Shown: piece by piece, positions 1 to 64,000 of the stretch
How positions within the stretch are numbered: the stretch's first letter is position 1
How the letters are laid out: every line of letters starts with the position of its first letter
Source of the DNA: Amphiscolops sp. MND2022
Taxonomy: Eukaryota
Assembly (NCBI GenBank): GCA_964187785.1
Contig: OZ076409.1
Location: 55,926,001-55,990,000 of the forward strand
DNA: 64,000 nucleotides
Direction: 5' to 3'
Notes under the pieces: generated by a model
Told to the model about the DNA's origin: nothing
Databases searched by the model: none
The model's input: the letters and a program-made list of their open reading frames with translations, nothing else
Program-made: the position numbers and the translations under genes

Positions 1-2784
1 TGAGTTCCATAGTGCTAGGGGGATGATTTTTGTTTGGAAAAATCTAGTGACTGCTCGGTTGTTGGTGAAAACGATTACGGGAAAAGTACTTCCCCACATT
101 AGGTGTCCAAATTCTGAGAATGCGAAGAAGATGGCTAATAACTCTTTGGCATATATTGATATTTTTAGTTGGGTTGGGTTGAAAGTTTTTGAGCCGAATG
201 CGATATGGGCGTATGTTTTGCGTTTGGATTGTAGTTTTTGTTGAGGGTCGTCTTCAATCATAATCGCATATCCTGCCGCTGTAAAACTGGCATCGGACAT
301 GACGATTAGTTGTTTGTCTTTAAGTGGTTGTTTGAGTGCCATTTGGCAAGATTGAAGGAGGAGGTCGTTTAACTGTTCAAAATTGCTTGTGAGTTCGATA
401 GAAATGTAGAATTTGTTGGTTTCTTTCAGCAGTTTGAAGAAAGGGGTGAGTCGTTCCGAAAAGCGCGGTATATAATTTCTGTAATAGTTCAGAAAACCAA
501 TATACCTTTGAAGACCTTTTTTGGATTTTGGGAATTTAAGTTTCGCTAAGAAATCTTTGACTTTGTTTACTTGGGGAGAGACTCCTTCAGGTGTAATCGT
601 TCTTCCTAGGAAGTCGACTTGTTTCACTCCAAAATGGCATTTTGACATTGACAGTTTCAAACCTGCGTTCCGTTTACATTCGAAGACTGCTCGGATGTTT
701 ATACACAGTTGTGACACTGTGTTTGCTGCGATTCCGATGTCGTCGACGTATTGGGCGCATTGGTCTGCTTTGATGAGGGTGTCTAAGTATTCTCGTATGA
801 AACTGGAGAATGCTGATAGTGATCTGCGAAGGCCTTGTGCTAAACGCCGATATGCAAAGGTTCGGCTAGCAAAGTTAAAGGCCAACATCTGAATTGATTC
901 GTAATCTGCCATCTGAAGGCAGTGGTACGCTTGTGAACAGTCAAGTTTACAGAATAATTTCTTTCTTGCTATGTGTTGGGCTGCATCGGAAAGTTTACTG
1001 ACTGGGTGGTTGTTGTTTACGTAGTCTTCGGAGATGAGATTATTTATTTTGCGCAAGTCGACTAAGAGTCGCAATCGACCATTAGGTTTTCGTTGCGCAA
1101 AAATGGGACTTGCGTATTTAGAGAAAGGTAGAGTTGTTATTATACCATACTTGTGAAGTAGGGCAAGTTCTACCGTGATGTCGTCTTTTAGGTTGATCGG
1201 TGTCGGAAGGCTCTGGCTATATGCTGGTCGGTCATCGTCTGGTGTAAGTTTGACCTTGAATTCTCTATTTGTTCCAATGTCAAACCTGTGTCGGGCGAAA
1301 ATATCGTGAAATTCAACCAGCAGTTCTTCCACTTTTTGTCGTTCAAACAGTGTGAGTGTTGTATCACTCCAGTCAAAATTGTCAAGAAATGTTTTGCGTG
1401 ATCTTTCGTCGTCTTGTGGGTTAAGTGTTTCTAGTGTTAGAAGTTCCACTAGTTCATCAAATATTCGTTTCTGAATTGGTGTGTATGTTGTCGGGTCTCC
1501 AGGTTGTTCCGGTGTTGGAAACCAGTATTGTTCCGTTTTGTCTTCTTTGTTGTTTACTTTTAGGAGTTCGTTTAGGTATACGTCCGTAACTTCAGTATGT
1601 TGATGCATGATGAATGTTAGCATTGAAGGGTTGATTGGTTTGATATATTTTATTTGTTCAGGGGTTAAAACTCAAATGTCGGCTAGATGTGTGTCTGTTG
1701 TGATTGTATAGGGTAGTTCTGAGAAATTACAGATCTGGTATCCAACTGCGTTATTGTTGACTGTGCAGAGGGAAGATACAAGGAAAAGTGTGTCATGATC
1801 CTCAAGGTGCGTAGATGGCGTTACTATGCCCTTGCATCATGATCATTTGAGTGCGGCATTCTGCTTGCAATGAGCATCGTTTCACCCGGTTGCAGTGTGT
1901 ATGTTGTTTCTTCAAGTAGTGGTGTTGATTGTCGTGTTGGAAGATTGTGTTCTGGTTTCAATTGCATTGATAGATGTGGAAAAGTTAATATTCCTTGTCG
2001 GATGTCGAAAATGGCATTGTTTTTTTAGGAAACAAAGTCCAATTAGGGGATTCGGTAAGACTTTCATGATGACAATGAAGTTTTCTTTGAACATAAAATC
2101 TGCCACTTCAAATGTTAGGCAGACTGTTCCGATTGGCGTTTCCAATTGTCCGTTTGCTACCATTATTTGAAAATTGGGTGCGCGACTTGTGTCTGTTATT
2201 GCTTCGGGTGCAAGAAGTTTGATTTTATTTAGATCTTGTTCCGATATTGTACTCGTGAGAGCTCCAGTTTCGATTAGACCGTCAAGTGTAAGCTTTACAA
2301 AATCCATTGGAAAGTAATACATATGACGTTTGCTTTTTAGTGTCAGGTTGGTTGATAGAAGAAGCATTGGTATATCTGTTTCTTTATTAATCGTAAGATG
2401 ATTCTGAATTTCATCATCTATGAGGGGTAATTTTTGTATTGATGCAGGTTCGGTTGGTATTACAGATGAGTTTTGTGTTTGGAGAGGCTCAAAATTGTTT
2501 TTCGGAAGAGGTTCTGGTAAATTTTGTGGTGAGGTTTCGTGTTCAGATTCAAACAGATTTTCTGGTGTTTTTTCGTTACTTATGTCAAGATTTGTGGTTA
2601 TGTATCTGTCAGGGGCGTCTCTGTATATTTCATACAAATCGTCCTCTGATTCGTTTTGTTGAGTTCCTGGAGTCTGAGAGTCAGTGTGTTGTGTAAAAGT
2701 GTTTGTTTTTATTGGGTGAGGAGTTGGATTCTGCCAGTCAGCTTTCTCCTCTGATTTTGTGGGGCGTGGTTTTATTAGTTTAAA
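1..2784 (-). pseudogene. pol: Gypsy Pol (protease, RT, RNase H), damaged
   Basis: Protease motif LIETGA (catalytic D read as E). Frameshifts near 2020 and 1830 and an in-frame TGA at 1672-1674. The frame is then open from 1671 to the window edge through RT and RNase H (checked codon by codon). Confidence 0.9.
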
Positions 2785-4445
2785 TCCTTCGATGACGAGG
2801 GTTGTTGTCGGGGTGCTATCGGGTTGATATGTTTGTTGGAGTTTTTGTAATTTTCAATGAGTTTTTTCTGTGTTTCGGTTAGTATCCACTTCAGGGGGCG
2901 ATTTTCCATATTTGCACCGAGGTAGCATGTTGGTTCTTCATGTCCTGATGCGTTACAATGCGTACAGCGTATGGCATCAGGGTCTTCTTCCAGCTTACGG
3001 CGTTTTGCTAGTTTAGCGCAGTCTGCTGCCTTGTGCCCCGTGTTTTTACAGTAACGACATTGGTCATCTTGCAATGTTTTGTTGGGAACCATTTTTGGCG
3101 TTTGTTGCTTCTTTTTTGTTGTTGCAGTTTTCTGCTGCGTTGGTTTGTCTGCTGCTTGTTTGTTTATTACCGTCATTTGCGTTTTAACGCCAGTGTCTTC
3201 TGATTCAAGTCCTCTTAATTCCATCTCACGTTCGAGATGTCGGACTGTTTGCTCGTATGTTCCATTTTTAAAATAGGCTTGAATAATAGAACGTTTTAAG
3301 TGTGGTGGCATTTTTGCATATAATAGACTTTGTATAATTTGTGATGCAACGTCAACGAAGGCTTTTTTGGCGCTTTCTTGTAATTCCTCTAAGAAATCTG
3401 GTAGTTTCTGGCGTTCCGGGTCAAAAATCAAGCTAGGAAATTTATGTTTTGCAGACGCACTAGATTCGGGCTTGACATAATTTCTCCGGAACACTACCAG
3501 TATGTCTTCAAGTGTAGTTGTTGGTGTTCGTTGGATGTTCTTGAATGTTTTCAATGCTAATCCACGCAAATGCGCGTGAAAATGATTTATTTTCATTTCC
3601 TCAGTTAATGCGGGTTGTATTCTGAGTGTTGTGTGGAAAAGATCTTCGAAAAATTCGAGTTTTTTATTCTTTTTCAACTTCCCATTGAAAGTGAGTGTAT
3701 TTTTTGGATAAAAGAGTGATGGTTGTGAATTACGACTCGCTAATTTCTCAATAGCTGTTGCTAATTGGTTAACGGGGTCTTGCTGAATGTTGAGTGGTTC
3801 AGCAATTAGATGTTCATTGTGTGTTCTTGTTGTATTGTTTGAGCTTTGACGGTGAAGTGGTTTGGTAGCTCCTGTCACCATGTGATAATCCTCTCGTGTG
3901 CGGTCCTCATTTATGACCACAGAGTCATTTAGATCAATGTTTTGCATGCTCAAAGGTTGTATTGGCGTTCTAAGTTCGTTTAAGTTAGATGGCCTGAAAG
4001 GATTATCCCGTATCTCACCTTCTTGATTTTCTGGCTCAGATGCGTTTTCTTCATCGTCCTCATTACTTGCGTATTTTGAAGTTCCTGCTCTGGGGGTGTT
4101 TTGTTCTCGATATCGTCTGTTTGGTACAGATTGTGTTCTTCTGTTATTTTTCATCTCTTTAAATATTTTCTCTAGTTTCTCATCCATTTCTTTTCTCAAG
4201 TTTGCTACTTCCTTGTTCGTTTTATCTGATATTCTTTGGTTCCAAAGTTGCATTTCATTTTCATTCTGTGTTCCACTGTCTAGAGCTAGTTCTTCGTCCC
4301 TAACTGAACTAACATTTTCAAAGTTACTTAAAGTTCCGATAACAGTTTCATTACCTTGTGATGTTTCTATTTCGGATGTGCCCAACTCTCTCTCAAGCAA
4401 GTTTGATTGTCCTCGTCTAGATCTTCTATTTCTCTTGTTACCCAT
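2775..4445 (-). CDS. gag: Gypsy Gag polyprotein, 556 aa, two zinc knuckles
   Basis: Intact ORF with CRYCKNTGHKAADC and CTHCNASGHEEPTC (CX2CX4HX4C); capsid-like central region; coiled-coil N-terminus. Confidence 0.9.
   Translation of the reverse strand: MGNKRNRRSRRGQSNLLERELGTSEIETSQGNETVIGTLSNFENVSSVRDEELALDSGTQNENEMQLWNQRISDKTNKEVANLRKEMDEKLEKIFKEMKNNRRTQSVPNRRYREQNTPRAGTSKYASNEDDEENASEPENQEGEIRDNPFRPSNLNELRTPIQPLSMQNIDLNDSVVINEDRTREDYHMVTGATKPLHRQSSNNTTRTHNEHLIAEPLNIQQDPVNQLATAIEKLASRNSQPSLFYPKNTLTFNGKLKKNKKLEFFEDLFHTTLRIQPALTEEMKINHFHAHLRGLALKTFKNIQRTPTTTLEDILVVFRRNYVKPESSASAKHKFPSLIFDPERQKLPDFLEELQESAKKAFVDVASQIIQSLLYAKMPPHLKRSIIQAYFKNGTYEQTVRHLEREMELRGLESEDTGVKTQMTVINKQAADKPTQQKTATTKKKQQTPKMVPNKTLQDDQCRYCKNTGHKAADCAKLAKRRKLEEDPDAIRCTHCNASGHEEPTCYLGANMENRPLKWILTETQKKLIENYKNSNKHINPIAPRQQPSSSKDLN
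2778..2784 (-). promoter_or_regulatory. -1 ribosomal frameshift slippery heptamer U UUA AAC at the gag/pol junction
   Basis: Minus strand reads GAT TTA AAC TAA (gag stop). The -1 frame TTT AAA CTA ATA... stays open into the protease ORF 1912..2637. Confidence 0.8.
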
Positions 4446-4689
4446 TTTGTCAGATTAAAATGCTGTTTTGGAGAGAAGAATTTCAGTTAGAATGATGAGC
4501 AAAGTAAAATTGGGTTGAAATAAAGTTGAAGAAAATGTGCATTTTGTCAAGTTATCAAAGTTGGAACAAAGGTTGTGAGGGTGAAAAGAAAGGTCTGATC
4601 AGTCTGAAAGTTTTCTGTTGAATAAATATTGTTGGGTTCCTTACTCTCCTCTTTGGTTTGGGCTAAATTTAGCTGCATGACAACCAATT

Positions 4690-5110
4690 TTTGGAAAGTC
4701 ATGGTTACATCACGGTTATGTAATTACTAAAAATAGTACCCAATCTGATATAAAATTAGGTTTGTAAGTTACATCGCTTCTATAAATAGATTCCTGCATG
4801 ACGAATATTTTTCTGCGTTTTGATTGGTCATCACACTAACTGCAACAATCCGTTCATCGTTAATGAAAAAATGTGGCAACACCTAGCATGACTCAAATGT
4901 AATGCAAGTATTAATTTCAGCATAGAGTAGCACGTAAGATTAAGTCAACGTAATGAGTCATACATCTAAAAGATATAGTTGAAGAGTTGAAAAATGCGAT
5001 GTTGTACTGCAGTATGCTGCAAACTTTGTGCGGCAGAATAATCCAAATATTAAAGTCCTTACGTATTAATGCATCATACAAATCATGTATAATTCATTCA
5101 TTTCACTACA
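4690..5110 (-). repeat. Candidate 5' LTR of the Gypsy element
   Basis: Lies upstream of gag. A TGG-initiated PBS-like sequence is at about 4672-4686 on the minus strand, and the region ends in ...ACTACA at 5110. There is no second LTR in the window, so boundaries are uncertain. Confidence 0.3.
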
Positions 5111-5765
5111 AATTGTGTTGAGCGGTATTATTCATCAAATATGTTAACACCTTGCAACATTTAGTGAATTGTTTATGAATGGATATTCATAAACAAGTAT
5201 TTCACAAGTATTTCATAAACAAATATTTCACAAGTACAGTTAACTAGAATAGAAAACAAATTCAAATAATGCTGGTGTATAAAAGTCATATATGAATACA
5301 TGTAAAACAAGTTTCAAGAAGTGATGAGTTTTCTCCAGTTTGAAATTGTAGATGGGCGAGTCATTTGCCTCTATCGCTGCTCTACGGTTCCAACACAAGC
5401 TCTAGGCTGTGACAGTATAAGAAACATTAGGTGATACTTGAGTTGTCAATTATGCAGTTCGCAAATTCTGAGCAGTTTTCGGATCAGCAGTTTCGATCTA
5501 ACAGTTTATCATAATAGCATGAAATGATTATGCTGTCACGACCAACTTTTGAACGGTTCTTTGAAACAGTCAACGAGAATGAAGGAAAATCATCAGAATG
5601 TGCATCGCATTTTAATAACTTTGGCAAATACCGAATTTTAGCAATATTCATGCCGAATTTTGGAACGCTAACAAAACGTAAATTCGATGTTAAATCTAGT
5701 GGAAGGTGTATTGGGTTACGAAATACTCAACACATGAAAACAATAAAAAATAGAATCTAATCTAA

Positions 5766-6036
5766 ATGTGTTGAGTTTTCTGTGTTGAGTTTTCGTGTGT
5801 TGAGTTTTCGTGTGTTGAGTTTTCGTGTGTTGAGTTTTCGTGTGTTGAGTTTTTGTGTGTTGAGTTTTCGTGTGTTGAGTTTTCGTGTGTTGAGTTTTCG
5901 TGTGTTGAGTTTTCGTGTGTTGAGTTTTCGTGTGTTGAGTTTTCAAGTGTTGAGTTTTCGTGTGTTGAGTTTTCGTGTGTTGACTTTCCGTGTGGTGAGT
6001 TTTCTTTGTGTTGAGTTTTCTTCTGTTGAGTTTTCT
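5766..6036. repeat. Minisatellite, 15-bp unit TGTGTTGAGTTTTCG, ~18 copies
   Basis: Directly visible tandem array that degenerates at the right end. Confidence 0.97.
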
Positions 6037-6496
6037 GGTAATCGTTTGCTTATGGGGTTCCAAAATGGCAAGATACTTGATTTCTTAAGTTAAAAACTTC
6101 AAAATCAAAAAAATCAAAATGGATTTGCATTCGAAAACAATTCTCACAAGTAAAATATTCTAAATTTTCGAGCAGAGACAGCTAATGGAATTTTTCGATC
6201 ATTATCATACAAATTCAAAACTAGTGGTCGGAAGAAAAGGTTTCCCGACCCATTTTTTAGCCTCTACACAGTGCAACTTGTTAATTTTTACGGTTTCCCA
6301 GAAAATGTGTAATTACAAACTAAAATAGCAAAATTTGAAGTATTCTGATTTGGCAATGGTAACCATCAAGGGGAACGTTTTCACAATAATTTTGTTGTTC
6401 GAAGGTTTTAGAGCAAAAACCAAGGTACAGAGCTTTGCTCTCGTATTTTTCGTTACGATCAGTGGTTTTTGAGGTACTGCACTATAACTTTCAAAA

Positions 6497-7218
6497 CCCT
6501 GGTTGAGAATGAATGCATGCCTGGCAAGGATCTTGTAAGGAAATGTTTTCCTTGAAAGATCTTGCAAGGAAATGTTTTCTTACAAGATCTTGGAAGGAAA
6601 TGTTTTCCTTGAAAGATATCTTCCTTGCAAGAATCTTGAATTCAATGTATTTCATACTGAGACATTGTTATGACGTAGTCATGATTTGAGTATAATGTTA
6701 AAAACGTTAATAACTATTGTTTCAATAGGGCAATTTAACAAATTGAAACATAATTTCATTCAATAAATTATGCACGGCCTAAATTTAACTCATTGACCTG
6801 TACATAACACTAGTTATCCGAAAATATTTTCAAAATACATTGAATCTGTATTTTAAATGTTGCGTCACTGAAATATCTTATTACTCTTTCAATAACTTCG
6901 CGAAGATCACACTTCTAGAGATGTTTCTAGAGTTTGCATCTTTTTGATTGTTGAATCCTCGAGTAAATAATCGCAGCTTTTCAAATCAATCTGATTGATA
7001 GTCACGATGCAGTAGTCAATTTGAAACTAATGAACAATAAAAACAAGAAATAAACATTTTAATGTCAAGAATCTTTCAATAAATCTTCATCCTTGAAAGA
7101 ATCTTTCAAGGAATTTTTTTCCTTGCAAGATGTCTTGCAGAAAAATGCATTAACTTGCAAGATCTTGCAAGAAAATCTTGCAAGATTCTTGTAAGGAATG
7201 CATATTTTTTCAACCAGC
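6497..7218. mobile_element. MITE-like element with terminal inverted repeats and subterminal CTTGCAAG arrays
   Basis: Left end CCCTGGTTGAGAA..ATGCAT versus right end ATGCAT..TTTCAACCAGC. Clusters of palindromic (AT)CTTGCAAG(A) at 6525-6640 and 7066-7200. Confidence 0.6.
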
Positions 7219-8595
7219 AAAATGACGAAATAACCGAAATGGCGAACTATAATGTAACTTTGTAATTTTAGTTGATTATGAAATCGTTTGATTTTGCCTA
7301 AAAATTGAGAGACTGTTGCTCCGAGGTTTTTTGTGAAACGAATAGATGAAAAATTTTTGCGCTTACAATTTTTCAATATCCTTGTGCATTACACTTGCCT
7401 TTTTCATGGCCAGACTTGAAATATTTCGGAAATCAAGATGATTAAACCGGAAACTTTTAGGCACGCGGAGCAAAAATTATTGGCCACCATTATCTTCGAA
7501 CGCAAAACTCCATTTCATTCGTTTTCTCTTTTTCTGTCAATTTCGTAGGTTTTTAAACTTTGAAGCTTCATTTCCCGTAACTTACAAAAAATACGCATTT
7601 GCTTCGAATCGATAAGAGATTGCCGCAAGAATCGATAAGTGTCTCAATTAGTTTTTTATTCTAAAACATTTTCCGGAAACGCTTCAGTTTTTTGCTTTTT
7701 TTCTATGAAACAACCTGAAAAATCGAGAAAAAATTGACTTTCAAGTTGGAGTCTTTCATCTAGGCACTGACAAATGATACCTCAAAAATTTTGCGCAAAA
7801 TGTTTGTTCTCAATTTTACCCGCTTGATATTTTCATTTGCAGTAACCTCTACATATCTGGTACTCGAAAACAGTGTGAGCTATATTTGGTGTCAAAACAT
7901 TTGCTTTATGTAACAAAGATACTTGAAAAAATTAGGGGAAGAATTCCAAACTCTTTGCTTTCATCCCAGTCATTTCCAGTAAACGTTTGTGATGATGTTG
8001 CGTCTCCTTCCCACCGCCCTTGTTCGGTAACTTTATCAGTTTGCTGCTTGAAGCTCAGTATTTTCAATATGTTCGAATCTTCGTTGTACAGACATCAACC
8101 TACGGCACAGACTGTTTGGAAGCAACTTTGCAAATACTTTTCAGATTGCTGAAAACAATTGGACGAGTACAGTTCTGATATTCAATCTCAAATTACACAT
8201 GCACGAGATATAGGCATCGCAAACTTATCAGATTTCGTTTTAGTATTAGTGGGTCGTGAACTTCCATCCACAAGTCTCTTTGGGATGTCACAAACAGGTA
8301 TCTCCAAAGGGGAATGATGTATTCAACAGATTGATTGAGACTATAAAACGTTGATTCCAAAAAATTCAAATTGAACACCAGTTTTTAACCGTTTTTTGAA
8401 ACCCATACACTACCCAGATTTTTCATAACTGCCTTGAGTCCACAGTGCCAAAAACGAAAACGCTTTTGAAGAGGGCTTTTTTGTGGAAGCAAGCCGGAAA
8501 CTGGTCACGTCGACGACCCAATCAATGCTCAAACAGAAATAAAAATCTGCTCTAGAACAATCATTGAACAGATTCGCATCAATGTCCAACTAACA

Positions 8596-9239
8596 AACAA
8601 GCCGGGAACGGCTAAAGTCGGCGCTATATCTAAGGCTCAAAATTGTAAAAGGGGGGACCCTTTGGGCTTCATGAAACTACAGTTGGTTGCAAAATATGAA
8701 AAAAAATTAAAGGGGACCCTTGGAACATTTTGAAAAATTTTCGAAAAAAAAATTGGTGGAATCCAAAAAACTTCAAAAAAGTCACATAGTGCCGAAATAA
8801 ATCCGAGTGAAAAACACCAAAGGGGATCCTGTGTTTTCGAGGTTCTGGACGTCGATGTTTATGTTTTGGACGAGGTTCTGGCGTTTCGAGTATGTTTTGG
8901 ACGTTCGTAGTTCAAGTTGATAATGTTGGACAAATGAACAAAGTGGACCGATCGCGTTGAAATGACGAAAAAACTAGCCACTGTAAGAGTCGTGCATTTT
9001 CTTCCATTACAGTGCATAGGCAAGCTATTTTGCTGCTTGTCGTGGAATCCAGGACACGAAAATTCAGTTGCTTGTCCGTGGCATGCTTGTCCGTGAAATC
9101 CGGGACTAATGACGTAATTTGCCGATTTTGCACGGTTAATGGTATGGTCGTGGAATCCGAGGTATTTAAAGCACAAAATTGTGCTTTGAGCAAATTTAGC
9201 TTGCCTATGCACTCTAATGTCGAAAACGCCTACTAAAAA
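8596..9239 (-). mobile_element. DINE-1/Helentron-like repeat, family 1
   Basis: AACAAGCCGGGAACGG..AGTCGGCGC..ATATCTAAGGCTC at one end and ..AGTCG..CGCCTACTAAAAA at the other; interrupted by a MITE. Confidence 0.7.
9010..9214. mobile_element. Tc1/mariner-type MITE (205 bp) with TA target duplication
   Basis: TIRs CAGTGCATAGGCAAGCTA and TAGCTTGCCTATGCACTC, flanked by TA at 9008-9009 and 9215-9216. Confidence 0.85.
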
Positions 9240-10136
9240 TAACCGGTCACCCTTGAAAACAGGAAAACGGTGGTTTTATTCATTTTGAAAAATCAAAGTA
9301 CCCACCTTTTTTTAGGAAAATCTGTGCCAAAAACACAAATGAAGGCTTGCGCTTGCAAGACGTTTTGTCTTGTTACGAGCGTTAGAAGAGACCTCCAGTA
9401 GAAAATATTTTTCAAACCTTGTCTTCAGCTTTTGGTCTTCCGCTGATGTTGTCAGCATTTGAATATTTGGGTCCAGCGCAAGATTCGAACCCACATACAC
9501 CTGTTTTTAGCCCCACTCACCACCCACAGAAACCCACGACATTATCTAGACTAATCAGAAAAAACTTTCCTGCTGCTTTACCACAGAGTCTAGGTAGTAG
9601 CTATTGGCAGAAATGTTTAAAAAATTCACAAAACCCCTGTGCTAATATTAAGGTTTTCCCAGGTTGAGCTTTCGTTCAGAATCTGTACAGATTTGTGTGC
9701 CTCATTCCCTTGAGGATCTGTAAAGATCGTACCACTGCTGCGGCAGGAAAAGTGCAGATATGCATGGATTTTTACAGATTTTTTAGGGATTTTTTCGGGA
9801 GCTTCTAGTAAACTAATGTACTGCATTTTTGGAATTCTTGAACCACTTTAACGAAGTATTTTAGCCGGCCAAGACTCCGTCAGTTGAACTTTCCATCCCT
9901 AGAAAGTCTCGAGCAGAAACGCTTATTCCCGTCATGGTTAGTTTTGGTGACTGTAGATTGTTCAGTTATGGTTTTACTCAATAATTCATCAATTTCACTT
10001 GAACGTTACAAAAAAATGAATTTTGAGAGGCTGGTTTGTCATTTCGATTTCGTTTTGGAGGATGAAATTAGTGAAGTGGCGACAGTCTCGGTTGGTAGAC
10101 GTGTTGATAAAGTGCTTTAGTTGTAATATTCCGGGA

Positions 10137-10528
10137 ACAGGCTTTTTGGTTCCCCGCCACCCATTTTTTTGGAAAATTATTGATACTCTTATAAGAAAAA
10201 GACATAGCGAACCAGAACCCTTTAACTTTACATTAATTTGCAGGGAGACAGACTATTTGGAATTGAGATACAAACTTGTTCACACTATTTTTGCCTATGA
10301 AAGGGCTCATTTTTGAACAGGAAATCAACATCTTCATAATTCGAATTATAAAAAACAGTTAATTCGAACATAATTATAGTCAAAACGCGTGAACAATGTG
10401 TTATTCAACCAAACATATTCTAATATACGTTAACTTTCTGTTATGAAAGATGGTTTTACTTCTAATTAGGCTAATCTGAAACTTTCAAGAAAATTGATGA
10501 AAATTGTGGGGACATAAAAGAACCCTGG
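10137..10528. mobile_element. ~390-bp TIR element, second copy at 39857-40243
   Basis: Shared internal sequence (TTGGAATTGAGAT..TTGTTCACACTATTTTT; GTTAACTT.CTGTTATGAA) and imperfect TIRs GGCTTTTT..TTCCCC / GGGGAC.TAAAAGAACC. Confidence 0.65.
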
Positions 10529-11841
10529 AACATGGTTTGGCAGAGTAGTTTTAGTAATTGCTGGTATATCGGAATACGTTATAGTAATTGTTAGTCATTT
10601 TTGTATAGTTAATTTTCTCTTGTCAGGATCTGTACATATCTGTACCGATTCGCACAGAAACGTTTTTAAAGCTTCAATTAAGAGGCTTGTTTAACTTGTA
10701 GAGCACTTTTCAATCAACTAATTTCAAGTTCAAAACTATTCACGGATTAAATTTTGACAAAACTGCAATATGTCAAGATCTGTACAGATTCGTAAGGAGT
10801 GCAAAACATAGGTTTTGTTTCTGAGAAAAGAAATTTAAAAACATGTTTTAGTTCCCAAACTTTTGTCATTGGTGTTGTAAAAACAATAACTATGCAACAA
10901 CATTTTCATAATTTCTTTTCTGCTTCCAGTTTTTGCTTCTGCCAATTGCAAAACAAGATATTTTATGAAGCTTTTGACATTCATAATATGATTGAATCTA
11001 CTTAAGAATACCGCAAGTTTCTGAGGATTTTAGTTTTCCCACCAAACCAGCTTTCCAATTTTGAATGCTTCAAAGGCATTTATTTCTCCATTCACTGAAA
11101 ACGATGTGGTGCTTTTTTCAAGTGTAAAATGCAGTAATATTCATGTTTGTGTATGAAACTTTGCACATCTAATTTAATCTTAACCCTATTTAGCATCGCG
11201 GTTTGCACCACTTAAGATCTGCTAACTTCTAAAGGCACCAGCCCACCGTATGGTAAAGAAAACTCTTGAATAAGATTTTCAGGCAAAACAACAGAATTGC
11301 ACGCATTTTCACGGATTGTTGACTTGATGTCTCCGAAATCAGAAAAACGGGACCAAAAAAATCAAAAAAACAATAGCTAAAAATTTCCGATTTCCCTGTT
11401 TTCTTGTGTGGCCACTTTATAATACTGGGGAGAAGATTAGGTCAAAGAGGCCCTAGCATGTTTTGAAACAAGCTGAACTGCAGCCAGAGACACCACGCGT
11501 GCAAAGTTTTGGCGCAAAGTCCGGAGCCAGTGCGGCGAAGCAAAATCAGGGCTAAAGGATTTTGCGCAAAAAACTTTGCACGCAAGTGGCCCACCCGAGC
11601 GGGACCCCATCACAGCAGTTTAAAAATTGATTTGAAAGCCCTGATGCTCCTGTTTTGAACGCTGTATAAATCGTTTGTCGGACTCGAATAGTTTTGGAGA
11701 TATTGCGGTTTAAAGTTTAAGCATCAGATTTTTGGATGCATCCAGTAAAATTCCACCTGTAAATTCCAGTAAATTCCATTCCGGGTTAATACATAACCCA
11801 TTTCTAAAGCATTGCAATAAGTTTCCGTTACGTTTTAACTA

Positions 11842-12832
11842 TTTTTAGTCGGCGCATTTTATCAAAATGAGCCCGACTATCACAGTGGCAAGTTTTTTTC
11901 GTCAGACCACAGAATGTATGCGTCACGTTTCAAGATAAAAACCGAAAAAAAACGGTAGTGGACACTTTTTCAGAACTACTAAAAGTACTGGACCGGCAAG
12001 CGGAAATACATCTGAGTTACTGCAAAGGGTCCCCCTTTCGTGTACTCAATTTTTAACGTAAGATACAAAACCGGACGGGACTACAGGGTCCCGTTGAGTT
12101 TTTTTCGGCACTGTGCGACTTTTTTTCGAATTTTCTCTTGTCGCCAAACGGTCCCCCTTCAAGTTTTTTGATATTTTGCAGCAAACTGAAGTTTCAAAAA
12201 GCCCAAAGGGTCCCCCTTTCTAGTTTTGGAGATATTGCGGTTTATAGTTTAAGCATCAGATTTTTGGATGCATCCAGAAAATTCCACCTCCATACCGGGT
12301 TAATACATAACCCATTTCTAAAGCATTGCAGTAAGTTTCCGTTACGTTTTAACTATTTTTAGTCGGCGCATTTTATCAAAATGAGCCCGACTATCACAGT
12401 GGCAAGTTTTTTTTTCGTCAGACCACAGAATGTATGCGTCACGTTTCAAGATAAAAACCGAAAAAAAACGGTAGTGGAATTTTTTTTCAGCACTGTGCGA
12501 CTTTTTTTCGAATTTTCCCTTGTCGCCAAACGGTCCCCCCTTCAAGTTTTTTGATATTTTGCAGCAAACTGAAGTTTCAAAAAGCCCAAAGGGTCCCCCT
12601 TTCTAGTTATCGGCACTGTGAGACTGTTTCAAAATTCTCATTTTTTGTTTTTTCGAAAATTTTTTCAAAAAAACATCAGATTTTTTTAATGTCTCCTTCA
12701 ATTTTTTTTTGATATTTTGCAACAGACTGGATTTTCAAAAAGCCGAAAGGGTCCCCCCTTTTACAAGTTTAAAAACTTAGCGCTTCTTTGAGCCTTAGAT
12801 ATAGCGCCGACGTTAGACGTTCCCGTCTTGTT
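11842..12832 (+). mobile_element. DINE-1/Helentron-like repeat, family 1, with duplicated 5' end
   Basis: Starts TTTTTAGTCGGCGC..CGACTA (also at 12356); internal ~120-bp GGGTCCCCC repeats; ends GCGCCGAC-hairpin-CTTGTT. Confidence 0.75.
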
Positions 12833-13967
12833 CTATTTAAAGACATGAAAAAGATTATGTTCCAGTGCACATGTTTATTGAAGTTTCTTGAGGCAAAGAA
12901 TTGCAACTATCACAGCTCTCTAAGATTGAGCTAAACCAACTAAAACGATATCAAGAGTGAAATGCATGTTTTATGAGAGTATGTTACTTTATATCGAACG
13001 AAATTTTTGATATTTTCCAAAAAGAAAAATTTCGTTTCATAAAGTTTTAGTTTTCAAAAGTTTTGAAGCAGGTTTTGTTAAGAAAATGGTCTTCTCTTGT
13101 CGGAGTGCAAATCGAGGGGATCCAATTGATTCATCGTGAATGTATCCAGCAGTAGGACTTAAGACTAATTAATTGCCATCTTCGAAAGGCACTTACACAT
13201 TGCTAGCTCGAACATGCTCACTGAAGTCTTTCTAAAATCGATGTGTTTCTTATTCAATCACTTTACTCTTCGCTGTAAAAATATACCAAATAGCTATTTG
13301 TTTCGTTCTTCAACTCTGTCGATATTAGCACTCACAAAAACATTCAAAAATTCAAAAAAGGTTTTTAAAATGGCATATACCAATTGAAACGTGGAACATT
13401 TTGAAGTTTTTGCTTTTTGACACTGGTGCTTTTCCGTTAAATCCTTTTTTAAAACTTCAGTTACTTCTTCAAACACATATACTACTCCTTTATATTACGA
13501 TAGTTGAATTCTGTGGAAAATCTAAATATTTGTATATAGTTGAAACATGGTAAAATTTGTCAAAATCGGCCATTTTCTAACGCTTTAAAACGGGCTATTT
13601 TGTTACAATTACAAAATCGGCCGTTTTGTTACCCTCATTAAATTTGTAGATTTTGTTATGCCTAATAATCGGCCATTTTGTGATCTCTCCGGCTCAAAAA
13701 CTCAAAGCGAAAGTAGAAATTCAGAAGCACCAAATCGCATGTACTGAAGAAAAAAGTTAAACGTCGCTTTTAATAGAGCGCTCGTTTTTATTACTTCATT
13801 TCAGAAGACACGCTCAATATAATTGTTCAATATTTATTCTACATTTGGCCAATCTCCAGCTTGAGAAAACTTGAAATGCAGTATAACGACTAAACTGTGA
13901 TTTGCGATCTTTTAGATGAACTTTTAATTCATTGGATTATTCATTTTTGAGAATTTTACCGCAGCGC

Positions 13968-15053
13968 ATGAACTGGATTTTGTTGTTGTTGCTCGTAGCA
14001 ATAATCCAATCCTCTTCCTCATTGCTCAAAGAGTTGAGACTACCCGGTTTTAAACCAAGTCACAATAACCAGTATGTCTGTGCAGCCAGAAAATTGGATG
14101 AGCAAGCCAGTTATTTCATTAGGAGTTTCTCTCCTTCCGATCTCAATGGAGCTGCCCATCATATTCTTCTGTACGGTTGCGAGATACCTGGTTCAATGAA
14201 AGATGTGTGGATATGTGACGTTGGTTATCTCCAAGCCAAAGAATTCAGCCAAAACGAAAAGGAACAAGATTTGAAAGGTTTCGAAACCGCTCCTATTTGT
14301 GGCTCCGATTATTCAAATATCATTTTTGCAGAAGCAATGCAATCTAGAGACTATCACTTGCCGAATGATGTTTCTTTCAAGGTGGGAAAGGGCACAAGAA
14401 TGAAGTATCTCGTTATTCAAGTACATTATAAAGATGTGAGTAAATTCAAAAAATACCCTGATTTGAAAGATTATTCGGGAATCGACATTCAGTATGAAAC
14501 ACACCCGACTAAATTTTTGGGAGGTGTCCTTCTGTTGGAATCAGGTGTGGGGCAAATTCCTCCAAACAGGTATGAGGGAGACCTCCAAACTGTGGATGTC
14601 ATTTGCACACCGAGCGATATCCCAAGACAGGATGCCATTGTACCGTTCGCATTCAGGGCCCATGCCCACAGCCATGGAGTCTTGGTTGGTGGCTTTCGTG
14701 TTAGAACTAATCCATGGACCCATCAAAACACCTGGACTATGATTGGGCGAAAAAGTCCAAAAGTGGAGCAAACGTTCTATCCAGTAGAAACTGATATCGT
14801 AATCCAGCCCTCCGATGACCTTTTTGCGAGATGTGTTTACACCAACCCAACTGATGAAACAATTCGAATAGGGCTATCGCGTCACGATGAAATGTGCAAC
14901 TTCTATATCATGTACTATAGCTCGGACAGTTCTTCAGAAAAATTCCAACGTTGTTTCAACACAGGAGAAGAGAAATGGATTGATCATACATTTGTTCCTG
15001 ATTGGGTACAAAAAGCTAGCTTGTTTTCCTTACCAGAACAAGAATATGTTTGA
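13968..15053 (+). CDS. PHM: Peptidylglycine alpha-hydroxylating monooxygenase (monofunctional PHM, copper type II ascorbate-dependent), 361 aa, intronless
   Basis: Signal peptide MNWILLLLLVAII; CuH ligands AHHILLYGC and IQVHY; CuM ligands FRAHAHSHG and DEMCNFYIMYY; conserved cysteines. First ATG is at 13968. No PAL or transmembrane domain. Confidence 0.95.
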   Translation: MNWILLLLLVAIIQSSSSLLKELRLPGFKPSHNNQYVCAARKLDEQASYFIRSFSPSDLNGAAHHILLYGCEIPGSMKDVWICDVGYLQAKEFSQNEKEQDLKGFETAPICGSDYSNIIFAEAMQSRDYHLPNDVSFKVGKGTRMKYLVIQVHYKDVSKFKKYPDLKDYSGIDIQYETHPTKFLGGVLLLESGVGQIPPNRYEGDLQTVDVICTPSDIPRQDAIVPFAFRAHAHSHGVLVGGFRVRTNPWTHQNTWTMIGRKSPKVEQTFYPVETDIVIQPSDDLFARCVYTNPTDETIRIGLSRHDEMCNFYIMYYSSDSSSEKFQRCFNTGEEKWIDHTFVPDWVQKASLFSLPEQEYV

Positions 15054-15313
15054 AAACCAAGCGTAACCACGAATTCCACAAATAGCAGCAACTGTGCTCA
15101 AGTTGTTTTCAAGATTGTAACATTCTAATATCTGCTGGCTGTGGAAATGATGTGTGAGGCTGATTGCGAATTTTTATTGATTGTAGAACTATAGAGACAA
15201 CTATAGAGACTTTAATTTCACCCTATGAATTCACTATAATTTTTTTGGGTATTTTGAATGACCCAAATAGCGCAAAATTTGGATGAGGGTTTTTGGATTT
15301 GCGACAATCAGGG

Positions 15314-16560
15314 CAGGGTGACCACTTCGATCAACTCAAATTTCTGACCTACCAAAAATCTACAATTTCTGATCTGAAAAAAACAATATGAATTCAAAAA
15401 TTATCGTCCCGCATCTTCCCATCATTCTGAATGAAAACATATATGGATGAAAAATGAAATTCAACTGAACATAGAAGAAATTATTTCATCAGATACATTG
15501 TCTCGTCGGGCAATTACACCACTTTTCATCGCTTCCAGTTCTTGTTTGCGTTTTTTAGCTTGAACAAATGCAATCTCTGCTTCGGCGAGTTCTTTTCCTG
15601 CTTCTTGGAGCTCTCTGTCCAACGCTTTATCTGCTTTCCGCTTAAAAACCAGAACTTCGACATGTTTTTTATTATCACTTTTTTCGACTTCTTGAAGACT
15701 GCTCTGTTCATCTTTGTACATTTTTGATGCTGATTTGGCCAATTTTAGAAGTGATTCCGTCGGCTTGAAATCTTCGAAAGCATCCCGGGAAAAATTATCC
15801 GCCACAAGTCGGAAGCTGTTGTACATATCAACACTGAAGTTAGCTTGATAATTATCTTCGAAGAACTTCATTTTACTGAAACCTGACTCTACCATCATAT
15901 TATGCGGACAGAGCACTGAACAACACTCCACTAATTTGGAGATGCAAGGAAATTCTGTCAACTCATTTTCAAGAAAAAGATTTATTAACTTGAATTCCGT
16001 TGTTATTTTGACCCTGAGTTTCGCATAGTCGTCCGCAACGTCAGTGGGGGATAAATTAAATCTCTGCAAAAGGTCTTTCAAATGTCGAATTGTCACATCC
16101 GAATAAACCAGCGAACTTTGGAAAATGATATACATTTTCCTCACAATTTGTGATCCAAGAAATTTATCAGACCGAGCCTTTAAAAGATTGTGTTATTTGA
16201 ATATTTGAACCAGCTACAGAAGTTACCGCTTTCATATGAATACTGCAAGCTTCGTGACGCTTCAGTGCTTGACTGCCACATTTTATGTCAATTAATTTTC
16301 CAGGGCAATACTTGCATTTGGCCTTATGTGCATTTTCAGGAACGGGTAATACCCAGCTAAATAAAGTCTTCCAAATATCTTGGAACTTACAGATCCCCAT
16401 GAATCTGAAAAAAATATTTTTAATTAAACATAACTTTAATGTTAGAAAACTCCTAATAAATATCACAATAAATAGTTAGCTATTCTTCGTTGGTCAGAAA
16501 CGTTTTCTGACCTAGGTTCGATTTCTGACCATTTCTGACTGGGGTTTCTGAAACAGGGTG
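15314..16560 (-). mobile_element. Internally deleted hAT-like DNA transposon relic
   Basis: N-terminal zinc finger (W..AKCKYC..G..LKRH..H; 16167-16400) abuts a hAT dimerisation-like C-terminus (LCPHNMMVESGFSKMK; 15461-16144) with the catalytic core missing. TIR-like CAGGGTGACCAC at 15314 and subterminal TTTCTGACC repeats. Confidence 0.65.
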
Positions 16561-17721
16561 CTATTCGATGAAATTTTTGCCTCGAAAATTCTTGTTTTAA
16601 TAACAGCGCTGTAAAAGTTTGCTTGTATAACATGGTATTATCACAAAGGCATTCAATTATATAAATTACATAAGCGATATACATTCGGCAACTTCATCAA
16701 TAAACAACACGACGAAAAACTGGATGTTCTTTCAAAAAAAGCGCTCAGTACCAAGAACCCCAGCATCGGAAATATTCAGGCTCGAAAAATGTTCGAAAAT
16801 TGAAAACATCAAAAGACCAAAAAGGACCCTTTGAAAGTTTTAAAAATCGAAAAAATTGCAGTGTAGAAAAAAATCAAACGTTTGAAAATTTTCGAACGCG
16901 TTTTTCTCCAAGAATACTAAAAAAAAACAATGTAAAAAAAGTTTCTCAAACGCTTTTTTCAAAAAAACTTACACACTTGCCGAAAATTTCAAAGAAGAAA
17001 CCATTTAGGTTTGTGAAACGTCTGTTGCGCTGTTGAATTAAGATAAAAGAAAAGGTACTTTTAGGTAAAAAATTTTTTAAGGGGCGATAAATCCTTCATA
17101 TTTGCAAACATCAGAAAAGTCGTCGGCCGGTTCAAACACCAGTGGATGTGCACTTATTCATCAGGATTAACGGTGTCACACCATATCACATAATCTGCTG
17201 CAGGAAACTGAACTGCAAGAAAATATATATGAAGCCGTATTTTCATTACACATGGAACCTGATAAAAATTGAACAGTTGAACAGAACCCTAGAACTTTGG
17301 AAATATAATCCTTCTGTAAAACTTCTGTAATATAATCCACATTGAGTTGAAAGAAGTTTTGAATTCGAAATCTTTGTAATTTGCACGTCATTAGAGGTAA
17401 CAAATGAAAATACACTTCTTTTCAAAATTGTGAACCAATTAGTTACACAGCTAAATGTAACCTTTGATTTGAGTGTTCGAGGAATTTACAGAAAGTCAAA
17501 TTTCAGGACAAGTACTCCAAAAAATTGAATTGAACAAATATTTGCCCCTGCGGGTGAACACTCCTTTTCAATCGCTATATAGTGCACAGTTATTCACTGT
17601 ACCAATTTACATGAATGAATATTCAATTCATATGTTACCCCGTAGGGTTTACAAAACTCAAACTTTCAAGTTTACAGCGGACACCGTCGGTGACCAATTT
17701 ACAATACATACGGAGGTGCGT

Positions 17722-19830
17722 TAATCTTACGGTGCTTGTCAAGTTCATCAGTTGGTCAAGTTTCAGCAGACTGGGGTTTTCTTGATAGCACTTGCTTAGG
17801 TAGTTTGCACGTGTCTTGTAACTCAGCGCAGACCGGTAAAAAGTGGTACTCATCAGCATTCACTTGATTATTACAGAGTGGACAATGCGTCTCCCTTACC
17901 CCTGTAAATTTTTCCTTGACCTCTGCTATAGTCAGCGCAGCACATCGAAATCTGCTCAACTCAATTCTGTCTTTGGTCTTCAGGTAAAAACATATGGCTC
18001 GATTCGATATTTGTATTTATATGCAGCATACACTCTGCAGAGTGAGTTATTTTTCATTGATGTGATCCACTGTTGTATTGACATCATGCAGCATTTTCTT
18101 CTTATACTCTTTAAAGTGAGCTTCATTACCATTTTCGATAAAATGATAAGCGCCGGGAATTCGGCATTTTATCAGTATTGATTGAACACAAGACAACCAT
18201 TTTTCTGGATTTTTCAAGTAGGCTTTGAAGTCATTTACAATTGTGTTTAATAGTGTTGATAAATTATCACCCTGCCTAACACCAACTTCATGTTTGAAAA
18301 AAAACTAGAATAACAGTTGCCCACTTTGACACATGCTTTTGTTTTCGGGTAGAGACCAGGTATGACTTTGAAAGTTTTCCCATTGATATTATGACCCTGT
18401 AACTTCTTCCAAAGAATTGCTCGATCAACTAAATCGAATCAAATACTATCTTGACCAGCTGATTTCCGGCATTTAAGATTTTTCAGAGATTCTCGCACCT
18501 CTTCATAATTGAAATTTCTATTCAATTCAACATTGATGTTCCCTTCTGGGAACTCTACTTCATCAACACAAAAGTTTCGGTAGCAAAAACAAATGTTGAA
18601 AGTGTTCAGAGAAAGTTTTAATATCTAATAGTGGAAGGGGACTTTTCCCTTCCAAAGTGCCTTCCGACCTGTAATTTTTGGAGTTTTTTTGTCGAAGTCT
18701 CAGTAGTTTTCCATTGAATTTTTTCAAGAACGTTTTTTCAGGATTATGAAGTTTTTGTAACTTTTGAGAGCTGTTTTTTTTCGGTTATGCTTCTCGAGTT
18801 CCTACACTCACTTCTATATTCAGTCTTTTTTTACATGACATTCCATGTCGACCATTGGATTTTTCATGACACTCGACGAGGGGTACGTAAAACATTCGAT
18901 ATTTCTGCAGAGTTAACAAGTATACGTCTTGAATCTCGATCAATTTTATTGATTTCAGACAAAGTTGCATTTTTTGCAGCAAATTACCAATGTTACTAAG
19001 GTCTTGATTTTCCAGTGACTTCAAAAAAATTGGACTTTAACACATCATCCCAGACTTTTTCATTCCAACGAAGGATTCATTATTTTTATTAACTTCCACA
19101 TCAACAGCTCTTAAGATTTCAACTTTCAGACCGCAGTGGACGTCTGATAAACTTGGATCAAATTGTTTTTTTCAAAGTTAATTAATTTATCAATCAAAAA
19201 AGTGTCAGCAATTATGTAATCTACCACACTCTTTCCGTTGTAATTGTTATAAGTAAAATTACCAAACCCTCTGTCCTTGCCACTTTGCCCATTCAGTATC
19301 ACAATATCAGTTGTCTTACATGCCTCAATCAATGATCGTAAATTTGTATTTATTAGAGTCTTCAATTGTTCGTTCAGACGGTTCAAGTCCTTCGCCATCT
19401 ATGTCTTTAAAATCTTGCATGGTACCAGTTCTTGCATTGAAATCCCCCATTACCATCATTTCACTGTCCTGTTTTTATTCGTTCTATATCTTCCAAAAGT
19501 GATGCGACGGTATTCTTATTCCAGTTTCTAGAATTTTCACAAGGCATATAATACAAGCCTACCAATAATGGCGCTTCTGAGGTAAAGATTCGAACCCAGA
19601 CCAAGATCAGTTTCAAAAAAAACAATGCGGTATGTTTTTTCTAACCAAGAGTGCCAGTCGATGATACCCTTTAGGTAATTTTTGATCATAGCCAAAAAAG
19701 ATGTCAAAATTCTCGAACTCTTTGGAGGAAAAACAGTTTCTCAACGTTTCTGCAAAACCAATTACGTTGTACCTATTAACTTCTTCTTGTATTACGTGCA
19801 TCTTTGTTTTCGCATTCAGACCTCGTTACA
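17722..19830 (-). mobile_element. Decayed non-LTR retrotransposon (LINE), APE endonuclease-RT-C-terminal CCHC
   Basis: APE motifs IGFAET, VMGDFNARTG (~19420-19456) and SVVDYII. RT motif VGVRQGDNLS (~18258-18287). C-terminal CPLC..DEYHFLPVC. Many frameshifts and deletions. Confidence 0.85.
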
Positions 19831-22800
19831 TAGCCTTTAATTTTTCTCGGACTAAAGAAAATACAACTACTGAGCGTAGACAAAATTTCGTATTCGCATT
19901 TGAATGCAGGCGAGGCACTCAGCGAGCGAATAATTAGCACTCGTTCGCTTCATCTCAATAACTCGGCGTATGAAAGCAGAAATAATAAAAATCGGTCATT
20001 GATATGAATTTATTTTTCCAAACATATATTCAGAAGCCTCGAAGATTGTTCTTAATAAGCCGACGTTTTCTAAAAATCTTCAAAATTGAACATTCAATTC
20101 ACGCAAGGCAATAATCAAAAATGTTTCTTACAGCCAATAATTCAAACTTCATTGTTCAGAAATATACGAACAGAAGAAAGTGGTATTTCCAGTAACACAC
20201 TAAGGTACAAAAAAGCACTCGATTTGGCTGAAGAAATTTTTCAAAGTGCAATATCTTTTAGTATATTCATTTTTCAAAAAAGTCTCAAGAGCAGAAGCCT
20301 CTAAAATTTTGGTTAGAATTACAACGGGTTTTTTCGTTTCGAAGTAGAATCAAAATTTTAAAAAATCTCACATTGCATTTCGAGGAATTTTGGAATTTTT
20401 CGAACTTTATTACGCGTTATCTCACAAACAACTGGTCAGAAGGAAAACTTCTTTCGATTTCTATAATCTTGACACCGTTCTTTAACGTTCATTTTCAACA
20501 CTTTTTCCTGAAAATCCTTTCTTGAAGAAGGAACAGCTGAAAATAAGCTGTAATTTCTGCAAAAGTGTGTTTACGGAATAAGAATTGAAGAATTTTCATT
20601 TTGTGGTCATTTTGCTGTGTGAATTCATAGGGAGAGCAATTTCAGAAAGTTTTTAAAATCAAAAGTTGGAGTCAAGTTTGTTTTCGAGATTATGATAAAT
20701 TATTTCAGGAAATGCCAAAAATCGAAAATATTTTGCCGAAAAAAACTAGTTATTTAATCAAAATTTGAAAGTTATGCCACTGGAACTTTGGTGCCAATTG
20801 TGTATGTAAAAATCTATTGCATTTTGAAATATTTACCAAATCAAGTGTCTCCAGCTTTTTGGTACCCTATTGTATATTCCCAGATGGTTTGCTAGTTATT
20901 CACTGAAGAACACCAATGACACTCGTTATGCCCAAACAAGAATGAATGCGAAGGACAGTTTTACTTTCTCAATTCCAGCGCTCCTTCAATTGCAACGGCA
21001 ACGAAGAACAATTTGACAACGAGGTTCATTAGATTCCCTGTGAGACATGTTAATTAGTAACATAGATTTGGAACCTCTTTGAATAAAACAATGTGCTGAA
21101 GAATTACATTTAACAAAAACTGAAATATTGGATTATATAGATTGATACATGAATTTATTAGACCAGACAACAAAAGCACGAAAAAATTGGAACTTGAATG
21201 GTGCGCCTAACGTGATGACTATGAAGATCTTTCAAATGATCTGAGAGAATCAGCTCTGTAGTTTGGGCATATCAATCAATAATTCGGCAATCAATATTTA
21301 ATCAATACCAAGTAAATTCCAGTTCAACGGTATGAAATTGAGGGTATATCGCAAATGTATTTTTGTGATTCAAGCAAAGTAATAATGATGCAACAGATGA
21401 ATACAACGAGATAAAGTTCCAACTACAAGCACGGCATAATAAAAATAGTTCCGAGGCAAAGCATCGTTCTTTTTCTTTCTGGTAATTTCTTTCCAACGAT
21501 TGGATGCGAAACTCAAATGCAATCTACACAGACCCGCTACCTACTAAATAATACTTTAAGCAGAAGGTAATCAAACTTCGGGGTGCACTGCAGACGTTTG
21601 CCTCAGAAATAAACATAATGCGCCTTCGATAAAACCTAATGTTCAAACAACTATTTTTTGCGATTATGGTCTTTGGTTTATTAGCACCGCTTGAAACATT
21701 CACAAAAATAGATTGACAAAAAACACATGCTGCTGATCAAAAACTACAATGGAAGTACTTCAGAGGCTCTATTTGCAAAGGGTAACTTCTAACCATACTC
21801 TTTAAGAACGAATACTCTCTGAATTGCCACATAGAACCATCTGAATTTAGTACCCTCGAAAAGTAGGAACCTTGGGAAATCCTACGTGGAGTATATTTTC
21901 CAAAGGTATCATGTTGTACAAGTAAGATACATTTGAGACCAGGCATACATCATAAATACACAGAGATATCGATAAAACCAAATACACAACCATAGACGCA
22001 CATTGAGGCCGAAGTTTTCATCATCATAAGCTCCATTATCGATTTAAGCCTAAATGCAACTGAAACGTTTAGTCGTGACTCGCAAATTACAAATAACGGC
22101 CTTCATAAAAAATTCTTTCAGCTTACAAGGCCAAAAATACCTTGGGTTGGATGTGAACGATGGCAACTTCTTGTTTATTGAAAGGAGTTTGAATGCAGGT
22201 TTTTCATACGATGGCAAACAAAATTCGGCATCCCCCAATTTATAAAAAACTTTAAAATATTATTGCATTTTTTATTTGCCAATTTTTTTTCTGAGCCCTT
22301 AATTTGTTGAATATCTAATTGGAAGGACAATTCAGTCTACAACTGATTTGGATAGCACGAAATTTAATCCAGCACATGAGAACATACGTTGTTTTTCCAC
22401 GGTGATTTACATTCAGACAACTGCTCAATAGAATAATTTTCAAATCAAAAAATAGCCATGCCTCTCTTCTGACCGAGGACAGTCTATGGATTTCATTCAA
22501 TGATGTTTTCATTGAAAACAACAATTTTGATAGATTTTTCGAACTCATTGAAGTCGGAAAACTTTTCGAAATCAGCAACTTTAGAGCTGTCAGGGAAGGT
22601 ATTAATAGATTGATCCATCTTTGGCATGAAAGTTCACAAACGCAACCACATTTCGAATCTCCCCAACTTTTGATGAGCAAGGTCTCTTTCAATTGAGAGC
22701 AGCCATTTTTTGATAACACAATATTTCATACGGGTGGAAATACCATTTGACCAATAGAAACATGCTATACAAGTTACTTAGCAGCTATTTATATTACAAC

Positions 22801-22949
22801 TTCAAAACAATGGAACTTCGACAGTTTACATCAATGCATTTTTGAAGCTATCGAAGGTTTTTGGGTTATTAAAATAAGCGTGAAGGGGTAATGCAATTAG
22901 AAGCAATTAAGACGTAACGATTACGTAATGAGTGGGGTGTTCAGTGTCA

Positions 22950-23083
22950 TCACCATGCATGTAGTGCCTCTTGTCTCCGCCGAAGATCCTCTTCAATGAC
23001 ACCAGTGTGCAGATTGGAGGGTCGTGCTGTCCCATGTTTGATACAATGCAAAATGTACTCCTGCCAAACTTCTTGACATTTGC
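22950..23083 (-). CDS. HELZ: HELZ-like terminal coding exon
   Basis: Acceptor GTGTTCAG, phase 1. Encodes GKCQEVWQEYILHC..LHAW*, matching the GxC..W..(F/Y)I..C segment that follows helicase motif VI. Confidence 0.8.
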
Positions 23084-26000
23084 CTGAACACGAATTGAAT
23101 TAAACTTACATATCGTGGGAACCATTCTCGAATAAATGAAAACTGTGACAATAAGTATTTCTAGCTTGCAAGACGAGAGCGTGAGTAGTGAAGAAAACGG
23201 CCGGTTTTGCAACGGGGTAGGATTCCCACCCTGCCACAGGGTAGGATTCTTCCAAAAAAGGACATTTAGGAGCCGCCCCTTTTAGATTGAACTTCAATCG
23301 GCGGTTGGAATGAATGTCGGAAATGATTCGGCGGTTGGAATGAATGTCGGAATTGATTCGGCGGTTGAATGAATGTCGGAATTGATTCGGCGATCGGGAA
23401 ATACGTTCTTTTGACACTCCAGAACAATTACAAAAAGTGGTGAAGGAACAACCGGAAATCAGTTGTGGGTGTTTATACAAGTTTAGTAAAGTTCACAGAC
23501 TGCTTTTAATTTTTCGTGTCCTTGAAACCTTTTGGGACAAGTGTAACTGTTTGGACAGAAGAACCAAATTTCAACAAGCCGGGAAGGGCCCAAGTCGGCT
23601 TCATATCTAAGGCTCAAAATTATTCTAGGAACAACAATTGAAAATCTTTGGGGAAAAAATCAAAGTATTTGCCGAACCCAAAAAGAGACCATTGGGGCTC
23701 AAAAAACGTTTTTTACAAACCGAAAACTTCAAAAAAATTCAAGGGGGTACGCTTCGATAAAAATTCAAAATTTTTCGGAAAAAAGTCGCATGGCGCCGAA
23801 AAAACCACAAAGGTCTCTCCGAAAACCTGGAGCATTTTGAGGTTGAAAATTTCGGAGCAGTAATTTTGGTTCAATGACTTGGAGTGTTGGGTAAAGAATC
23901 GGTGATATGGAAACAGATCAATCGTTGACTCCTCAATTCAGTGTCTGTTTGCCACTATCAAATAAGACGCACATCAAGCACCGGGATATTTTCCGCCCTT
24001 TTCGCCTTCACCAACTAAGCCATAGCTAATTTGGGAGGGGGAATAGGATCTAAGGAATAATTTAATAATTTTAGATCTTATTCGCTTTAGATCTTATTCC
24101 CGACCTGAAATTTTACATCTTATCCCCGTTATATATTATTCCCTTGTTTGACTTTAGATCTAATTCCCCACTCTAAGATATTTAGTTACTTGACTATTTC
24201 AGCTACAAAATAGTCAAATACCTAAAAAAAGTCAGGTAACTAAGTGAGGTCGGGAGGAGATTTGGCGGAATTTGGGGAAAAACGCATCACAGAGCATGAT
24301 TTTCCTCCTCCAAATTTATTTGTGGGGTCGGCAAATAATAAATAACTGTATTACCCTAACCAAAGACGAATACATTGCAGTTGGTGATCACCATTTCAAA
24401 AAGAGGTGTGATACGATTAAATTTATCAGGATATTACCTACTGAAATCAACGTTTGGGTTGTGGACGCAGGAATTTTGGAAAGGTATCTCAACCGAATCT
24501 GCGACAAAAAAGGGACAAAACTTTCAATGATGAAAAGGCAGTTACCATCTCTCGAAATACCCCCAATTCAAAAACTCCCAGATCCAGTGCAAATTACTAA
24601 AGAAGATCCTAATATTCCTGAAAATGTTGAAGAAAATGAGGAAAAGAACAAACTTCTTAGAATTTGGTACTTTTGTGGATTTATTAAAAGACGTCCCTGC
24701 TTCAAAAATGATTTGCACAGTGACGATTTGGAATGGAATTCCTTCATTTTTTTACACACCTGCAAAGAATTCAATTGCTTCAAACAGTAAAAAACGGTAT
24801 TAACTTATGCTTGCTCACTTTTGTATAGAATTTTTCCTCCTGGCAACACAACAAGAACATCTTTCTTGCTTCAGCTTACCTGACTTCCTCAACATTGTCA
24901 AACGCAAAACAAACAATTGTGTTCAAGAAACACTATTTCATTTACATTTTGCTGTACTTTTGATCAGTACGAAATTTTCTATAATCTTCTATTTAGCATG
25001 CTGGTTTGATTGATTTGTAATTTCAATTCAAATACTCAATCAAATTAATTTTTTCAACCATTCAGTCAGAACCAGTTGACTCGCCAGATGCAATAACTAG
25101 TCATGAAATTTTATACGATGAAAACAATCGGGAAAGACCTGCTTGGAAGTCTTGTAATTCCACAAACTATCTGAGATCCAAGTTGTTTTTTGTTCACACG
25201 ATTTTAGTATTCCTCCTCATCAGTTTGCTTGCAAGCGCTATTTCTCTGTGAAGTATCCTGCGAGGATACGCCATATTGGACTTCACTTTTGGGTGGTGGT
25301 TGGATATTTGATACCTGAACCATTCCAAAGCCATGAACAAGATAATTTTTACAACCGACAGAGTTTTCATGTCTGTAGTTGGTCCGTCTGGGTGGGGAAA
25401 ACTCAATTAATTTTCTCAATGCTCACATCCGAGACTTTCTATCCGAAGTTCAACAAAATCTACATTTACAGAGACGTCCAACTTATTTTGAAGGAAGTGG
25501 AGAAAAAGATGAATATTGAATCTGTCAATTGTCTCAAATTTGAACTGATTAAGATCCTTCAGGAATGTTTACTAAATTTTGATGATTCCTGTGAAGCAAT
25601 TTATGAACAAAAAATTGTCAAAATTGCAGTCTCTAGGCGTCATAGAGGAATTCGCTGCATTTTCATCAAACACAATCTTTTCCATCAGAGCAAGTGTTCA
25701 CGAATATTGACCTAAACACTGTTTTCAATTCACCACGAGACAGTCAACAAATTGAATACTTTGGAAGACAATGGAATAAAGTTAATTTCCCGAAAGAAGT
25801 TACACAAAAGCTGTGCAAAGCGTTATGGTCAATCAATTACTAATTGACCTGGATCCAAAAACAAGTGATTGAAATTTTGTTCGAATATTGTAGGTCCAGA
25901 ATCAACAGTTTTGAGATTGACCATGAGTGTGAAAAGTTTGCATATAATCAGTCTCTTGGAAGAAATCACTTAACTTCAGCAGCAACAATTTTTAAAACAC

Positions 26001-29000
26001 TGTGAGAGGTACAGTAACAGTACAGTTACTGTTACCCATTATAAAGGGTACAGTAACAGTCAAATTGAGTGAGCTTAAAATTTGCAAGCCACAGCTCAAA
26101 CAGCTCTGAAGAAAACGACTTCCAATCGGAAACGCAGAAAAATTCTGATATCCAAGAAAGGTCTCAAACTGTTGAATTTAAGTTCTCGTTCATGTTTCTG
26201 ATATCTAACAAACTTATTTTTTTGTGTGTGAACACCCAGGATTTCATATTGATATCCAAGTTTCTACTCAAAAAAACAATTCATCTTTACAAGTTTTGAA
26301 ACATCCAAAAGTGGAGCAAAAGGCCAAATCACTGACTTTACTCCAAAAAGACAAGACCTTTCCACAGACACTGTTACGAGAGAACCGAAAGATAAAATTA
26401 CCACTGAAAAAGTTTTGAAATCACTGGTTATTCTTACAGCAGCCGAGAAACAAAAATGTAGAGATTTTGAACATGATTGAAGATTCTGATACAGAGTTTA
26501 ACGACTCTGGTGAAATAACAGTCAACCGAAACTCCACCAACATTTCTCTACAACCTACAACAACCAAACAAACTTTTCTGATCCCTCATATTCCGTCAGC
26601 CTGAAGGAATTGAAAATGAACATAAACTTGGTGCCCAAAAAAAGCCAAAAACATTTTGAAGCCTTGAAGTGGCGACAAGAAAGAGAAGGAGTCCCCTTGT
26701 AGTTGAATCAGATGCCAGCGGCACAGAATCTAAAGAAGGTGCTAAAAGCGAAGTGTCTGGATCGAAAGAAAAACATTGGAAAAACAAGGTGCAGCTGCAT
26801 ATGTACATAGCAATTTTTACGAGTTCAACCAAAGAAAACGAAAACGGCCGTTAAAACAACCCGAGCTTTGAAACGAATAACTTCCAAGGATGTCCCCGGA
26901 AAAGTTTGATCCGACAAAGGCACATAATGCAAGCGGGAATTCAAACAATTCTGTGAGTCTGAAGGAGTTGAAATCTACAATACTCAAGCGAAACAAAATT
27001 TGCTTTTGCTGAGCACAATAATCGTTCACTAAAAAAATCATTCAAAAGCACTTGGAAAAAAGTTCACTTATCATTACATCAACAAACTTCATGATTTTGT
27101 TGACATTACTAATTCGTGTCAACAGATTGACTGGTTTGGCTCCGAAACAAAATGAAAATAAGCATACAGCTCATCTAGTTTCCTTGACAAATGTCAAAAC
27201 GTTACAAAAACCAAAATTCAAAGAGGGGGATCCGGTGAGAGTGGCAAAGAAAGATTTACCATTCACGAAAGGCTACAAGCAAAATTACACGGACGAAGAA
27301 TTCTAAATCGATAAAATTGCTACCCTCAATCCTCCTACATATAACTACAAGACTCTCAAGGAAAATTCATCTGCGACTATTTTGCCGACAAGAAATAATT
27401 TTGGCTCGGAAAAATAGGCGAATTTGATTTATTATCAACTGCCTCAATGGGTACTTTTAAGGACAACACACTAGCATCATTCAAAAACCAGCTACCTCAA
27501 AACATTTCCTTGCAAGGTGATTGGAGGGTGGCTCCATCGAAAAATATTTTCCCATATCAGAAAAATAATGTTTACACAGATTTTTCTATTATGTACAAGA
27601 AAAGCAAACGAGAATGCCGACAGTGAAAGCTCTGCTGATGATGAATTTGGGACTGAGAATAAAGACGAAAAAGAAATAGGTGTACCTTACGATCAAAACA
27701 TAAAACTGGGATACAAGTAGTATGACAGAATTCAATCGGTACTAATTAGAACACGTAAGCATCTTCCATTGCTCCTTGAGGATCGTAAATCAAACACGAG
27801 ATGGCAAAGTTGAAATCAAAGTTGATGCAAATGCTGGTTTAACGTTTCCGACCGGAAACATTCCAAACCTACAGGGTTTTAAGGGAGAAAGATCCCATTT
27901 GGCTTTCACATTGGAAATGAAGGGTTATCAACAACTACAAGACTTGTAGCAGACTATCCTAAGGACTTACTTTCCGGAATTACGTTGATTTTCATTTACA
28001 AAGACCTGATTGATTATCAGAATACTGGAGATGTGAAAGCACCTGTAATAAGAACAAAAGATACTGGAAAACGCATAAAGAACGGAAAGGTCTTGACATT
28101 GCAGAGCTTGCAGACAAGATCATTTTTTGACTTGCAATACAAAAAACTTGTTGGTTCAAAACATTCAAACAATAGGCATCTCGTGACCTTGTTCGATTTG
28201 TTGAAAGGCACAGGTAGTATTAACCCTTAGAGTTATTATTAAAACTTGCATGATGAATGAGTACTATACAAAACAAGTGTATTTACCACACTTTCTGAGT
28301 TATAATAGACAGCGAGGCAGTGGGTTTGGACCATTAGCAGCAAGAATTGGTCGCGTAGCTTTGCCTTTTGCTAAAAAATTTTATTACCAGCAGGAAAGTC
28401 ATTTAGAAAAGAAGTGCTCAAACGAAGTTTTGGATGTGATCACGAGCCGAAAATCGCCTCGACAAGTAGCTAAAAAAAGCTCCATCAAAGACAATCAGGA
28501 AGCAGATTGGTGGACGAAAGAAGCGTGTACAAAAAAGGATCCCAAAACACCATATTCCATTACTAAAAGAAAACGCAAGCAGAGAAGTCTGTCAGATTTC
28601 TTCTCAAAGTGACAGATGTTACCTAACGTTTTACCAGTGAAAGCAGCACAAAACTCACTTGACATTTTTGAACGATAATCAATTTTGATTACCTTTGATT
28701 CTTCTTTTGAACAAAAAATTGGACCTACTTACGAACCTAATGGACTAACATTGGAATGTGAAGTTGTTGGAGACCGAAATAATTTTTTCGTCATCATCAC
28801 TCGGCCCTCGTTGGAGTCGCTGGACGAGAGAGCGGAGAGATCCGGCAGATATTTGAACAGGTGAGTGAAGTTAACGGACCTTGTCATCTATCCCCCCCCA
28901 AACTGCGGCGGGGGGAATAAGACAGAAAGTTCAAATACCATTATGTCGACATAGTTTGCGTTGAAGTTTTTGTCAAATAAAAATTGATGTCGACATAATC

Positions 29001-32000
29001 CTATCCATTACATTGACTGCCAGTTAAAAGATACTCATTACATTTTATCGCGGAGAAATATTGCGTTGAAATGAAGACCTTCTTATACGATTTTTGCTTG
29101 TTCCAAGCGTTAATTTCTGCTATTTTGGACAAAAATATCGAACAATTAGGGTACTTTTTTGCCTGAATTGTCAAAACAGTCGTAGAGACAAACCTCTAAG
29201 TATTTACATTCATATAAGAATCTCTTATTAGTGAAATATTTTTATTCAAGAACAAAATGTGCTTTCGTGTTGGGGGGGGGGGGGTAATTCACAACAAGGT
29301 GTATCTCTGTTGGCAATTGTACACATGGTCCACTTCAAAAATTAGTATCCGGATTCAACTCACGATTATCTCCTTTTCTATTCAAGCCCTTAAAATCATG
29401 GCGGCGGTAAATAAAAACTTTTAAACCTCGCAAATTTGAGAACCCAAGGTCAAAATTGATACTCAATTCGCGTGTGATGTAACGCTATAAACAACAGCAA
29501 AATACAAAATACAATTACACAACCAACGAAATACAACACGCAAATACGTGATACGAAATGTCTCAACTCAATTGGAGAATGTCTCAACTCAATCACCTCT
29601 GCTCGGCTTAGATTCAAAACTGAACTACATCCAAGTTGAGAACAAACAAGCCGGGAACCGCCCCAGTCGGCGTACCGCTTTATGTTCAAAAACAGCAAAG
29701 CCTTGGAACATGCTCAAGATCAATTATTGAAAAAACTCTCAGCAATCTTACGAAAAACCCAAATTTGTGAACAAAACAACTGGCAAAATTCGTTCTCGCA
29801 GTATCAAAAAATCCAAAAGGGGCCTATGTTGATTTATGGAAGTGAACGCTACAGTGTGAGCTGATGAAAAAACGAGCCGGGAACCGGCTTAAAGCTCAAC
29901 AAAGCTTCTGAATTTGCAAAGAGGAAACTACTGTGAAAACTCATTTTACATTGCCAAAAAATACCCGAAGGGACACTCGACCACAGCTTTTGCCCTAACT
30001 GTAAACTATTGTCAAAAACAAAATTCATGGAATCTTTCTCGATTTTTTTTCCAAATCGTATAACGCCAAAAAAACCCGAACGGCGACCCTTTAGGCTTGC
30101 AAAAACACTTTTTCCAAACCGGGAAATTCCAAACGATGGAGCAGGACCCTTTGTTAAAATACGAAAATTTCCGAAAAAAAAGTCGCACATTGGGAAAAAA
30201 TACCCAAAGGAGACACCCTTTGGTCTTACAGCCTTTGCGAAACTAAAAAAATATTAGTTCAGCCGGAAAAATCCGAACAAAAATTAGTCACTGTAACAGT
30301 CTGCTTATTCTTCTAGAAAATGCCTGACTAAAAATCAGACCCTGCTACGTAATTCGACCCATGTTACACAGTAACTAAATATGGTGGGGCGCCACGAAGC
30401 AGAATATCCACTAAGAGCCGAAAAAGGTATACAATAGACTGGAATTTACATTGAACTACTTAACCTTGAGTGATAGCAATTGTCTTTGAACACATTTAGA
30501 AATTCCAGTCGGTTGAACTGTTTATTCAGGGCAAAAAACATTTGAACAGTCTGAATGGGAAACAAGCCGGGACCGGGCCAAGTCGGCGCCATATCTAAAG
30601 CTCAAAAATAACAAAAGGACTTCAAAGTGTCAAGTATTCATTTACAGTACCTGAAAAACCCAAAAGTTGCACCGAATTGGCGCGCCAGGGGAACGCTTTC
30701 GGATTTTTTTAACATCCATTGTTGCAAAACATTAAAACAATTGAAGGGGGATCCTTTAGGAAACTTTTTTTCTCGAAAAAAGTCTCACAATGCCGAAAAA
30801 ACTGAAAGCGGGCCCTTTGGTATTTTTCAGTATCCATTCTGTCACAAAACTCCAAAAAAAATTGAAGGGGACCCTTTTGTGGAAAAAACTTTTCGGTAAA
30901 AAAAGTAGCACAATACCGAAAAAAACTGAAATGGGGACACTTCAGTCTCGCACGGTATTGTATGATAGGCGGAAAAATGGAAAAACCATTTTGGTTCAGT
31001 TCCCTGGTCCAACAGGTACAATATAAAATTTTGCAGACTTTTTGGTAGAACTATTTTGGTCACTTCAAGTGTATCAAAGAAAACACTGACGAAAAGCGCC
31101 GACTAAAAAATAGGGCCCTCCGGGGCTCATTACTATTTCTGCTTTAATCTTTCATTAATAATAGAATCATATCTGGAATACCAATACACGCCTGTTTAAT
31201 CATTATCTAACGCACAATTAATCACTGTACAAGTTTACACCGCCTTTAATTCTTCTCGGACTAAAGAAAATCTGTATACCTACTAAGCGTAGACGAAGTT
31301 TCGCATTCGCATTTGAATGCAGGCGAAGCTTTCAACGAACAAATAATTAACACTCATTCGCTTCATCTCAATGACGCCAGAGTACGAATGCATAATTACC
31401 ACTCGCTCGTTCCATCGCACGAGAATTGAAATGTCGTCGGCAGCTTGAGAAATTCAATTCTCACGCGTAGTCACTGCCGAACAAAATATCTGAATTATTC
31501 AGTATCATGCGAAGAATCTTAGTGAAAATGTAGACATGTTGAGATTTCAATGATATTCCTGCTATCGCAGAAGGAACCAGAATAGAGTTCCGCTTCGTAC
31601 TATTTCAACAACATGCGTCCCAAAAATCGTGGCAAAAAGTTCAAAGATTGAAGAATCTTTAGCAATCCATTTTGCTGTTTTTCTTGAAATATCTGATATC
31701 TTATAAAAATGCATGCTACGAACATAACTTTTTTGCCATTGAATTTTGTGGAAGAAATACTTTTCAGTACAAAATTGCTTGAAGTATGACAATTAGTTTC
31801 TTAAAACAATAGAGAAAACTATTGCTTCATTCAAAACACTAGGCAACAAGCGAACAAAATACCACCAACCAAGGAATATCATTGTAGATGCGTCTCCCAC
31901 TACTATGATTTTGTTCTTGGCACGAGACATGGCCGTGTTGAGCAACTTCTTGTCAGATAGAAATGCAAAATCCACCTCTTCAAACTGCTCCTCCTCAGTT

Positions 32001-35000
32001 ATTTGTGCCAGAATGTCGTGACATCCCTCCAGAGTTCGCACTACACTGAGTATAACGACTCGATACTCTCTGCCTGAATTGCAAAAACATGCTTAGGAAG
32101 GACATTAGTGCAATTAAAGGTAGCAGTTCGCTTGATACTTTCAACCCAACTTTAACAATCGCGGATCTTTTGATATGGAAAACTGTCTACTGAAGTCTTG
32201 AACAAATATGTTTCGATTTTGATGATTTTTTGAAATAAAAATACACTCCTGTTAATTCATCGGGACAGTTCGCGACGCCTTTCCTAGAGACTCAAGTAAG
32301 TAACTGGTTGCTTTTTCAATTGTGATTTCATATTCGTGATATGAACCAAGCGCGTTCAAAAAACTTCAACAAACTGACAACATTGAATTCAAACTTTGTC
32401 TGAAACTTTTATAGAATTACAGGCGATTGGCGCATGTCGGGGTTTAGTACGAACAATATTTCCAAACAACACAGCGCGAAAACAGTCGCACTTTTTCTCC
32501 GAGAGCGAAAACGCACTGGTTGCCCACCGCGAATACGCTCAATGTATATCACGTCAATGTACTGTAGCAGTTTACACGCGTTTGATTCTTTTCAAACTAT
32601 GTCATTCTTTACTTCGTACGGCGAAACCTCATAACAGGCGACAACTCATAAAAATTGGGAAAAGCGTCAACTCGTATGAAGCGATAACTCATATCAGAAA
32701 ATTGATATCTATATCAGAAAACTTCTTCCGAATAGTTCATTAGATAATTACAGAAAATAAGACAATTGACAAGTAATAATTCGAAATTAGCAAATAGTAA
32801 CAAGTTTTCATGGTAAATATCAGTGTCATGGATAATCACTTCCTTACCACACCGTTGTCCAAATAGATGCGGAGAAAATAATTGTGGGTAGGGTGCCTAA
32901 TATGCGAAATAATTACAATTAAACTAAAATTTTTGATTGCATTTAATCTTAAATTGTTCTTGAAGTTGAATACAGGTATTTGTAACCTATTGGTAAACAT
33001 GATATAAGTTGTAGCTTTTTCCTTTTTGATACGAGTTGTCGCTATGCCCTGGTTGTCGTTAATTGCACAAAAAACTACCAAGCGCATATGACGTTTCGCA
33101 TTCGTATTTGAATGCAGGCGAAGCTCTCGGCGTACGAATAATTGAAATTAGTTCGCTTTATTTCATTAAACACTCGGCCTCGCTGCTACGGGAATTAAAC
33201 AAACTACATGAAGATTTGGACTAGGACGAAATTGGGTCGATACCAGCCTGGAGAAAAAACAAGCAATATCGATTTCTTTAACATTTCAGCCCACGCAGAA
33301 ATATTAACAATTAGAATCTACCTAACCTTGAACATTATTCACTCTCTGTACATCGATGCCAAAAATACCATTCGCCTTGAGGCGCTGTCTGATCAGCTTC
33401 ACCTGTTCGTGATAGGGAGCCAAAACACATATCTGGTTGGCCTCGAAATGTCCCCAGTGGTGAGTAGGCCAGTTGTACATGAGATCATTTATTTCGTTCA
33501 CTATCTTTTCACACTCTTCAGGATTGGTGTACGACATATCTTGACCTCTCACCATGTCTTTCCCTTGACAGTGAGAAAATACCAAGGGGTAGTGCTCTGA
33601 AATATAACCCGAAATGTATCATGGTGATCATCTTCCGTCTTCCTGTGTTAATTTTTTATTCTGAAAGAAAAATCTGGCATTTTTCTAATTCAACGCAAAA
33701 AGGCCTGACGTAATACGTATACTTCTACTGTTTGCCAGGCAGCCGGCCGTGGGTAGGAAGCTCAGTGGAAGTATTCTTAGAATTAAAACCTCAATCATAC
33801 GGATGTAACTCATTTAATACGGTATCAGTTTTGTACTAGTCATTAAGATCCATGCAAAACTACTGAATACAAGGGTACTCTTTTGGAATTTCATTCGGCA
33901 CCCTGCGACTATTTTGAAAAATTCAACAATTCCGAAGAGTCTCCACTACAGAATAGTTTGATATTTTGCAACCATATGAAAGAAAAACCTGAGGGCTTAT
34001 TTGCACAGGTGGTGAGTTTTTGAAATTTGACAAAATACACATTCGGAACTAATTTGAATGACTTTGATGTATTTCCAGCCTTGAGAGGGTTGCCTATTTG
34101 TACGTTACTGGTTTGATGGTGAATTTGACATCTTCAACTGGATTACGCGATCACGCCTCCGGGTGGCACTCAGCGGTTCAGAAAAGTTGATTTTTGTCTT
34201 TGCAGTCAATTATAAGAAAAATTGATTGTAACTGGACCGATGCAAATGACAATTGCAATCAATTGCCAATAAAAACCGGGTTTAGATACTAAATTCTTTG
34301 TTGTCAGATCTAAAATCATGTAATCTTTCCGTAAAATAACATCGAAGTAGACCCGGTAATTAAGGTAACGGTGAAATCAAGTACTTTGGTATATTTAGAT
34401 AATCAGAAGCATACATCAAACCTCTCGATATGGAGATTTTTTTCAAGGAATTTTTCCACATGGCAGAGCATGGTGAATCATGGCTGAAAACCACGATTGA
34501 TCATCCATGGCGAGAAATTCTGACATGGGCCATCCCTGATTTTCCATGGAACCCGAAATGGAAAAATCCGTTATATAGAATAGCGAATGTAATGTTGACA
34601 AGCTGTAAGAGTTAATGAATTTTGAAGCAAATAAGTTCTGCTATTATACCATTAGGTTATATTATCCTTCGGCTGAAGTAACGGCTACAAGTAATGAGAA
34701 CTGTTTATCTAACTAAAAAACTTTCTGTGAGCCGGATGGTAAAAATGGTGCCGCTCTAGTTAACGATTTCCATTTCCAAACAAGAATACGTTTGATTGAA
34801 TGATCATACTTTTATTGCAATTTTGATGATTTCTCATTAATACTTCAATTTTCATGCCTTTATAATATATATTCTTCCTCGTATGTATTCCTCGTTGCTT
34901 CCTATCAATGAAAATGCATTCCTCGTTGCTTCCTATCAGACTTCATGGGATTTCAGACACTGGTAAGATTTTTCCGTAGTCAAAAACTTATCGACAAGAA

Positions 35001-38000
35001 AACAACGTTGGAAAAATTCCAGCAGCAAATTTAAAATCGGCGCTGCCAAAAATTATTTCAACTACCTGGAGGAATGTAGTCGGTGCTTTTGGCGATCAAT
35101 TTGTTGTTAGCGTAAAAGAACGGACTGAGGAGGTCAAGAATGGGCTGCACGCATCGGTAGTTGTTGCAAAAAATGATGGAATTGTTAGCTATCATCTCGT
35201 TTCCCATATGATGGTACAGCAGAAACATTCTTTCCATCGGAGACAAGCAGTATTTGTATCGCCTAGCTGAAAGAAGGCAGATATTGAACACTACGAAGTT
35301 CTTGGAAAGATCATTCAAATCTCGGATTCATCTGAAATTTTGTAACATTAGAAAACTTGAGCTAAAAAACTAGCTGCTACAAATATTAGGCAGATGAATA
35401 AGAGACGATGGCTCAGAATTAATGTGACGAAAATAACTCAGTTGGTCGAATGAAAGAAAAACCCAATTTTCAAAGTAGTTATAACAATATTCTACCTCAT
35501 GCAAAACTACTACATGTAGTAACTTCACCTTAGTGCAAACGTCTGATCTCTTTTGACACTGTATACTTCGACAACCTACAATAATGCTCTCCATGTTGGC
35601 TTCTAGCGAAAACAAACCAATTTTAGAGAAAACAGGGGGCGCTTGTTGCGCTGGGTCGCCTGCCATTATGATGCGTGTCTTGCTAGTGGCAATTCTGAAA
35701 GGGATCAACGTATCCACTTCCAGACACTGCCCAGCTTCGTCCAGAATTATGTGAGTGAAGGGCATCATGGCTGCCTTGTTATTTGCCATCGGCCGACATC
35801 CGGCCACTGTGCTGACCACGACGTCATACTGGTCCAGCTCCTCAATTTCAGGTATTCTGTAAAATTAGCCAAACATTCACATTCAGACAAATTACTGGCA
35901 AAATGTACTTGGAATGCACTTTTCAAGAACGAAAACTTTTGTTGGCTCAAAGAACTCGAGAGTCGACACAGGAACCATTGAATGTTTTTTTAGTGAAGTG
36001 AGTTACACTAGGAAATATCTGAAGACAATGTAACCATGAAACATACCAAAAACAAACAGAATATCTCTATCACTTCATGGGTCAATTTTGTGCTTTATGC
36101 GCTTCTTCAAGTTCTGTGTAACAAAAATGTCAATTTCTGACCCTAGAAAAATTTTTGGAGCAGGGAAAAATACCTGTAGGCAGTCCGATCTTCGTTGAGA
36201 AGACAATACTCCAAGACAACTTTGTCATAGAAGTCGGGTCTTCTGAAATCCGAGTTTAGACGTAAGATCTTTCCTCTGAGAGTCGGGTCCACTTTGCTGA
36301 GGTGTTCCCGAATGTATATATCAGCAGCACTGAAAAGATTGAATGGTGGAAGAGTAGAAGACTTGTTTTTAATCTGCTAAGTTGAAATCACTATATTAAA
36401 ATTTAGACGAAAACCTGCTGAATAAAATGAAGTCAAAATTTTGATTGTATGTCTCAGCCTAGTTGTAATACAATACCCTATAGTACCCTAACTGAAAAAA
36501 TCAAAAACCCAATTAAGAAATATTTTTTAGTCGCTCAGTGCCGAAAAAATCACAGGCAGACCAGCTGACCTAGTCTAGCTTTGCAAATGTAAAGAAAAAC
36601 TTTAAGCCAGTGGGGGGTTCAAATCCACAAACTCCTCCTCCCCAGCCACTGCCACCATACAAATCACTCACACTAACTATTGCGGTGTGCGATGGATTCA
36701 TAGATACAGTCACGAGTGGTCTTGAAAGTCACTACTATAGTCTGCATTTTCTATCGAAAGCGCCGACTAATACGCAAATGTCCTGGGGATTTAGAACAAG
36801 CCAGCTGCTGCTCAAGTCCCGTTTTAGGTTCAGAAAATATAAAATGTTTGATATTCAGTAAATGCTTTTCAAGAAAATTCGGGAAGAAAATTAAGGATTT
36901 CGGTCAGATGTGTGACTGCGAGAGCGATAGCGTTAGCGACAATTCAGCATTAATTAGCGATAGAGATAGTTAGTGACAAATTAGGGCGTTAGCGAACATT
37001 TTCATTCGCTAAACAGAATGCAATGCCGTTAAGAAGAGAACGATTGAAAATATGATTCTGCTGAAAAATATTGGTCCATTGGTGCCCAATCAACATTGAC
37101 AATTTTGATCCTGAAAGTTTTGGCTGCCTTACCCAGTACAGCTTCGGTCGAACGGTGGTTATTCAGTGTAGCCGGAAATGTGCAGCACCCAAGGCGAACT
37201 AGACTTTGCTCAAATTTGCTCATTTTCAAAACTTTCCGAAATTGAAATGAATATCTTGAAAATCAGTTTTTTAATTAGCGATAGCGTTAGCGAACCCATT
37301 TTGTAACGATAGCGATGAAATCGAGCCATTAGTGATTAGCGATAAAATGGTTAGCGACCACACCTCTGATTCCGATTCATCTGAAATTATCGAAAAAACA
37401 AGCAGGGAACGGCACAAGCCGACGCCCCCTTAAGGCTGAAAAAATAACAAGGACTTCAAAGCGATAAGTATTCTCTTCCATAGTACCCGAAAAACCCAAA
37501 GGGGGCTTCAAAGAATTGAACCGGACCCGTTAATCTTGTCGGGTTTTGTATGGTACGCTAAAAATGTCACACCCGAAAACGACACGCAAATTTCTCTACC
37601 TATATTCCATTAAATACCAGAAACATAATAACGTCGGTTATAATAAATAGTACAAAACTTTCACTCTACTGAATATATTATATTCGAATTTTATATTTTA
37701 TATACCCGCATCGAGATTGTTTCCCCATTTGTGAACCGAGTATTCGGTATTCTTCATTGCAAAAATGGGAAACTGCAATAAGGCCAATCAAAAACGCGAA
37801 CGAAATAGTCATGACGTAAAAATTGAAATGACAGACAGAAAGCGACAGAAAAAGTGGCAGGAAGATAACTTTTGAAGAAAACGGAAAATAATTAAACTTC
37901 AATGCAAAGTTGAATTCCAAATCATCTATATAAATCAAATCAAATTATTTAAGAATAAAAGTGGTTTATAGTTTCATCAATACTTCACAATCCTATCAAT

Positions 38001-41000
38001 TTGTCGTTCGATTTCTGATCGAGTTGAAAAAGTATCATCGATATCGAAGTCTGTGTTGATTCCTAATTTCTTATACCATGGTAGCTTTTCCTGTTGCAGA
38101 GTATCTAAGTGCGCTTGTTTTCCACTGAGAGCGACCGGTGCTATTGGGCTGAGATATCGATTGATCACGTCATCGCTCAATTCGTCATCTAAAGAAGGCG
38201 CTTCTCGTATCAATTGACAATCTATTTCCATTTTGGCTAATAAGGTTTCTCGTCGTATGTCGGCTTTGGCTCGGATTCGAGACAACTGAATGTGATGTTT
38301 GAGCGAATCTTGAGCTCGCTGGAAATGCGCTTCTTGCTCGTGTTTCGACATGGGTCGCAGCGAGAGGCGTTCTCTGAATTCTTGGATTGTCTGAAACAAA
38401 ATGTGATACAACATACACAAGCTCAAATTTAAAGTATACTGCATTAAAATTCCACTTCTATGGGAACAGCTTTTATGATAATCAAAATAAACTGCCTGAT
38501 CATCAAATTTTTCGAGATGAATATCTTATAAGGATGGACTATTTCAATTTTGAAAAAGCTTTGAATATTTCCCAATAACACGGTTTGGAGAATGTATTTA
38601 CATTTAATCGAGCGCTTAATCTTCAATTCGAACTTCCTGCAAATGTGGATTCATACTAACTTGTTGCAGCTCGGCCCTGCGTTCTTCACTCAACCCGTCA
38701 GCACTCCAGATTGTCTTCACGCCTCTCAACATTCTCCTCTGGTCAACTTTTGCCAAACATCTTCTAATCCATCTTTGAATGGTAATGGCACTTTTCACTT
38801 GTTTCATCAAAACACGTTGATGGAAAAAACTTTTCCTCAACTTAAAGCCCCGCCACAAAGCCTGGATGTTAAGAGCTGCCTGGTTTTCGGTTCTCTGTAA
38901 AAACTTGTCCACTTGTTTGGATGGTACTTGCTCTATGAGGTACAGATGTTTTTCTTTCACTTCCCTAGCTCCTCGGTGGCGAGCGATTGTTAGCTGTAAT
39001 TTCAAGTCATTTTCCTCCAGTTTCCGCCTTCTTGCAGCGTCTTCTTTCATCAGGTTTTCTTCTTCAACGTTTTCTTGACTCTTTTGCTCAGCTTTCAGTT
39101 TTGCCAGATGTCTGCGTGCATGGAAACTACGATAAACTCGTTGAATGACACGAGCAGCTCTGTGGAAGCGTTCCATTTCTTTCATATGTTTCGTTTGGGA
39201 ATCTAGAAAGTTCAGCAGCTTCTGCTGTTCCTGCCCAAATCCTTTGCCAGTCCATCTTGTGATGATGAATCTGATACCTAAACAACCAAATGTTTCTCAC
39301 TGATTACTAAATCAAACAATCGATAACACATTTAATCTTCAACGACACGTACTTTATATCAAACCTATTGCTTCGCTGAGGCACGTCAAATCAAAAAAAT
39401 ATTCTGCAAGTATACTATTCAATAAACTTGAATGGAAAAAATGAATATGGTGTTTAAAAACTGACGAGTGCTAACCTTTGTACCGTGTGAAAAACGCGTC
39501 TCCAGTTTTGGGGTAAATCTGAGTGAAAGCCACCAAAGTGCGGGTGACAGCGGCTGCTACAACAGTGGGGGAATCAAACTCCGATAACTTGTAGACCATT
39601 TCATCGAGCAGTGCATAAAATTTGTCTTCAGGTACTTTTGTAAATTCTTCCCTCCCACAAACTTGACCCAGTCTCATGATGACCTCTAGAACTGTTGTCA
39701 GAGTATCAGGCTCGTCAGTTAGGAGCATCTTCAACAGGTACGCATTTTCCAAAACACTTCGAGCCAGCTCGTGGTTCCGGTCCACTACCTGCGAGAACAA
39801 AATTTTCTATACAGGAGGTTGAAGTCAACTCGATTCGCCTTCTTCGAAAAAATCTTAGAGGCTCTTTTCTGTTCCCACCACCATTTTTTCGGGAAATTAG
39901 TGATTTTTTTTTAAAAGAAGACTTGAATACAAACCAGAGACGTTCAATTTTAGTCCATTTCCAGTGTGACAATTTGGAATTGAGATAAAAAAATTGTTCA
40001 CACTATTTTTCATGAAGTCATTCATTTTTGATCAGAAAATTAACAGTTCCTGTTTTGAGTCCCAAAAAAACGGTGAATACGATCAAAATTATAGTTAAAA
40101 TGTGTGAAAAATGTTTTATTCAAACAAAAAATTATTCCAATAGACGTTAACTTCCTGTTATGAATAAAGGTTTCACTTTTAATTAGGCTAGTCTGCTGTT
40201 TTTAATTTATTTCAAAACTTTTGGTGGGGGCAGTAAAGAGCTCTTATTGCTATTGAATATTTCATGTCCAATTTCTTCCAAAGTTCGTTCAAAAATATTT
40301 ATATTCGAATTTGCATTCCACTTTAATTTAGACTCAAATTAGGAAGCAGGTTTTCTGAAAAAAATATGAATCACTAAGATGATTTCTTAAAAACCTTTGT
40401 TAGTAAAATTTTCTGGATTAGTGACAGTTCAAAAATCGCAAAAATCGACCCAGAAAATTCAACTCACTTTTTCGATGACATCCACTATTGTTTTGAAACT
40501 AGCCAATAGGGGTTGCTTTTGAGGAGACACACTGATAGCCAACATTTCATATCTTGTTTGAATTCGTCTGCACAGAAGCACACAATTGTTCAACACCTTG
40601 GGTTCTAACTGCGTCCGAATAACATTGACAACATCAACTAATTTAGGCACGTATTTCTGGAAGTACTGCTGCAAAAATTTTGCCAGTTGCGCACCTACTG
40701 GCCAGCTGCCCTTCACTCTGGAATAATCGCAAGCCAAGCACATAATACAAGGCTCGATAAGTTCCGATTCCCAAATTTTCTGCATGACGAAATCAGCGTG
40801 AGGTCCTGATCGATGCGAAGTGAATAAAGATTCGAGGTCGATAAGAACAGAAGCAATTTCTGTGTCATCGGAACAGTCAGCAGCCTCTGAGGCTATGTCC
40901 ATGATTCTTTTGCCAATGTGATCCCGAATTTGGGATTCCACTGAAACTGGAGGAGACGAAGAGGCCATTGCTTCCTTCTTTCAACCAGTTTTCCGGTGAG

Positions 41001-44000
41001 TTGAATCACTATGAAGACTTTTTAATCATAGCAACAAGAATTGAATAAAGAGTGGAAAGAAAGTATTGCAATCTGAATGATTACAAGATAGACATTGTAG
41101 TGTGTAGAAAATAAAATGAATGTACAATACCACACAGACTGTGCCAGCAAAAAGGCTGCATGTTAAAGTACGATGCACGTGCTATTTTTTGGCACACCTC
41201 GTTCAAATTATCAGACTGTGGATTGAAAAGCAAATAAAGCAGTAGATACTTGAATACACAGTTTTCTCAAAAATCGAGACGAACGCCGTAGCTCATGGTT
41301 AGTACATAAAAGCAGGAAAACGGCTAGGGTTGCTTGACTCATACAAGGTGAACTTTTCATTTTTCTCCATACTTTTCAAACGTTGTGTAAAAAATGATTT
41401 TTTAAAATTGATAGCTATTTTTAGTCGGCGCTTCATGAAGTGAAACGCGACTATTATAGTGACTTTTTTTTTCTATCCACACGAACTGACCAAAATAGTT
41501 CTACAAAAGTTCTACAAAATATTATTGCACCAAAATGCACTATTTGGTCTAGCGAACTGAACCAAAATGGTTTTACCTGTTTTTCCGCGTAACATACCAA
41601 ACCGGGCGAGACCAAAGAGTCCCCCCTTTCAATTTTTTTCGGCACTGCGAGACATTTTTTTTCGGAATTTTTTTTTTCGAAATTTTTTCCCCAAAGGGTC
41701 CCCCCTGCATTTTTTTGATGTTTTGCGACAGAATGGATGTTGAAAAACCTCAAAGGGTCCCCCCTTTTAGTTTTTTTTCGGCATTGTGAGATTTTTTTTC
41801 CCGAAAATGAAAAAAAAATTTTTTTCTTCAATTTTTTCATGTTTTGCGACAGAATGGATGTTGAAAAACCTCAAAGGGTCCCCCCTTTCAGTTTTTCGGC
41901 ATTGTGAGACTTTAGCGCGCCAGGGGCTCGCGCTAGCGGGCCCCGGCGCGCCACTCGGTCCATTTTTTGAGTAATTTTTTCAAAAAAATTTTCGATTTTC
42001 GAGTACTGTAAAAGAATACTTGACACTTGGAAGTCTTTTTGCTATTTTTGAGCCTTGGATATGGCGCCGACTTGGGCCGGTCCCGGCTTGTTAACTGTTA
42101 CACTATATAGTTTATAAATTGCATTCGGCATTTGTGTTAAATGGAAGAGAAAACAAACCCTTACTAGGAACTGATACTAAGGCAGCTGGTTAAAAGTATG
42201 ACAAAATTTTGTACTCTACTATTTCGGAGCAGTCACGTACTTGCGAAACTTTAATTTGTTCGAGAAAAAATGTAATGAAAAAGTCTGATGAGTCAGCTGG
42301 ACTCACTATCGCGAAGTGTTATGACCACAACTAAACTCAAATTAGTTTGACTTAAAAGGCGATGGGCAGTACAAACAAGGAGTGGTTTTTCTGTCGGACA
42401 GTTCCGAAAATAACACTCAAATTCCTTTTAATGAAAGAAGTATGTGAAAGTACAAATGGGAGGCCATTCCGATCAATTCGCAACATGTAGAATTTTGAAT
42501 TTTGCCACTCGACACAAAATTGTCACTTCGACTGGATTGGGAAAAACACGACAAAAAATCACCGCGATAGTCGCGTTTCATTTCATTGAGCGTCGACTGA
42601 AAATATCAAAAACCAAACCAGAAAACTTCAATTTTAAATAATTTTGTTGGGAGTAATTGAGATTGTATGACTCATGATTTGACTTATATCGTAATGTTTC
42701 ATTCATTATATCTATCTGTTCTACTGTGTTTTACTGCAATAAACGGTAACCAAAACAACAGATTGAGACTTAACTAAATGGAATTCGAAAAAGACCCAAA
42801 AAAACTACTGGTGTTCAATGGACATCCAGAGAACTATTTGGTCAGGAAAACGAGGTTTTTATCCTATCTCGAGGAGAAAGGAGTTACAAAAGAGTTTGAC
42901 AGTTTGAAAGGACAAGCTCGACAGAAAAACAAAAACAGTCTCTCCAGAGAAATTACCATGCATCATGACAAAACATTGCAGATGATCATCGCATTGGATC
43001 CGACTGATGGTGAAGTGGTTTGGAATCATCTAGAGGTTACGTACGGAAAATTCAAAACAAGCCAAATTTTGGTTATCAACCACGAAAGAGTTTTTGGAAT
43101 TCAAAGTACAACCAGGTGAGATTTTACTTGTTTCTTTGAACAGACTAGATGTGATCATTTACAAACATCAATCTGCGAACGAAAATGTGTCTGAAAACAT
43201 CAAATTAGCTGTGATTTTGAAAGGTTTGCCACAAGAAATTGATTCTTTCAAAGCTGCCGTACAATTTCAAACAAAAGCTTATAAGGAATTGAAAAAAGAC
43301 AATTATTGAAAATTCGCTTACATCTGAAAAATTACAACCAGTCGATGTTAAAATGGAGCCGACAGAAATCGCTGCAAGAGCTAGTCTCAAACGCTTTTAT
43401 GAAAAAGTACCAGACTCAGCAAAAATTTGGTCAGCTCTCCACAAGTACTTTTGAAAAAATTTCATGTGAAAACTGTGGAGAAAAATCACAAAATAAGTGA
43501 ATGTTTTGCACCTGGTAGATGAAATTCAAACACAAGAGCGAAAATGAATCAGGATTTGCATTTGGACATGCTTTATCAGTGTCACAAAGTAAAGCTGGGG
43601 AAAACAGCGGAAACTATCATTGACAGTGGTTGTACGTCCCATATTTTGACTACCAAGAAGTACTTTACTGAATTCAATGAACCGGAAAAGGAGTTTTTCA
43701 TATCGAATGGAGATCTTTCGCGTCAAAAAGTAGGAACATATGGATCTGCTAAAATACCTTTAAAGGACAAAAACGGGCGATATTTCCAACTGCAACTGGA
43801 AGAAGCAATTTTTTTTACCCCTTTTCACTACAATCTGCTTTCAGTGAACTGCTTAACAAAAGCTGGGAACAAAGTTGTTTTTGATCAGAAAATAAACAGT
43901 ATTTCATGTGGAAACACATTTTTGGAATTGTTCAAGCATAACAACTTTGGTTTTCTGAACGAATCAGTTAAAACGCAGTCTGATGGAATTTGCCTTATTG

Positions 44001-47000
44001 GTTTACAGCAATAGCATCAACGTTTTGAACATTTGAATGAGGAATGACTACGGTCTATGGAAAACAAACAATTAGTTGAAGGATTGAACATTGGGGATAA
44101 TAATATGGATCACTCGGAGGCTTGTTCGATAAACAAGGCAACGAATGAAGATGTCAACCATATACCCCGAGCAATTTCTGAAAACAAACTAGATTTAGTT
44201 TAGAGCGACATTTGCGGTCGTTTTTCTAAATTATTTCTTGGGGCTGTGTACATAATTTCCTTCATCGAAGACTTCCTAAAGTAAGTTTGCCAAAGTGTAC
44301 TTCATGAAACAGAAAAGTGAAGCAGCGGAAAAACTGGAGTTTTTGGCTTTTTGTGGAAAAGAAACACCCAGAGAAATTAGGAGTGACAATGCTCTGGAAT
44401 ACAAACGCAAATCTTTTGCTGAACGTTGAAGGAAAAACAAATTTCATCACTGTTTTCGGCATCTTATAGCCCTCATCAAAATGGAGTAGCTGATCGCTAC
44501 TTGAGAACACACTCGAATATGTCTCGGACCATGCTGAATAGTTCAAAAATGGATGAACGTTTCTGGGTGAGAGCATTTAATACGGCAAATCACATTAAAC
44601 ACATTAAAAACATCCACGAAAACAATAAACAATGGAATGACTTCTTTTGAAATGTTTTTCGGAAAAAAACCCAAGTTTTTGGGTGTGAAGTATACTACAA
44701 AGTACCTTTGTACCAAAAAACTCAATCCGCGAGCTGAGACAGGAGTTTTCGGTAGGATACCAGAAGAACAGTGAATGCTACATCATTTTCAACTCGGAAT
44801 ATCAGTCATTCTTTTCCACCAGCAATGTGAAATTCAACGAGAAAGAGAATTTGTCGAATCACAGACGCTGAATAGTACTCATTGGCCTATAGGACCAACT
44901 GATTTAGTAGAAATAGTGCAAACTTCAAATGAAATGGAAAATACGAATACAACTCACAATGAGAAGAATATTCCAACATCGGACAATGCCTTTTCTGAGA
45001 AAAGCTTTGAATCTTCCACCGTAGAACAATCAAAAGGCAAGTTATAGACAATAAAATAACTTCCACCGGGAACGACAATCACTGCGTCAGGAGAAGTTCA
45101 CGACAAAGAAATGCACCTATCAGATAGGGTGATCTTATCAACTTACCAGAAAACTTCACTGAATAGTACCAGAGAATCTGATCCAACAGCCTATGAAGAA
45201 GCTATAGACTCAAAACACAATGGATCGATGCAACGAATAAAGAAATGGAATGGCTAAGTGACCAAATTTGGGAACTTGTAGGAAGACCAGTGAATTCGCC
45301 CATTATCCAAAGGAAATGGGTTTTTGCAACAGAAAAAGGACCAGATGGCGAAATCACACGCTTCAAAGCACGTTTTGTGGCAAAAGGCTACAGTCAAAAG
45401 TATGGAAAAAAGTATGAAGAAACATTTTTACCCACGATTTGATATGTTACGATAAGAACGCTTTCAGCTCTTTCTGCTAAGTTAGATTTGAAAGTGGCTG
45501 TTTGACGTGAAAACTGCTTATCTGAATTCGCCTTTGGATGACAGAGAAATTTACATTGAATTACCGTTGGGTAGCAAGTACTCGGGATACAAAGTTGATC
45601 CGTTACTGAAAAGTCTTTACGGACTGAAACAATCTGGAAGATGCTGGAATTCATTTCATGAATGGCTGGTAAACTGTGACCTGCAACAATCAATAATGGA
45701 TCCTTGCTTATATTTCAACGCTGAAATCAGATCAATCCAACAACACAGTAGTTTCCAAACTTTCCGAAACATATACTTTAGAAGCTCATGGAAAGATGCA
45801 GTAATGGAAATCTGCAGTAAAGGATGGAAATCAAAATAAACAAGGATTTATTTTGTGTTTATCATCAAAAGTACACACATTGCAAAATATTGCTTGGAAA
45901 CGACTAAAAGTGTGCAAACACCAATAGAATCATTGACTAAAGCTACTTCTAATGACGAGTTCTTTGACGAAAATCAATATAGAAAATTACTTGGCTAACT
46001 TCAATACCTGTCAAACGTATCAAGACCATATATCACCTTTGCAGTAAACTATCTTGCTCAATTTGCTTCGAAACCAAGTTCAACACATTTTACGGCTCTC
46101 AAAAGAATTCTGTGTTACTTTATGGAAACAAAAGATTTTGCGATACGTTACTCAAAGAATTGGAACGGTCTCGACATTCACTCATTTGCGGGCGCTGATT
46201 GGGCAAATGATCAAATAGATAGAAGTGTCTCTGGAACAATAGTCAAGTTGGATTACTCTGATTTTTGATTCTCCGGTTATATGGAAATCATCGAAACAAA
46301 AAACAGTGGAACTGACCACTTGCGAAGCCGAGTATATGGCCCTTGCCTTGTGTGTTCAGGAAACGTCAATGGTCGTAAATACTTTGGAAGCAATTGGACG
46401 AAATTCAATAGTCAATATTGATAGTGACAATTTGAGTTCTAAGCATCTTGTAGACAACCCTATTATCACCCAAAGATCGAAACACATTGACACAAAATAT
46501 CACTTCTTGCGTGAGTTCTTCAAAACCAACGAATCAAAATTGCATCATCTGGAAACTCAGAAAATGCAAGCTGATGATCTCACAAAACCCCTTGGCAAGT
46601 CGAGATTCATCGAATTCAGAACAATTTAGGGGGCGTGTTGGAGTGATTGAGATTGAATGACTCATGATTTGACTTATATCGTAATTTTTCATTCATTATA
46701 TCTATCTGTTGTACTCTGTGTTTTACCGCAATAAAAGGTAACCAAATCAACAAATTTCAAAGTGACTATTAAGGATCCAGATATGAACTTTATTACACCC
46801 TTTCTGGATAACATTTTTCTTGAAAATGTTTAAAAGTGGCAGTTATGCATTTACTGCTTAAGGACCATAATTTCTCGACAAAAATGCAAAACGCCAACAT
46901 CATAAAACGCCTTATTTTCTTTCAGAGAGACTTTGGTTGAGAGCCAGACTACAAAAAAACAAACAAAATCGAGACAAACTATTTTCTAACCGTAGGAAAT

Positions 47001-49944
47001 GTTCAGCATTTTGATGTTCAAGAAAAGACCTAAAAACTGGATGATATCATCGGTTGTAATGACAAAACAATGCATTGACAAATCAACAAAAGTTATTTGC
47101 GCATTCAAGCAGACATTTTCAAATTTGAACAATCCGACTGGGTCAGAAGTTTCCTCAGTTACACAATTTACAAGTCAATCAAACATGTAACCAAATATGA
47201 AGAAACAATGAGGATAAAAATTCTTTGAAATGCCTTTATCGAGATTATTTATTTACGAAAAATTTGACAAGTTTTTAACAAAGGCCCGCTGACCATAAAT
47301 TTCAACTCATTTGGCAAGTTTATTCTTTCCAAATTCCTATAATTGTTGACAAAAAAGTGGTTTATGTAAGTCATCTTCTTGATAGTTTAAACTTGCTAGA
47401 AAAACCAAGACCATGGAAATTAATAAAAGTTTCTCTAAATCTAGATGAGTTCAAAACCAAGCGCAGAAAACATCAAACGAAACCAGTTATATTCAAAAAT
47501 GAACGAGAAACGAGTACTAACCTGTTGGTCCAAGTACAGACAAGAACTCTATTCTCTTTATTGATCTTGTTAGCGGCCAGCAATTGGACGATGAGATTGC
47601 CGATGGCGAAGGTCTTACCCATTCCAAAGGGCCCATACAACAGCAGAGGAGGCAGAGGGTGGTCCTTCCTTTCTCTAGGAGACACAAGGGCCATCTTCAT
47701 GAACTGCTGCTGACGTTCATCCAGTTGTGCGAAGTTTCCAACATTCCTTAAAAAATGGTTTAAAAACACCCAACATTCAATATGTAATAATTTATGAAGC
47801 AAATGCGATTATTAACGTAAAGTAAAATCATTGTAAGCATCGTTCAGGTTCCCAAGAACAAACAAATCGAAACACTAACTTTGGCTGGATTTTCAGCGAC
47901 GCCTGTTTCACAAGGCCCATGTCGTTTTTGGGAAACAGATGCATCAACATCTGGTCATCAATAGACTCCAAATTTTGTGCCAGCTTCGAGAATTCAACTT
48001 GATTTAGCTTGAACTGGACTTCGGCATCCTCAAAAACCTGTTTTTCAAAAGTTTCTGTATAATAGTCGTCTGGTAAGAGTCCATAATCAGCCATCCATTG
48101 AGCTGTATCAGGGGTTATTACAACAAAAAGTCTGTCTTTTTGACGCCCATCGAATGCGATTCCGTTATGGTTGGGATTTATGACCATGCATTCAAAAACT
48201 AAATCCTCATCGGCTATTGCCTTGGGACGAAGCCAAATTGATTCAAAGTATGACATGTAGAAAAGAATTCGACCGCGCTCAGTATCCAGAGAAATATTAG
48301 CATCAAGGGGAACTTCTCCGAATAGCAACTCATTTCGACGTCTATCAGGGTAAATAGTGGGCAGCCCACCCGCTTGATCGTCGCCGACTTTTCTCCTGAT
48401 GGTGACATTTGTACGAACGTTGAGCTGTGAAAGCACTTCTTGGCATTGGAAACGCTCAATGTTCATCAACCGGGTCAAGATGTCTTTGTACTCATACTTG
48501 TCGAACGTCCATTTCAGCGGATTCGTCATGTTCATGAAATCGGCAGTAATCACTTCAGACGCCAAATCCTTCATGGGATATTTTTTCAACAATTCTTTGT
48601 CCTCCTCTGTCAGATTGCGGCTTCTGATAACCTGCATAAAAACATCAAAGGAAAATATAATGAATACGACCCTTTTTGTAATGGGAGCAAAAAAGTGAAA
48701 AAATCTTCAAAAAGAGCAGGTTTGGCAAACGTGTTATTTTTGAAAATAAACACTAATTTTTATCAAAACAAGCCGGGAACAGCATTAGTCAGCGCCCTGC
48801 TTAAGGCTCAAAAATAGTAAAAGGACTTCAAAGCGGGAAGTATTCTCTAACACAGTACCCGAAAATCCAAAAGGGGACCAAATTGTTGCAAAATGTCAAA
48901 AAAATGAAGGGGGACATTTTGGAGACATCAAAAAATTTTTGAAAGTCTTACAGTGCCGAAAAAATCGTCCCGGTTTTGTATGTTACGCTAAAAAGAAAGG
49001 AACTATTATGGTTCAGTTCCCTGGGTCAAATGGTACAATTTGGCCATTTAAAATTTTGTAAAACTTTTTAGAACTATTTTGGTCAGTTCATGTGAAGTGG
49101 AAAAAAGCCACTATTATAGTCGCGTTCCACTTTTTGAAGCTCCGAATTGCCTGAAACGAAAAGCCAATTTTCCGCTTTTCTACTGCGAGCTGTCCCCTCA
49201 ACTATCAATGAGTAAATCCGAGTGTCGAAAACATGCGTTCCAAGCCAGATGACGAGGAATTCGCGCTCACAATAGGTCCTGCCAGTGAAAATAAATTTGA
49301 ATTGAAACGTCCCTTATTACCCGATTTCCATCAAGCCTCTGGGGACAGATGTGCATAAATAACTTTCGCCTAAAAGAAAAAATAAATCGCCAAAAATAAG
49401 AAAAAAATAAATAACATGTTAAATAATGTGCCAACCTTGTCCAAGAGCAGAACAAAAGTCCATTAATGGAAACAATTTTGGAAAAAGACGAAAGGCGAAT
49501 GCCTCTTTTTCCATCAGTTTTAGTATTAATTTTGACAGAATGGTTGTAAAAGTCAAGCAATGGAAAAATTAGGTGATCTTTTAGGAAAAAACTTACCTTG
49601 ATGTTTCTTTCGTTCCAAGTGTTGTCTGAGAGCGCTTTGAGTTTGACTTCCTTGAAATCTTTATGGAGCTTATCACTCAAATCGTGCAGTCCTACATCGA
49701 CGACCAGCTCAATTTCCAAATAAGGAAGTTGACTGAAATCGAAAATGATAGACTGCTTAAAGGTTCCCATGATGTTGGACTTGAAGTGAACGTAAAACGT
49801 GAAGTTGTTAGGAATATTGTCCCGGAAATCATTATCATTAACAATCTGGTTGATGAAATCGTCCCGGTCGAGTTGTGTCATTTTGATGCAGAAATGTGAT
49901 CTATGCTTGTCGTGCCAAAGGGCTACTCGTTTCAGAGAATTTTC
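22950..49944 (-). CDS. HELZ: HELZ-like SF1 (UPF1/DNA2 family) RNA helicase, 9 exons in window, 842 aa plus stop, 5' end not found
   Basis: Exons 49597-49944, 47880-48631, 47522-47746, 36174-36329, 35618-35856, 35066-35266, 33327-33596, 31870-32073 and 22950-23083, all GT-AG with compatible phases (2529 nt). Motifs GPFGMGKT, TWTNSAADIYI, DEAGQ, GDPAQ, NYRC, VQGREY and LNTAMSRAK. HELZ versus HELZ2 orthology is not resolved. Confidence 0.85.
23296..23392. repeat. Short tandem repeat, ~30-bp unit, ~3.3 copies
   Basis: TTCGGCGGTTGGAATGAATGTCGGAA(A/T)TGA repeated head to tail. Confidence 0.9.
23573..23815 (-). mobile_element. DINE-1/Helentron-like family 1, truncated copy
   Basis: AACAAGCCGGGAAGGGCCCAAGTCGGC..ATATCTAAGGCTC terminus. 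Confidence 0.65.
25333..25920 (+). pseudogene. Maverick packaging ATPase (A32/FtsK-like)
   Basis: MNKIIFTTDRVFMSVVGPSGWGK(fs)TQLI Walker A; LLNFDD Walker B; RHRGI..IKHNLFHQ; SPRDSQQ. Confidence 0.8.
26810..27415 (+). pseudogene. Maverick integrase, C-terminal part
   Basis: SDKGT, FAEHNNRSLKK, RVNRLTGLAP, KPKFKEGDPVRV..FTKGYKQNYTDEEF, NPPTY; stops and frameshifts. Confidence 0.8.
27420..28240 (+). pseudogene. Maverick minor capsid (penton)-like gene
   Basis: STASM..FKDNTLASFKNQLPQNISLQGDWRVA at the N-terminus; FIYKDLIDYQNTGDVKAPVIR..LQYKK at the C-terminus. Confidence 0.65.
28250..28612 (+). pseudogene. Maverick small basic core-like protein
   Basis: YY.KQ..RQRGSGFG..IGRVALP followed by a K/R-rich tail; internal frameshifts. 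Confidence 0.55.
28616..28790 (+). pseudogene. Truncated Maverick capsid-family (PZ/PY-like) gene N-terminus
   Basis: MLPNVLP..SLDIFER*..IGP..LECEVVGDRNNF, then abrupt truncation. Confidence 0.5.
29645..30334 (-). mobile_element. DINE-1/Helentron-like family 1, divergent subfamily
   Basis: AACAAGCCGGGAACCGCCCCAGTCGGCG terminus; CACTGTAACAGTC..GACTAAAAA at the other end. Confidence 0.6.
30561..31110 (-). mobile_element. DINE-1/Helentron-like family 1 copy
   Basis: Both termini present (AACAAGCCGGGACCGGCCCAAGTCGGCGCC; GCGCCGACTAAAAA); close to the copy at 41418-42092. Confidence 0.75.
31107..31570 (-). mobile_element. Helentron-like non-autonomous repeat, family 2
   Basis: Near-copy of 51231-51760; partial copies at 19833-19990 and 33088-33306. 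Confidence 0.7.
31870..32073 (-). CDS. HELZ: HELZ-like exon (motifs V-VI)
   Basis: GREYRVVILSVVRT..FLSDKKLLNTAMSRAK..VVGD. Confidence 0.9.
33327..33596 (-). CDS. HELZ: HELZ-like exon
   Basis: HYPLVF..SYTNPEE..ICVLAPYHEQV..VNNVQG; AG/GT borders. Confidence 0.9.
35066..35266 (-). CDS. HELZ: HELZ-like exon
   Basis: SPMERMF..NYRCVQPIL..FY; AG/GT borders. Confidence 0.88.
35618..35856 (-). CDS. HELZ: HELZ-like exon (Walker B, motif III)
   Basis: FTHIILDEAGQ..IMAGDPAQ. Confidence 0.92.
36174..36329 (-). CDS. HELZ: HELZ-like exon
   Basis: (S)AADIYIREHL..YCLL completes motif Ia, which is split by the 11.2-kb intron. Confidence 0.88.
36905..37368. mobile_element. hAT-type MITE with degenerate 8-bp TSD
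   Basis: TIRs CAGATGTGTG / CACACCTCTG; flanks ATTTCGGT and ATTCCGAT; subterminal GCGATAGCGTTAGCGA repeats at both ends. Confidence 0.6.
37977..40968 (-). CDS. IQCB1: IQ calmodulin-binding motif-containing protein 1 (nephrocystin-5), 4 exons, 614 aa
   Basis: Exons 40468-40968, 39476-39788, 38661-39277 and 37977-38390 (1845 nt, phases 0/1/0, GT-AG). IQ motifs AARVIQRVYRSF, AALNIQALWRGF and AITIQRWIR. Family signatures DYSRVKGSW, WTGKGF and LPWYKKLG. Confidence 0.9.
39857..40243. mobile_element. ~390-bp TIR element in IQCB1 intron 1
   Basis: TIRs AGAGGCTCTTTTCTGTTCCCACCA / TGGTGGGGGCAGTAAAGAGCTCT; homologous to 10137-10528. Confidence 0.65.
41022..41035 (-). promoter_or_regulatory. Candidate RFX X-box upstream of IQCB1
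   Basis: GTTGCTATGATTAA, 54-67 nt upstream of the ATG; one strong half-site and one degenerate half-site. Confidence 0.4.
41418..42092 (+). mobile_element. DINE-1/Helentron-like family 1, best-preserved copy
   Basis: TTTTTAGTCGGCGC..CGACTA at the 5' end; internal ~120-bp tandem units; GCGCCGACT-GC-rich hairpin-CTTGTT at the 3' end. Confidence 0.8.
42645..42760 (+). repeat. Copia 5' LTR (116 bp)
   Basis: Direct repeat of 46636-46752; 7 substitutions and 2 indels by eye. Confidence 0.95.
46636..46752 (+). repeat. Copia 3' LTR (117 bp)
   Basis: Follows the PPT; contains AATAAA; followed by the TSD. Confidence 0.95.
47522..47746 (-). CDS. HELZ: HELZ-like exon (Walker A)
   Basis: LPPLLLYGPFGMGKT..RVLVCTWTN. 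Confidence 0.92.
47880..48631 (-). CDS. HELZ: HELZ-like exon
   Basis: Long open exon with YK..L..L..IE, ELLFG, EVQFKLN and LFP; AG/GT borders in phase with its neighbours. Confidence 0.85.
48767..49147 (-). mobile_element. DINE-1/Helentron-like family 1, older copy
   Basis: AACAAGCCGGGAAC..AGTCAGCGC terminus and CACTATTATAGTCGCG end; a further remnant lies at 37397-37562. Confidence 0.65.
49597..49944 (-). CDS. HELZ: HELZ-like exon (most 5' exon found)
   Basis: LKRVALWHDKHRSHF..FKSNIMGTFKQSIIFDF; acceptor TTTTAG and donor GTAAGT. Confidence 0.85.
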
Positions 49945-50614
49945 CTAAAACAAGAACATTCATTCGAAATTCATTCATTAGAAATCCCGATTGCAATACT
50001 ATCAGAAAAGGTGGACTCTCCCCAAAGCAATTAATTGACTAGGACGACCAAAATTTTTGTGATGTAGGCTATGTTCTCAGACTACGTTCTCACATGCAGC
50101 TTTCTGTGATATGGTGTTTTAATTTATTTTCAATCAGCGGAATATATTCCGCCCCAAACTGTTTTACTACGACACGATTTTGAGGCTAAAAAGTAACCAA
50201 TACACTATGAAAACGCATAGAAGTTCGAAGGAATTGAAATTTTGACACCTATCTGATTTTTAAAGGAAAAACTTCATTTAGGAAAACGCTGGGTACCGAA
50301 TTGTTTTGATGTTGAACTAAGTGAATGAATACCAGTACCTAACCTACCAATTTTTATGTTTAGTCACCGAAAGCCACCAAAAGTTCCAAGGAATGGAAAA
50401 TTTGATGTTCCCACTCCTTTGGGTCATTTTGACGTGCTCTTCGATAAAAAACTACACATGTCTTTTCCAAAATGCCCGCTGGATACCAGATTCAGTGGAT
50501 GGTGAACATTTACATCATTCTAACAAACGAAAGAGAAATTTACAATCAATATTCATTCAAAAATTGCTTGAAAACGACAAACACGTTTGAATTTTTAGGA
50601 CTATTATTACGTAT

Positions 50615-53112
50615 TCTTTTACGTGGAAAACTGCAAAATTGTAATTTAAAGGCGTACTGCGTAGGTAATCAATTAGTTTGCAGCTTGATGAATAGAAAAT
50701 ACTGAACGAAAATGTCGGAAAAAACTGTACGAGTTCACGGGATTTTTAATTTGGAAGTTTTTTGCAGTAATGATTTTTTTTCGAAACCCGTACTGGTAGC
50801 TATGTTTCAACCCTGAACCTATGTAATTTCTAAATTAAGAAAATATTCTGAAAGTGTCCAAAATTGGGAGTTATCGTCGATAACAAAGAAACTTGCCTGC
50901 ATTTTGTTAAAGAAACTTTTGTCATTTTTGGTTTTTGGGGTAATAGTGAGGCCGATTAAAACAAGAACTCATATTTAAACCTTCAGAAACGACTACTGGA
51001 TACCAGGCTTTTCGTTACTGAGTATTTAAACTTTTGCATGCCACGAAATTGCTCAAAAAGTTTCTAAAAATGATGCCTGTTAATGCCGAAAACTTGAAAT
51101 TATTCGATTAGTTTGGGTCATTTTGAGAAATTTTTGATTTGAAACTTACCTTTTAAAACCGTGCTGCCAACCTAGTTGTATCAAATGGATATTTCGAAGC
51201 TTTCAACTCAATAACCTATTCTATTTTTAAAAATAGGCCCCTCCGGGGCTCAGTACTATTTCTGCTTTAATCTTTATTTTTTTTGAAACAAAAAAATCAT
51301 TAATAAAAGAATCATATCTGGAATACCAATACACTCCTGTTTAATCATTACTTAGAGCACAATTAATCACTGTACAAGTTTACACCGCCTTTAATTCTTC
51401 TCGGACTAAAGAAAATATAACTACTAAGCGTAGACGAAGTTTCGCATCCGCATTTGAATGCAGGCGAAGCTCTCAACGAACGAATAATTAACACTCATTC
51501 GCTTCATCTCAATAACTCGGGGCAACGAAAGCACAATTACGAACATTCGCTCGCTCCATCTCAATGACGTCAGCATACGAATGGATAATTACCACTCGCT
51601 CGTTCCATCGCACTAGAATTGAATTGTCTTCGGCAGCTCTCTCGCTTACACTCACTGCCAACAAAATATCTCAATTATTCAGATCGTCCGAAAAATTGTT
51701 CTGAAAAAAAAAGTAGACGTTTCCAGATTTCAATAATATTCCTGCTAAAGCAGAAATATTAACAATAAATCATTACCATCATAAAAAAAGAACATTTTGA
51801 AATTTTCGACTCATTTGGGGTCATTTTGAGGCACTTCCGTTAAAAGAAACTATTTTTTCGCAAAGAAATTTTTGATACCGCGTTTGTTCGTTGTTGAAAG
51901 TTTTTATTCTAACACACGAAACGTCTCGACAGCTTTACAAATTTTGCAAAATGAAAACGTTGGTCAACATCTGGTACTATTTTTCCAAAACTGTTAATTT
52001 TCCTATCGAAGGCGTACTGTCTGGCTAGATTTTCCGTTTAGAGCCTGATAGCTGAATGAGTTTCAAAAAAAAATCATCCAAAATTGCCGTAAATCCAAAA
52101 AAGTGTCAAATGCGACATTTTTGGGTCCAAGTGGAAGGTATTTCTGACATAAGCATGGGTTATCTCTTCAAAAAGCCTACTTGAAACTATTTATTTGGAA
52201 CGTTTGGATTTCTGGGGCCATTTCTGCGTATTTCTTCACGTGGAAAACTGCAAAATTGTAATTGTAACTTAGAGGCGTAGTGCTTGGGTAGTTATTTAGT
52301 TTGCAGCTTGATCTAAGAGATAGTGAACCAAAGTGTCGAAAAGAACTGAGAGGGTTCACGGGATATTATTTTTTATAATTTATTTTTTGCAGTAGTGCAT
52401 TTTTTCCAGAACCCGTACTGGTAGCTACATGTTTCAACCCTGAACCTATGTAATTTCGAATTTTCGAAAACATTCTGAAAGTGTCCAAAAATGTGAGTAT
52501 GTCGTCGATAAAGAAACTTGACTGCATTTTGTCAAAGAAACTTTTGTCATTTTTAGTTTCTGGTGTTTTTGAGGCCGATTCTAACAAGAACTCATATTTA
52601 AACCTTCAGAAACGACTACAGGAAACCAGGCTTTTCGTTGTCGAGTACTTAAACTTTTGTATGCCACGAAATTGCTCAAAAATGTTACAAAAAAGATGTC
52701 TAATAACATCAAAAACTTGAAAATATTTCAATAGGTTCGGTCATTCTGGGGTATTTTCAAAACTTACCTCTTAAAAGCGTGCTGCCAACCTAGTTGTATC
52801 GTATGGACATTTCGAACCTTTTAACTCAATAACGTATTCTAATATTAACAATAAATCATTACCATCATAAAAAGGAACATTTTGAAATTTTCGACTCATT
52901 AGGGGTCATTTTGAGGCACTTCCGTTAAAAGAAAGTATTTTTTCACAAAGAACCTTTTGATACCGCGTTTGTTCGTTGTTGAAAGTTTTTATTCTAACAC
53001 ACGAATCGTCTCGGCAGCTTTACAAATTTTGCAAAATGAAAACGTTGGTCAACATCTGGTACTATTTTTCCAAAACTGCCAGTTTTCCTATCGAAGGCGT
53101 ACTGTCTGGCTA
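50615..53112. repeat. Local imperfect duplication (50615-52027 versus 52236-53112)
   Basis: Colinear diverged blocks, e.g. ACGTGGAAAACTGCAAAATTGTAA and AAACCTTCAGAAACGACTAC. The 51755-52027 and 52841-53112 blocks are nearly identical. Confidence 0.85.
51231..51760 (-). mobile_element. Helentron-like non-autonomous repeat, family 2, full copy
   Basis: Subterminal inverted repeats TATTTCTGCTTTA / TAAAGCAGAAATA; terminal palindrome AATATTCCTGCTAAAGCAGAAATATT; hairpin GCCCTCCGGGGC at the other end. Confidence 0.75.
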
Positions 53113-56100
53113 ATTAATAAATCAATAACATCGGTCGAAAATATCAAAATGTTTTTCTCATCAAAAAAGCGTATTGAATAGCTACTTCATTCTTGTTTGA
53201 ACGTTTTGACCACTCTAACCTATCAAAACCCTCACAAAATAAACACAAATTGTTTGAAAAACGACAAAAACTGGAATTTTTGTCATTTTTTAGTCTGTCT
53301 ATTCAGCTCAGGAACGAATTGAAGTTGCAACAAAAATATTCGAACTTGCTCGAGCACTTCTTTTGCGCACCTTAACAGTTTTCATTGTTGGAGTACCGCC
53401 TCGAGGTACTGATTAATTACTGCATAAAGTCTTGCAATTAAACGCTGAGCTTAACGCTTTTTGCAACTTACAGAAGCAACCCATTGATATTGTTGGCATC
53501 TTGCAATAACTTTACCACTTGAAGCATATATCTAAATGTCACTTTGAAAAAAGCTTTCGCAAAAGTTCACAAATTACTTAACGAACAGATAAAGAAGTTC
53601 GAACAACCGAAACAGTTCATACTTTTTGGAAATACATACTACATCTCCTTCTTGATCAGATATCCCCTCATTTGGCTTTCACTAATTCAAGTGTCCCGCC
53701 TGCAAGGGGGCTGTGCTCACTTGAATTCAATCACCCTTTTCGTCGTTTTTTCTCGTTGACCTGCCTGCCAGGGGCTGTGCTCAATCGGAAAAACGATAAC
53801 TCCTTCCTCATTTGAAATAAATAGAACATGACTGCAGACGACGAAACAATAAGACTCCTAGCCTAAAGAAGGCCTCATATGGGCGTTGTTACTCGAAAGG
53901 AAAACGAGTTTGACAAACTGAAAAAGAAGCACATTGAAGAAATAACAACAGATGGTCGACTGCTAGCAGAAAAACTGTTAGAACCACTGACTGAAAAATA
54001 GCTGAAATCGGAGAAATCAATCTCAAGATTCTGGAAGGAACTTCCGACGAGGTCTTAGCTGAAACTTTCAAACAAGTTGAAATTGAAACTCAGGTAAAAT
54101 CTTTGATGAAAAGTATTCAAAAGTGGATTACAGAACATACATCTGATGTCGACGAAACATCATCCTTGGCTCAACCCACCGTGACAATGTTCGACTTCCT
54201 GGAATCGAACTGCCTTCTTTTGATGGTCAGTATAAACATTGGAAAACGTCCTTTGATATGTTTACAAGAACTGTGCACGAGGAGCAATCTTTACCAAAAG
54301 TACAAAAGCTTTACTATCTGAAAGTGCTTGAAAAGAGAAGCTAAACGTTCATTCTAATTTGCCTACACTGAAACAAACTGTGATGCAGCTATTCAATTCC
54401 TGGAAGATCGATACAGTTATGAGTTTCTGATCAAGAAAGCTCATTTGAAACATTTTCGAAATTGATTTGATGAAACACGACAGTGCGGAGGACAGTCTGA
54501 TGAAACTAATTGGTATTTTTAATGAAAATGAGATGGCACAAAAATAGTGAATTGACACAAAAAGTTGTGACTTCGTTCAGAAGGATATACTTTCCGAAAA
54601 AACTAGATTCTGAAACTGCTCGTTAATGGCAGTTGGGTAATGCTGATGGAAAATTACAATCAATGGAGCAACTGTGAAAGTTTCTCGAACGTCGTGCTCG
54701 TGCATTTGAGGCATGTGGCCGATCTTTAGAAGCCACTCGCGAGTTTATCCGAGAAAAAAAGGGCTGGAAGAGAAACCTGTCAAAGTTATGAGTCCAATTC
54801 AATGTCTTGTCCTGTGTGTAAAAAGGCACACCGGATATACACCTGTCCAGCTTTCTTGTCTTTATCAAATAGTGAAAGACATTAAAGGATTGAAGAACTT
54901 CGACTTTGCTATAACTGTTTGAAGGAAGGTTATAGTATCAAAAGGCCAATTTTGTAAATAGCACAACACAGTGTTACATCGGATTGATACTGCCTCTGTT
55001 CACGCAACGGAAAAAAACCGCACAACGAATGGCGATACTAAATTAACAGGACATCAGCAAGAGACAAGCTACACAACAGTTCTGCACACTGCTATGGTCT
55101 ACATAATTGATTCGGAAAAATACTTGTACACTGCCGGACTTTATTGGATAATGGCTCGCAACTTAGCTTTATCACTGAAAAATTGGCCGATGCATTGAAA
55201 CTAAACAAAGATGATGTAAACTTGAACCTGAGTGTTATCGGTGGCAAGGCAAAAGATGTCAAAGCAGGTCGTGTAAAACTTGTGTTTCAATCTGGGTCGA
55301 AACAAGCTAATGTATCTGCGTACATTTTGAAACAACCAACAATAGAAAACCAAGAAAACTTCTGAAGGTTCCTACTACACCGACGAATATCTCTTTGGCT
55401 GATCCCAATTTCAATGTTTCCAAACCAGTCGACATATTAGGTGCGGATGTCTTCGTAGAATTGATGAAAAATCAACGCCAGGAGAATTCTCCTGGTTTGT
55501 TTTTACGTAAACTCTTTGGACGGGTGTTGGTTGGAAAACAAAACGCATCAACAAATTCCTTCATATGTTGTCATGCCTCAATGGACGAAACTTTGAGAAA
55601 GTTTCTGGAAGTTGAGACCTCACAGAAAGTTGCCAACTGAAAAAGAAATACGATGTGAGAAAATCTCAACAAACCCAAGAATTGTCGACAATCGTTTCGT
55701 AGTAAGTTGTCATTTAAATAGGACGCAATTTCGGGTACAGCTTAACTCAAGCTCAACGCAGATTCAGTTCACTGGAACGTCGGTTAGACACTAATCCCGA
55801 ATTAAGAAAACGGTATGGTGCTTTCGTTTACGAATTTGTTTCACTCGACCACATGGAAGTCGTTCGTGAAAGAGATCAACAAACCTGATAGTGAAGTTCA
55901 TTATCTACCTCATCTTTGTGTCTTTAAAGAAGACTCAACAACAAAGAATTAACGTGTGGTCTTCGATGGTTCTGCGAAGACTTTCAATTGGCTTTCACTG
56001 AACGAAAGTCTCATGGCTGGACCAGTTGTTCAGAATGATTGGTTTACTATTTCGAATCAATTCCGTTGCAAGCCCATGGCGCTATCAGCGGACATTGCCA

Positions 56101-59100
56101 AAACGTACCGTCAGGTTGAAATGACGGGATGCAACTGACGAGGTCTTCCATCGTCTTCTGTGACGCAGCAAAAAAAAAGATGAAAAAGTGAAACATGCAA
56201 TTGAAGCGGGTTACCTACGGAATTGGTTCTGCTTTCCACTCCACTCGCTGCCTTAAGGAAATTGCCAATTGTACAAACAACCTTAGAGTCACTGACCCAC
56301 TCAAACATTCTTTCTACGTTGATGACTTCTCGGTGGTGAGAACACCATCAAAGAAGCACGTAAATCGATGAAAGACTTATAAACAGAACTTTTCTTTTTC
56401 GGGTATGAGCTCAGAAATGGGACTTCAAGTCACCCGGAATTACCAATGAAGCTACGCTACCCCTCGAGCTCCAAGAAACAACAGATTAACTTGCGCTTTT
56501 CTCAGAAGAATACAAAGTTCGAGTTTTTGCATTCATCTAAAGATTCATCAACATTCTGAAGAAGGATCGCAGCATTTTCGGAACATCTTCAACGGCTACT
56601 GATTTATCTAACCCCGATGTCGAATGAATTCCTTCGAACAAAAAAGTTTTTCCCGGAAGAATTCACGTCGTTGAAAAAGCGAGAAGAGCTATCGGAAACT
56701 TCAAACATGCGTAATCTGAAACCTAAGTATGCTGAGATTGAGGATCTGAGAGTAGGAGGTCGAATGGGCAATTCCAATTTCATCGAGTTGAAGAAATTTT
56801 CAATCCTAATCACAAAAGATTCACCTCTTGTTTCTCATAACTAGACACTTCTTAACTTTTGTATGCCACGAAATTGCTCAAAAATGTTACAAAAAAGATG
56901 TCTAATAACGTCAAAAACTTGAAAATATTTCAATAGTTTCGGTCATTCTGGGGTATTTTCAAAACTTACCTCTAAAAAGCGTGCTGCCAACATAGTGGTA
57001 TCGTATGGACATTTCGAACCTTTTAACTCAATAACGTATTCTAATTTCAAATAATAAATCAATAACATCAGTCGAAAATATCAAAATGTTTTTCTCATCA
57101 AAAAGGCGTATTGAATAGCTACCTCATTCTTGTTTGAACGTTTTGACCACTCTAACCTATCAAAACCCTCACAAAATAAAAACAAATTGTTTAAAAAACG
57201 ACAAAAACTGGAATTTTTGTCATTTTTTAGTCTGTCTATTCAGCTCAGGAACGAATTGAAGTTGCAACGAAAATATTCGAACTTGCTCGAGCACTTCTTT
57301 TGCGCACCTTAACAGTTTTCATTGTTGGAGTGCCGCCTCGAGGTACTGACGAATTACTGCATAAAGTCTTGCAATTAAACGCTGAGCTTAACGCTTTTTG
57401 CAACTTACAGAAGGAACCCATAGATATTGTTGGCATCTTGCAATAACTTTACCACTTGAAGCATATATCTAAATGTCACTTTGAAAAAAGCTTTCGCAAA
57501 AGTTCACAATTTACCTAACGAACAGATAAAGAAGTTCGAATAACCGAAACAGTTCAAACTTTTTGGAAATACATACTACATCTGCTTTTTGATCAGATAT
57601 CCAATCATTTGGCTTTCACTAATTCAAGTGTCCCGCTTGCAAGGGGGCTGTGCTCACTTGAATTCAATCACCCTTTTCGTCGTTTTTTCTCGTTGACCTG
57701 CCTGCCAGGGGCTGTGCTCAATCGGAAAAACGATAACTCCTTCCTCATTTGAAATAAATAGAACATGACTGCAGACGACGAAACAATAAGACTCCTAGCC
57801 TTTAGAAGGCCTCATATGGGCGTTGTTACTCGAAAGTACATCGAGTTTGACAAACTGAAAAAGAAGCACATTGAAGAAATAACAACAGATGGTCGACTGC
57901 TAGCAGAAAAACTGTTAGAACCACTAACTGAAAAATAGCTGAAATCGGAGAAATCAATCTCAAGACTCTGGAAGGAACTTCCGACGAGGTCTTAGCTGAA
58001 ACTTTCAAACAAGTTGAAATTGAAACTCAGGTAAAATCTTTGATGAAAAGTTTTCAAAAGTGGATTACAGAACATACATCTGATGTCGACGAAACATCAT
58101 CCTTGGCTCAACCCACCGTGACAATGTTCGACTTCCTGGAATTGAACTGCCTTCTTTTGATGGTCAGTATAAACATTGGAAAACGTCCTTTGATATGTTT
58201 ACAAGAACTGTGCACGAGGAGCAATCTTTACCAAAAGTACAAAAGCTTTACTATCTGAAAGTGCTTGAAAAAATAAGCTAAACGTTCATTCTCATTTGCC
58301 TACACTGAAACAAACTGTGATGCAGCGATTCAATTCCTGAAAGATCGATACAATTATGAGTTTCTGATCAGGAAAGCTCATTTGAAACATTTTCGAAATT
58401 GATTTGATGAAACACGACAGTGCGGAGGACAGCCTGATGAAACTAATTGGTATTTTTATTGAGAATGAGATGGCACAAAAATAGTGAATTGACACAAAAA
58501 GTTGTGACTTCGTTCAGTAGGATATACTTTCCGAAAAAACTAGATTCTGAAACTGCTCGTTAATGGCAGTTGGGTAATGCTGATGGAAAATTACAATCAA
58601 TGGAGCAACTGAGAAAGTTTCTCGAACGTCGTGCTCGTGCATTTGAGGCATGTGGCCGATCTTTAGAAGCCACTCGCGAGTTTACGCGAGAAAAAAAGGG
58701 CTGGAAGAGGAACCTGTCAAAGTTATGAGTCTAATTCAATGTCTTGTCCTGTGTGTAAAAAGGCACACCGGATATACACCTGTCCAGCTTTCTTGTCTTT
58801 ATCAAATAGTGAAAAACATTAAAGGATTGAAGAATTTCGACTTTGCTATAACTGTTTGAAGGAAGGTCATAGTATCAAAAGGCCAATTTTGTAACAAACA
58901 CAACACAGTGTTACATCGGATTGATACTGCCTCTGTTCACGCAACGGAAAACAACCGCACAACGAATGGCGATACTTAATTAACAGGACATCAGCGAGAG
59001 ACAAGCTACACAACAATTCTGCACACTGCTATGGTTTACATAATTGATTCGCAAAAAAACTTGTACACTGCCGGACTTTATTGGATAATGGCTCGCAACT

Positions 59101-60782
59101 TAGCTTTATCACTGAAAAATTGGCCGATGCATTGAAACTAAACAAAGATGATGCAAACTTGAACCTGAGTGGCATCGGTGGCAAGGCAAAAGATGTCAAA
59201 GCAGGTCGTGTAAAATTTGTGTTTCAATCTGGGTCGAAACAAGCCAATGTATCTGCGTACATTTTGAAACAACCAACAATAGAAAACCAAAAAAACTTAT
59301 GAAGGTTCCTACTACACCGACGAATATCTCTTTGGCTGATCCCAACTTCAATGTCTCCAAACCAGTCGACATTAGGTGCGGATGTCTTCGTAGAATTGAT
59401 GAAAATTCAACGCCAGGAGAATTCTCCTGGTTTGTTTTTACGTAAACTCTTTGGACGGGTGTTGGTTGGAAAACAAAACGCATCAACAAATTCCTTCATA
59501 TGTTGTCATGCCTCAATGGACGAAACTTTGAGAAAGTTTCGGGAAGTTGAGACCTCACAGAAAGTTGCCAACTGAAAAAGAAATACGATGTGAGAAAATC
59601 TCAACAAACCCAAGAATTGTCGACAATCGTTTCGTAGTAAGTTGTCATTTAAATAGGACGCAATTTCGGGTACAGCTTAACTCAAGCTCAACGCAGATTC
59701 AGTTCACTGGAACGTCGGTTAGACACTAATCCCGAATTAAGAAAACGGTATGGTGCTTTCGTTTACGAATTTGTTTCACTCGACCACATGGAAGTCGTTC
59801 GTGAAAGAGATCAACAAACCTGATAGTGAAGTTCATTATCTACCTCATCTTTGTGTCTTTAAAGAAGACTCAACAACAAAGAATTAACGTGTGGTCTTCG
59901 ATGGTTCTGCGAAGACTTTCAATTGACTTTCACTGAACGAAAGTCTCATGGCTGGACCAGTCGTTCAGAATGATTGGTTTACTATTTTGAATCAATTCCG
60001 TTGCAAGCCCATGGCGCTATCAGCGGACATTGCCAAAACGTACCGTCAGGTTGAAATGACGGGATGCAACTGACGAGGTCTTCCATCGTCTTCTGTGACG
60101 CAGCAAAAAAAGATGAAAAAGTGAAACATGCAATTGAAGCGGGCAAACAACGGAATTGGTTCTGCTTTCCACTCCACACGCTGCCTTAAGGAAATTGCCA
60201 ATCGTACAAACAACCTTAGAGTCGCTGACCCACTCAAACATACTTTCTACGTTGATGACTTCTCGGTGGTGAGAACACCATCACAGAAGCACGTAAATCG
60301 ATGAAAGACTTATAAACAGAACTTTTCTTTTTCGGGTATGAGCTCAGAAATGGGACTTCAAGTCACCCGGAGTTACCAATGGAGCTACGCTACCCCTCGA
60401 GCTCCGAGAAACAACAGATTAACTTGCGCTTTTCTCAGAAGAATACAAAGTTCGAGTTTTTGCATTCATCTAAAGATTAATCAACATTCTGAAGAAGGAT
60501 CGCAGCACTTTCGGAACATCTTCAACGACTACTGATTTATCTAACCCCAATGTCGAATGAATTCCTTCGAACAAAAAAGTTTTCCCGGAAGAATTCACTT
60601 CGTTGAAAAAGCGAGAAGAGCTATCGGAAACTTCAAACATGCGTAATCTGAAACCTAAGTATGCTGAGATTGAGGATCTGAGAGTAGGAGGTCGAATGGG
60701 CAATTCCAATTACATCGAGTTGAAGAAATTTTCAATCCTAATCCCAAAAGATTCGCCTCTTGTTTCTCATAACTAGACACTT
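52649..60782. repeat. Tandem segmental duplication, units 52649-56850 and 56851-60782
   Basis: Paired near-identical ORFs offset by ~3937 bp (53193/57130, 54103/58040, 55144/59081); junction ..TAGACACTT|CTTAACTTTTGTATGCC. Confidence 0.95.
53650..56850 (+). mobile_element. BEL/Pao LTR retrotransposon, decayed, 3'-truncated duplicate
   Basis: Gag with CPVCKK.H knuckle; protease LLDNGSQLSFIT; RT VVFDGSAK..LSLNE..GP and FYVDD; broken at 56850. Confidence 0.9.
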
Positions 60783-61920
60783 CTATGAAGAGAGTCTTCA
60801 CGGTGGGGGCTTGACAAGCGCAGCTATCAGAGAGCAGTACTGGATTATTGGTGCTAAATCGCAAATCAATAGTTTTAAAGTGCATCAAATGCTGTCGTTA
60901 CTCTTTGAAACCACTGTTCCAGCTAATGGCCGATCTAACAGCCGAACGACTGACACAAGCAAAACCCACCTCAATGCGGTCTCGATTTAGCTGGACAAAG
61001 AATGACTAAATTACCTGATTCTGCGTGTCAAAAAAGATATGTCGCTTCGTTTGGGTGCTTTTAACTGAAGCAATATATCTTGAATTGATCTCGAATTTGA
61101 CGAAAGAAGCCTGTATTCTTGCATTGAAACTATTTTCGGCGAGGCGCGTACCCCAATGAAACTTTTCAGTGACAATGGATCCAAACTTCAAGTAATCCTC
61201 TCAAGCAAGGAACATTTCTTTGTTTGTCTATGCCAATCAAAAAGGTACTCAGTGGATAACTATTCCCAGCAGATCTCTACACTTCGATGGCTTATGGGAA
61301 GAAATTAAGCAATCAAGAATTACTGACCGTTCTGACACTGATCGAAGCCATTTTGAACTCTAGACCACTAACTCCCCTCTTGAATGACCCTAATAACTTA
61401 GCACCGCTGTCTCCTGCACATTTTAAAATTGGTAGCTCTTCCAATCCCGTACCAACATTCGATCTTCAGTTGCCGCTGAACAATAGGTTTCACCTGATAC
61501 AAATTCAGGACTTCTGAGATGCTCGGAAACGAGATTATCTTATCACTTAAAAAGTACGTAAAAAATGGTTCACTAACGGCCCAGAAAGTAATCGTGATGA
61601 TTTCATTCTGAGAGCTGATGATGACCTCAAACCGCACCCATGGAAAACTGGGCGTGTAACGGAACTTCATTCCGGAAATGACGATAGTGTTGAACTGATC
61701 AGGTGTTAAACCGAAAATTTCCACCGGAGAAATAATCAGACCAGTTATAAAACAAACAAAACTTCCGATTGAACAGTTTCTTCCATATTTGATGTTGATC
61801 AAGGGTGCGGTATGTTGAGTATTACTTTGTTTGAATTACACGCATGATGAACGCATTCTTTGTATGATTTGATGCATGAACGCTTTCATAAATATTGATG
61901 GCGCGAATTACGTTGTTTTT
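57590..61920 (+). mobile_element. BEL/Pao LTR retrotransposon, decayed, with integrase, PPT and start of 3' LTR
   Basis: Same gag-PR-RT as the left copy, plus integrase LHGG..IREQYWI, SDNG and IEAILNSRPLTP..SPAHF. PPT-like AAGGGTGCGGTA, then TGTTGAG at 61813. RNase H region largely deleted. Confidence 0.9.
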
Positions 61921-63110
61921 TTTTGAAATCTTTATTATTGGTCGTTTTGATCAGAAAGGGATTCATTCCGTCCCAGACTATTTGCTATAGCGCAAACAAA
62001 GAGCAACTGAAAGTGCAGCAGAATTCTACAAAACCCAAAAATTTCCAATTTTTTAAATATTTTGGACAGACTTGGTAAATCGGAATGTTTAAAAGGGTCA
62101 GCAAGGAAAAGGTTGGTTGTCCAGAAGTCTTTTATGAAGAGTTAATTGCAGTTTTCTGAATGAAAATTGTCTCAAATTGACACCTAATGGCAAAAATCCC
62201 AAAATTTTACAAATTTCAAAGTTTTTATGCATTATTTCCTCACATTTTCGACAGACTCCGTGGATTGGAATGTTGAAAATGGTCAACAAGGAAAGCATGT
62301 GTTGTCCAGTATGCTTAGTGAAGAGAGAAATGCAGTTTTTCGAATGAAAATTGTCTGGAATTGACGTCAAAAAAACTTTTCCCGATTTTCACCACTTTTC
62401 GATTTTTAACGAACTATCGATAGAATTCGTGGACTAGAATGTTAAAACTTCTTTTCTTCGAACTGTGTTTTTTATGGTATTTTTTGGGTATTCTTGAGCC
62501 TCAAATCTATGTAGTTGTAGAACATTTTGGGGCGGAAAATATTTCGCTGCTCAGTGGGCGTCTTGTTTTAGTCTTGCCTGCGCTATGCATAATTTACAAA
62601 AAACTTTCATTCAACTTCGATCTCCTATTCAGATCGACGACACCAAAAAAGCATCGCCAAGGACTTCATCAAGACCATGAAAGGTGGAAAATGAATTAGG
62701 AGTATGATAACCTTGGGGAAAAAGATCACTTGCAAAGCAGCCAGCGAAATTGGCTCAGCGAATTTTCAAAAGCTGTAATATCCTGACATTTCGAATTTTG
62801 GAAATTTCGATGGGTTACTACTTTTTCTCAACAAACTACCACCACGAGAGACAAATTTTCAACTGTATTGGTGTAGGTGAAACGACCAGTAAGAGTTGGA
62901 TACTTTTTGTTACCAAGATATCTAAAATATCCGACCAATAAGATAATTGCAAGTTTCAGTCGCCGCTTTCGCTTTTGGCACTTAATCGGATTTTATGTCG
63001 CTTTCGCTTCTTTTGCACATTCGTTTACAAGCGACCTCATCTACTGGCCAATAGAGTTATAAGCGTCAAAAAACCCTCAAAGATCAAAACATTGGATCAA
63101 GCTGTCCCAA

Positions 63111-63468
63111 CTGGTGTCAAGACATTCGATCCTATGCATATTCAACCGTTGCAATTTAAACCGCTCACTATTTCAACCTATTGCATTTTCAACCCTTCAC
63201 AGTTTCGACCTAAACTAATTTTGGCTAACGATCCTAATTTTCTAAAGCGGTTTTCATTTCATACATTTCTAAATTCAGATATGCTAATTTCTACGCCAGT
63301 TTCGATACGTTTTGGCTTCATGAACAATTACCATTAATTAAGGCTGTTTGATTCATTAATAACTATTGTTCTAAAATAATAACTCAACCGAATTAGGACT
63401 AATAATCCAAAATTAGATTAGGTCGAAATTGAATAGGATGAAATTGCATAGAACGAAATGTCATGTAA
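63111..63468. mobile_element. Mutator-like MITE with 9-bp flanking direct repeat
   Basis: CTGTCCCAA at 63102-63110 and 63469-63477; imperfect TIRs GACATTCGATCCTATGCA / TGCATAGAACGAAATGTC. Confidence 0.6.
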
Positions 63469-63658
63469 CTGTCCCAATGATTTGTTCAACTACTTTTTAA
63501 AGCCAAAAACCCTCAATTCTGGATTTAACGAATATTGAATAACCACTTGTGATTCCTTTTTCTCTGCAACAATGTAAGTGTTAATTACGACACTACGTCT
63601 GTACAGTAGCGTTCTAAAATATCGCAACCTCATTGCATAAAAGGACAAATTTCAAAAT

Positions 63659-64000
63659 CAAATATTCCGTAAACTGTCAAGATTACAGAAATTTGTCAAC
63701 TAGGAATGTTTCTCAGAATTTTATCTAGTTTATAAAAACGTTTGTTTGAAATTTCTGTGACAAAAATTACAAAAGTTAGAAATTGTAAATTTTGACAAAA
63801 TTTCATCAAACTTGCACTTTTTCTCGATTTTCACAAAGTTGAAAAAATATCTTTGGAAAAGTTTCAGTCAATCATTCGCCCCCAAATCTCCTGAGGATGC
63901 TGATATGATTTGATCGAGAAACTTCTTGTAAACTAGATAAAATTCTAAGAAACTTTCCTAGCTGACAATTTTTTGTATGTGACAGTTTTCAAGATATTTG
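63659..64000. repeat. Long inverted repeat (fold-back element), probably continuing past the window
   Basis: 63659-63750 (..CTAGGAATGTTTCTCAGAATTTTATCTAGTTTA) is the reverse complement of 63910-64000 (TAAACTAGATAAAATTCTAAGAAACTTTCCTAG..). Confidence 0.8.

Follow-up and report, generated by a model that had tools for sequence, protein, structure and literature searches.

A four-exon IQCB1 gene lies on the same strand within a helicase intron of Amphiscolops sp. MND2022

The host helicase and its 11-kb intron

The window analysed here is a 64,000-nucleotide stretch of the genome of Amphiscolops sp. MND2022 (assembly GCA_964187785.1, contig OZ076409.1, positions 55,926,001 to 55,990,000 of the forward strand). 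Much of it belongs to a gene for a UPF1-type helicase that is read from the minus strand. In order of transcription, its exons in and near the intron of interest, and its later exons, are:

49597..49944, minus strand: helicase exon; more exons lie upstream, past the window, to window-equivalent ~73305
47880..48631, minus strand: helicase exon of 250 aa, single copy in the genome, 83% to relative P0002
47522..47746, minus strand: helicase exon with Walker A (GPFGMGKT) and the first half of motif Ia; donor CAG/GTTAGT, phase 2
36330..47521, minus strand: host intron, 11,192 nt, phase 2; ~7.1 kb minus the Copia element
36174..36329, minus strand: helicase exon with the second half of motif Ia; acceptor TTTTCAG/T
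35618..35856, minus strand: helicase exon; carries motif II (DEAG) and motif III
35066..35266, minus strand: helicase exon
33327..33596, minus strand: helicase exon, AAA_12
31870..32073, minus strand: helicase exon, motif VI (AAA_12)
22946..23083, minus strand: probably the final helicase exon, preceded by an intron of 8,786 nt; closes the frame

The Pfam domain AAA_11 matches exons on both flanks of the 11-kb intron and AAA_12 matches two later exons, so the gene has the core of a UPF1-like SF1 helicase, with its Walker A and DE motifs. The best solved relatives are Sen1-type helicases. The gene outgrows the window, and its upstream exons were taken from adjoining genome stretches. Our model of 15 exons encodes 1,699 aa, and two exons that were found later would bring it to about 1,800 aa; several of the upstream boundaries are ambiguous. 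A search against longer proteins gave no match, a search of representative proteins gave three (one true relative and two apparent chance repeats), and the Atlas matches all scored under 0.8.

Among the UPF1-like helicases, we file this one as HELZ-like only. The region before the core presumably resembles that of HELZ. By eye, several Cys/His motifs can be seen in the upstream exons, where Pfam gave no zinc-finger match. The best model ends about 60 residues past motif VI and does not include the long C-terminal half with PAM2 that is typical of HELZ, although there may be an alternative last exon that we did not see. The RNB domain and second helicase of HELZ2 are absent from the model, and none was seen by eye among minus-strand ORFs down to position 15100. 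As described in excerpts of two reports, HELZ and HELZ2 have CCCH- and C2H2-like zinc-finger motifs ahead of a UPF1-like SF1 core (PMC6769256, PMC10516660). The host helicase shares the core but, in our model, differs from both proteins in the features named above.

The donor after 47522 and the acceptor at 36329 join AG/T to give a serine, which restores motif Ia (CTWTN-S-AADIYI). The mid-codon split of this motif had been noticed in an earlier sequence-only reading of the window, and it is confirmed here. Judged from the open frame across the join, and from the lack of a paralogue of either half, the exons on the two flanks appear to belong to one gene.

An intron of 11 kb is ordinary for this gene, as it has two other long introns (~15.6 and ~8.8 kb). 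We recognised no second nested gene among the longer ORFs of those two. The ~15.6-kb intron is filled by two near-identical tandem copies, of ~3.9 kb each, of a decayed plus-strand element (52800-61600). By its motifs this element looks BEL/Pao-like; three of its ORFs had no Pfam match. The 8.8-kb intron contains decayed plus-strand ORFs (24200-28700) whose motifs resemble those of Polinton genes; five of them had no match in Pfam.

The nested IQCB1 gene

The 11-kb intron contains these features:

42645..46756, plus strand: decayed LTR retrotransposon of the Copia type, antisense to the helicase and to IQCB1
41415..42093, no strand assigned: multi-copy interspersed repeat, up to 28 overlapping matches in 204 kb
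41072..41090, minus strand: sequence that resembles a strong 3' splice site, 104 nt ahead of the start codon of IQCB1; a candidate spliced leader (SL) trans-splice site or 5'-UTR acceptor
40468..40968, minus strand: IQCB1 coding exon 1, ATG at 40968
39476..39788, minus strand: IQCB1 exon 2; its splice to exon 3 is backed by relative P0011
38661..39277, minus strand: IQCB1 exon 3, with IQ motifs; single copy in the genome
37977..38390, minus strand: IQCB1 exon 4, ends with the stop codon

The coding sequence of IQCB1 (40968-37977) thus lies entirely within a single host intron (47521-36330) and on the same strand. Its four exons join into a frame of 614 aa plus a stop codon. The three introns (679, 198, and 270 nt) all have GT-AG ends, with phases 0, 1, and 0. 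The predicted protein aligns over 539 aa with a fish protein named IQCB1 (P0001; 25% identity, E = 4e-41), and its C-terminal half has IQ motifs (PF00612, E = 4e-13). With similarity along its full length to a named IQCB1 and with C-terminal IQ motifs, the predicted protein can be assigned to this family, although P0001 was the sole match among longer proteins and so the identity has one named homologue behind it. Its role is presumably ciliary, which we carry over from the IQCB1/NPHP5 family. The sequence-only reading, which proposed a same-strand, four-exon, 614-aa IQCB1 and a Copia element in an 11.2-kb helicase intron, is therefore upheld by the splice sites, the frames, and Pfam, and both of its gene names hold.

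We also found five shorter relatives of IQCB1 (including the window's own ORF), and spliced forms are seen in relatives only. The spliced relative P0011 crosses the junction of exons 2 and 3. P0009 crosses that of exons 3 and 4 and has the same C-terminus, and the ends of exon 3 are identical in P0007. For the junction of exons 1 and 2, the fish protein, a distant one, is the sole sequence that reads across. On intron positions in human IQCB1, the literature, in excerpt, yielded two splice variants only. Downstream of the stop codon, the signals that we found within 1.6 kb were variants such as TATAAA and ATTAAA, with no AATAAA among them.

Upstream, just 446 nt of unique DNA separate the ATG from the multi-copy repeat. 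The Copia element beyond it has LTRs of ~120 nt (~42645-42764 and 46636-46756, 91% identical), an AATTT target-site duplication, and fragments of gag, protease, and reverse transcriptase in broken reading frames. The intron also contains short inverted repeat pairs (53-99 nt, 75-81% identity), one of which flanks IQCB1.

One copy of each gene, possibly on two haplotypes

When we searched the genome with IQCB1 exon 3, the 5' region of IQCB1, and two upstream helicase exons, each had one match. The downstream exon with motif II had one other match, which is 31% identical and lies in an unrelated intronless helicase ORF. Because of these single matches, neither half of the helicase has an alternative partner, and IQCB1 is not a spare copy. 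The possibility that the two halves come from different paralogues, which the sequence-only reading had named as a way for its claim to fail, can be rejected, as there is no paralogue that could supply either half.

For misassembly, we turned to public contigs. An exact look-up of ten exon ORFs found seven of them (two upstream helicase, three IQCB1, and two downstream helicase ORFs) in a public collection, and for every one of the seven the longest contig measures 826,891 bp. This contig may share source data with the assembly that we analysed. A second contig, of 198,227 bp, has a variant of one upstream helicase ORF, which differs at 9 of 269 aa, together with a variant of one downstream helicase ORF, which differs at 1 of 139. 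This suggests that a second haplotype also links the two halves. Each of the IQCB1 ORFs, three in all, occurs on two public contigs. We matched contigs by their equal sizes alone, so they point to linkage rather than to gene order or strand. Nevertheless, because two public contigs each appear to carry both halves of the helicase, they argue against a misassembly, the other weakness that had been foreseen. There are no N bases in the window, and we found no long direct repeat flanking IQCB1.

We found no related locus among metagenome contigs with IQCB1 exon 3 or P0002. The exons of relatives lie on contigs of 39,287 bp (helicase, P0002), 350,554 bp (P0007), and 153,014 bp (IQCB1), whose organisms may differ. 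That P0002 and P0007 are on different contigs neither shows nor excludes linkage in relatives.

Single-step mis-splicing is not expected to yield a fusion protein

Because the two genes share a strand, the host transcript would contain every splice site of IQCB1. We joined these sites in silico, and all 31 of the single-step joins that we built reached a stop codon within 1-51 codons. The set comprised six joins from the 5' part of the host to internal exons of IQCB1 (1-51 codons), 22 to every AG within the 480 nt that precede the start codon of IQCB1 (3-51 codons), and three from IQCB1 donors to the next host exon (2-24 codons). We therefore do not expect chimeric proteins, and reject an in-frame fusion of helicase and IQCB1 for these joins. 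The earlier suggestion of chimeric transcripts stands in so far as such RNAs may form, but not as a source of fused protein. The out-of-frame phases are not evidence of selection, as chance alone would often produce such a mismatch.

We then ranked the splice sites of the interval. The host donor after 47522 scores highest of all its donors. The host acceptor at 36329 ranks 40th of 593 AGs, while the three acceptors of IQCB1 rank 1st, 15th, and 17th and the 41072 site ranks 7th. (The acceptor ranking is from a small home-made model that was trained on 16 local sites, which include most of the ranked sites.) As the host acceptor ranks below those of IQCB1, site strength alone does not explain correct splicing of the host. 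For recursive splicing, none of the 24 AG/GT sites in the intron pairs a strong acceptor with a strong donor.

Spliced leader trans-splicing and the start of IQCB1

The most relevant extra mechanism, and one that the sequence-only reading missed, is SL trans-splicing. We searched the genome with the leader of Symsagittifera roscoffensis, an acoel in which, according to an excerpt, 30.2% of genes are trans-spliced (PMC9911081). The leader followed by GT occurs 1,270 times, as compared to 0 times for the reversed control. Judged by this leader, the animal would likely be an acoel of, or close to, that species. Three SL RNA gene copies that we folded formed stem-loops and have a U run that resembles an Sm site. 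SL RNA genes form a large tandem array (G000:C1:16229106-16424069), mostly with a 904-bp period, and also occur elsewhere in the genome.

In a second pattern, found in 36 copies, the leader is fused to other sequence. Among the 24 of these that we examined, one is the 5' end of an intronless retrocopy of an XRN-family gene:

G000:C7 ~10870350: young XRN retrocopy with the leader at its 5' end
G000:C12 ~51521025: XRN parent gene

The retrocopy is 98-100% identical to the spliced parent and has an open frame of 604 aa. Its leader ends precisely where the parent has its TTTTCAG acceptor, which lies 11 nt ahead of the ATG. It is a fossil of trans-splicing, and it shows that trans-splice sites look like ordinary acceptors. 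The organism thus has both SL RNA genes and trans-splicing.

Most of the 24 copies begin repeated sequences, on several contigs. The ORFs that follow several of them have either an IGASSL motif or a finger of the PHD-like kind, and are presumably LINE ORF1 types. These elements may be trans-spliced and then, on reinsertion, keep the leader at their 5' end, and the terminal AG of a reinserted leader could serve as the next trans-splice site.

For IQCB1, the candidate site is the acceptor at 41072. Of 10,000 random positions, only 331 have an acceptor of this strength within 104 nt. Alternatively, the 41072 site could be the end of a 5'-UTR intron, with candidate donors at 41373 and 41598 as its partners. 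The 41072 site is followed by an upstream ORF of 6 codons, whereas the nearest acceptors of three other ciliary genes, BBS5 (two copies), B9D2, and IFT20, are free of ATGs (at -5, -21, and -83). We found no retrocopy of the 5' region of IQCB1 in the genome. By our judgement rather than by any calculation, the chance that IQCB1 itself is trans-spliced falls somewhat short of even.

The two copies of BBS5 (G000:C5:67475856-67482110 and 67649278-67655727) are ~173 kb apart and have near-identical scores but different upstream DNA. They are either a recent duplication or an uncollapsed haplotype.

We also looked for a promoter. The RFX X-box consensus gave 1 match where 0.81 were expected and 16 where 16.05 were expected, and a half site at -67 is likewise at chance level. 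Equally good matches occur in the DNA upstream of the helicase, and those of the three other ciliary genes are no better. We therefore reject the X-box as evidence for an IQCB1 promoter, and our scan upstream of IQCB1 found no promoter signal.

How might both genes be expressed?

We propose that the sole detected IQCB1 gene is transcribed from its own promoter within the intron and that the helicase RNA is spliced from 47522 to 36329 over it. We give this reading a probability of about 0.6. The anatomy, the single copies, the frames, and the animal's trans-splicing machinery are what we observed; the path of the RNA is what we propose. Transcription of IQCB1 would start within, or close to, the 446 nt of unique DNA that precede its ATG, perhaps with a leader added at 41072. 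In the helicase pre-mRNA, the sites of the three short IQCB1 introns would pair with their own nearest partners, the 3' end of IQCB1 would be read through, and 47522 would be joined to 36329. Helicase RNAs that are mis-spliced or end early would have early stops or would be without the greater part of the helicase core. The nesting would therefore cost helicase mRNA and create no new protein. As IQCB1 has retained three introns, it likely arrived as DNA and not as a retrocopy.

A different use of the leader would be for IQCB1 to have no effective promoter and to be cut from the helicase pre-mRNA by SL addition at 41072. If so, then the choice between cis- and trans-splicing would decide, for each transcript, whether it yields helicase or a cilia protein, and SL trans-splicing would make same-strand nesting of a multi-exon gene tolerable. 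The leader copies and the fold of the SL RNAs, the XRN retrocopy, the frequency of trans-splicing in the acoel with this leader, the rarity of so strong an acceptor, and the small amount of unique DNA before the ATG are all consistent with this. However, where a donor lies upstream in cis, one expects the acceptor to be cis-spliced rather than trans-spliced, according to passages of a study of flatworm and nematode operons (PMC8629364). The host's strong donor lies 6.4 kb upstream of 41072, and this join would reach a stop after 21 codons. The expectation speaks for a start of IQCB1 transcription somewhere downstream of the host donor. Also, splicing at 41072 would leave an upstream ATG in the UTR, which is not the case for the acceptors of the other ciliary genes, and trans-splicing does not imply that there is no promoter. 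Overall, excision of IQCB1 from the helicase transcript seems quite unlikely.

The nesting might instead have been kept because it is useful: in ciliated cells, transcription of IQCB1, or its 3' end, could truncate or repress the RNA of the helicase, in line with the interference or cell-type exclusion that the sequence-only reading raised. Hosts can be driven into exonisation and cryptic polyadenylation by the genes nested in them (PMC3192792, PMC11694760, in excerpt), and the host acceptor is weak relative to those of IQCB1. But we found no sign that the nesting is conserved: P0002 and P0007 are on contigs of different length, which neither shows nor excludes linkage. The out-of-frame phases, being common by chance, give no sign of selection. 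We consider such coupling unlikely. Finally, the arrangement could be an artefact of the assembly, or IQCB1 could have recently inserted into the helicase and split it into non-functional halves. The region is rich in repeats and the intron has inverted repeat pairs. Yet both halves of the helicase are ordered and in frame, contain no stops, and have retained their splice sites; on a variant haplotype, too, both halves appear to share one contig; there is no direct repeat on the flanks; and a misjoin would need two precise junctions. We find this the hardest to believe of the explanations, with a probability that we would put very low.

Comparison with other nested genes

The idea that nested genes are mostly antisense to their hosts, on which the sequence-only reading relied, fits Drosophila, where 71.27% are on the opposite strand and 28.7% on the same strand (PMC3814207; this and the other studies compared here are represented by excerpts). 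It fits less well elsewhere. In mammals, over a tenth of genes host a nested gene, with a slight bias to opposite orientation (PMC11694760), and in the ctenophore Hormiphora californensis many of the 2,357 nested genes are parallel to their hosts (PMC8527503). Same-strand nesting is thus less rare than had been implied. In a dinoflagellate, 25.2% of genes are nested (PMC12584245).

IQCB1 is in a smaller class. Of the same-strand nested genes in Drosophila, 72.53% have a single exon, and those with several have a median of one intron (PMC3814207). By our own multiplication of 28.7% by the multi-exon share, about 8% of the nested genes in Drosophila are both same-strand and multi-exon, so this arrangement is uncommon but not exceptional. 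As with IQCB1, the Drosophila cases are coding genes within one host intron, with mis-splicing as the predicted cost. IQCB1 differs in that it has three coding introns and is the sole detected copy of a conserved gene. The locus cleanly illustrates the rarest class of nested genes (same strand, several introns, and the sole copy of a conserved gene), and it is also a trap for gene prediction.

Truncation of hosts by nested genes is documented (PMC3192792), and in mammals nested transcription can shorten host isoforms (PMC11694760). Mammals differ from our case in that they do not have SL trans-splicing. Neither IQCB1 nor HELZ occurs in the text of the mammalian nested-gene catalogue (PMC11694760). 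Hormiphora is closer, as it is an SL trans-splicing animal with parallel nesting, and 1,109 of its nested genes are flanked by transposons, as is IQCB1 (PMC8527503). Whether parallel nested genes have their own promoters or are excised from the host transcript is a question that the passages on Hormiphora raise and do not answer. With a trans-splicing animal and a candidate site, the IQCB1 locus offers a test case for it.

Operons in Macrostomum lignano and C. elegans are similar in that a downstream gene is freed at an unpaired acceptor (PMC8629364). In those operons the gene follows the 3' end of the upstream gene, typically ~100 bp away, whereas the candidate acceptor of IQCB1 is inside an open intron with a donor upstream. 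Our literature search returned no paper on nested genes in acoel genomes. Among the titles from our searches on nesting or operons together with trans-splicing, none concerns release of a nested gene by a leader, although a nematode precedent is possible.

Other features of the window and genome

On another contig, there is an intronless SF1 helicase frame of 1,678 aa (G000:C3:42175811-42180844, minus strand), which looks MOV10/Armitage-like by its motifs and which adjoins ORFs that are presumably Polinton-like. Within the window, the minus strand of 1-4454 has a Ty3/Gypsy-type element with a gag zinc knuckle, reverse transcriptase, and RNase H. On the plus strand, a frame of 377 aa without interruption (13920-15053) corresponds to a PHM-like copper type II monooxygenase and has both Pfam domains.
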